This document shows, in pieces, positions 1-64,000 of a stretch of 64,000 bases of DNA. Each line of letters starts with the position of its first letter. Position 1 is the stretch's first letter. The stretch is taken from the NCBI GenBank assembly GCA_038883795.1, contig JAVZLK010000002.1, positions 108,491 to 172,490 of the forward strand. Reading direction: 5' to 3'. Position numbers and translations under genes: made by a program. Source of the DNA: Candidatus Bathyarchaeia archaeon (lineage in GTDB: Archaea; Thermoproteota; Bathyarchaeia; Bathyarchaeales; Bathycorpusculaceae). A model generated the notes under the pieces. That model saw only the letters and a list, made by a program, of their open reading frames with translations, did not search any database and was not told the origin of the DNA.

Positions 1-536
1 TTTTCAAAATCTCGTTTTATGTCGCCGTAAGTTAATTCGATAAAATCTTCTCTGCTCATGCCTGAATCTTTTAAGCCTCGAATTATCCACCTTTGCTGAA
101 CAGTTGCGACGTTATCTATTTTCTTAAATTCTTCAATCGTTAAAGGTTTAAGACCTTCAATAATGCCTACGCTCGGTGTTCCTATGTCCAATTTTATTCG
201 ACAGTTATATTTGATTAGGCTTTTTACGGTTGCGTGAACGCTTGAGGCTACGTTTTTGGTGAAACCTCTGTTTTTGACAAGCCAATTTACGAATAAGTCA
301 AGTTTAACATCCCAATCTTCTAAGGCTTTGTCTAAATCCGCTTTTGCCTCAGTTTCCCATTTAGCCACCGTTTCATCAGGGTTTAACCCGCTGAATTCAT
401 GCCAAAGCATAAGATTTCGTGAATAAATGCGTTCGGTTCTTTTGCTTCCGCTTTTCTTTGCTGCAAGCCTTTCAAATAATCTTTGAACGGTTTTAAACTG
501 TTTCGCCCACTTTTCATATTTGCTTTCGCTTTCCAT
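1..536 (-). CDS. Tyrosine recombinase/integrase-like protein, N-terminal part (runs off the window edge; not in ORF track)
   Basis: Manual translation from ATG at 536 gives MESESKYEKWAKQFKTVQRLFERLAAKKSGSKRTERIY...IRGLKDSGMSREDFIELTYGDIKRDFE, open to position 1. It has a SAM-like N-domain and a box I-like (S/T)GxxxxE/DxxxLxxxDI motif. Confidence 0.7.
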   Translation of the reverse strand, partial: MESESKYEKWAKQFKTVQRLFERLAAKKSGSKRTERIYSRNLMLWHEFSGLNPDETVAKWETEAKADLDKALEDWDVKLDLFVNWLVKNRGFTKNVASSVHATVKSLIKYNCRIKLDIGTPSVGIIEGLKPLTIEEFKKIDNVATVQQRWIIRGLKDSGMSREDFIELTYGDIKRDFE

Positions 537-779
537 TTTTCCACTTCCTTTAAATTAGACACTTTGCGCTTCCGCCCCTGAAGCCACGTAGTTGCTCACG
601 TCCGTAAGGGCGCTTACGGTTTAAAAAAAAGGCGGGGATATTTTTAAACTTTATTTTATTGGACGTTTTTGTTTATTAAAATATACTTTATGGAACAACA
701 AACTCATGCTTAAGACCGTGGTTTTACCAATAACTTTTTCTGTTTTCTCCCTTATTGTAATGTTTGGGGAAACCTAACA

Positions 780-1868
780 GTGCGTTACGTTCTCTTCAAA
801 GATTATGATGGCACAACCTACGAAATTGAAATGCCATTAACTTCAAAAGTTAACTACGAAACTATCAGAAAAAGCCTTGAAATACCAGATTATGTTGACA
901 AATCAAGTTTCACCATGGAAAGAGGCTTAGTTACCATTTGGGCTGGGCTTAACGCTCACAAAGTAAAAGAATTTTCTCCAACAGTATCTCTTCAAAAACC
1001 CATCAGAGAACCCATACCAACTTTATTCTTTGGCGGGGCAGCAGTTCGCATGCTATCTCCAAGCGCAAACAAACCTTCAAGCCCCTTCTTCCGCGAATTA
1101 AACGACATAGACTTAATTGCTCCCAAAAACCGCGCCCAAGACCTCTACAAATTATTGTTATCCCTTGGCGAAATTTGTGGAACAAGATATTACCATTTCG
1201 CAGCCCGTTCCGACTGCAGATTTAACGCTATGAGGGCTGGAAAACGTTACCGTGTTAGAACCATCGAAAAAATCCTTGAAGATGACTCACTAGAATGTGG
1301 AGTCCTTGACATATTCACAGACGCCGTGGACCTTAGGCATAAAGTTGACGTCCGCGAAGAATTCAACTTTCCAAAAGAAAACTTGTATACAATAGGCATT
1401 GAAAACGTCATCCTCTCCAAATGTCAATTTATCTTTGACGTGCCAGTTTCCGTCCGAAATGAGCTTACCCGCCAGCACATGGAATATCGAGTTCTCAACT
1501 ACCCCCATTATAAAAGTGACCGCCTTTTGATTGGTATAGAAGAGAAGGACATGAAAGACGTATGCGCATTATTCTTTGACCACGAAATTGGCAACCAAAA
1601 AGATAACATAAACCCAGACAAAATGCGCAAAATTCTTGAAAAGGATAAGAAGTTTGCCTTAACTTTCCGGCTCAATCTCGAAAACATATTAAGAAATGAT
1701 GTGGTTCTTCAAGGGATAGGGTTCTCAAAGGCAGATATTACAAAAATTTTCTCCCGCATACAGAAGATCTTAGATGCTATGCCAAAAGTGGAGAAGAAAT
1801 GGAGTAGTCCATGGTGGAACGTTGATGTGGAAACTCCTCAAATAGTTGGGAAAAGCCACATTTCATAG
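780..1868 (+). CDS. Uncharacterized nucleotidyltransferase-fold (Pol beta superfamily) protein
   Basis: FFGGAAV...RELNDIDLI (hG[GS]...DhD) motif and a later LDIFTD; 362 aa. Confidence 0.6.
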   Translation: MRYVLFKDYDGTTYEIEMPLTSKVNYETIRKSLEIPDYVDKSSFTMERGLVTIWAGLNAHKVKEFSPTVSLQKPIREPIPTLFFGGAAVRMLSPSANKPSSPFFRELNDIDLIAPKNRAQDLYKLLLSLGEICGTRYYHFAARSDCRFNAMRAGKRYRVRTIEKILEDDSLECGVLDIFTDAVDLRHKVDVREEFNFPKENLYTIGIENVILSKCQFIFDVPVSVRNELTRQHMEYRVLNYPHYKSDRLLIGIEEKDMKDVCALFFDHEIGNQKDNINPDKMRKILEKDKKFALTFRLNLENILRNDVVLQGIGFSKADITKIFSRIQKILDAMPKVEKKWSSPWWNVDVETPQIVGKSHIS

Positions 1869-1988
1869 AAACAGTTTTCATTAAAACGTAACGGATTCAT
1901 TATCCTTTGATGATTTTAATTGGCAAAACTTTAAATGGAGTTCCCTAATTGTTAAAGGGCGAGAAGAGTTTCGCAAGGAGAATATTGA

Positions 1989-2264
1989 ATGGGTAATGTT
2001 ATAATTTCGTACAAGATATTTCCAACAGACGTGATCGTGGACTTTACTAATTTGAAAAAGAAAATTGAAAAATGCTTGCCCGAATTTGCATCCGTTTATG
2101 GATACGGCGAAGAACCCATAGCCTTTGGCTTAAAAGCCTTAATAGCACACATAAAATTTCCAGAAGACAAAACTGGCATGCTGGATGAATTTGAAAAGAA
2201 ACTTGAAGCAGTGGGTGAAATAAGCCAGGTGCAAACGATTATGGTGCGTAGGGTGAGCAGATAA
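1989..2264 (+). CDS. ef1b: Translation elongation factor aEF-1beta
   Basis: KIFPTD...EEPIAFGLKAL motif; 91 aa; GGAG SD upstream. Confidence 0.93.
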   Translation: MGNVIISYKIFPTDVIVDFTNLKKKIEKCLPEFASVYGYGEEPIAFGLKALIAHIKFPEDKTGMLDEFEKKLEAVGEISQVQTIMVRRVSR

Positions 2265-2349
2265 CCTTAAACGATTGTTTTAAACATTTATATAGGAATG
2301 AATCTTTGCTTTGAAACATATTACGATGCAAATAACGGAGGAATTCTAA

Positions 2350-4521
2350 TTGAGTGAAGTGCAATTGCGGGTTGGCGATGCAAAACAAAGGGATGTGGGA
2401 AGGGGAATAGCCCGCATAGACCAAAGAACAATGGAAAAATTGGGCATTTCAGCAGGCGACGTTATAGAAATAGTGGGTAAAAGGTCAACTTCAGCCATAG
2501 CTTGGCCAGCCTACAGCGAAGACCAAAACCGAGACATCATAAGAATAGATGGCTTCACTCGCAAAAATGCTGGAGTAGCCATAAACGAATACGTAATCGC
2601 AAGACCAGCCAAAGTCAAAAACGCCATAAGCATAACGTTGGCGCCTGTGGATATGCGATTGAACGTTGACGAAGACTTCACAAACTTTGTCAAAAACCGC
2701 CTCATGGAAAGAACTCTCGTGGAAGGCGACACCACACTGGTTATGATGCTTGGTCATGCTATACCCTTCACGGTCTCAAAGACCCGTCCCCACGGCATAG
2801 TTAAGGTTACCCCAGAAACAAGACTAACAATCTTGAATGAACCAGCCCCAGAAGGGCGAGGGCTTCCAAGAACAACATATGAAGACATTGGCGGACTGCA
2901 AGAGGAAATCCAAAGAGTACGCGAAATGGTTGAGCTTCCATTGAGGCATCCTGAACTTTTCCAAAGGCTTGGAATAGAACCACCAAAAGGCGTATTGCTT
3001 CATGGACCGCCTGGGTGCGGTAAGACTTTGCTGGCTAGGGCTGTTGCTAACGAGTCTGAAGCGAATTTCTTCTCCATAAACGGACCTGAAATAATGAGCA
3101 AATTTTATGGCGAATCCGAAGCCAGACTTAGAGAAATCTTCCAGCAAGCCCAACAGAATGCTCCAAGCATAATATTCATTGACGAGTTGGATGCCATAGC
3201 GCCAAAAAGGGAAGAAGTCACCGGCGAGGTTGAAAGGCGTGTTGTTGCACAACTTCTTGCCTTAATGGATGGTCTATCTGGGAGAGGAAACGTCATAGTT
3301 ATTGGCGCCACAAACAGACCTGGCGCCCTTGACCCAGCCCTTCGTAGGCCAGGACGATTTGACAGAGAAATCGAAATAGGCGTTCCAGATAAGCGGGGAA
3401 GATACGAAATCCTACAAATTCATACTCGTGGAATGCCCTTAGCTGAGGATGTTGACTTAAAGAAGCTTTCTGAAATAACTCACGGTTATACGGGCGCAGA
3501 TTTGGCGGCTCTCTGCAGAGAAACAGCCATGAAAGCCCTCCGCCGATATTTGCCCCAAATAAACCTTGAAGAGGAGCGCATACCGCCAAGCGTTTTGGAG
3601 AAGATGGAAGTGAAAATGGAAGACTTCATAAATGCCTACAAAGAAGTGACGCCCACGGCCATGCGCGAGGTCTATATAGAAGTGCCAACAATTCATTGGG
3701 ACGACATCGGCGGACTCGACGAAGTCAAACAGGAACTTAAGGAAGCGGTGGAATGGCCGCTGAAAAATCCTGAAATTTTCAAGAGGCTTGGAATAAAACC
3801 TCCAAAGGGCATACTTCTTTATGGACCGCCTGGGTGCGGTAAGACTTTGTTGGCGAGGGCTGTGGCGACAGAAAGCGAAGCCAACTTTATAACAATTAAG
3901 GGTCCTGAAGTTTTTTCAAAATGGGTCGGCGAATCCGAGAAAGCCATAAGGGAAGTTTTCAGAAAAGCCAGAATGGCAGCGCCAGCCGTAATATTCTTTG
4001 ATGAGATGGATTCCCTTGTGCCCCGGAGAGGCTTAGGCTTTGCAGACAGTGGCGTAACAGAGCGAGTCATCAGTCAACTCTTAACTGAAATGGATGGAAT
4101 CCTAACTTTAGAGGACGTTGTTGTTATAGCGGCTACGAACAGACCTGACATTATTGACCCTGCAGTGCTTCGACCTGGAAGATTTGATAGGCTGATATAT
4201 GTGCCAGAACCAGATGAGAAAACTCGGCTTCAAATATTCAAAATTCACACAAGAAATATGCCATTAGCCAAAGACGTAAGCTTGGAGCAGCTGGCTGCCA
4301 TAACCAAGAATTATTCTGGTGCAGACATAGAAGCCCTCTGCAGAGAAGCAGCCATGCACGCCTTACGGAGAGATGTGAACGCTAAAGAGGTTACATTGGC
4401 CGATTTTCAAGAGGCAATGAAAAAGATTGGGCCTTCAATAACGCCTGACATGGAAAAATGGTATAAAGGCTTCATGCAGCAGGTGAGGCAAGTTCAAAAA
4501 CCAGCAACACCAGTGGCTTAG
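2350..4521 (+). CDS. cdc48: CDC48/VCP family AAA+ ATPase
   Basis: N-domain [10 protein letters not shown]; two AAA modules with GPPGCGKT Walker A, IDE/FDE Walker B and RPGRFDR. Confidence 0.97.
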
Positions 4522-4533
4522 GAGTGCGTAATT

Positions 4534-4761
4534 TTGCCAGTCAAAACTTGGAAGACGCATCCAGCCTACTACGTTCTATTAGAAGTCTTAAAAAAGAAGG
4601 GCGCCATGACGGATACTGAGCTCTTTGAAGTTTTAAGCGAGGAGTTTAAGGATTTAGGCTTCAAGGATTTCAACGAGTTTCTTATGAGGTTGGAGGTTGC
4701 TGGAAAAATACGAACAACCTCTATGGTTCGTGGAAAAAGAAGAGTTGAACTTATAACATAA
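4534..4761 (+). CDS. Small winged-helix protein downstream of cdc48
   Basis: 75 aa with helix-helix-helix-wing pattern (FNEFLMRLEVAGKIRTT...RRVEL); GGAG SD. Confidence 0.65.
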   Translation: MPVKTWKTHPAYYVLLEVLKKKGAMTDTELFEVLSEEFKDLGFKDFNEFLMRLEVAGKIRTTSMVRGKRRVELIT

Positions 4762-4792
4762 GCATTTAACTTCAAACTTTTTATGTGTAATC

Positions 4793-6025
4793 ATGGAAAA
4801 CCTTTCAGATGCCATAGTCATTGGAGGCGGACCCTGCGGTTCCTTTACAGCCCTAAACCTTGCGAAGCTTAAAGTTAAGGTAAGAGTTTTTGAAGAACAC
4901 GCCCAAATTGGCTTTCCAGCGCATTGTCCAGGACATGTGGCAATTAACGGTTTGAAACGTTTAGGCTTATATCCACTTCCGGAAGGCATTGTTGAGAACA
5001 CTTTTTGTGGAGTTATCTTTCACTCGCCGAAAGGCAGCGAATTTTCTGTCCGCTTTTCTTCACCCATAACGTGCGTTGTTAACCGTTCCCTTTTTGACAA
5101 TTATATTGCAGAAATGGCGAAAAATAAAGGAGTTTTTTATCATCTAAATTCTCGTGTTGAATCCTTAATCTTTGAAGACGGTTTTGTAAAAGGAGTAAGC
5201 GTAAACCAGAATGGAAAAGTCGAAAAATTTTTCGCTAAAATTGTGGTGGATGCTGAAGGAATTTCTTCAAAAATTCTGCGACAAGTCAACTTCTCACCCA
5301 AATATGGGCGTATGTTCGTTCATGGCGTACACGCAGAAGTTGAAAACGTTGAAAATGTGGAACAAGACAGCGTAGAAGTCTTTCTCGGCAAAGATTATGC
5401 GCCTGGTTTCTATGCATGGTTAATTCCAAAAGGCGAAGACAAAGCAAAAGTTGGGTTAGCCGCAAAGCGTGGAAATCCGAAAGATTTTCTGCAATGTTTC
5501 ATGCTTAAACATCCAGTAGCCTCAAAAAAATTGCGTAAAGCGAAAATTTTGCATATGGCTTTTCATCCCATATCCCTTGGCGGACCAATCTCAAAAACTT
5601 ATTCGAATGGTTTTTTGGCTGTTGGCGATGCAGCTTCTCAAGTTAAGCCGACAACTGGCGGCGGCGTAATTTTTGGGCTTTCATGTGCAAGGATTGCTGC
5701 TGAGGTTGCATATGAAGCCTTGCAGAGAAATGATTTTTCTTCAAAATTTCTAAGTGTATACGCCCAGCGCTGTAAAGAAAATTTTGGTTTTGACATGAAG
5801 GTTATGCTTAAAGTTAGGAAGATACTTAACGGTTTGTCTGACGAGAAACTTGACGAAGCTATCAGTTTATGTGAAAGGCTGAATTTAAACAAGACTTTAA
5901 ATAAAATTGAAGAAATAGACTTTCAAGGGAAAACCCTTTTGAAACTTCTGCCGAATCCGAGGGTTTTGCCAATTATCCTTCGTTTCGTTTTTCTTTATAT
6001 CTCTGCAACTTTTATGGAGCAGTAG
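4793..6025 (+). CDS. Geranylgeranyl reductase family FAD-dependent oxidoreductase
   Basis: IGGGPCG Rossmann motif; APGFYAWLIP; VGDAASQVKPTTGGGV. Confidence 0.88.
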   Translation: MENLSDAIVIGGGPCGSFTALNLAKLKVKVRVFEEHAQIGFPAHCPGHVAINGLKRLGLYPLPEGIVENTFCGVIFHSPKGSEFSVRFSSPITCVVNRSLFDNYIAEMAKNKGVFYHLNSRVESLIFEDGFVKGVSVNQNGKVEKFFAKIVVDAEGISSKILRQVNFSPKYGRMFVHGVHAEVENVENVEQDSVEVFLGKDYAPGFYAWLIPKGEDKAKVGLAAKRGNPKDFLQCFMLKHPVASKKLRKAKILHMAFHPISLGGPISKTYSNGFLAVGDAASQVKPTTGGGVIFGLSCARIAAEVAYEALQRNDFSSKFLSVYAQRCKENFGFDMKVMLKVRKILNGLSDEKLDEAISLCERLNLNKTLNKIEEIDFQGKTLLKLLPNPRVLPIILRFVFLYISATFMEQ

Positions 6026-6048
6026 ATAAATAGGTTGTTAAAGGAGTA

Positions 6049-6995
6049 CTATGCATACTTATTTAGCCATTGAGCCAAAACATTTTCTAAATCGTTAACT
6101 ATGTTAATCGTATTCTCTAATCTTATTGCATTGAAGGGAGTAGCAAACGATTCAAGAACTTCGAATGCTAAATGTTGCAATTTTTGAAAGGATGTTTGGT
6201 TTAGTTCCTTAAAAGCAGCTAATGGCTTAGAATAGTTAGCAGATGACTCTGCTTCTGCTATTAAATTTTCTAGGACAGACCTTACGGTAGGTCCTCCCTG
6301 GCATGATTTCCACTGAATAAAGGTATAACACATAAATCTATCAATTATATAAAGTGGTTTCCTATACCCGCTAAGTTCTGGGTTTAGGGCATCAACCCTT
6401 TTAGACCATGATAATATGCATACTCCATTTCATTGAAAAAACCTTTAATCAAAGCTTTAATATTAAATTCGTTAGGTTCGGTTTCTCGGAGTCCATGTCG
6501 ATATGTCAATAAGAGAAATGAAATGCTGGTAGCTCTATCGATGCCGAACTTAAATAGACTTAAGGCGTAACCGGTGCCTTCTAGATTTTTCTGTAAGCTA
6601 GACTGCAATAAATTGTAATAATATGCATTCCCTACAGCTGAGGCTATGAGAGTAACAAGTACAGCAACCAAGAAAATGTTTCTAGTTTTCTTCGTTTTCC
6701 ATTTGGAGGGTGAAATTGGCAAATGTGGATGTTCTTCCACTCCACTCATTAGATTTACTGCAGCAATTCCTATGCTGGAGAGTTCGTATTTGCCGTTTTC
6801 TGAATGCCTAATCAATTCACCCAAGTTTTCAATGTGATAACTCAGATGCCCACTGTCAATGGAAAGGATGTTCAAAATTTCTGAGAAACTCATTTGCTTG
6901 CCCACTAACATTCTAAGTATCTTTCTTCGTATAGGATGTTTGAGTGACCTAAAAATCAAAGAATATGTTTCTTCCTCCATTTTTTCCGCACACAT
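6049..6995 (-). pseudogene. Membrane-anchored ArsR-type winged-helix regulator interrupted by a -1 frameshift near 6390 (pseudogene or sequencing error)
   Basis: ORF 6384-6995 has LKHPIRRKIL...LSYHIENL HTH plus one TM helix. The -1 frame continues ALNPELSGYRKPLYIIDRF directly into ORF 6049-6333. Confidence 0.65.
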
Positions 6996-7199
6996 TGTTT
7001 CCTTTCCTCATTTTTTATGAGTTTAAATGGAAAGAAAAGGGTTTTTATGAAGAAAACTTTACAAAAAACTGTAAAGAAAACTTCACTTAAAATGGTAAGA
7101 CTCCTTGCTACTCCATGGTAGATACCAAAGTTAAATCTAAACATCTGCAAATCCTTAAAATCCTCGAGCGACAAAATGGAGTAAGCGGTTGAAAGTGGC

Positions 7200-7562
7200 A
7201 TGTCGGAATTTCGTTATAAGCAAGTGCTTGTCTTTCGTTCAGATTTAAAATTAAGCAAAGGTAAGATTGCTGCTCAAGCTGGGCATGGCGCTGTTTCTGC
7301 TGCTGAAGAGGCTCGCAAAAATCAAAAAGCTTGGTGGAGCGCTTGGATGGATGAGGGGCAATGCAAAATTGTTGTTAAAGTTAAAGGTGAAAAGGAAATT
7401 TTGGAGTTAGAAAAAGAGGCGAAGACTTTGGCTTTGCCATGCGCACTAATCATAGATAGGGGCTTAACAGAAGTTCCGCCTGGAACCATAACCTGTTTGG
7501 GTATTGGTCCTGCGCCATCCGAAATTATCGATAAACTGACTGGGAAGCTTCCTCTTCTTTAA
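7200..7562 (+). CDS. pth2: Peptidyl-tRNA hydrolase Pth2
   Basis: KQVLVFRSDLKLSKGKIAAQAGH; DRGLTEVPPGTITCLGIGP. Confidence 0.96.
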   Translation: MSEFRYKQVLVFRSDLKLSKGKIAAQAGHGAVSAAEEARKNQKAWWSAWMDEGQCKIVVKVKGEKEILELEKEAKTLALPCALIIDRGLTEVPPGTITCLGIGPAPSEIIDKLTGKLPLL

Positions 7563-7576
7563 GGAAGGCGAAAGGT

Positions 7577-8953
7577 TTGTTTGTTCCTAACCTTGAGAAA
7601 CTTATGGGCATGGAAGTTTATGCCACAAGTTCTTTAGGTATTGGTGGAGCTATTAGGCATTGTGTTGATGATTTTATTGTTGAGGAAATCCTTGTTGACG
7701 GTTCTAGAGCGGAAGTAAAATGTTCTGGTATGCCCAAAGCGTTAGGTTCTTCGGCAGAGAGGAAACGTTATCTTTTATGTGTTTTGGTCAAACGAAATTG
7801 GGACACTTTTTTAGCCATAAAAACCATAGCCAAGCAACTCGGCCTAAGCCCAAACAATATTCATTTTGCTGGCATAAAAGATGCTAAAGCGGTTACCGCC
7901 CAATTCATTACGGTTGATGGTGTTTCAGCCTATGAAATTCGAAAGACTAAAGTTAAAGATATAAAAATCCATCCAGTAGGCTATCTTCGCCACAAGCTTT
8001 CCACATACTATCTCTTTGGAAATAATTTCAACATAACCATTAGAGCCATAAGCCACTCCAAATCATCCATCAAAAAGCGTATAGAAAAGACCATCGGAGA
8101 ACTTGAGACTATTGGTGGGATTCCAAATTTTTTCGGCCACCAACGTTTCGGCACAGTTCGCCCTATAACGCATACTATTGGAAAAGCCCTCGTCAAAGGA
8201 AACTTCAAAAAGGCCGTGATGCTTTTCTTGGCTAAACCAAGCCCTTACGAGCATTCAGAATCCAGAAAAGCTCGAGAACTGCTGCAAAAGACACAAGATT
8301 TTAATCAAGCATTGAAAAGCTTTCCAAAACAGTTGCATTATGAACGTTTAATGCTTGAGCATCTGGCACGAAAACCGCAAGATTTTTTGGGAGCCTTTAA
8401 ACGTTTGCCCATCAAGCTTCGAGAGCTTTTTCCTCAAGCTTATCAAGCCTACCTTTTCAACAAATTCCTAAGCAAAAGAATTCTAGAAGGGCTTTCGTTA
8501 AATAAGGCTGAAGTGGGTGATTATGTTGTTAGTGTGCAGCGTTCTGGATTGCCATTATTAACAATGTATAAAGTTGTGAAGGCTGAAACTTGTGCAGAAA
8601 TTAATGAGGCAATGAAGGCTGGAAAAATGCAGTTAGCTCTTCCTCTAATAGGTTTTAAACAGAAGTCTTCACAGGGTGTTCAAGGAGAAATTGAAAAACA
8701 AATTTTAGAGGAGGAAGGCATAACTTTTGAAAATTTTAAAATCAGTTTAATGCCAGAGGTAAGCTCGAAAGGTGAACTGCGAACCGCTTTAACTCCGCTA
8801 AACAATTTTCAACTAAAAGAAGTTTCCGCTGATGCAGCTAATCCATCCAAAAACATGGCAAAAATAAGCTTTGCGTTGCATCGGGGTTCGTATGCAACCG
8901 TACTCTTAAGAGAGATTATGAAACCACGTAATCTGTTAAAGGCTGGATTTTAA
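7577..8953 (+). CDS. truD: tRNA pseudouridine(13) synthase TruD/Pus7
   Basis: DFIVEE, FAGIKDAKAVTAQ, PNFFGHQRFG, GSYATVLLRE motifs. Confidence 0.95.
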   Translation: MFVPNLEKLMGMEVYATSSLGIGGAIRHCVDDFIVEEILVDGSRAEVKCSGMPKALGSSAERKRYLLCVLVKRNWDTFLAIKTIAKQLGLSPNNIHFAGIKDAKAVTAQFITVDGVSAYEIRKTKVKDIKIHPVGYLRHKLSTYYLFGNNFNITIRAISHSKSSIKKRIEKTIGELETIGGIPNFFGHQRFGTVRPITHTIGKALVKGNFKKAVMLFLAKPSPYEHSESRKARELLQKTQDFNQALKSFPKQLHYERLMLEHLARKPQDFLGAFKRLPIKLRELFPQAYQAYLFNKFLSKRILEGLSLNKAEVGDYVVSVQRSGLPLLTMYKVVKAETCAEINEAMKAGKMQLALPLIGFKQKSSQGVQGEIEKQILEEEGITFENFKISLMPEVSSKGELRTALTPLNNFQLKEVSADAANPSKNMAKISFALHRGSYATVLLREIMKPRNLLKAGF

Positions 8954-9705
8954 AATAGTATGGAGAGGCATGTTAAGGCACCTTCTCCCTTGCGAAATTC
9001 AGACATCTCCAATTCAATCACAGAAAATCCCGCCGCTTCTACCATTTTCTTAGTTTTAGGATAGCCCTTCGCCATCAAAACTGTCCCATTTATGGCAAGA
9101 CAATCCGCAGCATACTCCTCGTCTTTCGGGACAACAATTTTCTCATAATCTCGCATTATGTCCAAATCAAAGTATCCCTTCGAGAGGACGACATAATTGT
9201 TTCCAAGATAGGTACAAGCAGACTTTAAGTGAAGCACGTTTCGAACTTTCACTGGAACCACCTCTACATCACTTCCGTTCAAAATTTTCCTAAGTTGATG
9301 TATCGCTTGGAGGTTGGTTCTTTGGGAAAGTCCAACAAAAATCTTGTCTTCGATTTTTAGGGCGTCCCCGCCGTCGATGGTGGCTGGAGGCTTGATGTAG
9401 TAGGTTTCCTTTAGTTTTTCCAATACTTTGGCGACTTCAATCACTTCTGGTTTTCGGGATTTTATTTTCATGTTGCATATTATCGCCTTCTCTCTGATTA
9501 TTATCGCTGTATCTTCGACAAAACAACTGTCAGGAAGCGTATCATCGCCTTTCACCCAAACGAGTTTCAAACCGAGCCTTTCTAAAGTTTTGCAGTATTC
9601 TGCGTGTTGCTTTTTTGCAAGTGCCACATCTATTCTTTCGACATTTGTCCTAACACATTGGTCATAAGAATTTGGTACTGGTCTTACTATAGCGTACTTA
9701 ACCAT
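8950..9705 (-). CDS. Dimethylarginine dimethylaminohydrolase / amidinotransferase family
   Basis: PDSCFVED, DGGD, LHLKS, GALTCLS (Cys-His-Asp/Glu triad). Confidence 0.88.
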   Translation of the reverse strand: MVKYAIVRPVPNSYDQCVRTNVERIDVALAKKQHAEYCKTLERLGLKLVWVKGDDTLPDSCFVEDTAIIIREKAIICNMKIKSRKPEVIEVAKVLEKLKETYYIKPPATIDGGDALKIEDKIFVGLSQRTNLQAIHQLRKILNGSDVEVVPVKVRNVLHLKSACTYLGNNYVVLSKGYFDLDIMRDYEKIVVPKDEEYAADCLAINGTVLMAKGYPKTKKMVEAAGFSVIELEMSEFRKGEGALTCLSILF

Positions 9706-9720
9706 AAGCTCACACTAGGT

Positions 9721-10893
9721 TCATTTAATTGCCTTTTCTGCATTTTCAATTAACGTTTGTTTCTTATCAAGTGGTACCGTTACGTTTGCGGCATATTGAT
9801 GTCCATCAGCAACGCCAAAACCCTCTGAAGCCTTGTCCAAAAGGTTTACTGCGCCTGGAAGCTTTCCATTATCGATTAAAGATTGCAAGGTTTTTGGCAC
9901 TCGAACCGAAGCTTTAACAAACTTTTCCTTCAGCGTTCCCCATCCTGGAATCTCTGATGGAACATTTACAAAACCAAAAATGTATTTGTTGGGTTTTACT
10001 AGGCGTGTTTGGTAAGCCAAGAAAGAACAGAATTGTCCAATAACTTTTGTGCCCATGCCAGCATACATGTCTCCAGCATCAAACCACTGAATGTGATCTG
10101 TTTCCTTCAACCTTTCACGGTAAAGCCTTCCCAAAAGGTGACGGTTAGCCTCCTTACGCTTATTCTCTAACGCATTGATCTTTTCTTCAACTTCTTTGCT
10201 TAATCCTTCTAAGCAAGCGTTTACGCCAATTTCTGGACCCCCCTCATAATATCCTACAGCGCCCAAAATCTGAAGCTTGGCGAAAAGGGAGTCCAAGCGA
10301 GTTTTAAATTTGGTTATCTCGTAGCTTTTGCCCTTCTGCTGAATAATTCCATTTTTACATGCTTCTTCCAATACCATCTTATTTATTCCCATAAAGCCTT
10401 CTGGAATTTCGCAACTTCCAACCAGAGCCAAATAACCTAAATCCACATTTGTTTGGTTTAATGTTTTTGTGAATAAGTAGCAGCATGTTGCTCCAGAAAA
10501 GTCCGTTTCGCCCCTAAATCCATAGTTTTCAAGGTTTAAATCAAAAACTTGTGGGTCTGTGGCTGGTTTTGGGTCGTGATGGTCCAATATTATTGTTAGG
10601 TTTTTGCCCTTATTGTATTCGGATATCATGTCTGCGTGGGATGAGCCAATATCCACATAAAAAATTGTTTGACCCGTTTTTGAGTGTAAGTCTTCGATGA
10701 CTTCTATGTAGACCTTTTCTAGGCAGAATGTTTTTGGCTTTATTTCTTCGCGTTCTAAAGCCTTTTTTGTTATTGCTGCTGAGCATAAACCGTCAGCGTC
10801 GTCATGATGGACTATTATGGCTTCTCGCGGCTTTTTAGCCCTCAACTCCTCAATCGCTTGTTTTGCTTTTTTTTCAAAATCTTGAAGTTGCAT
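9721..10893 (-). CDS. DHH-family phosphoesterase (RecJ-like)
   Basis: HHDDADG, VDIGS, ILDHH and C-terminal DGHQYAA (DHHA1-like). Confidence 0.85.
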   Translation of the reverse strand: MQLQDFEKKAKQAIEELRAKKPREAIIVHHDDADGLCSAAITKKALEREEIKPKTFCLEKVYIEVIEDLHSKTGQTIFYVDIGSSHADMISEYNKGKNLTIILDHHDPKPATDPQVFDLNLENYGFRGETDFSGATCCYLFTKTLNQTNVDLGYLALVGSCEIPEGFMGINKMVLEEACKNGIIQQKGKSYEITKFKTRLDSLFAKLQILGAVGYYEGGPEIGVNACLEGLSKEVEEKINALENKRKEANRHLLGRLYRERLKETDHIQWFDAGDMYAGMGTKVIGQFCSFLAYQTRLVKPNKYIFGFVNVPSEIPGWGTLKEKFVKASVRVPKTLQSLIDNGKLPGAVNLLDKASEGFGVADGHQYAANVTVPLDKKQTLIENAEKAIK

Positions 10894-10908
10894 GAGTAAC
10901 GCCTCTTT

Positions 10909-11442
10909 TTAGCCTATTGTTTTTAGGATGTCTGACCGCGTTATTATCCCCACAATCTCTTTGCCCCTTGCCACTAATATTCCTTGATGTCTCTCAAGCA
11001 GTGGGCGGACGGCGTCTATGGGCATTTCTTCCGACACTGTTGGCAAGGGTGGACCCATAACGTTTTTTACCTTTTCCTTTGCTATGTTTGAGCTTAAGTT
11101 TCTGATTATGCTTTCTTCTGTTATTGTTCCAACAACTCTGTTTCCGTTCAGCACGGGCATCTGCGAGATGGCATTTCTCACCATAATCTCGCTTACTTTT
11201 AAAATGTTGTTGTTTGGTCTCGCAAAGAGGACGCCTTCGGTCATTATGTCTTTGCACTTTTTCTTTTTTCCTTCCGTCAAAACTTCTAAGATTTTGTTGA
11301 TTGTGGAAAGTCTCGGATCAACTTTCTCTTGTTCTATTTTTGCTATGTGGGCTTGTGATACGCCGACAAGTTCTGCAAGCCTTTTCTGGGTTAAGCCAGC
11401 CTCAAGTCTTAGTTTTCTAATGAGGGAGCCTGTCACCGCCAA
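10909..11442 (-). CDS. XRE-HTH plus tandem CBS domain transcriptional regulator
   Basis: LRLEAGLTQKRLAELVGVSQAHIAKIE HTH; ISQMPV and VGIITRSD CBS motifs. Confidence 0.9.
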   Translation of the reverse strand: MAVTGSLIRKLRLEAGLTQKRLAELVGVSQAHIAKIEQEKVDPRLSTINKILEVLTEGKKKKCKDIMTEGVLFARPNNNILKVSEIMVRNAISQMPVLNGNRVVGTITEESIIRNLSSNIAKEKVKNVMGPPLPTVSEEMPIDAVRPLLERHQGILVARGKEIVGIITRSDILKTIG

Positions 11443-11540
11443 AATATAACCACCAGTTATTTTCTTTTATAAATTAATACAGTAAATTATATATTTGTTT
11501 TGCGCATACATCCCTAAACTTCACTGTGGAAAGGTTTACC

Positions 11541-12749
11541 ATGCGGAACATAATAGTAGAAGACCTAAAACAGACGCCCTTGGAAAGACAGCGCATAGAA
11601 ATAGTGGAAAGAAAAGGTCTTGGACATCCGGATTATATCTGTGATGCTGTGATGGACCAGATTTCCATAAACCTAAGCAAAGAATACTTGGAAAAGGCTG
11701 GTTTAATCCTCCATCATAACGTTGACAAATCTCTTCTTGTGGCTGGAGAAGCTGAACCAAGATTTGGTGGGGGCATAGTTAAACAGCCCATGCTCTTCGT
11801 TTTCGGCGACAGGGCAACATCGGAATTTAACGGTACAAAAATAGACGTTAAAGAAATAGCAATACGCGTTGCCAAAGAGTGGTTCAGAAAGAACATGCGC
11901 TTTGTAGACCCAGAAAAACATGTGAAATATCAAGTAGAACTCAAGCCCGGCTCTGTGGGGCTTGTGGACATTTTTAAGCGGAAAGGAAAAGTTTTAGGAG
12001 CCAATGATACGTCTGCTGCTGTTGGATATGCGCCAATGACTAGAACAGAAAAAATAGTTTTGGAAACAGAGAAATTCCTAAACTCTCAAAACTTTAAACA
12101 GCGTTTTCCGGAATCGGGTGAAGACATAAAGGTTATGGGTTTCAGAGTAAACAACACCCTAAACCTTACAATTTCCATGGCTTTTGTCGACCGCTTCATA
12201 AACAGCGAAGAAGAATACTTCGAAAAGAAAGCAAAAATTCTCGAAGAAACAGAAAAATTCGTCAAGGCAAACACAGACTTTGAAACAGTTAACATTCAAC
12301 TAAACACTTTGGACGCTCGTGGAAGAGGCTTAGGAGGCTTATACCTAACAGTTTTGGGCACAAGCGCAGACAGCGGCGACTCAGGACAGGTTGGAAGGGG
12401 TAACCGTGTAAACGGCTTAATATCCCTAAACAGACCCTTCTGTTCCGAAGCCGCAGCAGGCAAAAACCCAGTAAGTCACGTTGGAAAAATCTATAACGTT
12501 TTAACCTACAAAATAGCCCAACACGTTTACGATGAAGTGCCTGAAGTTGAAGAAGTTTACATTTGGTTGCTGAGTAAAATTGGAAGCCCCATTGACCAGC
12601 CTGAAGTGGCAGCAGCACAAGTTATAATGAAGGGCAACAACGCCATAGAAAAGGTTAGACGCGAAATAAGCGATGTGCTAAACTACGAGCTGGAAAATAT
12701 AGACAAATTCTGCATGGAGCTTGCCGAAGGAAAAATTCAAACATATTAA
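11541..12749 (+). CDS. mat: Archaeal S-adenosylmethionine synthetase
   Basis: ERKGLGHPDYICD, ANDTS, GDSGQVGRGNR, GKNPVSHVGK; ATG at 11541 preferred. Confidence 0.96.
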   Translation: MRNIIVEDLKQTPLERQRIEIVERKGLGHPDYICDAVMDQISINLSKEYLEKAGLILHHNVDKSLLVAGEAEPRFGGGIVKQPMLFVFGDRATSEFNGTKIDVKEIAIRVAKEWFRKNMRFVDPEKHVKYQVELKPGSVGLVDIFKRKGKVLGANDTSAAVGYAPMTRTEKIVLETEKFLNSQNFKQRFPESGEDIKVMGFRVNNTLNLTISMAFVDRFINSEEEYFEKKAKILEETEKFVKANTDFETVNIQLNTLDARGRGLGGLYLTVLGTSADSGDSGQVGRGNRVNGLISLNRPFCSEAAAGKNPVSHVGKIYNVLTYKIAQHVYDEVPEVEEVYIWLLSKIGSPIDQPEVAAAQVIMKGNNAIEKVRREISDVLNYELENIDKFCMELAEGKIQTY

Positions 12750-12814
12750 CTTGAAACGTTTTTGAGTTTTTAATTGTAAGGCTTATTACTCTCCATTCTT
12801 AGGTATGATTAGAG

Positions 12815-13834
12815 TTGAAGTTTATGAAGGCTTGGGAAGCTGCTAGAAATGCTTTAGAATGCGTACTAGAATCCAAAAAGGGCGAAAGCATTATCGTTTT
12901 TTGTGATTATGAAAAGCTTGATGTTGGTGAAGCCTTTACAAATGGCGCCCTAAACCTAGGCCTACAAACAAGACTAATACCGCTGAAAACTAGTGCGAAT
13001 GTTTTTAGAAAAGAAATTCCACCCCAAATCATGGAAATTTTAACAAAATACACACCAGATATCTACATTAACCTTCTCCGCGGTTCTCGCGAAGAAACAC
13101 CCTTTAGAATAACACTCATAAAAATGGAAACAGCAGAACGCAAAGCCCGTTTGGGTCACTGTCCCGGCGTTACTTTAGACATGCTAACCCAAGGCGCTTT
13201 AGCTCTAACAGTTAAAGAGCATAGAGAAATGCAAAGTTTTGCAAAAAACCTAATCCAAAAACTGGGTGATGCAGCACACATAGAAATTACAAATCCAGCT
13301 GGCACAAAGGTTTCCCTAAACGTTGAAGGAAGACCCTTCTACACGGACACTATAATTGATTGGGAAACTATGAAGTGGATGAATTTGCCAACAGGCGAAG
13401 TTATCGTAGCGCCAGTGGAAGATTCTCTTGAAGGCACTTTTGTGTGCGACATGGCTGTGGGCGGAATAGGGCCTCTGAAAAACCCAGTTAAATTAACAAT
13501 CCATAAAGGTAAAGTGGAAAACATTTTTTCTGAAGACTTGTTAACATTAGAGAAAATTAGAGATTCCTTTAAAACTGACGAGTGGTCAGATGTTGTGGGC
13601 GAGTTTGCTTTTGGAATAAATAAGAAAGCAAGGTTTGTCGAAGAGTTCCTTGAAGCGGAGAAAATGTTTGGCACAATTCACATAGCCTTCGGCAACAACT
13701 CCGACATGCCAGGCGGCAAAAACAAATCCAAGAACCACATGGACTTTCTGATTTCAAAGCCAACCGTGAAGGTTTTTGACAAAAAGGGCTCATGTATGAA
13801 CGTTCTTGTTGATGGAGTTTTTCAATGCTTATAG
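12815..13834 (+). CDS. M29-like (thermophilic metallo)aminopeptidase
   Basis: NLPTGEV, GEFAFG, EAEKMFGTIHIAFG, HMD metal-ligand motifs. Confidence 0.85.
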   Translation: MKFMKAWEAARNALECVLESKKGESIIVFCDYEKLDVGEAFTNGALNLGLQTRLIPLKTSANVFRKEIPPQIMEILTKYTPDIYINLLRGSREETPFRITLIKMETAERKARLGHCPGVTLDMLTQGALALTVKEHREMQSFAKNLIQKLGDAAHIEITNPAGTKVSLNVEGRPFYTDTIIDWETMKWMNLPTGEVIVAPVEDSLEGTFVCDMAVGGIGPLKNPVKLTIHKGKVENIFSEDLLTLEKIRDSFKTDEWSDVVGEFAFGINKKARFVEEFLEAEKMFGTIHIAFGNNSDMPGGKNKSKNHMDFLISKPTVKVFDKKGSCMNVLVDGVFQCL

Positions 13835-13898
13835 CATGCTATTGTTAAAACACTTAAAATAGTTAAAAGTTTAAACTTAGAAAGAAAGGTGAATACGG

Positions 13899-14159
13899 TT
13901 GAGTGGAACGGAAGAAAAGCTTCCTATATCTGGTTTCTACAAGGTTGTTGATTATATTAACATTTTTAAAAGCGAAAAATGGTGGGAAGCCATAGTAGTT
14001 TTCGAATCTCTCGGGAGGCGTTCCATCGGTTTGTATTTGTGGCAGAACAGAAACGGAACATGGAAAAGAAAGCATAAATTTAACATAAGAAACTTGGAAG
14101 AATGGAATAAACTTAAAAACGCCATAGAACAACTAACGCCAAAACTGGTTTCAAAATGA
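13899..14159 (+). CDS. Small conserved protein, possibly PC4-like ssDNA-binding fold
   Basis: GGTGA SD; aromatic/basic beta strands then a C-terminal helix (LYLWQNRNGTWKRKHKFNIRNLEEWNKLK). Confidence 0.6.
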   Translation: MSGTEEKLPISGFYKVVDYINIFKSEKWWEAIVVFESLGRRSIGLYLWQNRNGTWKRKHKFNIRNLEEWNKLKNAIEQLTPKLVSK

Positions 14160-14265
14160 TCATTTTAGCTATTTTATGTATTTTTGATTTTGTTTTTGAA
14201 TAAGAATCCAAAATTGAATAATTTTATTAATTCATAACTACACAAAAACATGAAGGGCTGATATC

Positions 14266-14676
14266 ATGGAAACCGAACAAGAAGTTGAACAAGAAGCACA
14301 AGAAGTTGAACTTCAAGAGGCAACAAATGGAGAAGAAATCGAGCAAGAACAAGAAACTGGAGAAGAAGAGTATCAAGTTGCAGAAGAAACGCCGATGCAA
14401 AAACAAGAGGCAAAACAGAAAAACACGCACTCTAGCAATCAGGTAGAAGATAGGAGCGGCTTCATTCATGGACTTTCCGTAGGTTTAGGAATTGGGTGTA
14501 TTGCAACTTTCGTCATAGTTTGGATTTCAATATTCTTTGCTCCGCAGTTGCCGTCAGTCACCTACGAAAATTTGCTTTCAATATTCATTTACCCGCTAAT
14601 CTATCTATTAACAGTGGGTTTAATAGCACTGACTGCAGGCATAGTTAGAGAATATTATTCAAAAAGCAAATTCTAA
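14266..14676 (+). CDS. Membrane protein with Glu/Gln-rich low-complexity N-terminus and two TM helices
   Basis: EQEVEQEAQEVE... followed by two hydrophobic segments. Confidence 0.7.
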   Translation: METEQEVEQEAQEVELQEATNGEEIEQEQETGEEEYQVAEETPMQKQEAKQKNTHSSNQVEDRSGFIHGLSVGLGIGCIATFVIVWISIFFAPQLPSVTYENLLSIFIYPLIYLLTVGLIALTAGIVREYYSKSKF

Positions 14677-14760
14677 ATCTCTATTCTAGCCTTTTCTCTC
14701 TGCATTATTAAAAACAATAATAATTTAATAATTGATGGTTTAATCTATGATTGTGAAATC

Positions 14761-15384
14761 ATGTCCTACGCATTTAAGCAAATTTTAGAAAAAATAGCGG
14801 GTGAAAAAGCTCCAGGTCCATCTCCAACTTTTTCGCTTTTTCATATGTTAAATGCCATAGAAGTTATAGCTAAACAACCCATCGGTCGTGGCATGTTAGC
14901 TGAAAATTTGAAAGTTGGGGAAGGAGCTGTGCGCACTATAATAAGTCGACTGCAAAAAGCTGGTTTAATCACAGTTTCCAAGGCCGGATGCGTTCTTACA
15001 AAAAAGGGTTTAAGTTTATGGAAAGAGTATAAGGCAATCTTTAAAGAGAAAATAAAGATTGAGAAAAATGAGTTGACGCTTGCAGAGTATAATTTTGCAA
15101 TTTTGCTAAAAAATCATGCGCATAAGGTTAAATCTGGTATGGAGCAACGGGATGCTGCCGTGATGGTGGGAGCGAAAAGTGCCACGACGCTGCTTTTTAG
15201 GGGGCAACGCTTAATCATTCCATCAGTTAGCAGCAATGTGGCTGAAGATTTTCCAAAGGCTGCAAGTCAGATTTTGAAACTTCTAAAGCCAGAGGAGAAC
15301 GATGTTATAATTATTGTTGGTGCTGATGCTCCAGAAAAAGCTCACTATGGAGCTTTAGCGGCGGCGTGGGTTTTGCTTAATTAG
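14761..15384 (+). CDS. Winged-helix protein with DUF4443-like C-terminal domain
   Basis: PIGRGMLAENLKVGEGAVRTII HTH; GMEQRDAAVMVGA. Confidence 0.75.
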   Translation: MSYAFKQILEKIAGEKAPGPSPTFSLFHMLNAIEVIAKQPIGRGMLAENLKVGEGAVRTIISRLQKAGLITVSKAGCVLTKKGLSLWKEYKAIFKEKIKIEKNELTLAEYNFAILLKNHAHKVKSGMEQRDAAVMVGAKSATTLLFRGQRLIIPSVSSNVAEDFPKAASQILKLLKPEENDVIIIVGADAPEKAHYGALAAAWVLLN

Positions 15385-16142
15385 TATGTGTATTTATCTC
15401 CCCCAGCTAAAATGCGTTCTAATGCCATGTTGAAGTTTATCATCCCCTCATTCGTTTTCGCTGAAACTGGAATTAGCAAGAATCTTAAGCCAAGTTTGTG
15501 GATTGCCAGCATCATGTTTCTGCTAAGTAAGCGCTTTGTTCCTTCAAGTTTTTGTTCAATCGCAGTTTCCAAAGCCTTAGGATTAGCCGACCAATCCACA
15601 ATCTTGTCAACTTCCTCTTTTGGAAGCAAGTCGCATTTTGAGAGAAGATGCACTTGTGGTAGTAAGAAGCGGTTATAGACCGCTGCTGAAAGGAAAAGGT
15701 TTGAAACATAATTAAGTGGATTAACGCAAAAAACGGCGTCAAATAAGTAAACTATTGCTTTGTTTTCCTTTGTAAGCTCATTGGCAATGTAGGGTCCGCT
15801 TGCCCTAAAGGCGAATAACTCCATCTGCCCGGGAGTGTCAATCAAAACTATGTCTGACCTTAAATCCTCGATTTCTTTGGAAATTTCTTCAATTTTGTCT
15901 GCAATCAAATCTGCAGCCATTATCAATGCGCCGTTTGGGCCTAAACTATACTCTTCCATGAGGCTTTCAATATCCACGTAATCTCTAATGTCCACGTCTG
16001 GCGTGTATGGAAGTGTTAAAGCTCCCGGATCAAGGTTTACGACTGCAACGTCTTGTTTTGCCATTTTTAGCCATTCATTGAAAGCTGATGTGAGCATTGA
16101 CTTTCCAGAGCCAGCGGTTCCTATGATGAAAACTGTAAACAT
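15381..16142 (-). CDS. GPN-loop GTPase
   Basis: GTAGSGKS, NLDPG, LGPNG, DTPGQME. Confidence 0.95.
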   Translation of the reverse strand: MFTVFIIGTAGSGKSMLTSAFNEWLKMAKQDVAVVNLDPGALTLPYTPDVDIRDYVDIESLMEEYSLGPNGALIMAADLIADKIEEISKEIEDLRSDIVLIDTPGQMELFAFRASGPYIANELTKENKAIVYLFDAVFCVNPLNYVSNLFLSAAVYNRFLLPQVHLLSKCDLLPKEEVDKIVDWSANPKALETAIEQKLEGTKRLLSRNMMLAIHKLGLRFLLIPVSAKTNEGMINFNMALERILAGGDKYTY

Positions 16143-16169
16143 TATTATCGCCTTTTGGTTGTGTTAATA

Positions 16170-17342
16170 TCAATGCTTCAGTTGGTTGGTAAAAGTTTTT
16201 TCTGTTTGGGAGGGAATTTCTGGTGGTTGGGGTTCTTGTATTTTTGGTTGAGCTTGCCGAGAAGTGATGAATATGATTACGCCCATGCAAACTAAAATTG
16301 TAGTGGTTGCCAACAACAAAACGAAGAATGCGGATAGTACTGTTACTGTTTGGATTGGGCTGTCTGCTCCAGCATAATTATAATCTCCAGACCAGCTTGC
16401 ACGAACAAAACAAACTCCACTGGAAGTTTCCACATTCCAAACGTATCTAAACTGCCCATTAGAATCCGTTGTGGTTATGCCCAAAACTTTCCATGGCGAA
16501 TTGTTCACGCTTATGTAAATGGTAACTGTCTTATTTGGTAGGGCTGGAGAAATTTCTCCAGTAAGCGAAACTGTGCCTTGATTAATAACATAAGTGGGGG
16601 ACACGGTAAGCGAAATTGTTGATGCATTTAGGGGTTTGTAGCTTGCTGAAACTTGGCCAGGCGAAGATCGTTCACAGTTTTCAAGAGTAATAATTTCCGC
16701 GGAAGCCTGCTTTAAACTGTCTGGGCATTCGCCGACTCTCCATCCGTCTTGAAAGTAACCAGTGCACTCAGCAATGTAATATTTAATGTTGTTGTAGGTT
16801 ATGTAGTAAACTTGTCTTCTGGCATCGTATGGCGTATGTGAAAGGCTTACGCCGACATTCATGTGTGCTTCTTTTTCATAATATAAAAGTACAACTTCGA
16901 GTCCACCAGCTTTCATAATTGATGCTGCGATGAAAGAGAATAGGTCGCAGTCTCCCTTATTCTCCACCATAGTTTCTATCGGGTATTTTGCTGGTTCAGT
17001 TACTTCATATGGGATTTGATGTACAATCATTAACACGCCGTTGGCGAAATCTTCATCATCCGAATAAATTTCCCATAGTTTATCTGCGATGGGCTTCAAT
17101 GCGTATGGCGTTACAAATTTTGCAAAATCAGCCTCCGAATTCAAAGCGTGACTTTTTCCACGATAATAATCGTAGAGGGATTGTTGAATTGTAACGTTTA
17201 ACCTATAATATGTTGAGCCATTAGGTTCGTTTAAAATCTGATAGGAAACGCTGTAGGCTTCTGCCTGGCAACATGGAAACAAATAAAAAAATGTAAGCAA
17301 AACCATAATTGTTATAAGCGTTTTTGAAGGTTTCAGCTTCAT
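16170..17342 (-). CDS. Secreted, membrane-anchored transglutaminase-like protein with an Ig-like domain
   Basis: Signal peptide; GDC...HMNVGV...YYIAECT triad; TTDSNGQF Ig-like segment; C-terminal TM helix. Confidence 0.75.
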   Translation of the reverse strand: MKLKPSKTLITIMVLLTFFYLFPCCQAEAYSVSYQILNEPNGSTYYRLNVTIQQSLYDYYRGKSHALNSEADFAKFVTPYALKPIADKLWEIYSDDEDFANGVLMIVHQIPYEVTEPAKYPIETMVENKGDCDLFSFIAASIMKAGGLEVVLLYYEKEAHMNVGVSLSHTPYDARRQVYYITYNNIKYYIAECTGYFQDGWRVGECPDSLKQASAEIITLENCERSSPGQVSASYKPLNASTISLTVSPTYVINQGTVSLTGEISPALPNKTVTIYISVNNSPWKVLGITTTDSNGQFRYVWNVETSSGVCFVRASWSGDYNYAGADSPIQTVTVLSAFFVLLLATTTILVCMGVIIFITSRQAQPKIQEPQPPEIPSQTEKTFTNQLKH

Positions 17343-17514
17343 TGTTCTCTCAAAATTTGTTATTAACCTAATTTATGGCTCTTATGAACCCACAATCAAT
17401 AGTGAAGGTATTCTAAAGGATAATTTTGGGGAGATATCTTAAACAATTTGTCAAATAAAAATACTTTTGAATTAGTTCCTAGTTAAACGACATAATAATA
17501 CCCTCAAATTATAT

Positions 17515-18519
17515 ATGCAAAAGCTGTTAGAAATTGATGTAGAGACTATGGTGGAGATAACAAGTTTAGGTTTGCATATAACGGACTGTTGTAATGCCAA
17601 CTGTCTTCACTGTGCTTTTTTCTGTGGCCCAGAAATTAAGGGCTGTATGAATTTTAAAGAAGCGAAAAAGTATGTAACTGATGCTAAAGCATTGAATACT
17701 GAAATAATTTGTATAACGGGCGGTGAGCCGATGCTTTATCCCGTTTTAGTTAAAAGGATAATAGCTGAATGTAGCCATTTATCGTTTCCTCAAATATGGC
17801 TCTTCACTAATGGCTTCTGGGCACACAATAAATCCAAAGCAAATGCAACTGTTCAGGAACTTAAAAACGTTGGCTTAACAAAAATGTTTTTTAGCGTAGA
17901 TTTTTTCCATCAAGAGTATGTGCCTATAAAATCTGTCAAAAACGCAGTTGAAGCATCTTTAGAATCCAGCCTTGAAGTTTCTATCGACGCAAGGTTTGTT
18001 GGTAAACCAGGAGAACAGAACAAGTTTAACTTTGCCACCCAACGCCATCTTGAATTTCTAAACAATCTTACCACAAAAGTTGAAGTGACAAAAACTCAAT
18101 CCATGTTTGTCGGTAGAGCAGCAGAATCTCTCATAAAGCATGTTAAAATGAAACCCTTATCCGAAATCCTAACTGAAACATGCTCAGGTGCGTGGGCTGG
18201 GGGAACGCTGAAGTCTCCTTTGGGAGTTGATGTAGACGAGTTTGGATTCGTCACTATATGTCCGGGCTTAAGCATTGGAAATGCACGGGAAGTCTCTCTT
18301 AGAAAAATTGTTGAGAATTATAATTATCAAGATTATATGGTTATTGCTGTACTCTGCGATGAAGGGCTGAAAGGCTTAACAGAGCTTGCCTCTAAGTATG
18401 GTTTCGTTCCAAATAGAGCTTATGTCGATGGGTGTCATTTATGCTATGAAACGAGAAAATTCATTAGAAAACACTTTCCAGAAGCTTTTTGCTATTCTGA
18501 TAAGATTTTGACGAAATAA
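17515..18519 (+). CDS. Radical SAM protein with C-terminal Cys motifs
   Basis: CNANCLHC, ITGGEP, TNGFWA, C-terminal CHLC. Confidence 0.88.
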   Translation: MQKLLEIDVETMVEITSLGLHITDCCNANCLHCAFFCGPEIKGCMNFKEAKKYVTDAKALNTEIICITGGEPMLYPVLVKRIIAECSHLSFPQIWLFTNGFWAHNKSKANATVQELKNVGLTKMFFSVDFFHQEYVPIKSVKNAVEASLESSLEVSIDARFVGKPGEQNKFNFATQRHLEFLNNLTTKVEVTKTQSMFVGRAAESLIKHVKMKPLSEILTETCSGAWAGGTLKSPLGVDVDEFGFVTICPGLSIGNAREVSLRKIVENYNYQDYMVIAVLCDEGLKGLTELASKYGFVPNRAYVDGCHLCYETRKFIRKHFPEAFCYSDKILTK

Positions 18520-18561
18520 TTTCCGCTTAATTCGCAGAAAAACCATAGAAACATCTTAAAT

Positions 18562-19341
18562 TTAGATTTTCACGAATTCCCTTTCTCTGCGGTTAAAAAC
18601 GCAAACTTTTGTATAACCCGCTTTCTTTGCTAATTTTATGGCTTCTTTGAAGTTTCTGCCCACATCGTTTGGTTCATGCGCATCTGAGCCAAAAACTATG
18701 GGAACATTGTGGTTTTGTAATATTTTCAGAAATTGTTCGCTTGGATAAATCTCTTGGCATGGTCTTCTTAATCCGCTGGTGTTGATTTCCGCACAAACGT
18801 TATACTTTACCATTGCTTCAGCAGCCTCTTCAAGAATTTGGGAAAAATCAGTTTTTGGTTTAAATCCAAAAATTTTTATCAGGTCTGGATGGGCTAAAAT
18901 GTCGAAAAGCTGACTTTGGCACAATTTTTTGACAAGACTAAAATATTCTTCATAAACCTTTAGAATATCTCTTTTTGAGTATTCGTTAATTTGTGATGGC
19001 GAATCAACAGACCACTCGCCAATAAAATGAACAGCTCCAATAACGTAATCAAAAGGAAATTTTCTAACAAAATCTTCAATTTTTTCAGTAAATTTTGGTA
19101 TGAAATCCACTTCAGCGCCCAATTTCACTGGCAAATCTGCGTTAGCCTTTAAATTGAGAAAGTTTTGAAGATAAGTCGAGTTTATGGGTAGAAATGGGCA
19201 TCCCTTAATGTGATGAAATGTTACATGTTCAGAGAAGCCTATTTCGCCAAGCTTCTTCAACTTTGCCATTTTGACATAATCTTCCATGGAGCCTTTGGCG
19301 TCCAGCGAAACCTCAGTGTGAATATGATAATCTACAAGCAT
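18562..19341 (-). CDS. PHP-family histidinol-phosphatase (HisJ/HisK type)
   Basis: DYHIHT, FSEH, AHPDL, EINTSG, GSDAH. Confidence 0.88.
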   Translation of the reverse strand: MLVDYHIHTEVSLDAKGSMEDYVKMAKLKKLGEIGFSEHVTFHHIKGCPFLPINSTYLQNFLNLKANADLPVKLGAEVDFIPKFTEKIEDFVRKFPFDYVIGAVHFIGEWSVDSPSQINEYSKRDILKVYEEYFSLVKKLCQSQLFDILAHPDLIKIFGFKPKTDFSQILEEAAEAMVKYNVCAEINTSGLRRPCQEIYPSEQFLKILQNHNVPIVFGSDAHEPNDVGRNFKEAIKLAKKAGYTKVCVFNRREREFVKI

Positions 19342-19357
19342 TCATATTCACTTAGCC

Positions 19358-20176
19358 TTATGTTCTGATTTTTCCTCCACTTTTCTGCACGAGCTCTGAC
19401 AATTGAATTATGGCTTTTCCAATTCTGTCTTTGGCTATTTTAGAATTTTCAGCGGTTGTTGAAAAGTGGATTTCTATGCGCGGTTCTCTCTCCTCGCCTT
19501 TTGGATGGGACTTTATATAAATGTAGGGGTTATCATGCATCGTCTTATCAATTAACGGAGCCAAAGAGGATTCCATGATGTTGTCAGCGTAAATGCTTGT
19601 TTCAAAAAACACAGCCTCTCCAGCCTCCCTTTTTAGAAGAGGCGCAACAGATTCCTCAAAAATAGCTTCCATTTCTGATGGAACACCTGGCAAAGCTATC
19701 AAAAATGTTTTTTCAACATCAATTTTTACGCCTGGAGCCGTGCCAATTGGGTTTGGTAATGGTTCTGCTCCTTCTGGAAGCTTTGCCATTTTCAATCTTG
19801 GAGGTGTCAACTCCACCCTTTCAATTCTTCCAGCTTTCGCATATGCTTCATATTTTTCCCTAACCATTTTCAAAGCCTTCTCATTAACTTCTAATTTGCG
19901 GTTTAGAGCCTTAGCAATTCCTTCCAATGTTTTGTCGTCGAAAGTTGGTCCCAACCCGCCCGTTGTTATTAGAAAACGAGGCTTTCGCTGCAAGGCTTCT
20001 CTTATAGCGTTAGCAATTTCTTCGATATCATCGCTCACAACTGTTATTCGCCTAACAGCTATTCCCATGGAAGTTGCACGTTTGGCAAGCCATTGGGCGT
20101 TTGTGTTTAATGTTTTGCCAATTAACAGTTCATTGCCAACGCAGATTATTTCCATTGTCTGAACCATCTTGTTCAC
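19358..20176 (-). CDS. CinA N-terminal/molybdopterin-binding domain protein
   Basis: VGNELLIG...NTNA, TGGLGPTFDD, LPGVPSEM. Confidence 0.88.
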   Translation of the reverse strand: MNKMVQTMEIICVGNELLIGKTLNTNAQWLAKRATSMGIAVRRITVVSDDIEEIANAIREALQRKPRFLITTGGLGPTFDDKTLEGIAKALNRKLEVNEKALKMVREKYEAYAKAGRIERVELTPPRLKMAKLPEGAEPLPNPIGTAPGVKIDVEKTFLIALPGVPSEMEAIFEESVAPLLKREAGEAVFFETSIYADNIMESSLAPLIDKTMHDNPYIYIKSHPKGEEREPRIEIHFSTTAENSKIAKDRIGKAIIQLSELVQKSGGKIRT

Positions 20177-20260
20177 TTTTCCCGCTTTTAGACTATTAAA
20201 AATAAATTGTTTGCTTTTATGCTGTTTGCTATTTTATCGTTAAAAACAGTCATGTAGTGC

Positions 20261-20476
20261 TTATTTTTTCTTGCTTAGCCACCACTTCAAATATTCCTTT
20301 CTCCGCTTTTCTTGCTCTTCTTCCTCGGTTTCAAAGGTTGGTCTAAGCTTTTCTCTAAGTTCCATCAACTCTTGCTGTGTCACAGATAATCCGCAGCTTT
20401 TGCAGACATAATGTTTGGTGGCTAATATGTACTGCATTTCGCCTCCGCATTCTGGGCAATATGGCATTTCAATCAC
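20261..20476 (-). CDS. Small Zn-ribbon protein
   Basis: CPECG...CKSCG followed by a charged helix; likely ATG at 20467. Confidence 0.75.
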   Translation of the reverse strand: MIEMPYCPECGGEMQYILATKHYVCKSCGLSVTQQELMELREKLRPTFETEEEEQEKRRKEYLKWWLSKKK

Positions 20477-20531
20477 TATTCTGCTCTACAAGTGAATGCT
20501 CTTTAAGAAATAGGTTTCGCTCTTTCGCCCT

Positions 20532-21623
20532 TCATGTTATGAAGTTTACAAGTTTTGCCTCTTTAGCCAATGCAACAGCCTTCTCCATCTCATCACGGGT
20601 AAGCCTTCTGCGCAGTTCTGGAATTTCATAAGCTCGCCATTCTGGTCTATACTGAAACATCACGTTAACCCTTGTTTCCACGCCCAAATTTTCAGCTATC
20701 CAGTTTATAATGGGCTTTGTGCAGCATTCCAAATGATTTGGCAAAACCAGTATGCGAATTATTAGTTCGCCGTAATTTTTTGCTTCCAAATGGTTGCGTG
20801 TGCAAACTTCCCAATAGTTTGGGGCTTCTGAAATTTTTTCGGCGCATTCGCCTGGTCCATACTTGAAATCTAATAGGTAAACGTCTGCGAATCCAGCTAA
20901 AAGTTGGGCTGTTTCTGGACTATAATAGGTGTTTGAGTTCCAAACAACTGGTATATTCACATTTACGTGTTTGAAGGTTTCAAGCCACTGCTTTAGCCAT
21001 GGTGTTGGTTCTCCGCCTACTAGGTTGGCGTTTCTGCAACCGCTTAAGCGTAAATTTTCAACCTCCTTAGCCAAATCTTCCGTCTTGTAAACTTCGCCCT
21101 TCTCCATCCATTGGGAAATTGTCCAGTTTTGGCAGTGTTTGCAGCGCATGGTGCAGCCCATGGTGAAAATGGTTCCAGAAGGCACAAGTTCTGGCTCTTC
21201 GCCCACATGCTCAAAAATGCTTGAAATCATAATTTCTGAACCGCATTTGCAAAAACCAAGTTTTCCCTCAATTCTGTTGGCTCCGCATCTTCGGGTGCAG
21301 AAATGGCAGTTAGCGAGGATTTTTTTGGCGATTTCGATTTTTAAGTCAAGGTAAGACTTTTCTGGAGTGGGCATTTTCTTCAAATTTTCTTGTTTAGTAT
21401 CGATTTTTTCTTGAAGTTTATAGAATTCTTCTGTAAGTTCCGAATGTTTCCGCCAAAGCTTCTCTAAAGAATCTTTTTCGCTGAATTCTGCCACAAGTTT
21501 TTTCGCTATCAAAAATTTTGCTGGCTTCTTATCTTGCACAACAGCGAAATATCTACTTAGGCTTTTCCTAGCCATCTCATCATTGAGCACGCTCACCGCG
21601 TCTGGACGAAGAAGTCTCCACAT
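20532..21623 (-). CDS. PflX-like radical SAM protein
   Basis: CHFCTRRC, HVGEE, GCTMRCKHCQN, GGEPTP, MFQYRP. Confidence 0.88.
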   Translation of the reverse strand: MWRLLRPDAVSVLNDEMARKSLSRYFAVVQDKKPAKFLIAKKLVAEFSEKDSLEKLWRKHSELTEEFYKLQEKIDTKQENLKKMPTPEKSYLDLKIEIAKKILANCHFCTRRCGANRIEGKLGFCKCGSEIMISSIFEHVGEEPELVPSGTIFTMGCTMRCKHCQNWTISQWMEKGEVYKTEDLAKEVENLRLSGCRNANLVGGEPTPWLKQWLETFKHVNVNIPVVWNSNTYYSPETAQLLAGFADVYLLDFKYGPGECAEKISEAPNYWEVCTRNHLEAKNYGELIIRILVLPNHLECCTKPIINWIAENLGVETRVNVMFQYRPEWRAYEIPELRRRLTRDEMEKAVALAKEAKLVNFIT

Positions 21624-21756
21624 TTTCTTCAGATATTAGGTAGAAACCTTTTGAATAAAAACATACCTTCTATGGAGTTCCTAGTCAATTTATCTGCTGT
21701 CTTTTACCTAAATTGGATAGCCCCTCTAGATTTTTAGGTATGATGGCGAGCAAGTC

Positions 21757-22818
21757 CTAAAATAGAGCGTAGGGATAAGCGTATCCGCTTGGATGCAACT
21801 TACCCCTAATCGGAATTTCTTTTCCGCAAACTGGACAGCGCATATCTTTTGTTAAGTTCCACCTTGTAATCTCGAAGCTGAAGCGTTTAATCAGTAGCTC
21901 GTTGCAGCTTGGGCAATAAGTGTTTTCTGAGGGATGTCCGGGCGCGTTGCCTATGTAAACATAATTTAGTCCTTCATCCTTCGCAGCGACATAAGCCTTC
22001 TCTAAAGCTTCGATTGAGGTTGAGGGAATTGTTGTCAACTGATAATCTGGATGAAAACGCAGCAAATGAAAGGGCGTGTCTTTGCCAAGATTGTCCCTTA
22101 TCCAAGCTGCCAGCTCCTTCACTCTTTCAATGGAATCCCCAATCTTTGGCACAACAAGATTTGTAATTTCAATGTGAATGTCATTTCGCTTCATCTCTTT
22201 TAGGGCTTCATAAATTGGCTCAACAGATGGAACCGACGAAAAAGACTTGTAAAAATCTGGGTCTCCACCGCCTTTAAAATCTACGGTTGCAGCGTCCAAA
22301 TACGGCGCTATGGTTTTGACAGCTTCCGGCGTCATATACCCATTTGTTACGAAAGTGTTGAAAAACCCCACTTGATGAGCCAGCTTAGCCGTTTCATAGG
22401 CGTATTCAAAAAATATTGTTGGCTCCGTATAAGTGTAGCTTATTCCTTGGCATCCGTTGTCTCTTGCTGCCTTAACAACTTCTTCTGGTGGGAAATCTTT
22501 GCCCTCAATTTTTCTTTCTTGACTTATCATCCAGTTGTCGCAGAATTGGCAGCGGAAATTGCAGCCCACCGTTGCTATTGACATCACTAAGGCTCCAGGG
22601 TTAAAGTGCGATAGGGGTTTCTTTTCTATAGGGTCTACGCAGGCTGAAATAGCCTTAGCATAAACTAGCGAAAAAAGGGTTCCGTCAACGTTTTTTCTTA
22701 CTAAACAGAATCCGGTTCCACCATCTTTTATGATGCATCTTCTTCCGCATAAGTTACATTTAACCTTCTTACCCTCTAATTTTTCGTATAACATTGCCTC
22801 ATGTAATACGGATGCCAT
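21757..22818 (-). CDS. AmmeMemoRadiSam-system radical SAM enzyme
   Basis: CNLCGRRC, DPIEKKPL, GCNFRCQFCDN, YTYTEP, RFHPDY, YVYIGN. Confidence 0.9.
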   Translation of the reverse strand: MASVLHEAMLYEKLEGKKVKCNLCGRRCIIKDGGTGFCLVRKNVDGTLFSLVYAKAISACVDPIEKKPLSHFNPGALVMSIATVGCNFRCQFCDNWMISQERKIEGKDFPPEEVVKAARDNGCQGISYTYTEPTIFFEYAYETAKLAHQVGFFNTFVTNGYMTPEAVKTIAPYLDAATVDFKGGGDPDFYKSFSSVPSVEPIYEALKEMKRNDIHIEITNLVVPKIGDSIERVKELAAWIRDNLGKDTPFHLLRFHPDYQLTTIPSTSIEALEKAYVAAKDEGLNYVYIGNAPGHPSENTYCPSCNELLIKRFSFEITRWNLTKDMRCPVCGKEIPIRGKLHPSGYAYPYALF

Positions 22819-22853
22819 CTAACTATCTCCATAAACCTTTGGTTTAGCGTGGC

Positions 22854-23447
22854 TTATTTTGTTTGTCCCGCAGCCTTTTCTTTGACTTCGAAAACTAGGG
22901 GCGGAGAGGTGGTTTTTATGTCAATTTCTATGTTGAGCAAACCCTCCAAAAATCCAGCCCAAATTTCTGCTTCGTTGATAAATGGTGCTTTTATGAGAAT
23001 GTATTTGTCTTTTAGGTAGATGTCGCCGAACCCTTGAACCCTTAACCTTTTGAAAACTTCTTGCCATTTTTCGTGGTTGGCAGTTTGAATTCCCAATGTT
23101 GCTTCCATAGAAACTTTTGCAGCTTCACCCATTTTTACGCCTATTTCTCGCCATTTCTCCGTTGGAATGTTGTTTATGAGAATGTTAATTAACTCCACAT
23201 TTATGAATGCCATGCGGCTAATGCCACAATAACATTCGCCTGGAAACCGCCAATCATAAATCATCATACTCCTATAGACATCAAGCAATTTAGAAATAAG
23301 CGGCTTTATGCCCGGCTCCTTTCCCTCCCTAATTAATGAGTCGATGAATTCTCTTTCCTCTTTCTCCAGAATTATCGTTGTTCTTTTGGCTGTTTCTTCG
23401 CTTTTCTTCATGATTTCTTCAAGCTTCTTCTTTTCGTTTTCTTGCAT
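22854..23447 (-). CDS. Putative regulator: RHH-like N-terminus plus V4R/H-NOX-like domain
   Basis: KRTTIILEKEEREFI strand-helix; IGVKMGEAAK...QGFG...AGFLEGLL pattern. Confidence 0.55.
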   Translation of the reverse strand: MQENEKKKLEEIMKKSEETAKRTTIILEKEEREFIDSLIREGKEPGIKPLISKLLDVYRSMMIYDWRFPGECYCGISRMAFINVELINILINNIPTEKWREIGVKMGEAAKVSMEATLGIQTANHEKWQEVFKRLRVQGFGDIYLKDKYILIKAPFINEAEIWAGFLEGLLNIEIDIKTTSPPLVFEVKEKAAGQTK

Positions 23448-23454
23448 AACTATT

Positions 23455-23480
23455 ATATCTTATAGCATATCTTATATGCT
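23455..23480. promoter_or_regulatory. Operator-like direct and inverted repeat upstream of the 22854-23447 gene
   Basis: ATATCTTATA at 23455 and 23467; inverted repeat AGCATAT-ctt-ATATGCT at 23464-23480. Confidence 0.45.
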
Positions 23481-23540
23481 TTGCTAACTTGTCATACGCA
23501 ACCGAACAATTTTTAACGTGGCAAATTCTCTTTATATTTT

Positions 23541-23595
23541 GCCGATGAAGAATTTACTCGTCTGAAAAGATGATGCACCCTGGGGTATCTGAGGC
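23541..23595 (+). ncRNA. Putative box C/D guide sRNA
   Basis: gcc-g-ATGAAGA(C)-10 nt-CTGA(D')-aaag-ATGATGC(C')-12 nt-CTGA(D)-ggc; GCC/GGC terminal stem; intergenic. Confidence 0.75.
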
Positions 23596-23835
23596 TTAAG
23601 AAACAACTCCCTTTCTAATCAGATACCATATGAGCACTAAACCCGCTATGAAAAGGGCAAATCCGGAAATCATTGAAACAGCAAAGTCTATTTCAAAAAC
23701 AATGTTAAGCACATAAACCGCATATGGTCCCCCAAAAGTTAGGATAGCCGCCAAAATCAGTAAAAAGGTTCTCCAAAACTTTGAGCTCAAATCAAACTTC
23801 CGAGCTTCCTTTATTACTCGTTTTTCCTCGCCCAT
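23596..23835 (-). CDS. Small two-TM membrane protein
   Basis: 79 aa with two hydrophobic helices. Confidence 0.65.
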   Translation of the reverse strand: MGEEKRVIKEARKFDLSSKFWRTFLLILAAILTFGGPYAVYVLNIVFEIDFAVSMISGFALFIAGLVLIWYLIRKGVVS

Positions 23836-23877
23836 GCATCCACTTTCCTTTTAACCATTTTAATTTGGGATTTTCTC

Positions 23878-24522
23878 TTATAACCCTTCCTTTACCTCAT
23901 TACCAAAGGCTTTCATGAGAAATTTAAAAACTGCAAAGCCCGCCCCTCGGTCTGCCCTAAAACCGCTGGTGGCGCCTAATAGGCATACGCCTTCTAAGCC
24001 TCGTTCCTTTGCAAGTCCCAACAATAAGCCCGTAGCTCCCACAATACGGCCTTTGCTATATATTACTGCGCCCTTCTCCATAAACTCCGCCGCCAGTCTT
24101 GGCGAAGTGGCAGCCACATAAACCTCCGCCTTATCGCTTGCCATGGGGATTCCGCCGATTGTTGTGATGAAGCTGCAGCCATATTTTTTAACAAAATCCA
24201 AAATTTCATTGCAAAGCATATAATGCGCAACAACATCATCGAAGGAAGGTTGTGTATCTCCCGTCATTATAATGAAATCGTTTTTCTCCATAGGGGCAGC
24301 ATAAAACTCATAGCGGGGCAAGTGGCAGATTCCCCTAGAATTTACGGAAACATAATCCGGAAAAGAAGGCGAATACAACTCAGCAAAAGGTTTAGCCCCG
24401 CAAAACTTTATCAAAAGATGCGCCGCAATCTTCCCCACATTCCCAAAACCAGGAAGCCCCTCAACAAAAATTGGGCTCTCAAGAACTGGATTGAATATTT
24501 GACGGAAATAGGGCTTATCCAT
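23878..24522 (-). CDS. PAC2-family proteasome assembly chaperone-like protein
   Basis: VEGLPGFGNVGKIAA, TGDTQP, IVGATGLLLG, CLLGAT. Confidence 0.88.
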   Translation of the reverse strand: MDKPYFRQIFNPVLESPIFVEGLPGFGNVGKIAAHLLIKFCGAKPFAELYSPSFPDYVSVNSRGICHLPRYEFYAAPMEKNDFIIMTGDTQPSFDDVVAHYMLCNEILDFVKKYGCSFITTIGGIPMASDKAEVYVAATSPRLAAEFMEKGAVIYSKGRIVGATGLLLGLAKERGLEGVCLLGATSGFRADRGAGFAVFKFLMKAFGNEVKEGL

Positions 24523-24621
24523 AGAGCATCAGCTAAACACCATAAGGAAATTGCAACTAAAAGCTTTTACTAAATGACTTTCCCAAAAAGATTTAAGAAA
24601 GATTTTAACCAGCAATAAAGT

Positions 24622-24728
24622 AGCGGGGTGGGGTAGCCAGGATTAACCCGCTGGGCTCATAACCCAGAGATCGGTCGTTCAAAAAGAGGTCAAGCCTTGA
24701 CCTCTTGAAAGTCGACCCCCCGCTACCA
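24622..24728 (+). tRNA. Initiator tRNA-Met(CAT) with a 28-nt intron at 59/60 (24684-24711); CCA encoded
   Basis: A1-U72 acceptor AGCGGGG/CCCCGCT; anticodon arm CTGGG-CTCATAA-CCCAG (three G-C pairs); T stem GGTCG/CGACC; splicing restores the TTCAAAT loop. Confidence 0.93.
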
Positions 24729-24801
24729 AAATCCGCCATTATTAATTTGGAAAGTATGAAAAGAGTTTGGAATGAAAATCAGATGGTTTTTGCGTTACTG
24801 G

Positions 24802-25023
24802 TTATTTTGAGAATGAAAATCCAGTGAGTCGCTCGTTTTCTTTGTAGACGATGCTTCCATTGACAGTTAGATTTTCAACTTGAAGTAATGAGTGCATAAG
24901 CTTTGCTTCTTCAATTTTTTGCTTAAGCTGCTTTCGTATTTTTTCAAGTAATCTAATTCTTTCGGGATTATGCATTTCCAAAAGGTCAACTTTTTTGGCT
25001 TTCTTTTTGTTTTGTGCAGCCAT
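24802..25023 (-). CDS. Small basic hypothetical protein
   Basis: 73-aa ATG-initiated ORF filling the intergenic gap; no motif recognised. Confidence 0.45.
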   Translation of the reverse strand: MAAQNKKKAKKVDLLEMHNPERIRLLEKIRKQLKQKIEEAKLMHSLLQVENLTVNGSIVYKENERLTGFSFSK

Positions 25024-25214
25024 TTCTATTCGCCTGCCTATGAATAACCAGTGTCGTATATCTTAATAAATTCGTTCTTTCAGCTTTCTGCATATATCAA
25101 AAGGTGACATATATAGGAAGAAAAGCCCAAAATGTTAGTCTCACTATTATTTGACGGTTAGGAAATTATTCGAGACATAAAAAAGGGGAAGGAGAAGTTT
25201 TGGAATCGCTATTT

Positions 25215-28200
25215 TTATGCTGGACAATGTTTGCCGAAGCCGCCTTTATATGTCGAAATGGAAATAATTGTTTCAGAGTATATGCTTCCAGTTGTTAAGT
25301 CGTAGTAAACTATAAATCCTGTTCCTTTAGCTTGTTGTGAAGCTGTTAGGGTTAATGTTTGTGTTCCGTATGGCGTTAGAATGAAACTGTCTGGAGCCAG
25401 CGTAACTCCATCTAAGGGTTTGAATCTTAAACCTCCAACATTCATTGTATAGTCTTGGCTTCCTGGTTCATGTATGGTGATTATGGCTGTCCAATAGCCT
25501 ATTGTTGGATCTGTGATTGTTATTGTTTGTCCTTTTGTGGTTACTTGTCCGCGGTTAGCTCCAGCTGGGTCGTAGAGGGTTAGGTGAAGTACATGGTCTC
25601 CTGTCCAGTCAAGGGATGCGGTTAACGTTATCATGTCTGGTGTTACTGGAATTAACCATGCATCATAGCCAACGTTTGTCCAGTCAAATGAGTATACTGT
25701 GCCTAGAACTTGTTCTGTGAATGTTTCTGTTTGAAATGATAGAATCATTGTTTGGACATTTACATACCCGGGTATGTTGTTTGAAACCATGAATGTTTTG
25801 CTGGTTGCTGGTTTTAGGGAAAGATAATCTGGCGTGTTTATTGGTTTACCTTGTTTTAGTGTTATTTTTAGAGTTTCGCTGAATATGTCGCCAAAGTATA
25901 TGGCGTGGATTCCGATGTACCAGTAGCCCGGGTAGAGGCAGAAGGTTGAAAGAAGCTCCATTGTTGTTCCAGTTGTAGTGTACCAGTATTGTCCGCCGCC
26001 TTGCGGTCGCACTATTTCAACAAAAGGAGCATAGGATAGGGCTTCAACTTCACCGTCTGGGGCGATGAGGAAAACGTCGAAGTCTGCATCTGGATAAGTC
26101 CATTCAACTGTAAGCATTATGTGTCCAATAGTACAGACTTTTACTGGTAAGTATATCCAATCGCCTGAAGCAGTAGCTCTTGGTTCGTTAACGACATTGG
26201 CTTCAACGTAAAACGTCTGTCCAAGTTTGGCTGGAACAGTAACAACTATTGGTATTGTGATTTGTGCGCCGTTGCATGTAACTTTCACAAATCCGCTGTA
26301 GCTGCCTGGGGCTGTGTTTTTTGGAACCGAGATTTTAGTAAATAACTGTTTACCCATAATGGTTGTAGAGATCCAGTTCCAAGCAACGAATCTATAAAAT
26401 GTTATTTTTACGTCAACAGGCTCAACAGTTAAGCCTCTATATGGGTTCCATATCCAAAGCACATAGCTTCCAGGCGTAACTCTGGCGTTGAACCACTGAA
26501 TGTTTGTGTGGGCGTATGCATAGTTTATCAATATCCATCTTCCGTCTTCCTCGACCCGGTAGAGCGCCGTGTTAAGATGTATGTCCGTCCAGGTGCTTCC
26601 ATCATACTCTTTTACTGGGCATCCATAGGCATATTCAGGCGGAAACTTCAGTTTTACATCCGCAAATTCGGTTCCTTCTGGAATTTCAAAGGGTAGGAAT
26701 GTGCCTGGATATGGTATGGATAAGTCTTCGAAGGATATGGAATTAAACATCTCAAGTTTGGTTGTATATGCACTGTCAATGTTATCTGTGAAAGTGGACT
26801 TTGCCATGTAACTGCACCCAGCTGAAAGGGTCGCTTCTATGGCATCTGTGTCAGAGTATGGGCGTTCACTTAGCGCAGCTAAAACTGCTTGTTCTGCGTC
26901 TACACGACCTGCTCCTTGACGAGTTGCCGGATAACCAAGGTCTTTTGCAGTGTTCATGAGTATTTCTTTTACACCTGCTGGTGATGGAGAAGTACCGTGG
27001 GCTTGCCTATAGGCTTGAATTACTAATGCGCCTACTCCTGCAGCTATTGGTGTTGCCATGCTTGTTCCACCGAACTGAAGCCATAGATAGTATGGATAAG
27101 TATCCAATGTGAAGCCCCATGCGCCGATTGCGCATACGTCTGGGTCTATTCTACCGTCTGCTGTAGGGCCTCCACTGCTCCAGAATATTAACTGGTCGTT
27201 TTCATAGCCGTCTGCAGGCCATGTTGGCCAGTAACCAAGCCACCAATATACAAAAGAGTTTTCTGTTGAAGCCCCAACTGTGATAACGCTTTTACCACAG
27301 CCAGCACAAGAAACTGTGCCGAGGCCTTGGCTGTTGCCTGCAGCAACAAAGCAAGCTACCCCTCGTTTAGTAGCAGCATCCAACGCCAAACATGTTGGGT
27401 CATTTCCATCGTTTGGAATTTCTAATCCCCCGAGGCTCATGCTGATTATGTCTGCTCCACTTTCAACAGCCCACTCGATGCCCTCAATAATCCAAGAATC
27501 CCAGCCCCAACCAGCATCCGTGAGAACTTTTCCTCCAATGATTTTGGCTCCTGGAGCAACACCCAAAACCTTAAAGTATATGCCTGGCACGCCCAAGTCC
27601 CAATCCACAATGCCTTGGGCAGCAACACATCCAGCGCATGCTGTTCCATGTCCGTAACCATCGTGTGGAAACACGTCCTCCTCACTTGTAAACACTTTGT
27701 AGTCAATGACAACGCCTTCCAGGTCTGGGTGTTCATAGAAAATTCCAGTGTCCAAGATAGCCACGGTAACGCCTGAACCATCAATTCCCATTTCCCAAGC
27801 CTTGTCTGCGCCTATCCAGAATGGAAACTGCGAATACCAATATGGATAAGTTTCGATGAAGTTTTCAATTGCAATTTCGCTGTCGTCTGATTGTGGAACT
27901 GGAATCAGATATCTCTTCTCATCCAACAGAATTCTATCCACGTCAACAAGCGCTGTCAAAGCTGGAATCTTGTCTGCTGGAAGCGAAACTGAAATAGCGT
28001 TTATAATGTCATGTTCAGCATTAATTACTCCGCCCAAGCCACGGATACAATCCAAAGCTGCAGTTTTACTAACACCATCTTTCAGGACAACAACAACACG
28101 ATACTCGCCAGCGGGTTCCATTTGAATCTGAGCGCGAAGATCAGGCTCCAGCTTGTCAAGATTAACCCTCATAGTAATTCCCGACGCCCTAACATTAGGA

Positions 28201-28277
28201 ATCGGCGTAAAGGCAACTAAACTTAGTAAAATCGTTGCAACCACTAATGTTGAGACTATTTTCTTATTCAAATTCAT
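25215..28277 (-). CDS. Secreted subtilisin-like S8 serine protease with I9-like propeptide and C-terminal PPC-like beta domains
   Basis: Signal peptide; AILDTG (Asp), GHGTACAG (His), AAGN, GGTSMATP (Ser); DADFDVFLIAPDG and LYDPAG PPC-like motifs. Confidence 0.93.
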   Translation of the reverse strand: MNLNKKIVSTLVVATILLSLVAFTPIPNVRASGITMRVNLDKLEPDLRAQIQMEPAGEYRVVVVLKDGVSKTAALDCIRGLGGVINAEHDIINAISVSLPADKIPALTALVDVDRILLDEKRYLIPVPQSDDSEIAIENFIETYPYWYSQFPFWIGADKAWEMGIDGSGVTVAILDTGIFYEHPDLEGVVIDYKVFTSEEDVFPHDGYGHGTACAGCVAAQGIVDWDLGVPGIYFKVLGVAPGAKIIGGKVLTDAGWGWDSWIIEGIEWAVESGADIISMSLGGLEIPNDGNDPTCLALDAATKRGVACFVAAGNSQGLGTVSCAGCGKSVITVGASTENSFVYWWLGYWPTWPADGYENDQLIFWSSGGPTADGRIDPDVCAIGAWGFTLDTYPYYLWLQFGGTSMATPIAAGVGALVIQAYRQAHGTSPSPAGVKEILMNTAKDLGYPATRQGAGRVDAEQAVLAALSERPYSDTDAIEATLSAGCSYMAKSTFTDNIDSAYTTKLEMFNSISFEDLSIPYPGTFLPFEIPEGTEFADVKLKFPPEYAYGCPVKEYDGSTWTDIHLNTALYRVEEDGRWILINYAYAHTNIQWFNARVTPGSYVLWIWNPYRGLTVEPVDVKITFYRFVAWNWISTTIMGKQLFTKISVPKNTAPGSYSGFVKVTCNGAQITIPIVVTVPAKLGQTFYVEANVVNEPRATASGDWIYLPVKVCTIGHIMLTVEWTYPDADFDVFLIAPDGEVEALSYAPFVEIVRPQGGGQYWYTTTGTTMELLSTFCLYPGYWYIGIHAIYFGDIFSETLKITLKQGKPINTPDYLSLKPATSKTFMVSNNIPGYVNVQTMILSFQTETFTEQVLGTVYSFDWTNVGYDAWLIPVTPDMITLTASLDWTGDHVLHLTLYDPAGANRGQVTTKGQTITITDPTIGYWTAIITIHEPGSQDYTMNVGGLRFKPLDGVTLAPDSFILTPYGTQTLTLTASQQAKGTGFIVYYDLTTGSIYSETIISISTYKGGFGKHCPA

Positions 28278-28508
28278 CCACCTCAGAATCTTTCCTTTTC
28301 TCCCCTTTTCTGCAACTCTTTTTTAGCGATTTCTAAATTTATATTTTACGGAAATATGTTCTAGTCATCACACATGCTTAAAATTATCCTAGAATGAGAT
28401 TTTTACATCAGTAAAAAGAAATTCTGAAGGAGAATTAATAAATAATTAGAATCAAAAGAAACAGAATAGACGCACCAAACTTTAAATCCAAAGCAAGGTA
28501 AGATTAAA

Positions 28509-30035
28509 ATGCATGTTGACGCCTTGGAAAATGCGTTACTCTCGGTTACCATTAATCCTATTCTTAAATCGTTAATTGGCATGTTCGACGAAAAATGCCT
28601 TGCAGATGGAAGCTTACTTCTAAATTCTCTGAAAGACTTCTTAGGCGCACCAGTCCCTCTCTGCCTGAGATGCCAACATATAAGCAACAAACTAGCCAAA
28701 CCATTTTATGAGCTTGGAAGTCGTTTTTTGCGTGTTGATAAAAATTTCATGCGTAATCAGTTTCTTAATCAGGAGTATGGTGAGGCTTGGTTGAGAGGTT
28801 TTGGTTTAATGATGAAGGGTATTGAAAAGTATGGTGTGCGTGTTCCCTTCACGCCGGCTGGTCCTTTTGAAATTGTTTGGAATTTTACCTATCAATGTAA
28901 TTTGAGATGTAAACATTGTTATGAAAATGCTGGTGGCGGAAAACGTCCAGAGCTTTCAACAGAAGAAGCCAAACAAGTCTTGGATATTCTTTCAAAAATT
29001 GCGGGCATTGGCTTGCCAGCCCTATCCTTTAGCGGAGGCGAACCCCTCGCTAGAAAGGATTTCTTTGAGCTTGCAGCTTACGCCAAAAAACGCATAGGAT
29101 ATGTGAGTATAGCCTCCAATGGAACCCTCATCACCAAGGATAATGCGAGAAGGATTAAGGATGTTGGAATTGATTATGCGGAAATAAGCATTGACGGCGC
29201 CACGCCAAGCGTACATGACGAGTTTAGGGGCATACCGGGCGCTTTTGAAAGAGCTATGGAAGGCGTTAAAAATTGTGTGGAAGCGGGCGTAGATACGTGT
29301 ATTGCAACAACCATACATCGAGATAATCTATCTGAACTCGGCAAATTGATAGAACTGTCTAAGCAGTTGGGCGTAAGATTTATGCATTTTAATTACATCC
29401 CGACTGGAAGGGCTAAAGCCTATGTTGAATTAGACCTAACTCCAGACGAAAGGCTTTATGTGCTGGAGACAATAGGGAAAGAAATAATTGGGTTGTATTT
29501 ACAAGCGAAAGAGGAAGAACTGAAAAGTGGAAAATCAAACATCAAAGTTGACAGGTTTTTCAGCACATGTCCTCAATACGCTAGCGTAACAAAAGAGCTT
29601 TCAAAACAGTTTGGCGAGAAATTTATGGTTGAAGCCCACTACGCGGCAAAAAAAGGTGTAGAAAGCGTGGCAAACTTTTTGGGCGGATGCGGAGCTGGAC
29701 GCTTATACTGTTGTCTTGAACCAAACGGTGACATAAAACCCTGCGTTTTCTTCCCCACAAACAGCGACACAGTTTTGGGTAACATACTGAAAGACGATTT
29801 TGAAGAGATATGGGATAAACATCCACTTTTATGGAAGCTTCGCATAAGAGAAAACCTTAAAGACTACATTGTTGACGGAAAAAGGATTGGTTGCGGAAGC
29901 TGCTCAGAAAAATATATATGCGGGGGCTGCCGAGCAAGAGCCTACAGCTATTTCAATGGAAACGTGAACACGCCAGATATTGGATGTATCCATAACAAGC
30001 CTTTATGGGAAAAAATAGTTGGAAATAAAAGGTAA
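28509..30035 (+). CDS. Radical SAM/SPASM domain protein
   Basis: CNLRCKHC, SGGEPL, GCGAGR...PC, CGSC...CGGCRARA...C. Confidence 0.92.
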   Translation: MHVDALENALLSVTINPILKSLIGMFDEKCLADGSLLLNSLKDFLGAPVPLCLRCQHISNKLAKPFYELGSRFLRVDKNFMRNQFLNQEYGEAWLRGFGLMMKGIEKYGVRVPFTPAGPFEIVWNFTYQCNLRCKHCYENAGGGKRPELSTEEAKQVLDILSKIAGIGLPALSFSGGEPLARKDFFELAAYAKKRIGYVSIASNGTLITKDNARRIKDVGIDYAEISIDGATPSVHDEFRGIPGAFERAMEGVKNCVEAGVDTCIATTIHRDNLSELGKLIELSKQLGVRFMHFNYIPTGRAKAYVELDLTPDERLYVLETIGKEIIGLYLQAKEEELKSGKSNIKVDRFFSTCPQYASVTKELSKQFGEKFMVEAHYAAKKGVESVANFLGGCGAGRLYCCLEPNGDIKPCVFFPTNSDTVLGNILKDDFEEIWDKHPLLWKLRIRENLKDYIVDGKRIGCGSCSEKYICGGCRARAYSYFNGNVNTPDIGCIHNKPLWEKIVGNKR

Positions 30036-30043
30036 TTTAGCGT

Positions 30044-30241
30044 TTAGGCTTTTCCCTTCTCCTCTTTGCCGAAGTACTTTGTCCACTTAAGTTTTCTTGC
30101 ATCCCGTCCTAATTTCAAGGAGCTTTTTCTGCATTTGCTTGAACAAAACCACAAAGTTGACCCATCATTTCTAACGTACATTATGCCTGTTCCCGCTGGG
30201 AATTCGTTGCCGCAAAAGGAACATTTTCTCGGTTTAGGCAA
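30044..30241 (-). CDS. rpl24e: 50S ribosomal protein L24e
   Basis: CSFCG...GTG.MYVRNDG...FCSSKC...KWT. Confidence 0.96.
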
Positions 30242-30273
30242 AGTTAAACCCCTCTTGTTGACTTGAATTTTGA

Positions 30274-30501
30274 TTATCTTGTGATTTTCTTTGCTTCCCT
30301 TTCCGTTTCTCTAAGCATTAATATGTCTTGAACTCGCACTGGTCCCTTAACATTTCGCGTTATTATGCGTCCCTTGTCTTTTCCCTCTAAAATGCGAACC
30401 CTAACTTGGGTAATTTCGCCTGTTACGCCTGTCCGCCCAATAATTTGAATAACTTCTGCTGGAGTTATTTCCTCCGCAGCCTCTTTTTCTTCTTTGCTCA
30501 T
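30274..30501 (-). CDS. rps28e: 30S ribosomal protein S28e
   Basis: [15 protein letters not shown]...RNVKGPVR...ETEREA. Confidence 0.97.
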
Positions 30502-30881
30502 CACTTGGCTCCTCTTTTCAAAGTTTCAACCCTTGAAATTATCTCTTTAACTAATCCCGCAGCATCTCCTTCCTTAACTATGCATGCCGAAGCAGCTGAA
30601 ACATCTATGCCTATGGAACTGCCTATTTTCTCCTTGCTTGGAACAAAAACGTATGGGATTTTTCTTTCTTCGCATAAAAGCGGCAGATGAGCTACAACTT
30701 CTGGAGGGTCAACATCTTCCGCTATCACAACAAGTTTTGCTTGGGCTCTTTCAACAGCCTTCGTGGTTTCATTTGTTCCTTTCCTAACTATTCCAGTTTT
30801 TGCGGCTATTTGGAGGGCTTCATAGGCTGCATCTGCAATTTCTTTCGGGACCTCAAATTTTACGTAAAAGGGTTTTGACAT
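30501..30881 (-). CDS. rpl7ae: 50S ribosomal protein L7Ae
   Basis: [27 protein letters not shown]. Confidence 0.97.
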
Positions 30882-31044
30882 TAGCCTCACCCGTCAAATC
30901 CACAAAGTTAACATTACTTATTTATGAAGGTTTCGACTAAAATTGGGGCAATATGAGGCTTTAAGCCCAAATTGAAGTAGAAAGGTTTATATAAAATGCT
31001 TTGGTTTGAACCATTCTGCTTTTCCGTGAGGGGAATTTAAAAGT

Positions 31045-31293
31045 TTGCAGAGAATAGGCCGAGTTCTCCACCTAAGTTCAAGCCGAAACCTTATAATAAA
31101 AATTGAAAGTAGCGCTCCAAAAATCGGCGAAACAGTTGTTGACGAAAATTTAACGCCTGTTGGAAAGGTTTTTGACATTTTCGGTCCAGTTTCCTCGCCC
31201 TATGCAGTAGTAAAGCCAACCTTGCGAGAAGCTGAGAAATTGGCGGGTAAGGTGTTGTATGTTTTCCCCTCTAAAGGAGAAAGGAGAAGATGA
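31045..31293 (+). CDS. gar1: H/ACA RNP subunit Gar1/Naf1
   Basis: IGRVLH...[15 protein letters not shown]; typical position upstream of tfb. Confidence 0.88.
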
Positions 31294-32270
31294 ATTTGAG
31301 CAGTGATGGGGAAGGGCGTGAGGATTCTGACCCTGCATTACCATTGCAGCATGTTGAGCCTACAAAGGTTCAACGTTGCCCAGAATGTGGCAGCACAAGA
31401 CTTATGCGAGATTATGAATGCGCCGAAATAGTTTGCATGGACTGCGGCTTCGTTGTGGCAGCAAAAATAGCCGATAGGGGACCAGAATGGCGAGCTTTTG
31501 ATGATGAACAGAGGGCTAAGAGAACAAGGGTTGGCGCTCCCCTAACTTATACCATACATGATAAAGGCTTGTCAACAATGATTGATTGGCATGACCGTGA
31601 CATTTATGGAAAAAGCTTGTCCCCTGGGCAAAAGGCACAGGTTTATCGCCTTAGAAAATGGCAACGTCGCATAAGGGTTTCTGATGCAACGGAACGTAAT
31701 CTCGCCTTTGCATTGTCTGAAATAACAAAGTTCGCTACCAACCTTAGCCTTCCCAAAAACATTCTTGAAACGGCATCCGTCATTTACAGAAAAGCGGTCA
31801 AGGAAAGATTGATCCGTGGAAGGTCTATTCAAGGCGTAACTGCTGCAGCAATTTATTTGGCCTGTAGACAATGCGGATTGCCCAGAACATTGGAGGAGAT
31901 AGCCCAAGCATCCAACGTAAACAAAAAAGAGATTGGTCGCAGTTATCGTTTCCTAATCAAAGAGCTTGATTATTCAATCCCACCGCTTAAGCCAAGCCAG
32001 TACATAACAAAGTTTTCAAACCAGCTAACAATGCAGGGAAAAGTTGAAGAAATCGCCCACAAAATTTTATCAGCAGCGAAAGAGCTAAAACTAACTTCTG
32101 GTCGCGGTCCCACAGGAATTGCTGCCGCTGCAAGTTATATCGCTTCTGTGTTAACTGGCGAAAGAAAAACCCAGAGGGAAATAGCCGAAATAGCGCAAGT
32201 AACAGAGGTTACCATTCGAAACCGCTACAAGGAACTCGTTGAAAGATTAATGTTTCAAATAACTATCTAA
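31290..32270 (+). CDS. tfb: Transcription initiation factor IIB
   Basis: CPECG Zn ribbon, GPEWRAF, two cyclin repeats, [13 protein letters not shown]. Confidence 0.97.
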
Positions 32271-32318
32271 ATTTTCTCTCCTTTTTCTATGCATATACTC
32301 AGCTTGTGTAAGTGCTTT

Positions 32319-32609
32319 TTAAAGAAGTTCTTCTTCCTCGCAGCTAGGGCATTCGCTGCTCTCTTCTTTTTCTTCCTCTAAAGGGTATGTAACCTCACGG
32401 AGTTCTTGGAGAAATTCCTGTGGGATTTTTTCTTTTAATGTTTTAGCTTCCTTTTTTAGTTTGTTTACTTCATTTTCTAACTCTTTTGCTTTTTCGCTTA
32501 GTTCCACAATTTCTTTAAGCTGTCCTATCTCCTCCAAAAGCATGCTTTTCTCCTTTTCTAAAGCCCTAATCTTTTCTTCCAACTTCGTTTTCATTTCAAC
32601 AGCCTTCAT
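32319..32609 (-). CDS. Coiled-coil protein with C-terminal CPSC and acidic tail
   Basis: Continuous heptad pattern; GAGGGTGA SD. Confidence 0.7.
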   Translation of the reverse strand: MKAVEMKTKLEEKIRALEKEKSMLLEEIGQLKEIVELSEKAKELENEVNKLKKEAKTLKEKIPQEFLQELREVTYPLEEEKEESSECPSCEEEELL

Positions 32610-32715
32610 AACCCTTCACCCCTCCTCCTCTTATATTTGGTTTACAATTAATAATTTATCCTCCTTGGAATGCAAAACACATTTTAACTTTAAATGACAA
32701 TTATTATAGGGGTTT

Positions 32716-33150
32716 GTGTTGGTTAAATGTCCAAAATGTGGTGTTGAAGCAGCCACACCAACTAAAACTTGGACCATTTCTCCTAAGAAACCAGTGAAAG
32801 AGGGCGAAGAAGTTGGAATTGTTATGGGAATATTTGAATGTCCAAATTGTAAAGCTAGATTTAGGTCTGCTTTGACTGCTGAAACTAGGGTTGAGGAGAG
32901 AGTAAGTATTAAAAATATGGTTGAAAGAATTAAAGGTATAAAGGGAGAGCTCATGCAGACTTTAAAGAATCTTCGTGAAAAAATAAAGACTTTAGAGACT
33001 GAACGGGCAAATTTGATGATTGAAATTGAAAAATTAAAGAAAGTTGCCGAATCAAGGGTTAGCGCCCTTGAAAGCGAGGTAAGCATGCTGCGAGAAGAGG
33101 TAAAGTCTCTAAGAGACCTTTTGGGGTATCCAGAAGAAACAGAAAAATAA
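32716..33150 (+). CDS. Cren7-like Zn-ribbon domain fused to a long coiled coil
   Basis: CPKCG...PTKTWTISPK...MGIFECPNCKARFRSAL resembles Cren7 P.K.W.L.PK...IGLF..P..GK.FR; C-terminal heptads. Confidence 0.65.
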   Translation: MLVKCPKCGVEAATPTKTWTISPKKPVKEGEEVGIVMGIFECPNCKARFRSALTAETRVEERVSIKNMVERIKGIKGELMQTLKNLREKIKTLETERANLMIEIEKLKKVAESRVSALESEVSMLREEVKSLRDLLGYPEETEK

Positions 33151-33163
33151 CAGTGATACCTGC

Positions 33164-33568
33164 TTAAGCTTTCAAATATTTTTTATAATATTCTTGAGCC
33201 TTGGCTACAGCTTTTTCTGGATTTTTTAGAATTAGATATTGTGTGTTTGGCGAAAGTTTCTGGCATTCGCTGAAATATTCAACAACCTTTTTCACGTTTC
33301 CTTCATAAATGGCTAAGCCGCCTGCAATTTCATACCATGTTCGTGCTCTGACAAGATCTTTTTCTTTCTCGAATTTTTTGGCGTTTTCTGCTGCTTCTTT
33401 CATAGATGTTGTGATTTTTCTCGGGTCAAGGAACATGGTATTGTATAATGCTTCATAGGTTTCTTTGTCGTCTCCGCAGATTTGTTCAAGTTCGGTTATT
33501 GTCTTTGCAGTTTCTGTGTCCGCCTTCTTTTCTTCTTTTTTCTTTCTAAATCTGTCAAGTATACCCAA
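33164..33568 (-). CDS. Hypothetical helical (TPR-like) protein
   Basis: 134 aa; GGAGG SD; helical-hairpin pattern. Confidence 0.65.
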   Translation of the reverse strand: MGILDRFRKKKEEKKADTETAKTITELEQICGDDKETYEALYNTMFLDPRKITTSMKEAAENAKKFEKEKDLVRARTWYEIAGGLAIYEGNVKKVVEYFSECQKLSPNTQYLILKNPEKAVAKAQEYYKKYLKA

Positions 33569-33654
33569 TGTTATTCCTCCTTTGTTTCAGTGTATTTAGG
33601 GTATGAGTATAAGTAACAGTTAATTTTAAAGGTTTGTTGCTTATAAAATACTTT

Positions 33655-34269
33655 ATGCCATACAAGTTTACCTTCGACCTTTCGAGGGTTCCCCGTTTCT
33701 TCTTTACTGAAGTAGCTAGGGTTGGGTTTCAGAAGGGTCTCCATAAAAGGGTTAGTGAGACTGTGCAGGAGATGATTAAAAAGTTTAGAATTCAAGAGAT
33801 TACGGGGCTCAACTTGTCTGACGCTGTTTCTCTCCTCCAAGACCTTATAGATATGCAAGCCAGAAACCTTTTAGAAAGGGAACGGTTTGAGCAGACGAGA
33901 AGAAGAGTTCTTTTTCTGCCGCATTGTTCTAGGAAATATATGGATAATCGTTGTAAGGCAACCTTTGACCCCAACATTCCATCATACAGTTGTGCGCATT
34001 GTTCCCCAGACTGCCTAATTAACAGGGCGGTGCTTCTCGCCGAAAAAAGGGGTTATGACGTCTACATATTGCCGGGCGGGTCGTGTGTTCAGAAAATTTT
34101 GAAAAATAATCATTATGATGGGGTTATTGGAGTTGCTTGTGGCGAAGAAATAAAATTAAGCGGTGAGGCATTAAGCCATTTGGGAATTGCTGGTCAAGCT
34201 GTTCCTTTAATAAAGAATGGTTGTGCAAACACCATTTTTAACATCGAAACTTTGTCAAATATCCTTTAA
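33655..34269 (+). CDS. DUF116 family Cys-rich protein
   Basis: LFLPHC...C...CAHCSPDC, ILPGGS, IGVAC, PLIKNGC. Confidence 0.85.
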   Translation: MPYKFTFDLSRVPRFFFTEVARVGFQKGLHKRVSETVQEMIKKFRIQEITGLNLSDAVSLLQDLIDMQARNLLERERFEQTRRRVLFLPHCSRKYMDNRCKATFDPNIPSYSCAHCSPDCLINRAVLLAEKRGYDVYILPGGSCVQKILKNNHYDGVIGVACGEEIKLSGEALSHLGIAGQAVPLIKNGCANTIFNIETLSNIL

Positions 34270-34291
34270 AGAAGAAGAGACTATCTTAAGA

Positions 34292-34453
34292 TTACTTTAC
34301 AAGTTCTCTTTTCTTCCAGCGCAAGTTTTTGCTTCGGCATTTTCTGCATTTAACTGCGGTTGCAGCATTTCTGGCGCCGCATTCTCTGCATATTTTCATG
34401 TATAATCTATGTTTTTGGGCGAGAGTTTTTTTAAGTGGATCCATTATTGGCAT
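34292..34453 (-). CDS. rpl40e: 50S ribosomal protein L40e (not in ORF track)
   Basis: Manual translation MPIMDPLKKTLAQKHRLYMKICRECGARNAATAVKCRKCRSKNLRWKKRELVK. Confidence 0.95.
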   Translation of the reverse strand: MPIMDPLKKTLAQKHRLYMKICRECGARNAATAVKCRKCRSKNLRWKKRELVK

Positions 34454-34555
34454 TTGGTTTGCCTCTGTTAAGTGGCTAAAAGTGAAATATTATACTGGAA
34501 AATATACTTTTTGCATTTTTATGAACGTTTCTCTGGGGCTTTCTAAACGGCGATT

Positions 34556-35416
34556 TTATGTCAGCAACTCTGCTACGTCGCTTGGTTTTTCTGCCACTTT
34601 CACGTTGGCTTTTTTGAAGGCTTCTATTTTGCTTTCTGCAGTTCCAGCTTTTCCCATCACTATGGCTCCAGCGTGCCCCATACGTTTTCCAGGCGGGGCA
34701 GTGCGTCCAGCTATGAAGGCCACGACAGGTTTTGGATATTTTTCTTTTTGTATGTATTCTGCGGCGAGTTCTTCGAGGTTTCCGCCTATTTCACCTATTA
34801 AGACGACAGCTTCTGTTTGCGGGTCTTCTTTAAACATTTTTAGGGCGTCTATGAAGTTTAAACCCGTTATTGGGTCTCCCCCTAAGCCGAGACATGTGGA
34901 TTGTCCTAAGCCTTTTCTTGTTAGGCTTGCTGCGATTTCGTATGTTAGGGTTCCGCTTCTTGAAACCATTCCTATGCTGCCTTTTTTGAAAATGTGGGCT
35001 GGCATTATTCCGAGTTTGCTTTCTTCTGGTGTGATTATGCCAGGCGTGTTTGGTCCAATTATTGTTGCTTTTAGTTGTTTTGCCGTTGCCATTAGGTTTA
35101 TTGCATCTTTTATGGGGATGTGCTCCGTTATTATCACAATGGTTCTTATCCCATTTTCAAGCGCTTCTAAGGCTGCGTCTGCGGCGAAGGGTGCTGGAAC
35201 GAAAATTATTGAGGCGTTTGCTGAATGTTTTTCTTGGGCTTCTTCCACGGTATCATAAACTGGGATTCCGTGGACTTGGGTTCCGCCTTTTCCGGGGGTT
35301 ACTCCAGCCACTATTTTTGTTCCGTATTCAAGCATGAGTTTTGTGTGGAAGCTTCCTTGGGTTCCTGTTATGCCTTGAACTATAGCGCGTGTATCTTTTC
35401 CTATTATTATTCCCAA
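34556..35416 (-). CDS. sucD: Succinyl-CoA synthetase alpha subunit
   Basis: [28 protein letters not shown]; TTG start at 35416 just after the sucC stop. Confidence 0.93.
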
Positions 35417-35417
35417 A

Positions 35418-36566
35418 TTATTCCCCTCCTTGTTTGGAGATTTCAACTGCTTTTTGTGCGGCTTCTTCCATGCTTTCTAAAACGTGGATTCCCGCTTCTT
35501 TCAGTATCCTTTTTCCCTCCTCTTCGTTTGTGCCTACAAGCCTAATAACCATGGGTTTTGTTACGCCCACCTTAGTTTTTGCTTCTAGAATTCCTCTTGC
35601 AACTTCGTCGCATCTTGTTATTCCGCCTAGAATGTTTATGAAAAGCGTCTTAACGTTTGGGTCTGAAAGCACTATTTTTAGGGCGGTGGCTATTTTTTCT
35701 GCTGGGGCGCCTCCGCCTACGTCTAAGAAGTTGGCTGGTTTTCCGCCATAATATTGGATTGTGTCCAAAGTTGCCATTACAAGGCCTGCCCCGTTGCCTA
35801 TGACGCCTATGTTTCCGTCCAGTTTGACGTAGGCTAAGTCGTTTTTTATGGCTTCTATTTCTTCTGAGGTTAGTTCACTTTCGCCTTCCAATAGCCTCTT
35901 CTTATATTCTTGGTGGCGGAATAGGGCGTTGTCATCAATTATTATGCGGGCGTCTGCTGCCACGAATTTACCATCAACCGTTTCCACAAGCGGGTTCATT
36001 TCAATTAATTCAGCATCGTAATCCATGCCAATTTTATATAGGGTTTCAAAGATTCTTGCAATTTCGGAAAGTTGACCGCCAGCATACCCCATTTTTCTTG
36101 CTATTTGTCTGGCATGAAAGGAGCGGAAGCCCTGTTGGGGGTTTATTGGGAATTTTATGACTTTTTCTGGGGATTTTTGGGCTACTTCTTCTATTTCCAT
36201 TCCGCCCACAGATGAGGCTATTGCGATGTAGCTTTGATGGAACCTGTCTGTTGTTATGCCAAAATATAATTCCCTTTTTATCTGCATCTGTTCCTCAATC
36301 CATATGCTTTTTACTGATATCCCTTTTATTTGCATTTTCAGCAGTTTTTCAGCAGCCTTCTCTACCCCTTCAATGGTTTCAGGGAAGAGAATTCCGCCAG
36401 CCTTCCCCCTTCCAGCAACCAAAACTTGCGCTTTCACTGCGAAGGGTGGTTTTATCTGGCTTGCCACTTCTCTGGCTTGGTTTGGGTTTGTGGCTAGTCC
36501 TCCCTTTGGTGTTGGTATTCCATATTTTGCGAGTATATTTTTTGCTTCATATTCGAAAAGTTTCAT
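35418..36566 (-). CDS. sucC: Succinyl-CoA synthetase beta subunit
   Basis: [43 protein letters not shown]. Confidence 0.95.
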
Positions 36567-36577
36567 TTCTTTCACTC

Positions 36578-37036
36578 TCACTTTATGGATTCTATTGTGA
36601 CATAGGATTTTGTATCTTGTACACCATCAATAGAGGCTAACTTTTTTAAGACTTCGTCGAGTTTTCCCCTATCAACTATTAATAAGGCGTCAACATCGCC
36701 TGCTATTCTGAAGGCTCTTTGGAGGGCGAGTTCTTTAACTTTCTCGTAAGCATACATTCGCTTGTGGGGTGAAACCTTGAGAAATACAAAGGCGGGGTTT
36801 CCGGACACGCCAAGCGCCTCTAACCCTTTCTCGGTTACGTCTATGAAACCTCTTCCAGTGCGTATATAATTTAAGTCTCTGAGTTTTCGAAGGTGAATGT
36901 TTAAGGCTTGCCTGCTTATTCCAAGCTGTTTCGCCAACTCATCCTGTTTTACATGGAGAGTATATGTGCTTGTGGATTTTCCTTTTTCATAAAGCATTCG
37001 CAGCAATTGAACTGAACGTCTTGTAAGTGCTTCCAA
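36578..37036 (-). CDS. Lrp/AsnC-family transcriptional regulator
   Basis: QDELAKQLGISRQALNIHLRKL HTH plus RAM-like domain (IAGDVD). Confidence 0.8.
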   Translation of the reverse strand: MEALTRRSVQLLRMLYEKGKSTSTYTLHVKQDELAKQLGISRQALNIHLRKLRDLNYIRTGRGFIDVTEKGLEALGVSGNPAFVFLKVSPHKRMYAYEKVKELALQRAFRIAGDVDALLIVDRGKLDEVLKKLASIDGVQDTKSYVTIESIK

Positions 37037-37244
37037 AGCATTTCCCTCTTTATGTTTTGTTAAGTTTAGACTTTACAATAGTACCGCTTATTTAAAAGTT
37101 TAGCAAAGAGAAAGCGTTAAACTACATTCTTTTTTGAATTTTCTTTTTATTGAATAGAAGTAAAAACCGTAATGTATTTATTTATCGATAAAAAAGGTTA
37201 TGAAGCCATAGAAAACGTGAAAACTAGGAGTGAGGCGGTACAAA

Positions 37245-37523
37245 ATGTCAGAAAGCAACTCAGTGCTGATCGGGAGAAAGCCAGTAATGAACTATGTACT
37301 GGCTTGCATAACCCTCTTTCACGGCGGAGCAAAAGAAGTGAATATTAAAGCAAGAGGGAGAGCCATAAGCCGAGCAGTTGACGTCGTTGAAGTTGTCAGA
37401 CGCCGATTCCTACCAGATGTGAAAATCAAGAAAGTTGGTGTGGGAACAGAGCAGGTGGCACCCAGAGAAGAGGGTGGCACGCCCACAAACGTTAGCACCA
37501 TTGAGATAACACTAGAACGTTAA
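37245..37523 (+). CDS. albA: Chromatin protein Alba
   Basis: [31 protein letters not shown]. Confidence 0.97.
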
Positions 37524-37594
37524 ATTCAGCAACTCTACACAAAATTTGCAATGCTCCGCCGCCCCTCCTTTATTTGTGGAGGGCGCCTTTCTAG

Positions 37595-38104
37595 GTGAAA
37601 ACAGAATTATGCAGTTTCTGTTTGAAAAGTGGGATACTGTGCCAAAAGTGTTTAGCTAAAGTTGAGTCTGGCGAAATAACAGAATTGGACTTGAAAGTTG
37701 CCCGTTTGCTCTTATCCCTAGAAGAGAAGTTTCCCTCCCTTCAAAACGTTTATTTTCATAAAGCTGTGGACGCTGGCAAAACTTTAGCAGTAATTGTTGG
37801 ACCTGGCGATGTGCCCCGTCTTTTGGGTTATGGCGGCAAAATAATAAAGGCATTAGGCGAGGAAGTTGGCAAAAGTGTTCGTGTTTTGGAGCATGGAGTT
37901 GATGACAGAAAATTTTTGGAAGACTTATTCGCCCCTCTAAGCATAGTTACCATTAACACTATTTGGCTTCCAGATGGAACCACTGAGACCAGAGTAATCC
38001 TAAAGAAGAGGCGTGGTTCTCAGCCGCCTTTTGATGTAAAAGCTTTAAAGGAGATTGCTCGTAAAGTTCGCAACATGACTTTGCGAGTTGAATTTACAGA
38101 TTAG
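37595..38104 (+). CDS. NusA-like KH-domain protein with N-terminal Cys cluster
   Basis: CSFCLKSGILCQKC; LLGYGGK GxxG loop; INTIWLPDG. Confidence 0.8.
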   Translation: MKTELCSFCLKSGILCQKCLAKVESGEITELDLKVARLLLSLEEKFPSLQNVYFHKAVDAGKTLAVIVGPGDVPRLLGYGGKIIKALGEEVGKSVRVLEHGVDDRKFLEDLFAPLSIVTINTIWLPDGTTETRVILKKRRGSQPPFDVKALKEIARKVRNMTLRVEFTD

Positions 38105-38114
38105 AGCTTGACGG

Positions 38115-39443
38115 GTGCCATATATGAAGTTGGATTCCATTGGTGATTGGCGGAGAACCCATTATTCGGTTGACGTGAAGCCAGAAATGGATGGTTTGGA
38201 AGTTACGCTTTTCGGTTGGGTTCAAGAGATTAGGGATTTGGGTGGAATTCGCTTTATAATATTGCAGGATAGAGAAGGAACCATTCAAATCACTATTCCA
38301 CGAAAAAAGGTTTCAAGCGAAGTTTTGGCGAAGTCTGATGTTTTGCAGAAGAGGTATAGCATAGGCGTGAAAGGAACCGTGAAAAAGACTGAAGTAACTC
38401 CAAGGGGGGTCGAAGTTATACCGAAGGAGATTAAAATTTTTGGCACAGCTACTTCTCAACTTCCAATAGATATTACTGGAAAGACGCCTGCGGGTTTGGA
38501 AACGCGGTTAGATGCAAGAGCCTTAGACCTTTGCCAAGACAAAAACATAGCAGTTTTTAAAATTCAGCACACAGCCGTAGAAGCCATTCGAGACTTTCTA
38601 TTCGAAAGAGGCTTCATAGAAGTGCATACACCAAGGATTATTGCTTCCGCAACTGAAGGCGGCGCAGCCTTATTCCCAGTGGATTATTTTGGAAGGAAAG
38701 CCTTTCTCGCCCAAAGTCCCCAATTGTATAAAGAGCAGCTTGTCATGAGCCTTGAAAAAGTTTTCGAGGTGGGTCCATTTTTTAGGGCTGAGGAATCCCA
38801 TACAAGATTTCATGCCAGCGAGTTTGTTTCCATCGATATCGAGCAAGCTTTTGCAGATGCTGAAGATGTGATGCAGTTGCTTGAAAGGTTGATGCAGCAT
38901 GTTTGCAAAGTTGTGAATGAAAAATGCGGGAAAGAGTTGGCTTTGCTGAAGCATAAAGTCGAGGTGCCGACAGTTCCCTTTAAACGGTTTACTTACGATG
39001 AAGTTCTCAAAGAATTGGAAAGGGAAGGCGTAAATGTTCCATGGGGAGAAGACATTCCAACTCCAGCCCTAAGAGCTCTTGGAAAAATTCACCCATACTT
39101 CTATTTCATAACCGACTGGCCCACGCACTCCAAAGCCTTTTACATAAAACCTCGGGATGATAAACCAGAAATTTGCGAGGGCTTCGATTTGATGTGGCGT
39201 TGGCTTGAGCTTGTTTCTGGCGGGACAAGAATTGCAGATAAGGAGCTTTTGATGAAACGTTTGCAGGAGAAGGGGTTAAACCCAGAGGCCTTCAAGTTTC
39301 ATTTGCAAGCTTTTGATTTTGGGATGCCGCCGCATGCGGGTTGGGCTATTGGCTTAGAAAGGCTGACGATGATGTTGACGGGTAAAAGAAATATCAGAGA
39401 AGTTACTCTTTATCCTAGAGACAAGTTTAGAGTAACTCCATAA
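38115..39443 (+). CDS. aspS: Aspartyl-tRNA synthetase (likely non-discriminating)
   Basis: GWVQEIRDLGG OB fold, AQSPQLYK, FRAEES, PPHAGWAIGLERL; Pro in the L1 loop (TPRGVE). Confidence 0.95.
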   Translation: MPYMKLDSIGDWRRTHYSVDVKPEMDGLEVTLFGWVQEIRDLGGIRFIILQDREGTIQITIPRKKVSSEVLAKSDVLQKRYSIGVKGTVKKTEVTPRGVEVIPKEIKIFGTATSQLPIDITGKTPAGLETRLDARALDLCQDKNIAVFKIQHTAVEAIRDFLFERGFIEVHTPRIIASATEGGAALFPVDYFGRKAFLAQSPQLYKEQLVMSLEKVFEVGPFFRAEESHTRFHASEFVSIDIEQAFADAEDVMQLLERLMQHVCKVVNEKCGKELALLKHKVEVPTVPFKRFTYDEVLKELEREGVNVPWGEDIPTPALRALGKIHPYFYFITDWPTHSKAFYIKPRDDKPEICEGFDLMWRWLELVSGGTRIADKELLMKRLQEKGLNPEAFKFHLQAFDFGMPPHAGWAIGLERLTMMLTGKRNIREVTLYPRDKFRVTP

Positions 39444-39581
39444 ATTTCTTCATACTTTTGGCGCTTTTCCATCGCAATAGCGCCCTACCCTCTCTAGGTT
39501 TTTTCTGGTTTTATTTTATAGAGGTATATTACAGAATGGATAAAGAGGAGACTGCGAACTATTTATGGTGGAGGAGGAAAT

Positions 39582-40019
39582 ATGAAGAAGAAATATTCCT
39601 TGTTGTCTCTTGCCGTAGCCGCATTGCTTATCACAATTAGCCTTTCAACTATACGTTCAGAAGAAACGCAATGGCTTTGTTTTGCATGCGAAGACGGCGG
39701 CGTAGTTGACAAAACACCATGCGAAGCTTTTACCGTGAAAATAGTTTTCAAAAACACTGGAAAATGTGAAGGAACATGGTCTATAAACATAGCCTTTGAA
39801 GGCGAAACTTGGAGCTGGAGCGGAACACCGCAAACATTAACTCTCAAACCATACAAAACAAAAACTTTAACATGGAATGGCACCGTTCCATGCGATGCTC
39901 CAATAAACTCCATAGCACGCCTAATAGTCTATTACAATGACTCTTTTGCTGCGCTGAACTGGTGGATTCACATCATTTCAGGAACAGAACTTACAATAAC
40001 TTCAAGCACTGTGGAATAA
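39582..40019 (+). CDS. Small secreted beta-sandwich (CARDB/Ig-like) protein
   Basis: Signal peptide; FKNTG...TLKPYKTKTLTW motif; GGAGG SD. Confidence 0.7.
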   Translation: MKKKYSLLSLAVAALLITISLSTIRSEETQWLCFACEDGGVVDKTPCEAFTVKIVFKNTGKCEGTWSINIAFEGETWSWSGTPQTLTLKPYKTKTLTWNGTVPCDAPINSIARLIVYYNDSFAALNWWIHIISGTELTITSSTVE

Positions 40020-40132
40020 AAGGGTCTATTGGGCATTCGTTCTGTAAAATTTAACATATTTTTTAGTTAAAAATGTCATAAAAACTGATAAACACCAACT
40101 TCTCTATTCGCAACAAGAGGCGAAAGGCCAAA

Positions 40133-41620
40133 ATGGGTTGTGGCGTATTTGGAGCAATAAACTTCGAAGAACAGCCCATATTCCCATACATTTACTGGGG
40201 CATGAGAGCCCAAAACCACAGAGGTCACCAATCCCATGGCTTCCTAACCTTTGATAATGGAAAATTTCATGTGCACAGAAGCTTAGACCTAATACCAAAA
40301 ATAAAGACAAGCGCCATCCAAGAATGGTTTGGACGTTTGCCTGGGCGCATGGGTATAGCAAATGTTAGGTATACCACTTCTGGAAAATGTGATGAAAAAT
40401 CCCTTATAAAGGGCACTCAACCAGTTACCGCTTCAAAAAATGGGTTTTCGGTGGCTGTTTCTTTTAATGGTAATGTTGTTAACGTATTCCAGGTTAAAGA
40501 GGAAATAAGCAAATATTTTCCAAAATTTTCTTACGAATGCGATGCCGACCTTGTTTCTCATAAACTCCTAATCGAATTATTGAAAAAGAAAGATATTGCG
40601 TCAGCAGTAAAAACGTGCATGGAAGAAATTGAAGGAGCCTTTTCCGTGGCGTGCATAACAAAGAATGGCGAGTTCTTCGCCTTCAAAGACCCAAATGGCA
40701 TCAGACCATTATGTGCCGGGCACAGCGAAGACAGAACAACTTACGCTTTCTCCTCAGAAACTGTAGGCTTAGACATAAACGGCTTCAAAAAAGCCTTTGA
40801 AATTGAGCCAGGCGAACTTGTAACAGTTTCAAAAGATGGGTTTCAAAGGGAGAAATTGGTGAATGGTAGATGCAAGGCTTTCTGTGCTTTCGAATTTGCA
40901 TATTTCGCCAGACCAGACTCATGCTTTGATAACAAATATGTTTATGAAGTTAGAGAAGAGTTTGGAAGAAACCTTGTTAGAGAAAATCCAGAGATAGCCA
41001 AAAACGCAGACATAGTCATATCCATCCCAGAAACAGGCGACGACGCAGCCTTCGGAGTTCATGAAGAGTCTGGCTTAAAATGGGAAAGGGCTTCACGAAG
41101 GCACCGTTTTGTAACAGAAAGAGCCTTTATACTACTGAATAGGGAGCGTTATGCGACCATAGACCGCAAAATTAACATTATAGCCTCTAAAGTTAATGGA
41201 AAACGAGTCATAGTAACCGAAGACAGCATAGTACGCGGCGACACAACAAAAATAGTAATAGAAAAACTTCGCAGAATGGGCGCGAAGAAGGTTTACATGT
41301 TTGTAACTTTCCCACGCATAATTGGACCATGCTTCTATGGAATAGACATGGCAACATACGGTCAACTAATAGGCTCAAAGCATACGGCGGAAGAAATAGC
41401 AAAAATAATTGGCGCGGATGCCGTCTGCTACCAATCAATAGAAGGTTTCATAAAAGCCACTGGTTTCCGCAGCGACCAACTTTGTTTGGCATGCGTAACT
41501 GGCAAATATCCTACGCCGCTAGCGCAAAAAATTGCGGATGAGATTAAAAAGAAGTTCCTTGAAGGCTACGAGGAACAAGGGAGACTTTACGAAATATCTG
41601 AGGCTTTCCAAAAAGCCTAA
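40133..41620 (+). CDS. purF: Amidophosphoribosyltransferase (Fe-S type)
   Basis: MGCGVFG Ntn Cys, NHRG, VRYTT, DSIVRG PRPP loop, four Cys (CAFE, PCFYG, CLAC). Confidence 0.93.
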   Translation: MGCGVFGAINFEEQPIFPYIYWGMRAQNHRGHQSHGFLTFDNGKFHVHRSLDLIPKIKTSAIQEWFGRLPGRMGIANVRYTTSGKCDEKSLIKGTQPVTASKNGFSVAVSFNGNVVNVFQVKEEISKYFPKFSYECDADLVSHKLLIELLKKKDIASAVKTCMEEIEGAFSVACITKNGEFFAFKDPNGIRPLCAGHSEDRTTYAFSSETVGLDINGFKKAFEIEPGELVTVSKDGFQREKLVNGRCKAFCAFEFAYFARPDSCFDNKYVYEVREEFGRNLVRENPEIAKNADIVISIPETGDDAAFGVHEESGLKWERASRRHRFVTERAFILLNRERYATIDRKINIIASKVNGKRVIVTEDSIVRGDTTKIVIEKLRRMGAKKVYMFVTFPRIIGPCFYGIDMATYGQLIGSKHTAEEIAKIIGADAVCYQSIEGFIKATGFRSDQLCLACVTGKYPTPLAQKIADEIKKKFLEGYEEQGRLYEISEAFQKA

Positions 41621-41675
41621 AGCCAAAAATAAAATAGGCTTCAACCTCATTTCCTAAAAATAAAGGGCGCATGAA

Positions 41676-43085
41676 ATGGAGAAAGTTGGCATCCTCGTTG
41701 TTTCTTACGGAGCAAGAGAATCCGCCATAATAGACGCTTTCGCACGAAGCACAAATTATGATGTGAAAGTTTTTGTTGTTGATAAACAACGCAACCCCTT
41801 CAACGTCAAAAAGGCAACTAAGCATGTTGTTGTTCCAGATTTGAACGTGGAGGAAATATGCAAATTCGCAGAAAACAATAAGGACGAAATTGACTTTGGC
41901 ATAGTTGGACCAGAAAAACCCATAATCGACGGCGTCCGCGACCTTGTAGAAAAGCGAACGGGCATACCCATCATTTGTCCAAAAAAGCAATACGCTATAG
42001 AAGCAAGCAAAGTGCAACAGCGTCTACTATTCCAAAAAATTGTGCCAGAAGTGAATCCACGCTTCAAAATTTTCAACCCAAAAGATTACAAAACCCAAGA
42101 AGAAGCGAAAAAAGCTGTTTACAAATGGCTGGACGAACTTGAAAATAGGGCTGTCGTTAAACCAGACCAGCCAGCGGCCGGAAAAGGCGTAGGCGTATGG
42201 GGAGACCACTTCACGACACGTGAGCAGTTGTTCGAGCATTTTATGGCAAATTTCCAGCATGGAGCAGTAATAATCGAAGAGAAAATTGAGGGCGAAGAAT
42301 CAAGTTTTCAAGCTTTCTGCGACGGCAAACACTTGGTGCCTTTACCAGAAACCAGGGATTATAAGCGAGCCTTCGACGATGACAAGGGTCCAAACACTGG
42401 CGGTATGGGTTCCTATAAGGATGTTAGCGATGTTTTGCCTTTCATGACCGCTGCTGATAGGGCTAAAGAAGTTGAAATTGTTAAGCGAATCTTTGAAAAG
42501 TGGAACATTAAAGATGGTGATAGCCTAAGAGGCATTCCATTTTACGTGGCTTTTATGCACACGGGCAAGGAACCGAAAATCCTTGAAAACAACAGCAGAC
42601 CAGGCGACCCAGAAATAATCAACATTTTACCAATTTTGAAAGATGATTTTGTCGACATATGCTTCAAAATTTTGGAAGGAAACCTAACAAAAATCGAATT
42701 AGAAAAGGCTGCAACAGTTGTCACCTATAAGGTTCCGCCAAACTACGGCGGATACATAGACGCTTTTCCAAAACTTGTAGACAAAAACGAAATTGGCGCA
42801 CCAGTCGACCTAACAAGGGCTTACGAACTAACCAAAAAATATGGCGAAAAAATCCGCATCTATCCAGCCTCCATGGAACTTCGCAACAGCGAAACTTACG
42901 CCCTTAAATCAAGAGCTGTGGGTGTTGTGGGCATAGGCGACGACATAGAAACTGCTAGAAAAATTTCTCTTGAGGGCATAAAAGCCATTAAAGGCGGAGC
43001 ACTGTGGCATAGAAAAGACATAGCCTCTAAAAAGCATATAGAAAAAAGCATTAGACATATGGAGAGGCTGAGGCTTAAAAAGTGA
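41676..43085 (+). CDS. purD: Phosphoribosylamine-glycine ligase
   Basis: VGPEKP, AAGKGV, DYKRAFDDDKGPNTGGMGS, NSRPGDPE. Confidence 0.92.
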   Translation: MEKVGILVVSYGARESAIIDAFARSTNYDVKVFVVDKQRNPFNVKKATKHVVVPDLNVEEICKFAENNKDEIDFGIVGPEKPIIDGVRDLVEKRTGIPIICPKKQYAIEASKVQQRLLFQKIVPEVNPRFKIFNPKDYKTQEEAKKAVYKWLDELENRAVVKPDQPAAGKGVGVWGDHFTTREQLFEHFMANFQHGAVIIEEKIEGEESSFQAFCDGKHLVPLPETRDYKRAFDDDKGPNTGGMGSYKDVSDVLPFMTAADRAKEVEIVKRIFEKWNIKDGDSLRGIPFYVAFMHTGKEPKILENNSRPGDPEIINILPILKDDFVDICFKILEGNLTKIELEKAATVVTYKVPPNYGGYIDAFPKLVDKNEIGAPVDLTRAYELTKKYGEKIRIYPASMELRNSETYALKSRAVGVVGIGDDIETARKISLEGIKAIKGGALWHRKDIASKKHIEKSIRHMERLRLKK

Positions 43086-44164
43086 AGAGAGTTTTCATAT
43101 CGGACTGTGAAGGGCCAATCTCAAAAAATGATAATGCCTTCGAAATAACATCCCATTACGTTCCTAACGGAGACAAACTCTTTGCGGTTATAAGCAAATA
43201 TGATGATGTTTTGGCAGAAGTCCTAAAAAGACCAAATTATAAGGCTGGAGATACTTTAAAGCTTATTTTGCCCTTCTTAAAGGCTTATGATGTCACAGAC
43301 GCTAAAATGCGGGAATTTTCTGCTAAGAGCCTACTTTTAATTGCTAACGTGAAGGATACTCTATCGTATGTGAGAAATATAACCAATGCCTTTATTGTCA
43401 GCACAAGCTACCAGCATTACATAGAAGCCTTATGCCAAGCCCTAAATTTTCCATACGAAAACACTTATTGTACAAAGCTTCGCCTCGACAAATACTCCAT
43501 AACGGAGAAGGAAAGAAGCGAACTGAAAGAATTGGCAAAGGAAATTGTTAAGATGCCTTTAATCGAGATTCCTCCAAAGGCAAAAGCTCCAAGCGACTTC
43601 TCCAAAAGAGACCAAGAACTAATTGGTCGGCTTGACGAAATTTTCTGGAGCATCATCGCTAAAATGGAGATTGGCAAAATTTTCTCCGAAGTTAATCCAG
43701 TTGGGGGCAGCGAGAAAGCCGAAGCAGTGAAAAACGCGGCTAAAAAGGTTGGTGCGGAACTGGCGGATGTGATGTATGTTGGCGACAGCATAACGGATGT
43801 TGAAGTCTTTCGGCTTGTGAAAGAAAATGGTGGCTTAGCCGTTTCTTTCAATGGTAACGAGTATGCCATAAGAAATGCCGAAGTTGCTATTTTGTCGGAA
43901 AGCAGCATAGCCACAGCAGTAATTGCAGAATTGTTTAGCAATTTTGGAAAAGAACAAACACTAAAAATTGTCAAAAATTGGAGTAGTGAAACACTAAAGA
44001 CAGCGCTTACAAATCAAACATTGCTTAACAAACTTTTTAGTTTGTATCCTAAAAAATTGCCTAAAGTTAAAATAATAACAAAAGAGAATATGGATGCTCT
44101 GGCAAAAGAAAGTAGCGAATTCCGGAAAAAGGTTAGAGGCGAAGCCATAGGAAGACTGGGATAA
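43082..44164 (+). CDS. HAD-superfamily hydrolase (COG4030/EhaR-like)
   Basis: FISDCEGP (motif I variant), [20 protein letters not shown]; GTGA overlap with the purD stop. Confidence 0.82.
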
Positions 44165-45075
44165 TGGTAAAAAAAGCTGAAGTGGAAGATACTTATGCAG
44201 AGGCTTTCGAAGGAATCTTCTCTAGAATAATTGTTACAGCTGATGACGAAGAAACATTGCGAAAAGCTGCTGAGGATGCCACGGCAACGCCATCGATAGT
44301 TATTGGCAGAGTTGAAGGCGGAATAGAAAAATGGCTAAGCGAAAAGGAAACTCCGGATAAGCGTGAAGGCGCTTTGCTCCAGTTTTGGGGTGGAATAGAC
44401 CCGAAAAAGCCCTTTTCAGAATCCCTAAAAAAATTTGAAGTTGAGCTTTCTTATAGAATTCGCCAGGACATTCTTGTTAAGCCTTTTACAGCAGTTTTTG
44501 ACGTAACACCAAAGGCTGAAGGAAAAATTGACATGATGGAGCGTGTTGGACACTGCGGAGACGGTTATGAGTGGGTTGAAAAACGCTTTGGGCGTGAGGT
44601 TATTGTTGTTCCCATAATGGTTCCAGATTTCATTATCGAGCGCTATATAGGCTATGCCCGTGGAGTTATGGGCGCAAACTTTTGGGTTATGTGCAAAACA
44701 AAACAAGCCCTAAAAAGGGCTGGAGAAAAAGCCTTAGAGGCGATTCACAAAATTGAGGGTGTAATAACGCCTTTTGACGTGTGCAGTGCTGGTTCCAAGC
44801 CCGAAACAAGTTTTCCATGGATTGGACCAACAACAAACCATCCCTACTGCCCATCCCTAAAAAAGAAGTTGGGCAAAGAATCAAAGGTTCCAGAAGGCGT
44901 CAACTATATTCCAGAAATCGTGATTAATGGCGTTTCGCTTGATGTCGTGAAAAGGGCTATGCGGGCTGGCATGGAAGCCGTATTAGAAGTGGATGGCGTG
45001 GTTAAGGTTTCAGCTGGAAATTATAGCGGAAAACTTGGCGATTATAAGATTTACTTGCGTGAGCTGTTTTCATGA
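44164..45075 (+). CDS. Formylmethanofuran:H4MPT formyltransferase (Ftr) family paralog (EhaS-like)
   Basis: [45 protein letters not shown]; divergent [11 protein letters not shown] core; TAATG coupling. Confidence 0.85.
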
Positions 45076-45986
45076 ACCGCTTTGACGTGGTAGGATTCGG
45101 CGCCTTAAACGTTGACAAACTGTTTAAGGTAAACAAAATAGCTGGGGCTGAAGAAGAAGGCTTCATCATAGACTGCCAAGAATGGTGCGGAGGCTCAGCA
45201 GCAAACACCACCGTAGGTTTGGCAAGGCTCGGCTGCAAAGTAGGCTTTATAGGAAAAGTAGCCAACGATAGGGAAGGAAAAATGCTAGTAGAAGATTTTC
45301 AAAAGGAGGGCGTCGACACAAACGGCATAATCTATGCCAAAAATGGCAGAAGCGGAACAGTTATGGGTTTCGTAGATCAAAAGGGCGAACGGGCATTATA
45401 CGTGGACCCAGGCGTGAACGACACAATAGAGTTTAACGAAATAAACAAGCATTACGCTTTTAACACGCAATTTTTGCATTTAACCTCTTTTGTTGGAGAA
45501 AAATCCTTCCAAACCCAAAAGAAGCTTGTGGAAATGTTGCCAGAAAATGTTAAGGTAAGCCTTGACCCAGGCGAATTATACGCCAGAAAAGGATTAGCGG
45601 CATTAGAGCCCATAATAAAGCGTGCTTTTGTTTTAATGCCAAACCAAAGAGAACTCGAACTCCTAACCAAAACCAAAGATTACAAGAAAGGCGCTGAGAT
45701 TTTGCTCGAAAAGGGCGTTAAAATAATTGCGGTAAAACTTGGCAATAAGGGCTGTTACGTTACCAATGGAAAGGAAAACCACCAAATAAACCGTTTTAAC
45801 GTAAAAGTTGTGGACACAACAGGCGCTGGCGATGCCTTTTGTGCTGGTTTTCTTTATGGTATTATTAATGGTAAAAGTTTGTATGAGTGTGGAAAACTTG
45901 GCAATTTTGTAGCGTCAAGATGCATAATGAAAATGGGCGCCAGAACAGGGCTTCCGCGCATTGAAGAATTAGAACTTCTTCGTTAA
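45072..45986 (+). CDS. PfkB/ribokinase-family kinase (nucleoside kinase-like, EhaT-like)
   Basis: [16 protein letters not shown]; ATGA coupling to the Ftr paralog. Confidence 0.9.
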
Positions 45987-46787
45987 ATATTCAATTAAGC
46001 TTTCAAAGATTAGTTTTCCATCGCCGTATTGTGGCATTTGCTTTTGTCTTGTCCAGTCTGGTTGTTGCCACCAATAGAATGCTCTTTCTGGATGCGGCAT
46101 CAAACCAAATACTGTTCCTTCGGGGTTGCATATTCCAGCTATGTCATGGAAAGAGCCGTTTGGGTTTGTTGGAAAACGACCCTCAGCATATTCGCCATTT
46201 TTATCGCAATAACGGAAGACTAGCTGGTCATTTTCGTAAAGCTTTTTCAGAAACTCCTTTTCCTTTTCTTTTGCAAACATGAATCTGCCCTCTGAATGGG
46301 CAACAGGAACTCGCAAAACTTTTCCATGCGGAATCTTCCAAGTAAATGCACATTTTCCCTTATTTTCGTGCCTAATGTAAATCCATCGGCAGTTATATCC
46401 AGGCGGAAAATTAGTTGCCAAAACTGCCTCTGGATATGGGCTTATTTCATCAAATCCTGGAAGAAAACCAGCCTCCACAAGCACTTGAAAGCCATTACAA
46501 ATGCCAAGGATTAAACGGTTTTCGTCTACAAAGGCTTTAAGCTCCTTGCCCAATTTAGCCATTATCCACTTCGCCCATATGGCGCCAGCCCGCACATAAT
46601 CCCCATAAGAGAAGCCTCCCGGAAAAACCAGAACGTGATACTCCAAAAGGTTTCCATGTTTAACCAGTTCATTTGCATGTACGATTTCAGCGTTGACGTC
46701 TAACTCTTCAAAAGCCCGTTTTGTTTCTGCGTCGCAGTTTGTTCCGCCAACTCTTAAAACGCAGACTTTAATCTCTTCTCGCTTCAT
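45969..46787 (-). CDS. purQ: FGAM synthase glutaminase subunit
   Basis: GTNCD, PGGFSYGD, GICNGFQ, MPHPER. Confidence 0.96.
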   Translation of the reverse strand: MKREEIKVCVLRVGGTNCDAETKRAFEELDVNAEIVHANELVKHGNLLEYHVLVFPGGFSYGDYVRAGAIWAKWIMAKLGKELKAFVDENRLILGICNGFQVLVEAGFLPGFDEISPYPEAVLATNFPPGYNCRWIYIRHENKGKCAFTWKIPHGKVLRVPVAHSEGRFMFAKEKEKEFLKKLYENDQLVFRYCDKNGEYAEGRFPTNPNGSFHDIAGICNPEGTVFGLMPHPERAFYWWQQPDWTRQKQMPQYGDGKLIFESLIEYLTKKF

Positions 46788-49171
46788 GTCCTAAACCCGC
46801 TGCTTAGGGTTCTTTTCCAACTTGTCAACAAATCTTTCAGCGAGGCATCGACAACAACTTCATTGTTTAATCCGTAAACGCATAACCTTGGAACTTTTGT
46901 GACCTTTCCTACTTCAGCATATGCCACACTTTTAAACAATGCTTCAAACTCTTCCTTTGCCTTTTGCGAAACTTCCATCAAAAAGCGACTGTTCGACTCA
47001 GAAAACAGAATGAAATCATTACGATTCAAATTTTCTCTCGGAACCTTCTGCAAATGTAATTCCATTCCATATCCACCAGCAAAAGCCATCTCCGCCGCCG
47101 CCACGCCTAAACCTCCCTCTGATAAATCATGGCAAGCCTTAACCAACCCTAAATCAATAGCTTTGGTAATTGCCCTAAAAGTTTTCTTGGCTTGTTTTGC
47201 CCGAACTTTCGGCACAGCATTTCCAACAAAACCCTTAAGCCTATAATATTCAGAACCGCCCAACTCGTTATAGGTTTGTCCAACAATGTAGATTAAGTCG
47301 CCGATATCCTTGACATCCATGGACACAACCAAACGGACATCTGGAACAATGCCCAAAGCAGTAATTAAAAGCGTTGGCGTAACCGTTCCAAGCGGAGACT
47401 CATTGTAGAGACTGTCCTTTCCAGAAATGAATGGTGTCTTAAAAGCGGTTGCAAAATCATAACAAGCCTCACAAGCCCTAACGAGACTGCCAAGAATTTC
47501 GGGCTTTTCCGGACTGCCCCACGTGAAATTGTCAAGTAAGGCTATTCTTCTTCCGCCAACAGACACATTATTCCTTATAGCTTCATCTATGGCTGAGGCA
47601 GTCATCCAATAAACATCAATTTTTCCATAATTCGGATTCATCCCACAAGAAATGACTAAACCTTTCCACGAATCCGCTAACGGTTTGAGAACGGCAGCAT
47701 CGTTGGGTCCAGAAAACTCGCCATGCAAGGGCTTAAGCAGAGTGTTTCCTTTTACCTCATGGTCATATGTGCGTATTACGCTTTCTTTGCTTGCAATGTT
47801 AGGCGATGACAAAAGGTGCATAAGCGTTTCAGTCAAGTTTTCTGGTTCTTGAAAGGATGGCTCTTCAAAAATTTTCGGCTTATATTCTGCGGTTCTTACA
47901 ACTTTAGGTGGTTCGAATAGAAATGGAATGTCTATTTCGGCAACTTTTTCGCCTTCATAATAAAGCCTTAAAACTTCATCCGACGTGTATTTTCCAATAG
48001 CATTAGCTTCCACATCCTCGTCCCTAAAAACTTCTAAAACTTTCTCCAAATTTTCTGGAGGAACAGCCAAAAGCATTCTCTCTTGGGATTCGGAAACGTA
48101 AATTTCCCAAGGAGCCAAACCAGGATATTTTAATGGAACCTTATCCAACTCAATAAAAGCGCCGCAACCAAATCGTTTTGCTGTTTCGCCAACCGCCGAT
48201 GATAAGCCTCCTCCGCCCAAATCTGTTATTGCAGAAGCAAGCTCGAAATCTCGAATCCTAATTATCGCCCTTTTCAGCTTTTCCTCCTCGATGGGATTTG
48301 CAATTTGAACTGCCGGTCTTGAAACTTCCTCTGACTTTTCTGTTAATACGGCTGATGCAAAGGTTACGCCGTGAATGCCATCTCGCCCGGTTCTTCCGCC
48401 AGCCAAAACTATAACATCGTCTGGTTTAGCGTTTCTCCTAAACTTTTTCAATGGAAGCAATCCAACGCATCCGCAGTAAACAACCACATTCCCAACATAA
48501 CTTTCATCAAAATATGTGGCGCCGTTAACCGTTGGAATGCCCATGTTATTGCCATAACTTCCAATACCAGCAACAACTCCCATGTAAACATACTTTGGAT
48601 GCTTAACGCCAGAAGGAAGCCTTTCATAATCAAAATTCAACGGACCAAAACCCAGAACATCCATACACGCTATGGGGTCAGCCCAAACTCCCAAAACATC
48701 CCGAATTACACCACCAACTCCGGTGGCTGCACCTCCAAAAGGTTCCACGGCTGATGGATGATTGTGAGTTTCAACCTTAACCGCCACTCCGTAACCCTTG
48801 TCAAAACGGATTATACCCGCGTTATCCTCAAAAATGGAAAAACACCATTTTGGCTTAATTTCATCGGTTGCCTTTGCAATGTAGGTTCTAAAAAGGCTTT
48901 CAATCTCCTTCCCATCGAATTTTATCTTACCCTTGAAAGTCTTGTGGAAACAGTGCTCAGACCATGTCTGCCCAATAGTTTGAAGTTCCACATCTGTTGG
49001 GTTTCTTCCTTTTCGCCTAAAATATTCTTGAATGCTCTTCATTTCTTGCAAATTTAAGCCTATGCCAAGTTCGCTGCTTATTTCCAAAAGCTGTTTTTCA
49101 GAAGCCTCTAAGACGTTGATTTCGAAAAGTGGAAAGGAAGTTTTTCTGCGAATGTAAAGGTTCACATTCAT
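46784..49171 (-). CDS. purL: FGAM synthase subunit PurL
   Basis: WSEHC.HK, ETHNHPSAVEPFGGAATGVGG, SESQERM, HDLSEGG. Confidence 0.97.
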   Translation of the reverse strand: MNVNLYIRRKTSFPLFEINVLEASEKQLLEISSELGIGLNLQEMKSIQEYFRRKGRNPTDVELQTIGQTWSEHCFHKTFKGKIKFDGKEIESLFRTYIAKATDEIKPKWCFSIFEDNAGIIRFDKGYGVAVKVETHNHPSAVEPFGGAATGVGGVIRDVLGVWADPIACMDVLGFGPLNFDYERLPSGVKHPKYVYMGVVAGIGSYGNNMGIPTVNGATYFDESYVGNVVVYCGCVGLLPLKKFRRNAKPDDVIVLAGGRTGRDGIHGVTFASAVLTEKSEEVSRPAVQIANPIEEEKLKRAIIRIRDFELASAITDLGGGGLSSAVGETAKRFGCGAFIELDKVPLKYPGLAPWEIYVSESQERMLLAVPPENLEKVLEVFRDEDVEANAIGKYTSDEVLRLYYEGEKVAEIDIPFLFEPPKVVRTAEYKPKIFEEPSFQEPENLTETLMHLLSSPNIASKESVIRTYDHEVKGNTLLKPLHGEFSGPNDAAVLKPLADSWKGLVISCGMNPNYGKIDVYWMTASAIDEAIRNNVSVGGRRIALLDNFTWGSPEKPEILGSLVRACEACYDFATAFKTPFISGKDSLYNESPLGTVTPTLLITALGIVPDVRLVVSMDVKDIGDLIYIVGQTYNELGGSEYYRLKGFVGNAVPKVRAKQAKKTFRAITKAIDLGLVKACHDLSEGGLGVAAAEMAFAGGYGMELHLQKVPRENLNRNDFILFSESNSRFLMEVSQKAKEEFEALFKSVAYAEVGKVTKVPRLCVYGLNNEVVVDASLKDLLTSWKRTLSSGFRT

Positions 49172-49419
49172 CTTTCTTCCTCAACCACAATCACATAATC
49201 ATCCTTAGTTGGATTAGCCAAAAGCCTCCTACACATCTCATCAGCCTTCGCATCAGCCTCCCTTCTCGATTCAGCTTCAAGAATTACGGTGTAAACCTTG
49301 CTGACATTTACAGTTTCAACTTTATAACCAAGTTCTTTCAGCAAATATGCTGTGGTCTCCCCTTCTGGGTCGCTATGTCCAGGCTTCAATTTTACTTCAA
49401 TTTTTAAGCGGTATTTCAT
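49168..49419 (-). CDS. purS: FGAM synthase subunit PurS
   Basis: LKPGHSDPEG...LLANP. Confidence 0.93.
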   Translation of the reverse strand: MKYRLKIEVKLKPGHSDPEGETTAYLLKELGYKVETVNVSKVYTVILEAESRREADAKADEMCRRLLANPTKDDYVIVVEEER

Positions 49420-49479
49420 AGGCTAAGTTTGAGTTTTAAGAGATTTAAACGCTTTTATCAGCAAAAAGGCAAAATCATC

Positions 49480-50556
49480 TCAAAAAATTTTCTTACCCTT
49501 ATAAAGAATTCTAATTCCTTTAGAATCCGTTACATGCCCTATAGGCTCAGCTTCTGCCCCATTCCTCTCCAAGACATCTACCGCCTTGTCCACATCCTTT
49601 TCGTCAACTATAACCGCAAAACCCCACCCCATATTAAACGTCTTAAACATCTCCTCATCCGTAATTTTTCCACCTAATTCTGAAGCAGTTTTCTGAATTA
49701 GCTCAAAAATAGGCTGCGGCTTAAAATTGTTAAATTCAAAACCTATCCCCTTAGAAAACCTTGTCAGTCTATCAAATTTTAAATACGCATCGCCAGTTAT
49801 GTGAACCGCAGCCTTAACCCTAACCTCTTCTGCAACCCTAAGCAAAGGCTTAACATAAATCTTAGTAGGCTCAAGAACTTCGTAAACAATTTCCCTACTC
49901 AATCCGTCTGGAACGTCGTAAGGTTCATATTTTCCACCCCAACGCTTAAAAAGAACCTTCCTCGCCAAAGAAACGCCATTACTATGAATTCCAGAACTTC
50001 TCAAGCCGACAATAACATCGCCAGCCTTTATGTCTCTTCCATAAATTATTTTTTCGCTAGAAACCAGCCCAATGGCTGCCACAACCAAATCAAAGCCTTT
50101 ACCCTTTACCAAACCTTTAACTATTTCAGCGACATCACCAATTTCCCCACTCGGCACAACACATCCAGCTTCAACAGCCCCTTTGGCTATTCCTTTCAAT
50201 AATTCCTCAATTAAGCTTGGATCAGAGACTTGAGCATGAATGTTATCTGCAACCGCTAAGGGTTTAGCCCCGGACCTAATAACATCATTAACAGCAACAG
50301 CAACACCATCAACTCCGATAGTATCAAACTTTTCAGCCAACTGCGCAACAAGAACCTTAGTGCCCACACCTTCGATAACCAAATCCAAAAAACAATCTTT
50401 TCCTATAGGAAAAATGTTCCCATAAGGAAGCTCAACAACCCCACCATAACAACTAAACCCATAAGTTTCCCTTAAAATCCTCAAAGCCCTCTTAGATTCT
50501 GATCTAAGTTTTCTGTTAACCCCAGCCCTAGCATAAGTAAATTCCCGAGGCAACAC
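49480..50556 (-). CDS. purM: AIR synthetase
   Basis: TYARAGV, EGVGTK, SSGIHSNG, HITG, EMFKTFNMG. Confidence 0.95.
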   Translation of the reverse strand: MLPREFTYARAGVNRKLRSESKRALRILRETYGFSCYGGVVELPYGNIFPIGKDCFLDLVIEGVGTKVLVAQLAEKFDTIGVDGVAVAVNDVIRSGAKPLAVADNIHAQVSDPSLIEELLKGIAKGAVEAGCVVPSGEIGDVAEIVKGLVKGKGFDLVVAAIGLVSSEKIIYGRDIKAGDVIVGLRSSGIHSNGVSLARKVLFKRWGGKYEPYDVPDGLSREIVYEVLEPTKIYVKPLLRVAEEVRVKAAVHITGDAYLKFDRLTRFSKGIGFEFNNFKPQPIFELIQKTASELGGKITDEEMFKTFNMGWGFAVIVDEKDVDKAVDVLERNGAEAEPIGHVTDSKGIRILYKGKKIF

Positions 50557-50670
50557 TAACCCTCTAACAGCAAGGCTTCATCTATTTTTATATGTAACAC
50601 AAATAACAGTTTTGCTTCTTAAGTAATAAGAAAGTTATCACTTAAAAAAATCAAATTATCTATTTGAATC

Positions 50671-51081
50671 TTACCTGCGCCTTATGCCCCGCAAAGAAAG
50701 AGGTAGTGTAGCACGTTGTTCTACTTTTGCTAAATTATCTTCTTCCTGAACCGCCTTAACTAACTTATTACCCACATAAGCACTTAACAACATATCCCGC
50801 AAAATATTAAATTGTCTCAAAAAAGCAAATCCCCGCTCACTAACCCTAAACAAAATTTTACCCTCCCTAACTTCCGCATCCAAGAAACCAATCTTAGTAA
50901 GGGACGGCAAATACTTCTTAAGCTGCGCATAATTAATGCCGGTGCGCTTCATAAGAGAATACAAAGCAGCACCATTATTTCCTGCAGCCTCTAATATTAA
51001 AGCAATAATCTCCATTTGACTTCTATACTTCTTTTGCAAAGGCAAGCAAATTAAATCAAATTCCTTATTATAGTTCGCCAT
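50671..51081 (-). CDS. Winged-helix transcriptional regulator
   Basis: YRSQMEIIALILE...LMKRTGINYAQLKKYL...VSERG..FL. Confidence 0.75.
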   Translation of the reverse strand: MANYNKEFDLICLPLQKKYRSQMEIIALILEAAGNNGAALYSLMKRTGINYAQLKKYLPSLTKIGFLDAEVREGKILFRVSERGFAFLRQFNILRDMLLSAYVGNKLVKAVQEEDNLAKVEQRATLPLSLRGIRRR

Positions 51082-51211
51082 AGCTCAAACCTTAACATTT
51101 TATGTGTGCATTGAACAAATTAGGGATTTTTTCCATAGACTCCATTGAAAACGCTTAGACAAAAACTTATATCTCATGCGGAGTGTTTTTATGTTATTTC
51201 AATAGTTTCAA

Positions 51212-51841
51212 TTGACAAGGAGAAAAGGCTTGCCCCATCAAAAGCTAACACGAAATGAAACACAACTTCTTCAAGAAGTTTTAAGCGCAGACTATAAAAA
51301 TGGCGACATACGCCTAAGAGAAGGAGAATACCAATACAACCTTGCTAAAACAATCGCCTCCTTCCACCTCGAATTACATTTCCCAGACGTCAAAGACATA
51401 ATAAAAAGATTATACGGCGAAGAAAAAATTAACGACGTCCAATTCATCCGCATGATCCAAACAATTTTAAAAAAAATGGAAAAAAGTAACGTCGTTAAAA
51501 TTTTGCCAAAGAAAAACCCCTGGGACCTACAAAGATACATGCTCTCCAGCTTCAAATTCCGAGACAGCGAAAAAAACCTCGTCAAATTTGCCACAGACGA
51601 ACAAATAAGACAAACGCAGATTCTGCTGCGATCCATAATAAATCAACAAGAAACACTAGAACCCAAACTAATTAATACCAAAGTTAAAATCTCCCTGCTA
51701 ACGTTAATAATAATTATTTCATATATAACCATCCTATGGAACCTCACTCAATTCACCATAAACCCAATAATCTTCGTTCCAGCTTTCTCAATAGCAATTG
51801 TTTGCGCCGTCATTCTTGGCAAAACTCTATCCGGGGAATAA
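51212..51841 (+). CDS. Hypothetical protein with a winged-helix-like region and two C-terminal TM helices
   Basis: IQTILKKMEKSNVVKILPK...RY wing-like segment; hydrophobic C-terminus. Confidence 0.65.
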   Translation: MTRRKGLPHQKLTRNETQLLQEVLSADYKNGDIRLREGEYQYNLAKTIASFHLELHFPDVKDIIKRLYGEEKINDVQFIRMIQTILKKMEKSNVVKILPKKNPWDLQRYMLSSFKFRDSEKNLVKFATDEQIRQTQILLRSIINQQETLEPKLINTKVKISLLTLIIIISYITILWNLTQFTINPIIFVPAFSIAIVCAVILGKTLSGE

Positions 51842-51899
51842 CGCCTTAACATTTAATAATCATATTATAAGAATTAACAAAAGGGAAGGTGAATAATAA

Positions 51900-53801
51900 T
51901 TGGAAAAAAGGGTTTTAATTCTATTAATAATTTTATGTTTGATGTTCGCGTCAATCCTCAAAAATTATAAAATTTCCCTTAGGGCAGCACAAACACGAAC
52001 ATGGATCGTGGATGACGACGGACAAGCAGATTTTAAAACCATTCAAGAGGCTATAAACAACGCGAGTTCAGGAGACACAATATTTGTTCGTAATGGAACT
52101 TATTATGAAAACGTTGTTATCAATAAAAGCATTACACTGGTAGGAGAACACAGAGATTTCACAGTTATTAATGGCAACAAAACTGGTCATGTTGTTACCA
52201 TAGAGGCTGATAACGTAAGCATCCAAGGCTTCACTATAATGAAGAGTTATGATGGTCAATACGGTGGGATATTCATACGATCCCTTTCTATCGGTAACGT
52301 TATAACTAATAATAAAATCATAGAAAATTCTTATGGAATTTATCTTTACCTTTCAAGCAATAACAACATCTCTAACAATCTGATCTCCAATAACCTTTAC
52401 GGAATAGGTCTTACTTCTTGCAGCAACAACTTTATTTTCAGTAATACTATAATCTCAAATATCAACGACGGAATTAATTTATTCACATCCTTTAACAACT
52501 TTATTTCATATAATGTTATTCTGCATAACTCGCTCAATGGAATAAGCCTCTATAGTTCTGGAGACAATTTAATTCATGGAAACACTATTTCTACTAATCT
52601 ATTCTACGGAATTTTCTTTTATTCATCCATCAGCAATCTAATTTCAGTCAATACCATCACAAACAACCCTGCCGGAGGAATTGTCACAGTTTTTTCAAGC
52701 AATGACAATATTTTTTATCATAACAACTTCGATAATATAGTTCAAGTGTATAGTAAAGATTCGACCAATTTTTGGAGTTGCAATAATGAAGGAAATTATT
52801 GGAGTAACTATAATGGCACAGATTTTTACAGCGGTCCTAACCAAGACTATCCTGGTAGCGACGGAATAGGTGACATCCCTTATATTATAGATGAAGCCAA
52901 TGTTGATGGCAGTCCTCTTATGGGGATGTTTCATTCGTTTGACATAACTTATAAACAAAAAGTATACCAAGTTGCTATTATTTCTAATTCAACGATTTCT
53001 GATTTTCAGTTTCAGGTCGGAGTGGAAACTGGAAACAGAATAATACTCTTTAAGCCCAGCAACAATGAGAATACTGTTGGTTTTTGTCGAGTTATGATTC
53101 CTACGGAGTTTATGACTTATCCATACATTATTCTTTTTGGTAATGAGGAGATTAGTCCGTCTTTTCTCGCTATATCAAATGAAACTCATGTTTATCTATA
53201 TTTCACATATTTACATGATGATCAAATGGTCACAATGATTTCTTCTGAATGGTATAATGAATTGCTTAATATTTATTATGATTTGAATTTGACATATTAT
53301 AACCTTCTAAACCTTTATAATGACCTTTTGTATGATTACGCACTTCTTTTGGATAATTATACCCAGCTTCAGAAAAGTTTTGAGCTGTTAAATGCTTCTT
53401 TTCTGTATTTTTATGATTTGAATGCGACATTCTATAATTTTCTTGATGATTATGTGAAGTTACAAGAAAATTTCGATCTTTTGAATAGAACATATTATAA
53501 TCTTGCTGAGTTTTATTGGCAGTTGCAGATAAATTTTGGTAATTTGAGCCTCACATACCAAAGTCTTTTAAATGCATTTGTCCTTCTATCTGGTAATTAT
53601 ACTCAGCTTCAAGAAGATTTTCAGGAATTGAATGCTTCTTATCAAGATTATATGCATAGTTATTCTGAAAGCGTTAGTAATGTTAAGAACCTAACTTATA
53701 TTATTGTGGCTATGACGGCGGTTTTAATAATAGTTACTACCTACTTGTCAAAACAGGTTCACAGCGGCGGTGGAATTAAGATTAAAAAGTTTGGCGAGTA
53801 G
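51900..53801 (+). CDS. Cell-surface glycoprotein: NosD/CASH beta-helix, coiled-coil stalk and C-terminal TM anchor
   Basis: Signal peptide; DFKTIQEAINNA...GTYYENV; GI.L..S.NN.I..N repeats; GNYWS; DGIGD; NxS/T-rich heptads. Confidence 0.85.
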   Translation: MEKRVLILLIILCLMFASILKNYKISLRAAQTRTWIVDDDGQADFKTIQEAINNASSGDTIFVRNGTYYENVVINKSITLVGEHRDFTVINGNKTGHVVTIEADNVSIQGFTIMKSYDGQYGGIFIRSLSIGNVITNNKIIENSYGIYLYLSSNNNISNNLISNNLYGIGLTSCSNNFIFSNTIISNINDGINLFTSFNNFISYNVILHNSLNGISLYSSGDNLIHGNTISTNLFYGIFFYSSISNLISVNTITNNPAGGIVTVFSSNDNIFYHNNFDNIVQVYSKDSTNFWSCNNEGNYWSNYNGTDFYSGPNQDYPGSDGIGDIPYIIDEANVDGSPLMGMFHSFDITYKQKVYQVAIISNSTISDFQFQVGVETGNRIILFKPSNNENTVGFCRVMIPTEFMTYPYIILFGNEEISPSFLAISNETHVYLYFTYLHDDQMVTMISSEWYNELLNIYYDLNLTYYNLLNLYNDLLYDYALLLDNYTQLQKSFELLNASFLYFYDLNATFYNFLDDYVKLQENFDLLNRTYYNLAEFYWQLQINFGNLSLTYQSLLNAFVLLSGNYTQLQEDFQELNASYQDYMHSYSESVSNVKNLTYIIVAMTAVLIIVTTYLSKQVHSGGGIKIKKFGE

Positions 53802-53847
53802 TAGATAAAAATTTAAAGCTGGTTAATTTTTTGATTTTATGTTTGTT

Positions 53848-53921
53848 GCGGTCGTAGTCTAGTTTGGTTAGGACATCAGCCTCCCACGCTGACGACCCGG
53901 GTTCAAATCCCGGCGACCGCA
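53848..53921 (+). tRNA. tRNA-Gly(CCC), integration target; CCA not encoded
   Basis: GCGGTCG/CGACCGC acceptor; TCAGC-CTCCCAC-GCTGA anticodon arm; CCGGG-TTCAAAT-CCCGG T arm. Confidence 0.96.
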
Positions 53922-54077
53922 TCCGTTTAGCTCTATTTTTGAATAGGATTCTTTTAATGTCTTAATTATTTGTTTTAGACAATTTTCGCAAACTTTTGAC
54001 AAATTTAACCCTAATTCTTGTGCTTCTTTGACTGTTTCTGCATCTAAAAGTAATGTTGTTCTCTTTTTATTATGCAT
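53868..54077 (-). CDS. Integrase N-terminal fragment int(N), RHH/CcdA-like
   Basis: MHNKKRTTLLLDAETVKEAQELGLNLSKVCENCLKQ then reads through att as CGRRDLNPGRQRGR. Confidence 0.8.
   Translation of the reverse strand: MHNKKRTTLLLDAETVKEAQELGLNLSKVCENCLKQIIKTLKESYSKIELNGCGRRDLNPGRQRGRLMS
53880..53921 (+). repeat. att site within tRNA-Gly
   Basis: CCTCCCACGCTGACGACCCGGGTTCAAATCCCGGCGACCGCA. Confidence 0.95.
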
Positions 54078-54120
54078 AGGTATGCACCATACTGAACTTG
54101 TGCAGAAAAGCATATAAATC

Positions 54121-54150
54121 TTTGGTATACCTTCTTATTTTTTGGTATAC
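54121..54150. promoter_or_regulatory. Tandem operator-like TTTGGTATAC repeats between divergent int(N) and RHH genes
   Basis: Identical 10-mers at 54121 and 54141 (20-bp period), each containing the palindrome GTATAC. Confidence 0.55.
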
Positions 54151-54172
54151 GCATAAAAATGAGGAGATTAGA

Positions 54173-54475
54173 ATGGTGAAAGTATTAAGTGCAAAAGTTA
54201 AAGATTCTGTTTATGATGAGTTTGTCAAAAAGGCGAAAGAGCAAGGAATAAACCAATCTGAAGCTTTAAGAAGATTGATAGAGCAAAATATCAAAAGCTA
54301 TGCTGAAAAACCAATAGATAGAATCATTATTTTACAAGAATCAATAAAGGTTCTTTATGACCTTAAATTAATGTTGGCAAACGTTGTTAGTCAAGAGAAA
54401 CCGAAACTCATGGATTATCTTAACAAACAAATAGAGGATTTCCAAAAGAAACTTGAATTTGAAAAGAAAAGGTGA
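54173..54475 (+). CDS. CopG/RHH-type DNA-binding protein
   Basis: MVKVLSAKVKDSVYDEFVKKAKEQGINQSEALRRLI; GAGGAG SD before ATG 54173. Confidence 0.8.
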   Translation: MVKVLSAKVKDSVYDEFVKKAKEQGINQSEALRRLIEQNIKSYAEKPIDRIIILQESIKVLYDLKLMLANVVSQEKPKLMDYLNKQIEDFQKKLEFEKKR

Positions 54476-54480
54476 TTTGA

Positions 54481-54591
54481 ATGAACAGTGAAACTCTAAT
54501 TATTGCCGTTTTAACTTTCATTATTGGTTTTTTACTACATGACCATTATGTTAGTTGGAGAGATGGAAAGAAAAAACATGAAGATGGTTGA
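54481..54591 (+). CDS. 36-aa single-TM microprotein (not in ORF track)
   Basis: MNSETLIIAVLTFIIGFLLHDHYVSWRDGKKKHEDG; GGTGA SD; 5 nt after the RHH stop. Confidence 0.6.
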   Translation: MNSETLIIAVLTFIIGFLLHDHYVSWRDGKKKHEDG

Positions 54592-54688
54592 TTTTTGCTT
54601 TGCCTTCTTTTCCGGATTCCTATTTTGCTGGATTCTAATGATTATACTTCAAATCTTAATTAGTGGTGGAAATGAGAAAGAAAGTTAG
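54578..54688 (+). CDS. 36-aa single-TM microprotein (not in ORF track)
   Basis: MKMVDFCFAFFSGFLFCWILMIILQILISGGNEKES; overlaps both neighbours. Confidence 0.5.
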   Translation: MKMVDFCFAFFSGFLFCWILMIILQILISGGNEKES

Positions 54689-54863
54689 GATTCATTATAA
54701 ATATTGTCGAATAGCTGGATTCTTAACGGTTCTCTGCTTTATCTTGGCGATTCTGTGTTGTTATCAACCTAAACTTTTGCCCTTACTTGCCTTCTCAATA
54801 ATAGACTTAATTCTAACAAGTATCTCTGCATACTACATAACCATAGAGGAAGTGCCTTCATAG
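54672..54863 (+). CDS. Small two-TM membrane protein
   Basis: MRKKVRIHYKYCRIAGFLTVLCFILAIL...; GGTGG SD. Confidence 0.55.
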   Translation: MRKKVRIHYKYCRIAGFLTVLCFILAILCCYQPKLLPLLAFSIIDLILTSISAYYITIEEVPS

Positions 54864-55013
54864 GCATTGTTTCATTATATAATAATTACGAGATGTGGAG
54901 GACTATTTTCATAAACTTTTGTAACGTGTAACTTGAAGTCTTTATTCTTTCCCATGAAAGGACATCAGTCGGTTAAAATGATGGAAGTGCGTAGCAACAC
55001 AATTTTAACACGG

Positions 55014-55376
55014 TTAGGGTGTCTGCGGATTTGAAAACAAATTTCCGCTTTTCAACTTTCCAGTTTTTCTTTTTTCCCACCAATATAATAAGCTTAACGT
55101 TACTGCAAAATATGGAATGGCAATATACCAATAAACAATAAGCATAAATGGAAGCAGCATAGGTGCCGTCAAAAACGTAAAGAAAAATATTCCAGGATAA
55201 ATATAAAGTGCTCCAATTGCACCAGGAAGGGTTGTTAGAAGAGCGAAACCGTAGATTATGATAAGCACTTTCCAAATCCAATGCATACCCATTCCCAATA
55301 ATATTTTAGAATTTATCCCTAATAAAATTTGAATGATAAACCGCATAAAAATTGTGTTGCCACGCTCGTCCATCAT
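55014..55376 (-). CDS. Hydrophobic multi-TM protein (element cargo)
   Basis: 120 aa with several hydrophobic segments and a basic C-tail. Confidence 0.5.
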   Translation of the reverse strand: MMDERGNTIFMRFIIQILLGINSKILLGMGMHWIWKVLIIIYGFALLTTLPGAIGALYIYPGIFFFTFLTAPMLLPFMLIVYWYIAIPYFAVTLSLLYWWEKRKTGKLKSGNLFSNPQTP

Positions 55377-55659
55377 TCTTGGGGAATAAAATTTTGTCTT
55401 GTTAAATCATAAACTTGACATCATTCTTAGACAATGAAGTCTTTTCCATAAAATTTTGGGTTTTTGCGTTCAGATTTAACAAAAATTTTCCGCTATTATA
55501 TACCTCTCCGCTCTTTGTTAAACCGTTAAATTTTTCCATTGTATTTATGATGTTGTATGTTTGAAATATAAAGTATGGTGGATATGCAAGTTTCAAAGGA
55601 TTTTGCTTTTGCTAAATTCTATTAAACTATGGTTATATATTATATATAAAAAGGGGAAT

Positions 55660-56802
55660 TTAGGAAATTTTGCTTTTAATTTCATGTATTCCCTGGAATA
55701 CTCTTTCTTTTAAGTCGTTTATCAGTTTTGGGTTGAAGTAGTTTTGCATGAAAACGTTTGCGCTTACTCTTCCGTGAAGGAAATCTATTTCTGGCGGTTT
55801 AAGATATTTCGTTAAGAAGCTGGCATGCATTTCCCTTACGTCTGCAAACCTTAACGGTAAATTGGCAAGTCTAACACGCTTCTGAACAGCATGTTTACTT
55901 TTGAACGGTTCTAAAACACTTATTTGTTTGATTAAGTCCTTTGGCACAAAACTTGCAAACGCCTTCTTACTCTTCCTAATGAAAACCTCTTTAAACTTGA
56001 AATGTTCCAAAGTTTCGTTCTCTTCATTATAGTAGTCGCTTAACTTTCCTTTTTTGGAAAGTTCAATAATTAAGTTGTAGCTTTGAACAGCTTCTTCAAG
56101 TCTTAGACCCGTTATGGCGATGTAATCCATGAAAATCATTAAATCTTTTCTTTCATTTTTCACTTGTTTAATCCATTGAAAAACTTCATCTGGGTTTTTG
56201 ACTTTGACAAGTCTATCAATTAATAGTTCATCTGTGCTTTTGCCTGTCCATTTTAAACCATACTGTTTAACTAATTCTTTCCAATCTTCATGAATGCCCA
56301 GGTATTTCGCTAAATTGCTTAATGCTCTAACTACGTTAGGCCTAAGTGTATCCCTCAAATCTCTAACTTCAGTTAAATCACGGTTAAGTAAACAATGAGC
56401 ATACTTCTTAGAATAGTTCACTAAACTAACGACGGTATGCCTTCTATGGTTACGTAGCAACCAATTTTCAAAATTACTCCAATTAATCTTTTGAATTAAA
56501 GGTTCTTCTTCAGCATTTATTTTATGCGGTATACCGTTTTTCGACAAAGTATACCGACTTTCTTCTGAAACTTCAGAATTGATTTCAGAATGGTATATAT
56601 TTCTATTTTCTTGACTTTCAAAAGACCCTTTTCTCTGCTTCATTTCTATGTTATAAGAACGATTCGAATCCATGTTTTCCAAATTTCTTATTTCTGAATC
56701 GCTTTCCGCCAAAGGAGGCAGAGAAATCGCAGAAAATTCGCTATCAGATGCTGTTTTCAACCTCCCACGCTGACGACCCGGGTTCAAATCCCGGCGACCG
56801 CA
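55660..56802 (-). CDS. Integrase C-terminal fragment int(C), tyrosine recombinase catalytic domain
   Basis: ITGLRLEEA (Arg I), FADVRE (Arg II), IDFLHGR, FMQNY (Tyr); frame opens inside att. Confidence 0.9.
   Translation of the reverse strand, partial: CGRRDLNPGRQRGRLKTASDSEFSAISLPPLAESDSEIRNLENMDSNRSYNIEMKQRKGSFESQENRNIYHSEINSEVSEESRYTLSKNGIPHKINAEEEPLIQKINWSNFENWLLRNHRRHTVVSLVNYSKKYAHCLLNRDLTEVRDLRDTLRPNVVRALSNLAKYLGIHEDWKELVKQYGLKWTGKSTDELLIDRLVKVKNPDEVFQWIKQVKNERKDLMIFMDYIAITGLRLEEAVQSYNLIIELSKKGKLSDYYNEENETLEHFKFKEVFIRKSKKAFASFVPKDLIKQISVLEPFKSKHAVQKRVRLANLPLRFADVREMHASFLTKYLKPPEIDFLHGRVSANVFMQNYFNPKLINDLKERVFQGIHEIKSKIS
56761..56802 (+). repeat. att site (duplicated tRNA-Gly 3' half)
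   Basis: Identical to 53880-53921. Confidence 0.95.
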
Positions 56803-56865
56803 CTAAAAGTTCTATGGTTATTTTCATTTTTGTGGTGAAAGGAAAATGTGTTTAATTATTTAGTT

Positions 56866-59082
56866 TTAGGCTTCTTCGTAGAATTCTTCTGCCCTTGGTG
56901 GCGTGGGACTTAAGCCTCTGCGTTTGCGTATTTGGGCTATTATTTCGGCTTGCATTGATTCTGGAACTGGTGCCCAGCGGCTGAATTGTGTTGCCCAGAA
57001 GGCTCTTCCTTGAGTTGATGAGCGTAGTTCGTCTGCTAGTCCGAAGGATTCGGCTACGGGCATTTCGGCTTTGACTATTACCATGTCTTCTTCGTTTATC
57101 ATGTCTAGGATTTTTCCTCGGCGTTTTTGTACTATGGCGATGACGTTGCTTACGAATTCATTTGGGACTTTGCATTCGAAGTTTAAGATTGGTTCTAAAA
57201 GTTTTGGGTCGCTTAGGAGAAAACTGCACCAGATTGGGCGCCAAGTCATTGGAAGTATTTGGGCTGGGCCTCTGTGGACTGGGTCTTCGTGGACCAGAAT
57301 GTCTTCCAAGTTAACCTTTAATCCGTAGGCTGGTTCTTTTGCCAGAACAGAAGTGTATACGGCTTCACGGAAACCTGATTTTACATGGTCTATTATTTCT
57401 TCTACGTATTGTCTTCCTTTTATTCTGTTTACTAGCACGTTTGTGCCTTCTATAGCTATGACGTTGCGGGCATCTTCGGTTGACCATCCAAACTGTCTTA
57501 AAATTTTTGCTCTTTCGTCTCGGGTTTGCATTTCGTTTATTTTTCCTGTTCTTATGGCTTCGATGACCTCTTCTGATAGTTTTTCTAGGGTTACCCATAG
57601 GCGGTTGTGTTTGTTGGGGCTCTTGCCCATTATTGGTGGTCCTTTGTAGTCGTGGCTTATTGTTTCACGGTAGATTACTATGGGTTTGCTGATTTTCACT
57701 TTTAATCCTGCTTCTTGCATGCGGTAAGCTGTGACTTCGAGGTGGAGTTCGCCCATTCCGCTTAGGAGGTATTCTCCACTTTCCTTGTTTATTACGAAGT
57801 GGAGGTTTGGGTCTTCTAAGGTTAGTTTATGAATGACTTTGTCGAAGAGTGGTAGGTCTTTTATGTCTTCTGGTTCCACGGCAACCGTGACTACTGGGTC
57901 TGAAACGTATTTTAATCCTTCAAAGGGTTGGGTTTCCACGCCTTCTTCTGCGACGGTTTCGCCCACGTGGATTGATGGTAGTCCCGATAGGGCGGCTATG
58001 TTTCCCGCGGGAATTTCGTCTACGATTACTCTGTCTGCTGCCATGCTCATGTAAACTTGCTGGATTGTTCCTTTTTGGCGACTGTTTATTAGGCTGACGG
58101 TTTTTCCTTTCTTAACCGTGCCACTGAAAACTCTTCCTATGGCAATGACTCCGCTGTGGGGGTCAACTTCGATTGTTGTTATGCACATTAGTAAGGGTCC
58201 GTTTGGGTCAACTTTTGCCATGGCTTTGCCTACTGGGCTATTCACGTCTCCAGGCCAGATTTGAGTTTGTCTGTATGGTTGCGCATCCAAGGGGTTTGGC
58301 AGATGTTCGCAGAACATGTCCAGTATTGGCTCGTAGAGGGGTGCTTTTTTGCTTAGGGCGTCCACTTTCTTTGCGATTTCTTCGGGTTCTCCTGTATAAG
58401 CATCTATGATTTCTTGGAATGTTATGCCCTTCGCTTTCATGTGAGGCAGGTTTAGCCCCCATTTGTGGAGGGCTGAGCCGAAGGCTACTCTTCCATCTTC
58501 AACTTTTACTTGCCAGTCCTTCTTGTGTTCTGGCGGTGCATACTTTTCTATGAGGCTGTTTATGCGTACAATTATTTTTGCAAATTTTCGTTGTATCTCC
58601 TCGGGTGTTAATTTTATCTCTTTTATCAGTCTGTCAACTTTATTTATGTAAAGGATGGGCTTGACCCTTTCTCTGAGGGCTTGCATTAAAACTGTTTCTG
58701 TCTGAGTCATGGGGCCTTCTACTGCATCAACAACCACTAGCGCCCCGTCTACTGCGCGGAGACTTCGTGTTACCGCTCCACTAAAGTCTATGTGTCCCGG
58801 CGTGTCAATTAGGTTTATTAGGTGTTCTTTTCCGTTGTAAGTGTGGACCATGCTTATGTTTGATGCGAAAACTGTCATCTGCCTTTTCTGTTCTAGTTCC
58901 CAACTGTCTAGGTAAAGTTGTTGTCCAGCCCTTTGTTCGCTTATGATGCCAGCCGCAGCCAAAAGGCTGTCTGAAAGCGTAGTTTTTCCGTGGTCTACGT
59001 GGGCTATTATGCTTGTGTTTCTAATTATTTCTGGATTATTCATCAGTTTGATGATGTCTTCAATTTGTCTATAACGTCCCAT
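56866..59082 (-). CDS. fusA: Translation elongation factor 2 family GTPase (aEF-2 or a paralog)
   Basis: AHVDHGKTT, DTPGH, NKVD, GMGELHLE, HEDPVHRGPAQ diphthamide loop. Confidence 0.9.
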   Translation of the reverse strand: MGRYRQIEDIIKLMNNPEIIRNTSIIAHVDHGKTTLSDSLLAAAGIISEQRAGQQLYLDSWELEQKRQMTVFASNISMVHTYNGKEHLINLIDTPGHIDFSGAVTRSLRAVDGALVVVDAVEGPMTQTETVLMQALRERVKPILYINKVDRLIKEIKLTPEEIQRKFAKIIVRINSLIEKYAPPEHKKDWQVKVEDGRVAFGSALHKWGLNLPHMKAKGITFQEIIDAYTGEPEEIAKKVDALSKKAPLYEPILDMFCEHLPNPLDAQPYRQTQIWPGDVNSPVGKAMAKVDPNGPLLMCITTIEVDPHSGVIAIGRVFSGTVKKGKTVSLINSRQKGTIQQVYMSMAADRVIVDEIPAGNIAALSGLPSIHVGETVAEEGVETQPFEGLKYVSDPVVTVAVEPEDIKDLPLFDKVIHKLTLEDPNLHFVINKESGEYLLSGMGELHLEVTAYRMQEAGLKVKISKPIVIYRETISHDYKGPPIMGKSPNKHNRLWVTLEKLSEEVIEAIRTGKINEMQTRDERAKILRQFGWSTEDARNVIAIEGTNVLVNRIKGRQYVEEIIDHVKSGFREAVYTSVLAKEPAYGLKVNLEDILVHEDPVHRGPAQILPMTWRPIWCSFLLSDPKLLEPILNFECKVPNEFVSNVIAIVQKRRGKILDMINEEDMVIVKAEMPVAESFGLADELRSSTQGRAFWATQFSRWAPVPESMQAEIIAQIRKRRGLSPTPPRAEEFYEEA

Positions 59083-59224
59083 GGTTAAACCTTCCCGATA
59101 CTAATTAAATAGGATTTTTTGATGGATTGTTCTGTTTTAGTTTCCTTAATCATTGTTATTTCGCTCTTTGAAAAGAGCTACATGGAAAAGCGAAATGTAA
59201 CCTATTAACTTTTTGTTGTAACTC

Positions 59225-59674
59225 TTATTCCATTAATGTAATCATTTTTTCTGCAGTTTCCTTATCTACGTAAAAGCCTCCTCGGGCTAATCTCTTAACG
59301 CCTAAAAGTAAGCGAGCATTATCGAGCGGTATGGGGTTGACTGCTTCTCGAAGGTTTTTGAACCTAATAAAGGAAACTTTTTGTTTGTCCTTAACAAATT
59401 GAAAATATTGTTCGGCAGAGCTTAAAACTGATTCTTTGCCATGTTCCTTCCATAACTCTTCAGCTTTTCCAACTTTCCTTTCGATGAACTCTGCGTACCC
59501 GCTTATTTCTGCGACTGGTTTGGAAACGTAAAAGATAAGTAACGAAGCATTTGTGGGAGGCGCTCGCGGCCCGCCAACGTAAGAGTGCACTTGTCTTCCT
59601 TCGCGATTTAGGCGGCAGAATTCGCGCCACCATTTCTCCTTAACCATCATGACGAAGGCGTATTTTTCCTTCAT
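59225..59674 (-). CDS. PUA-like (EVE/DUF365/ASCH-type) domain protein
   Basis: LIFYVSKPVAEISGYAEF...ELWKEHG pattern. Confidence 0.65.
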   Translation of the reverse strand: MKEKYAFVMMVKEKWWREFCRLNREGRQVHSYVGGPRAPPTNASLLIFYVSKPVAEISGYAEFIERKVGKAEELWKEHGKESVLSSAEQYFQFVKDKQKVSFIRFKNLREAVNPIPLDNARLLLGVKRLARGGFYVDKETAEKMITLME

Positions 59675-59738
59675 TGAACCACGTTAATATGCTGAAGGCT
59701 TCGTAATTTAAAATTTGTTGAACTAAACTTTTTATCAG

Positions 59739-60650
59739 ATGCTTGATTATTCATTGTTGATGTCTGGAAAAGAGTTTTTTGTAAACCGCTATGAAATGCT
59801 TGGTTGGAAATATGAGGATGTAGAGCTTAAACCAGCCATTAGGATAAACTCTATAAACGCCGAGGAAGAGGAAGTTGTCAAAAGACTGCAATCTTTGGGA
59901 ACTGAGCTTGAGAAAATACCCTTCTTAGAAAAGGGCTATTGGGTATCTCATTCAGAATTTTCCGTGGGCGCAACAACAGAATACCTTTTAGGTTATTATT
60001 CAATTCAGGAAGCAGCATCCCAGATTCCAGCAACGCTTTTCACAGATTTGAAAGACAAAGTCGTCTTGGATGCGTGTGCGGCCCCGGGAGGAAAAACTGT
60101 TCAATTAGCCGATTTAATGGCGAATACTGGCGTAATTATAGCTTTAGACGTTAAATTGAGGAGGTTAACTGCCCTTTCAAATCAGCTTGAACGGTGCCGC
60201 GTGAAAAATGCCATAGTTTATAACATGGATGCAAGGTACACTTCTAAATTGAAGATGAAGTTTGACCGTATACTTTTGGATGTTCCGTGTTCTGGTAATT
60301 TTTCCACAGACAAAGCTTGGTTTAACCGACGAACGATTAAAGATGTTGAGGAAAATGCGAAACGCCAAAGAGAAATATTGGCTGAAGCAGCGAAAGTTTT
60401 GAAGGATGATGGAGAAATAGTCTATTCAACTTGCTCCTTAGAACCTGAAGAAGACGAATTAAACATTGACTGGGCAATAAAAAACCTCGGGTTTCAAGTT
60501 GAAAAAGTCAACTGTTATGGTGAACTATCTCCGGCTGAAATTTTCGGAAAAAAGCTTGACAGTCAAATAGAGAATTGCAGAAGAATTTGGCCTGGGAAAA
60601 CACAGGGCTTCTTCGTTTGCAAGCTTAAGAAGGATGTGCAAACGAAATGA
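59739..60650 (+). CDS. RsmB/NOP2-family RNA m5C methyltransferase
   Basis: IQEAAS, DACAAPGGKT, LDVPCSG, YSTCSL.PEE; ATG at 59760 also plausible. Confidence 0.93.
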   Translation: MLDYSLLMSGKEFFVNRYEMLGWKYEDVELKPAIRINSINAEEEEVVKRLQSLGTELEKIPFLEKGYWVSHSEFSVGATTEYLLGYYSIQEAASQIPATLFTDLKDKVVLDACAAPGGKTVQLADLMANTGVIIALDVKLRRLTALSNQLERCRVKNAIVYNMDARYTSKLKMKFDRILLDVPCSGNFSTDKAWFNRRTIKDVEENAKRQREILAEAAKVLKDDGEIVYSTCSLEPEEDELNIDWAIKNLGFQVEKVNCYGELSPAEIFGKKLDSQIENCRRIWPGKTQGFFVCKLKKDVQTK

Positions 60651-61117
60651 AACTTTTAAAAGAGTTTGTGAGCCGATTTGGCGTGAGCATAACCCTAAAA
60701 GAGAATTTTATAACGAGAAGAGGAAACAGATACTTTCTTTTGAATGAGAAACTGAAAAAATTGGTTGAAAAGGATTTCTTTTATGCTGGAGTTTATCTTG
60801 GAAAAGTCAAAAATGGAAAGTTTTTCCCAAGCTTTAACCTTCTATCAATGATTGCCGAGAAAAAGGCAAACAAAATATTCGTTGATAAACGTTCTGAGTG
60901 GCTCTTCATCTGCGGAAGAGACATATTCAAGCAAGGAATAACAAAAGTAGTCGGTTCAAAAAGGAAGGGCGATTATGCGCTTATCCTAAATCAGCATGGC
61001 GAGTGTCTTGGTTTTGGCAAAATATTATGCGATTTAGATGAAATTGCGGAAGGTGTTGCCGTAAAAAACATTTCTGATATTGGCGACTTTTTGAGAAGAG
61101 AAAAACCCCAAATCTAA
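60647..61117 (+). CDS. Nip7-like PUA-domain ribosome biogenesis protein
   Basis: AGVYLG...FFPS, LFICGRDIF, CLGFG, DIGDFLRRE; coupled to the NOP2-like gene. Confidence 0.8.
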   Translation: MKLLKEFVSRFGVSITLKENFITRRGNRYFLLNEKLKKLVEKDFFYAGVYLGKVKNGKFFPSFNLLSMIAEKKANKIFVDKRSEWLFICGRDIFKQGITKVVGSKRKGDYALILNQHGECLGFGKILCDLDEIAEGVAVKNISDIGDFLRREKPQI

Positions 61118-62400
61118 GCCATTTCCTCTAATATTTTCTCAATTTTCACGGTTTTCTGCTCTCTCTTTATCAAATCTCGGACAACCACAGCATTTTCTTT
61201 CAGCTCTTTTTCTCCAACTATTATGGCATACTTTGCTCCTCTCCTATCCGCATCCTCTAAGGCTTTGCTTATTTTTCGACCCATAACCTCAACTTCTGTT
61301 GGTATGTCCGCATCTCTAAGCCTTCGTGAAATTTCCATAGCCTTTCCCGCTAACTCCGCCTTTGTTGGAATCACCATAACCCTATTTTCCTCTCTTTTCT
61401 TGATGGGAATTTTTTGAGTTTGCATGGCTAACATTATCCTATCTATTCCATGAGCTACTCCAACAGCTGGTGTGGGTTCACCGCCGAACAACTCGACAAG
61501 TCTATCGTATCTTCCGCCACCGCCCAAGGCTATGTCTATTTCCGGCACAGTAACTTCAAAAATCATTCCCGTATAATATTCAAGTCCCCTCGCAAAACCA
61601 GCATCAACCGCAATGGCAATTTTGCTTTCGCTTTCCGAAATAAGTTTTAGAATTTTGTAGAGGTTTTCCACAGCAGTCTCAGCTTTTTCATAACCCCTAA
61701 CACATTCTTTCATTTTTTCAACAGTTTCAAAAATGTCACTGCCTTTAAGCTCCACCAATTTTTTGAGAGTTTTTACGCATTTTTCTTTGGCTCCTGAGTC
61801 TTTGACTAGGTTAAATGCGTCATCATATAGTTTCTTGTCCATTAGTTGCATAGCCGCGTTCTGTATTTTCTCTTCCAAATTTTCCTCTGCCATGACGCCC
61901 CTTAAGACTCCGACATGTCCTATCTTGAATGTGCAATTCTTCAGTCCAACGCTTTTCATTAAACTGTTTGTTAGTATCAGTATTTCGGCGTCGGCTTCGG
62001 GCTTGTCTGAACCCATCAACTCATAGTTTGATTGCCAAAACTCCCTATAGCGTCCCCGTTGGGGTTCATCATAACGGTAAACGCTTCCTACAGAAAAAAG
62101 CCTCAATGGTTTTGGCTCATTTTTTAAAGTGGTTGCAACAAGCCTAGCTACAGAAGCCGTAAATTCTGGGCGTAGAGCAACCATTCGGTCGCCCAAGTCT
62201 CTGAAGGCAAACATTCTTGAACGGATTTCTTCGCCGGTCTTTGCTGCCAAAAGCTCATAGGATTCTACGACCGGCGTTATGATTTCTTCATATCCATAAA
62301 GTTCAGCCACTCGTCTTGCTTTCCCTTCGATGTACTTCATGAGTTTGGCTTCTTCAGGCAGAAAATCCCTCATTCCCCTAACAGTTTTGAACTGCGACAT
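61114..62400 (-). CDS. hisS: Histidyl-tRNA synthetase
   Basis: VRGMRDF, LRPEFT, RYDEPQRGRYREF, RGLEYYTG, GGGRYD. Confidence 0.97.
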   Translation of the reverse strand: MSQFKTVRGMRDFLPEEAKLMKYIEGKARRVAELYGYEEIITPVVESYELLAAKTGEEIRSRMFAFRDLGDRMVALRPEFTASVARLVATTLKNEPKPLRLFSVGSVYRYDEPQRGRYREFWQSNYELMGSDKPEADAEILILTNSLMKSVGLKNCTFKIGHVGVLRGVMAEENLEEKIQNAAMQLMDKKLYDDAFNLVKDSGAKEKCVKTLKKLVELKGSDIFETVEKMKECVRGYEKAETAVENLYKILKLISESESKIAIAVDAGFARGLEYYTGMIFEVTVPEIDIALGGGGRYDRLVELFGGEPTPAVGVAHGIDRIMLAMQTQKIPIKKREENRVMVIPTKAELAGKAMEISRRLRDADIPTEVEVMGRKISKALEDADRRGAKYAIIVGEKELKENAVVVRDLIKREQKTVKIEKILEEMA

Positions 62401-62609
62401 TTCGCATTCTCCAATGTTCGGTCAATCGCGAAACTGAATAGTAAAGGTGCTACACATCTATTTTTAATTTCAGTATAAGCTTCCATTCTCTTCTTGATAT
62501 TTTGTATGGTGTTTTGTTTATATGTTTGTGTTTAATGTTTCTTATCCAAGCCAATGGATTAGATTTATAAGGGTACACTGCAAAGGTACTGTCTAAAAGG
62601 TGGTTTGAA

Positions 62610-62954
62610 ACGGATCTTATTGCGCTATTAATCCAGATTGTCGTAGGAACAATAATCGTCGCCCCTGTCCTTTGGTTAGCTGGAAGAGCACTTGTAGGAA
62701 AAGAAAAAGCAAAGTTCACTGATGCAATATGGATAGTGATTCTTGGGACAGTATTAGGCGCGGTCATTGGAAGTTTCATAGGTGGCTTAATTGCCGCAAT
62801 TATAATGCTTATCGTATGGCTTGCGCTGATTAAACATTTCTTTGACTGCGGATGGATAATGGCATTGGCAATTGCCATCATTGCGGTAATAATCTTCATA
62901 GTGATAATTGCAATACTCACATTAATTGGCATTGGATTATTGGCACTTATCTAA
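62610..62954 (+). CDS. Multi-TM membrane protein; real start appears to lie upstream of the ORF-track call (ACG at 62610)
   Basis: Frame open upstream of 62736 (DLIALLIQIVVGTIIVAPVLWLAGRALVGKEKAKFTDA); AGGTGG SD 6 nt before ACG. Confidence 0.65.
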   Translation, partial: TDLIALLIQIVVGTIIVAPVLWLAGRALVGKEKAKFTDAIWIVILGTVLGAVIGSFIGGLIAAIIMLIVWLALIKHFFDCGWIMALAIAIIAVIIFIVIIAILTLIGIGLLALI

Positions 62955-63067
62955 AGGCAAACATGGAAAACTAGTTTGACACCTCTAACCCTCTTTTTTA
63001 TTGGCACCTTTAGCTTTACAAATCACTCGAAGAAATTGTGCGAAGATAATACAAAATGAGTTTAAAT

Positions 63068-63622
63068 TTAGATTTGTAGCTGAGAAACTGAATAGTAAAC
63101 TATTTCTCCTCTGCGGTTAATAACAGCCAAAATTAACTCCTTTTTTAGGCTTTGACACTGCATCATGGCACGGGTTAAATCCTCCAACGAAATAGGCTTT
63201 CCTTCTTGAATGTTTAAGATTAAATATTTTGCAGCGTCTTTTCCATACTCGCCCCTTTCGTAAACTCGAAAATCCACGCCTAAACCAAAACCTTCCCGCA
63301 CCACATACCCACGACTTCTTAAATCGCGATAAGTCAAGTATGCAGCCCAAGCATTTTCGTTAACAGCCTCATAACAACGCAGAAGCTTCTGAAAATCCAC
63401 AGTTTCTCCTTTTTCATCCTCAACTTCCAGTATTTTCTTTTCCAAAAGATATAATGCTTCATAAAAAGTGAGGAGAAGCTCATCATTTTCTATAGTGCCA
63501 TACCCCCTTGAAGAGATGCTATCTATATTCTGGGTTTTTTGAATGCGCACACCCTTTTCCACAAGCAATCCCTTAACTTTGAGTTCCGCGTTGCCAGACG
63601 CTTTTCCTTTGTTCTTGCTCAT
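63068..63622 (-). CDS. endA: tRNA splicing endonuclease subunit, probably the structural (beta) subunit
   Basis: LTFYEALYLLE, YRDLRSRGYVVREG, DFRVY, ILAVI...IVYY; catalytic His position reads KDAAKY. Confidence 0.85.
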   Translation of the reverse strand: MSKNKGKASGNAELKVKGLLVEKGVRIQKTQNIDSISSRGYGTIENDELLLTFYEALYLLEKKILEVEDEKGETVDFQKLLRCYEAVNENAWAAYLTYRDLRSRGYVVREGFGLGVDFRVYERGEYGKDAAKYLILNIQEGKPISLEDLTRAMMQCQSLKKELILAVINRRGEIVYYSVSQLQI

Positions 63623-63648
63623 TTAAACCATCAACCAACGCCAAATTT

Positions 63649-64000
63649 TCATTTAAACTTATCAAAATCCTTCTTATATAGAATCCCGCTTTCGCAGATT
63701 ATTGCTGTCACATATTTAAGGGGAGTTATGTCGAATGCTGGATTCAAAGCGTCCACTCCTTCAGCGGCAATCCGCAGCGAACCTATGTGTGTCACTTCTT
63801 CTGGTTTCCGTTCTTCAATGATAACATCAGCTGATGTGTGTGTCAAATCAAAGGTGGATTTTGGAGCCGCCACATAGAAAGGTATTCCATGTTCTTTGGC
63901 TAAAACTGCCACGGTAAAAGTTCCAATTTTGTTGATTACTGCGTCTTTAACTATTCTAACAGCACCAACCACCACTTTACTAACCATTCGCTTATACATG
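63649..64000 (-). CDS. eIF-2B-like / MtnA-type sugar-phosphate isomerase, C-terminal part
   Basis: [21 protein letters not shown]...E, NPAFDITP; truncated by the window end. Confidence 0.88.

Follow-up and report, generated by a model that had tools for sequence, protein, structure and literature searches.

A HAD-fold protein, an Ftr paralog and a PfkB-family kinase as candidates for the glycinamide ribonucleotide formylation step in Bathyarchaeia

Which enzyme converts glycinamide ribonucleotide (GAR) to formyl-GAR (FGAR), the third step of purine synthesis, in H4MPT-using archaea that carry neither PurN nor PurT? Relevant passages of Brown 2011, and again of Chadwick 2022, report that Archaeoglobi, Methanobacteriales, Methanopyrus kandleri and ANME-1 lack both proteins and state that their GAR formyltransferase is unidentified; for these four groups, ANME-1 included, the literature thus says what the preliminary description of the present DNA had stated. 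Published accounts place paralogs of the formyltransferase Ftr (Ftr2) in ANME-1, Archaeoglobales, M. kandleri and Methanothermobacter; in the passages concerned the paralogs and the missing enzyme are not connected with each other. The same question is raised by a Bathyarchaeia locus within a window of 64,000 nucleotides (the whole stretch of DNA analysed), in which a purF-purD-HAD-Ftr-PfkB run on the plus strand converges with purQ-purL-purS-purM on the minus strand. The family of each of the nine open reading frames was checked against Pfam and NCBIfam, giving the following features:

40133..41620, plus strand: purF, amidophosphoribosyltransferase, step 1 (TIGR01134, 318.9 bits, below the equivalog cut-off of 350; GATase_7)
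41676..43085, plus strand: purD, GAR synthetase of a diverged type, step 2 (GARS_N/A/C; TIGR00877, 276.8 bits, below the cut-off of 288)
43082..44164, plus strand: EhaR-family HAD-fold protein, predicted phosphatase or phosphotransferase (HAD Pfam matches, motifs, structure)
44164..45075, plus strand: Ftr2, candidate GAR(-riboside) formyltransferase (FTR and FTR_C; NF002554, 348.9 bits)
45072..45986, plus strand: PfkB-family, ribokinase-like kinase (PF00294, 182 bits; TIGR02152, 176.7 bits, below 299.65)
45969..46787, minus strand: purQ, glutaminase subunit, step 4 (NF002252, 317 bits, above cut-off)
46784..49171, minus strand: purL, step 4 (TIGR01736, 694.7 bits, above cut-off)
49168..49419, minus strand: purS, step 4 (TIGR00302, 75.9 bits, above cut-off)
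49480..50556, minus strand: purM, step 5 (TIGR00878, 259.8 bits, above cut-off)

The clustering of pur genes with the HAD-Ftr2-PfkB trio, claimed in the preliminary description, was borne out for all nine reading frames, as were the three overlaps between stop and start codons: GTGA at 43082, TAATG at 44162-44166 and ATGA at 45072. The five genes from purF to PfkB are predicted to be translationally coupled. The source assembly (2.18 Mb in 81 contigs, 87% complete) contains no match to PurN (TIGR00639) or to Formyl_trans_N (PF00551) and, for PurT, nothing beyond one 20-bit match, so that the absence of purN and purT first noticed in the cluster extends to the rest of this assembly. Among the best 80 related loci, all from Bathyarchaeia, purD lay upstream of the HAD gene in 79 and Ftr2 followed it directly in 75; thus, the arrangement is not due to chance. 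One of the five remaining loci lies on a contig that ends too early, while four have no Ftr2 at this place although the DNA continues; in two of these four, once checked, an Ftr2-PfkB pair was found elsewhere in the same genome.

We consider it probable (roughly 0.7) that the trio carries out the GAR-to-FGAR step with Ftr2 as the formyltransferase, whether the acceptor is the nucleotide or its riboside. The Ftr paralog had already been put forward as a candidate GAR transformylase, a reading now supported by anti-correlation with PurN/PurT, pur linkage, the Ftr tree and the literature gap. None of the three proteins matches the PurN or PurT families in Pfam or NCBIfam, and the link to these enzymes is a proposed functional analogy rather than family membership. 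PurN catalyses the reaction proposed here for Ftr2, with an unrelated fold and another C1 carrier, 10-formyl-THF. PurT acts at the same step for one ATP but is an ATP-grasp enzyme using free formate.

Both lobes of Ftr2 are full length (FTR, PF01913, 152.4 bits; FTR_C, PF02741, 192.1 bits), and its NF002554 score exceeds the cut-off of 297, which places it in the Ftr family. The two-lobe architecture is common to canonical Ftr (PDB 1FTR, 1M5H and 1M5S; 176-186 bits), from which Ftr2 differs in sitting in a pur operon rather than with C1 genes. Identity to Bathyarchaeial Ftr1 is 37-44%, as against 51-100% to Ftr2 orthologs, and scores are bimodal (289-681 bits for Ftr2 versus 165-211 bits for Ftr1). 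In a phylogenetic tree, 33 Ftr2 rows separated from 32 Ftr1 rows with an SH-aLRT value of 100, leaving the protein outside canonical Ftr. By its separate clade, its low identity and a TIGR03119 score of 232 bits, below the equivalog cut-off of 292.6, Ftr2 does not qualify as a canonical, orthologous Ftr of the C1 pathway. For the preliminary description, a protein that groups with canonical Ftr and is the genome's only copy would have spoken against the reading. The first part does not hold; the second does, in that Ftr2 is the sole Ftr-family gene detected in this 87%-complete assembly. Since 14 of 15 genomes of the same family have Ftr2 beside a canonical Ftr, the canonical gene is most likely missing here through incomplete assembly. 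Nonetheless, with Ftr2 the only Ftr-family gene found while Fwd and Mch are both present, the protein may also have a role in the Wood-Ljungdahl pathway of this organism. Ftr2 was likewise the only Ftr found in genome G139.

Ftr1 and Ftr2 share 61 conserved positions, among them the Glu of the E-I-V-I-N-G motif. This residue, E251 in Ftr2, is kept in at least 90% of 32 Ftr1 and of 78 Ftr2 sequences. In an alignment it coincides with the Glu of the Y-E-I-V-I-N-G motif of the Methanosarcina barkeri and Archaeoglobus fulgidus enzymes, and it corresponds to the catalytic glutamate, Glu245 of M. kandleri Ftr. The two classes differ by 25 class-specific residue switches and by a 9-residue insertion. 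Within one conserved segment, Ftr2 has gained R100 and K106 where Ftr1 has G and C.

The distribution of the trio was analyzed in 151 genomes, all of the class Bathyarchaeia, 122 of which carry PurD. Ftr2 is present in 54 of the 122, only one of which (G149) also has a PurN-like gene. Another 56 lack the HAD gene and have PF00551 or PurT, five combine HAD with a PurN-like gene adjoining purD, and seven have no HAD, Ftr2, PF00551 or PurT gene. (An apparent PurT match in the Ftr2 genome G001 was rejected as PurK.) The HAD gene accompanies Ftr2 in 57 of 57 Ftr2 genomes, and families without any of these genes (f10, f14 with 0/7, f16, f19 with 0/5, f26) also lack PurD. PurP is present in families with Ftr2 (14/15 in f1), so that step 3 is the only one left there without an enzyme. 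Anti-correlation with purN/purT and recurrent pur linkage, both anticipated in the preliminary description, were thus found, although the genomes are related members of one class, so that few of the events are independent; by our count they number three or more (in f11, in f21 and at the deep split). The family f11 has the trio in two genera, a true PurT in four and PurN in one. As canonical Ftr is common to all of these genera, the trio goes with the GAR step rather than with the use of H4MPT.

This pattern bears on a reading in which Ftr2 is a second Wood-Ljungdahl Ftr isoenzyme, HAD and PfkB supply ribose-5-phosphate or PRPP, and GAR is formylated by another, unrecognised protein. Such a role would agree with the 61 shared positions, with the lack of a second Ftr in the present assembly and in G139 despite Fwd and Mch in the former, and with ribokinase being the best family match of PfkB. 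We regard it as quite improbable: the trio is absent where canonical Ftr co-occurs with PurN or PurT (0/27 in f18 and most of f11), and therefore follows the GAR step rather than the C1 pathway; the class-specific switches and the insertion set Ftr2 apart; and in some genomes a PurN-like gene or PurT takes the place of Ftr2 or of the trio. In five genomes, a PurN-like gene and FolD stand in place of Ftr2 while HAD and PfkB remain. The order purF-purD-[PurN-like]-HAD-PfkB-FolD forms a single cluster in G034 and G028; the set is divided between two places in G002 and G010, and in G140, where the PurN-like gene lies at purD, the contig ends within HAD. In G016 the order is purF-purF-purD-purT, with purT directly after purD, where the trio sits in the present locus.

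The PurN-like proteins offered a further clue. In three protein clusters (P0187, P0325 and P0326) the HAD domain is fused to PurN-like domains. All four HAD-linked PurN-like proteins compared keep the catalytic N..H and D residues; their G-x-G-[ST]-N loop is replaced by [ST]-G-R-D-[AR]. The loop is retained in five of five PurN or PurN-like proteins that have no HAD. In Escherichia coli PurN, this loop is the element that we take to hold the 5'-phosphate of GAR. Its loss next to HAD provides new sequence support for the idea that the acceptor may be a riboside; the four intact HAD motifs and the ribokinase furanose and catalytic motifs of PfkB point the same way.

A simpler chemistry would have Ftr2 formylate the GAR nucleotide itself, with formyl-H4MPT or formyl-methanofuran as donor, and HAD and PfkB as accessories acting in salvage or repair of dephosphorylated intermediates, in ribose supply or as non-catalytic partners. 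Positional and phyletic data fit this equally well, and R100 and K106 of Ftr2 could just as well bind the 5'-phosphate. We nevertheless judge it unlikely, since HAD and PfkB were seen solely with non-canonical transferases: all 62 genomes with HAD carry either Ftr2 or a PurN-like gene next to it, and HAD occurs in none of the 56 PurD-positive PF00551/PurT genomes without either. The HAD fusions to PurN-like domains and the specific loss of the loop in HAD-linked proteins also argue against a nucleotide acceptor.

The HAD protein carries D8-C-E10-G-P, S107-T-S, K212 and G234-D-S-I-T-D239; residues D8, S107-T108-S109, K212 and D235...D239 of motifs I-IV are invariant or nearly so among 18 sequences. 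Motif I deviates in having Glu rather than Asp at the D+2 position (D-x-E-G-P). An AF2 model (pLDDT 95.7) confirmed the HAD fold. A. fulgidus AF1437 (PDB 1Y8A, a structural genomics "hypothetical protein") belongs to the same family, matching its profile with 244 bits and the model with TM scores of 0.80/0.92; SerB, ThrH, MtnX and cN-III are the next structural neighbours. For PfkB, ribokinase (TIGR02152) is the best family match, yet below the equivalog level, and no named subfamily fits. The ribokinase furanose and catalytic motifs are retained (G-A-L-N13-V-D15, D248-T-T-G-A-G-D), and the closest matches in the PDB, at about 100 bits, are PH1459 and ribokinases. PurD also varies with its neighbours: HAD-linked PurDs score 220-280 bits against TIGR00877, compared with 300-505 bits in PurN/PurT genomes. 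A diverged PurD travelling with the operon might mean that formylation precedes ligation, Ftr2 or the loop-less PurN-like protein formylating glycine and PurD joining N-formylglycine to phosphoribosylamine to give FGAR; a phosphate-free acceptor would equally account for the lost loop. We think this very improbable. It leaves HAD and PfkB without explanation, and in G031 a canonical-type PurD (397 bits) directly adjoins HAD-Ftr2-PfkB, so that a diverged PurD is not required.

Returning to the trio as the GAR-to-FGAR step, we tentatively propose, at somewhat less than even odds, that in H4MPT-using archaea without PurN or PurT it proceeds through a dephosphorylated riboside. Gene content, synteny, paralogy, phyletic complementarity and the fusions are observed, and each catalytic step, the formyl donor and the riboside intermediate are inferred. 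GAR made by PurF and PurD would lose its 5'-phosphate to the EhaR-type HAD protein, and Ftr2 would move a formyl group onto the glycinamide amine. The donor would most likely be N5-formyl-H4MPT, because this amine would stand where the primary amine of methanofuran stands in the reverse Ftr reaction; formyl-methanofuran is the alternative. The ribokinase-like PfkB would then re-phosphorylate the formylated riboside to FGAR for PurLQS and PurM. With the phosphatase/kinase pair, a formyl transfer close to equilibrium could become irreversible for one ATP, which is also what PurT spends. This thermodynamic argument fails for the operons with a PurN-like gene and FolD, as HAD and PfkB persist there with what would be a high-energy donor, 10-formyl-THF. 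Also counting against the full mechanism are the phosphate-binding option for R100 and K106, the Glu at D+2 of HAD, and the wastefulness of removing a phosphate only to restore it, a detour for which we know of no precedent in de novo purine synthesis.

If correct, the proposal would explain what the uncharacterised Ftr2 paralogs, EhaR/S/T and the orphan structure 1Y8A do, and genome-scale models of metabolism in methanogens and Bathyarchaeia would be corrected. Biosynthesis would draw directly on formyl groups bound to H4MPT or methanofuran, and a central nucleotide pathway that takes a detour through a riboside would follow a new kind of logic. The locus and its relatives point to a specific candidate enzyme with two obligatory partners, offering a testable solution to a long-standing gap. 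Counting against the mechanism, Brown 2011 quotes an opinion by which formyl-H4MPT is unusable as a donor, a statement made of the N10 isomer. Brown 2011 also calls labelling data inconsistent; the data might possibly be reconciled if an H4MPT-bound donor carried either acetate- or CO2-derived carbon into C8. The literature passages that record the lack of PurN and PurT in A. fulgidus also record its Ftr2.

The preliminary description had pointed to a parallel with the end of the Methanothermobacter eha operon, where EhaR, EhaS and EhaT represent these three families in an identical order (a HAD protein, an Ftr paralog and a ribokinase-like protein); they adjoin a hydrogenase operon, whereas the Bathyarchaeia trio adjoins purF-purD. 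The parallel holds: JGI gives relatives of the HAD protein the name "energy-converting hydrogenase A subunit R", and a Methanobacteriota cluster of the ESM Atlas that bears the name EhaR scores 0.98. Similarity over the full length to proteins so named places the HAD protein in the EhaR family. Orthology of Ftr2 with EhaS is suggested by names and papers rather than by a tree including EhaS, the genomes compared being those of Bathyarchaeia. EhaR/S/T are treated in Kaster 2011 as hydrogenase subunits of unknown role. More tentatively still than the riboside mechanism itself, a dephosphorylating shunt at step 3 might operate in many H4MPT-using archaea, methanogens with EhaR/S/T included, and possibly in some bacteria; the same HAD family is carried by Thermodesulfobacteria and Aerophobetes, among others. 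At least two recruitments of a riboside formyltransferase, from unrelated folds (one Ftr-like, the other PurN-like minus the phosphate loop), would then have taken place, with a third possible from ATP-grasp. In methanogens, the location within the eha operon would couple the drain of formyl groups into purines to the anaplerotic supply of reduced ferredoxin by Eha. Both the D-C-E-G-P and the G-D-S-I-T-D motifs are present in a HAD protein of this family from Methanobrevibacter.

Two purine operons converge in the window, with genes assigned from Pfam and NCBIfam matches as follows.

40133-41620, + strand, purF
41676-43085, + strand, purD
43082-44164, + strand, HAD-fold gene
44164-45075, + strand, Ftr-family gene (Ftr2)
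45072-45986, + strand, PfkB kinase gene
45969-50556, − strand, purQ, purL, purS and purM

Successive genes overlap at their stop and start codons: purD and the HAD gene at GTGA, the HAD and Ftr genes at TAATG, and the Ftr and PfkB genes at ATGA. The nearest protein relatives are labelled as Bathyarchaeia. The overlapping purF-purD-HAD-Ftr-PfkB cluster claimed in the preliminary description is real and is conserved in related loci. The purine cluster is flanked by a sucC-like ATP-grasp/CoA-ligase gene (35418-36581, − strand). Also present are genes for an HTH regulator (36578-37036, − strand), Alba (37230-37523), a KH-domain protein (37595-38104) and a non-discriminating aspS (38115-39443); past purM lie a winged-helix gene (50671-51081, − strand), a NosD-like beta-helix protein gene (51900-53801) and a tRNA-Gly(CCC) gene (53847-53924), and GC content drops to 0.33 across 52-56 kb.

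We propose that the HAD-Ftr2-PfkB trio supplies the third step of purine synthesis, GAR to FGAR, with a probability of about 0.7. The preliminary description had suggested this role, and the comparative evidence (synteny, phyletic pattern and in-place replacement) is strong for a computational case; every catalytic step ascribed to the trio is a proposal drawn from it. In the passages concerned, Brown (2011) reports purN and purT to be absent from M. kandleri, from two Archaeoglobi and from four Methanobacteriales, which appear in print as "Methanomicrobiales". M. thermautotrophicus is described there as a purine prototroph, and labelling data are termed inconsistent. The corresponding passages of Chadwick (2022) mention Ftr2 paralogs, all uncharacterised, in ANME-1, ANME-2a/b, Archaeoglobales, M. 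kandleri and Methanothermobacter and, separately and with no link drawn, state that a yet-unidentified enzyme must stand in for PurN/PurT in ANME-1, Archaeoglobales and Methanobacteriales. In these passages the two sources agree with the preliminary description that several archaea using H4MPT lack a known GAR transformylase. A literature search outside subscription journals found nothing linking Ftr2, EhaS or EhaR to GAR formylation.

The source assembly (2.18 Mb in 81 contigs, 87% complete, 3.4% contamination) contains Mch and FwdA, indicating that a methanofuran/H4MPT C1 route is in use. Searches of this 87% complete assembly for PurN, PurT, Formyl_trans_N and FolD found none of them, extending to the whole assembly the absence of purN and purT first noticed in the cluster. 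The same check turned up no canonical formyltransferase (Ftr1) either: the window gene is the sole Ftr-family gene found, and tblastn with the canonical Ftr of relatives retrieved it alone, at 38-40% identity. PurP, PurH (PF01808) and PurO (PF07826) were likewise not found in the 87% complete assembly. As PurP occurs in 14 of 15 genomes of the same family, and two Ftr-family genes likewise in 14 of 15, the missing Ftr1 and PurP are best read as assembly incompleteness. With neither known kind of IMP cyclohydrolase (PurO, PurH) found in the assembly, the final step of purine synthesis may form a gap of its own.

Species-representative genomes were scanned with an 18-sequence HAD alignment, which retrieved 565 relatives. 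The best 80 of these 565 loci are all from Bathyarchaeia, with HAD identities of 60-88%. The purine linkage recurs: among these 80 loci, purD lies upstream of HAD in 79, the remaining contig being too short, and Ftr2 follows HAD in 75, the exceptions being one contig that ends early and four loci without Ftr2 there despite 10 kb of sequence beyond. PfkB and purF are each present in 71 of the same 80. In two of the four exceptions checked, an Ftr2-PfkB pair is found elsewhere in the genome. One locus (L125:6393-8207, contig C1 of genome G081) carries, directly upstream of Ftr2-PfkB, a 604-aa ORF in which an N-terminal FAD/NAD-binding and 4Fe-4S-like region is joined to the C-terminal two thirds of HAD; PurD was not found in this genome, a single contig 86% complete.

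The phyletic pattern was established within Bathyarchaeia from searches of 151 genomes for matches to the HAD protein, PF00551, a PurT model (E≤1e-30), a PurD model and PurP, the lists being merged by hand; positives numbered 62, 54, 13, 122 and 81, respectively. HAD is present in all 57 genomes with Ftr2. It occurs without Ftr2 in five (G002, G010, G034, G028 and G140), each of which has a diverged PurN-like gene adjoining purD. Ftr2 is found in 54 of the 122 PurD-positive genomes, and the expected anti-correlation with purN/purT is borne out in that just one of these 54 (G149) has a PurN-like gene, situated at another site and paired with FolD; the genomes are mutually related members of one class, so that such counts overstate independence. 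A PF00551 or PurT gene without HAD occurs in 56 of the 122, and seven have no Ftr2, HAD, PF00551 or PurT gene. PurD is also absent from the families lacking all three systems: f10, f14 (0/7), f16, f19 (0/5) and f26. The PurT matches in families f11 and f17 are of the true PurT type; a PurT-model match in G001 was rejected as PurK (466 bits). Within f11, the trio occurs in two genera, PurT in four and PurN in one, and canonical Ftr in all; thus, the trio tracks the GAR step and not H4MPT use. At least three separate switches of GAR-step system were seen (within f11, within f21 and at a deep split). A further role of the trio in AICAR formylation was rejected, since PurP is present in the Ftr2 families.

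Gene order in the genomes lacking Ftr2 points the same way. In G034 and G028 it is purF-purD-[PurN-like, 281-330 aa]-HAD-PfkB-FolD, where FolD would supply 10-formyl-THF, the substrate of a PurN-type enzyme. The same gene set is split between two sites in G002 and G010; in G140 the contig stops inside HAD, leaving purD, the PurN-like gene and a partial HAD visible. The order in G016 is purF-purF-purD-purT. Together, these arrangements indicate that the slot after purD has three alternative occupants: Ftr2 and a PurN-like gene, both accompanied by HAD and PfkB, and PurT, which is not. PurD itself falls into two score classes in the 151-genome sample, 220-280 bits with the HAD operon, including in f11, and 300-505 bits in PurN/PurT genomes; the exception is G031, in which a 397-bit PurD adjoins HAD-Ftr2-PfkB.

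An Ftr-family gene was found in 125 of the 151 Bathyarchaeia genomes, and two copies in 14 of 15 same-family relatives. Scores against the window protein are bimodal across the 151: Ftr2 orthologs, in 57 genomes, give 289-681 bits at 51-100% identity, and Ftr1 proteins 165-211 bits at 37-44%. In a maximum-likelihood tree drawn from Bathyarchaeia, Ftr1 (32 rows) and Ftr2 (33 rows: the window protein, 28 random picks from the 77 Ftr2 found, and four divergent sequences) lie on opposite sides of a branch with SH-aLRT 100; the groups had been set by score beforehand, and the tree confirms this split rather than discovering it independently. The window protein therefore does not group with canonical Ftr, although it is the only copy found in its own assembly. 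The two types share 61 conserved positions, including the Glu of E-I-V-I-N-G, which we take to align with the catalytic Glu245 of M. kandleri Ftr; Ftr2 differs by residue switches at 25 positions, specific to its class, and by an insertion of 9 residues. Long fused forms of Ftr2 were looked for and not found.

An alignment of nine PurN-type sequences hints at the nature of the substrate. The N-terminal G-x-G-[ST]-N loop, presumably the binder of the GAR 5'-phosphate as in E. coli PurN, is kept in two canonical PurNs and three PurN-like sequences without adjacent HAD. All four HAD-linked PurN-like sequences have [ST]-G-R-D-[AR] at the loop and retain the catalytic N..H and D; the Asp at this position fits a phosphate-free acceptor. 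PfkB, which falls under the ribokinase equivalog score, retains the furanose-binding N and D of ribokinase and the catalytic D-T-T-G-A-G-D. Together, these thin indications would favour an order in which HAD acts as phosphatase, the formyltransferase works on the riboside and PfkB acts as kinase. This riboside route is the best single reading, and a tentative one; the main rival, in which GAR is formylated directly with HAD and PfkB as accessories, is only somewhat less probable.

The HAD family comprises 669 representatives at 50% clustering. JGI names relatives "energy-converting hydrogenase A subunit R" (EhaR), a name also borne by an Atlas cluster in Methanobacteriota, which upholds the HAD part of the parallel with the eha operon drawn in the preliminary description; the HAD motifs are retained in a Methanobrevibacter member. 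A. fulgidus AF1437 (1Y8A) is a solved structure within the family with no function attached. After 1Y8A, the folds nearest to the AF2 model of the window HAD (pLDDT 95.7) are phosphoserine phosphatases, the phosphotransferase ThrH, MtnX and 5'-nucleotidase III, and motifs I-IV are intact save that motif I reads D-x-E-G-P. A predicted HAD-Ftr2 complex scored 0.00 in a run without controls, which counts neither for nor against an association.

A PurN-like domain is fused to HAD in three protein clusters (P0187, P0325 and P0326). In two others (P0192 and P0204; metagenome L130:10001-12913 and L129:10001-12895), proteins of 900-970 aa join EhaR-type HAD to an ATP-grasp part with a faint PurT-like motif. 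This part gives 33 bits to NF006766 over ~35 residues and E 0.19 to PurT structures, and shows no similarity to PurD; its AlphaFold model, from a 2-sequence alignment, has a pLDDT of 42.8, too low to be of use. As the PurT likeness is weak and both metagenome loci lie outside pur operons, the ATP-grasp was kept as a lead and not counted as a third fusion partner. The L130 fusion follows the window's upstream genes (the sucC-like gene on the minus strand and aspS), replacing purF-purD-HAD-Ftr2-PfkB.

EhaR-type HAD proteins also occur in bacteria, namely Thermodesulfobacteria, Aerophobetes and Clostridia (P0152, P0328, P0383, P0395 and P0421, including Thermodesulfatator indicus Thein_1564). Finally, a HAD subfamily (P0195, P0219, P0223, P0236, P0237, P0240, P0245, P0261 and others) lacks the motif I nucleophile Asp and much of G-D-S-I-T-D, and its members are probably not phosphatases; one of its clusters is from Methanomethylophilaceae.
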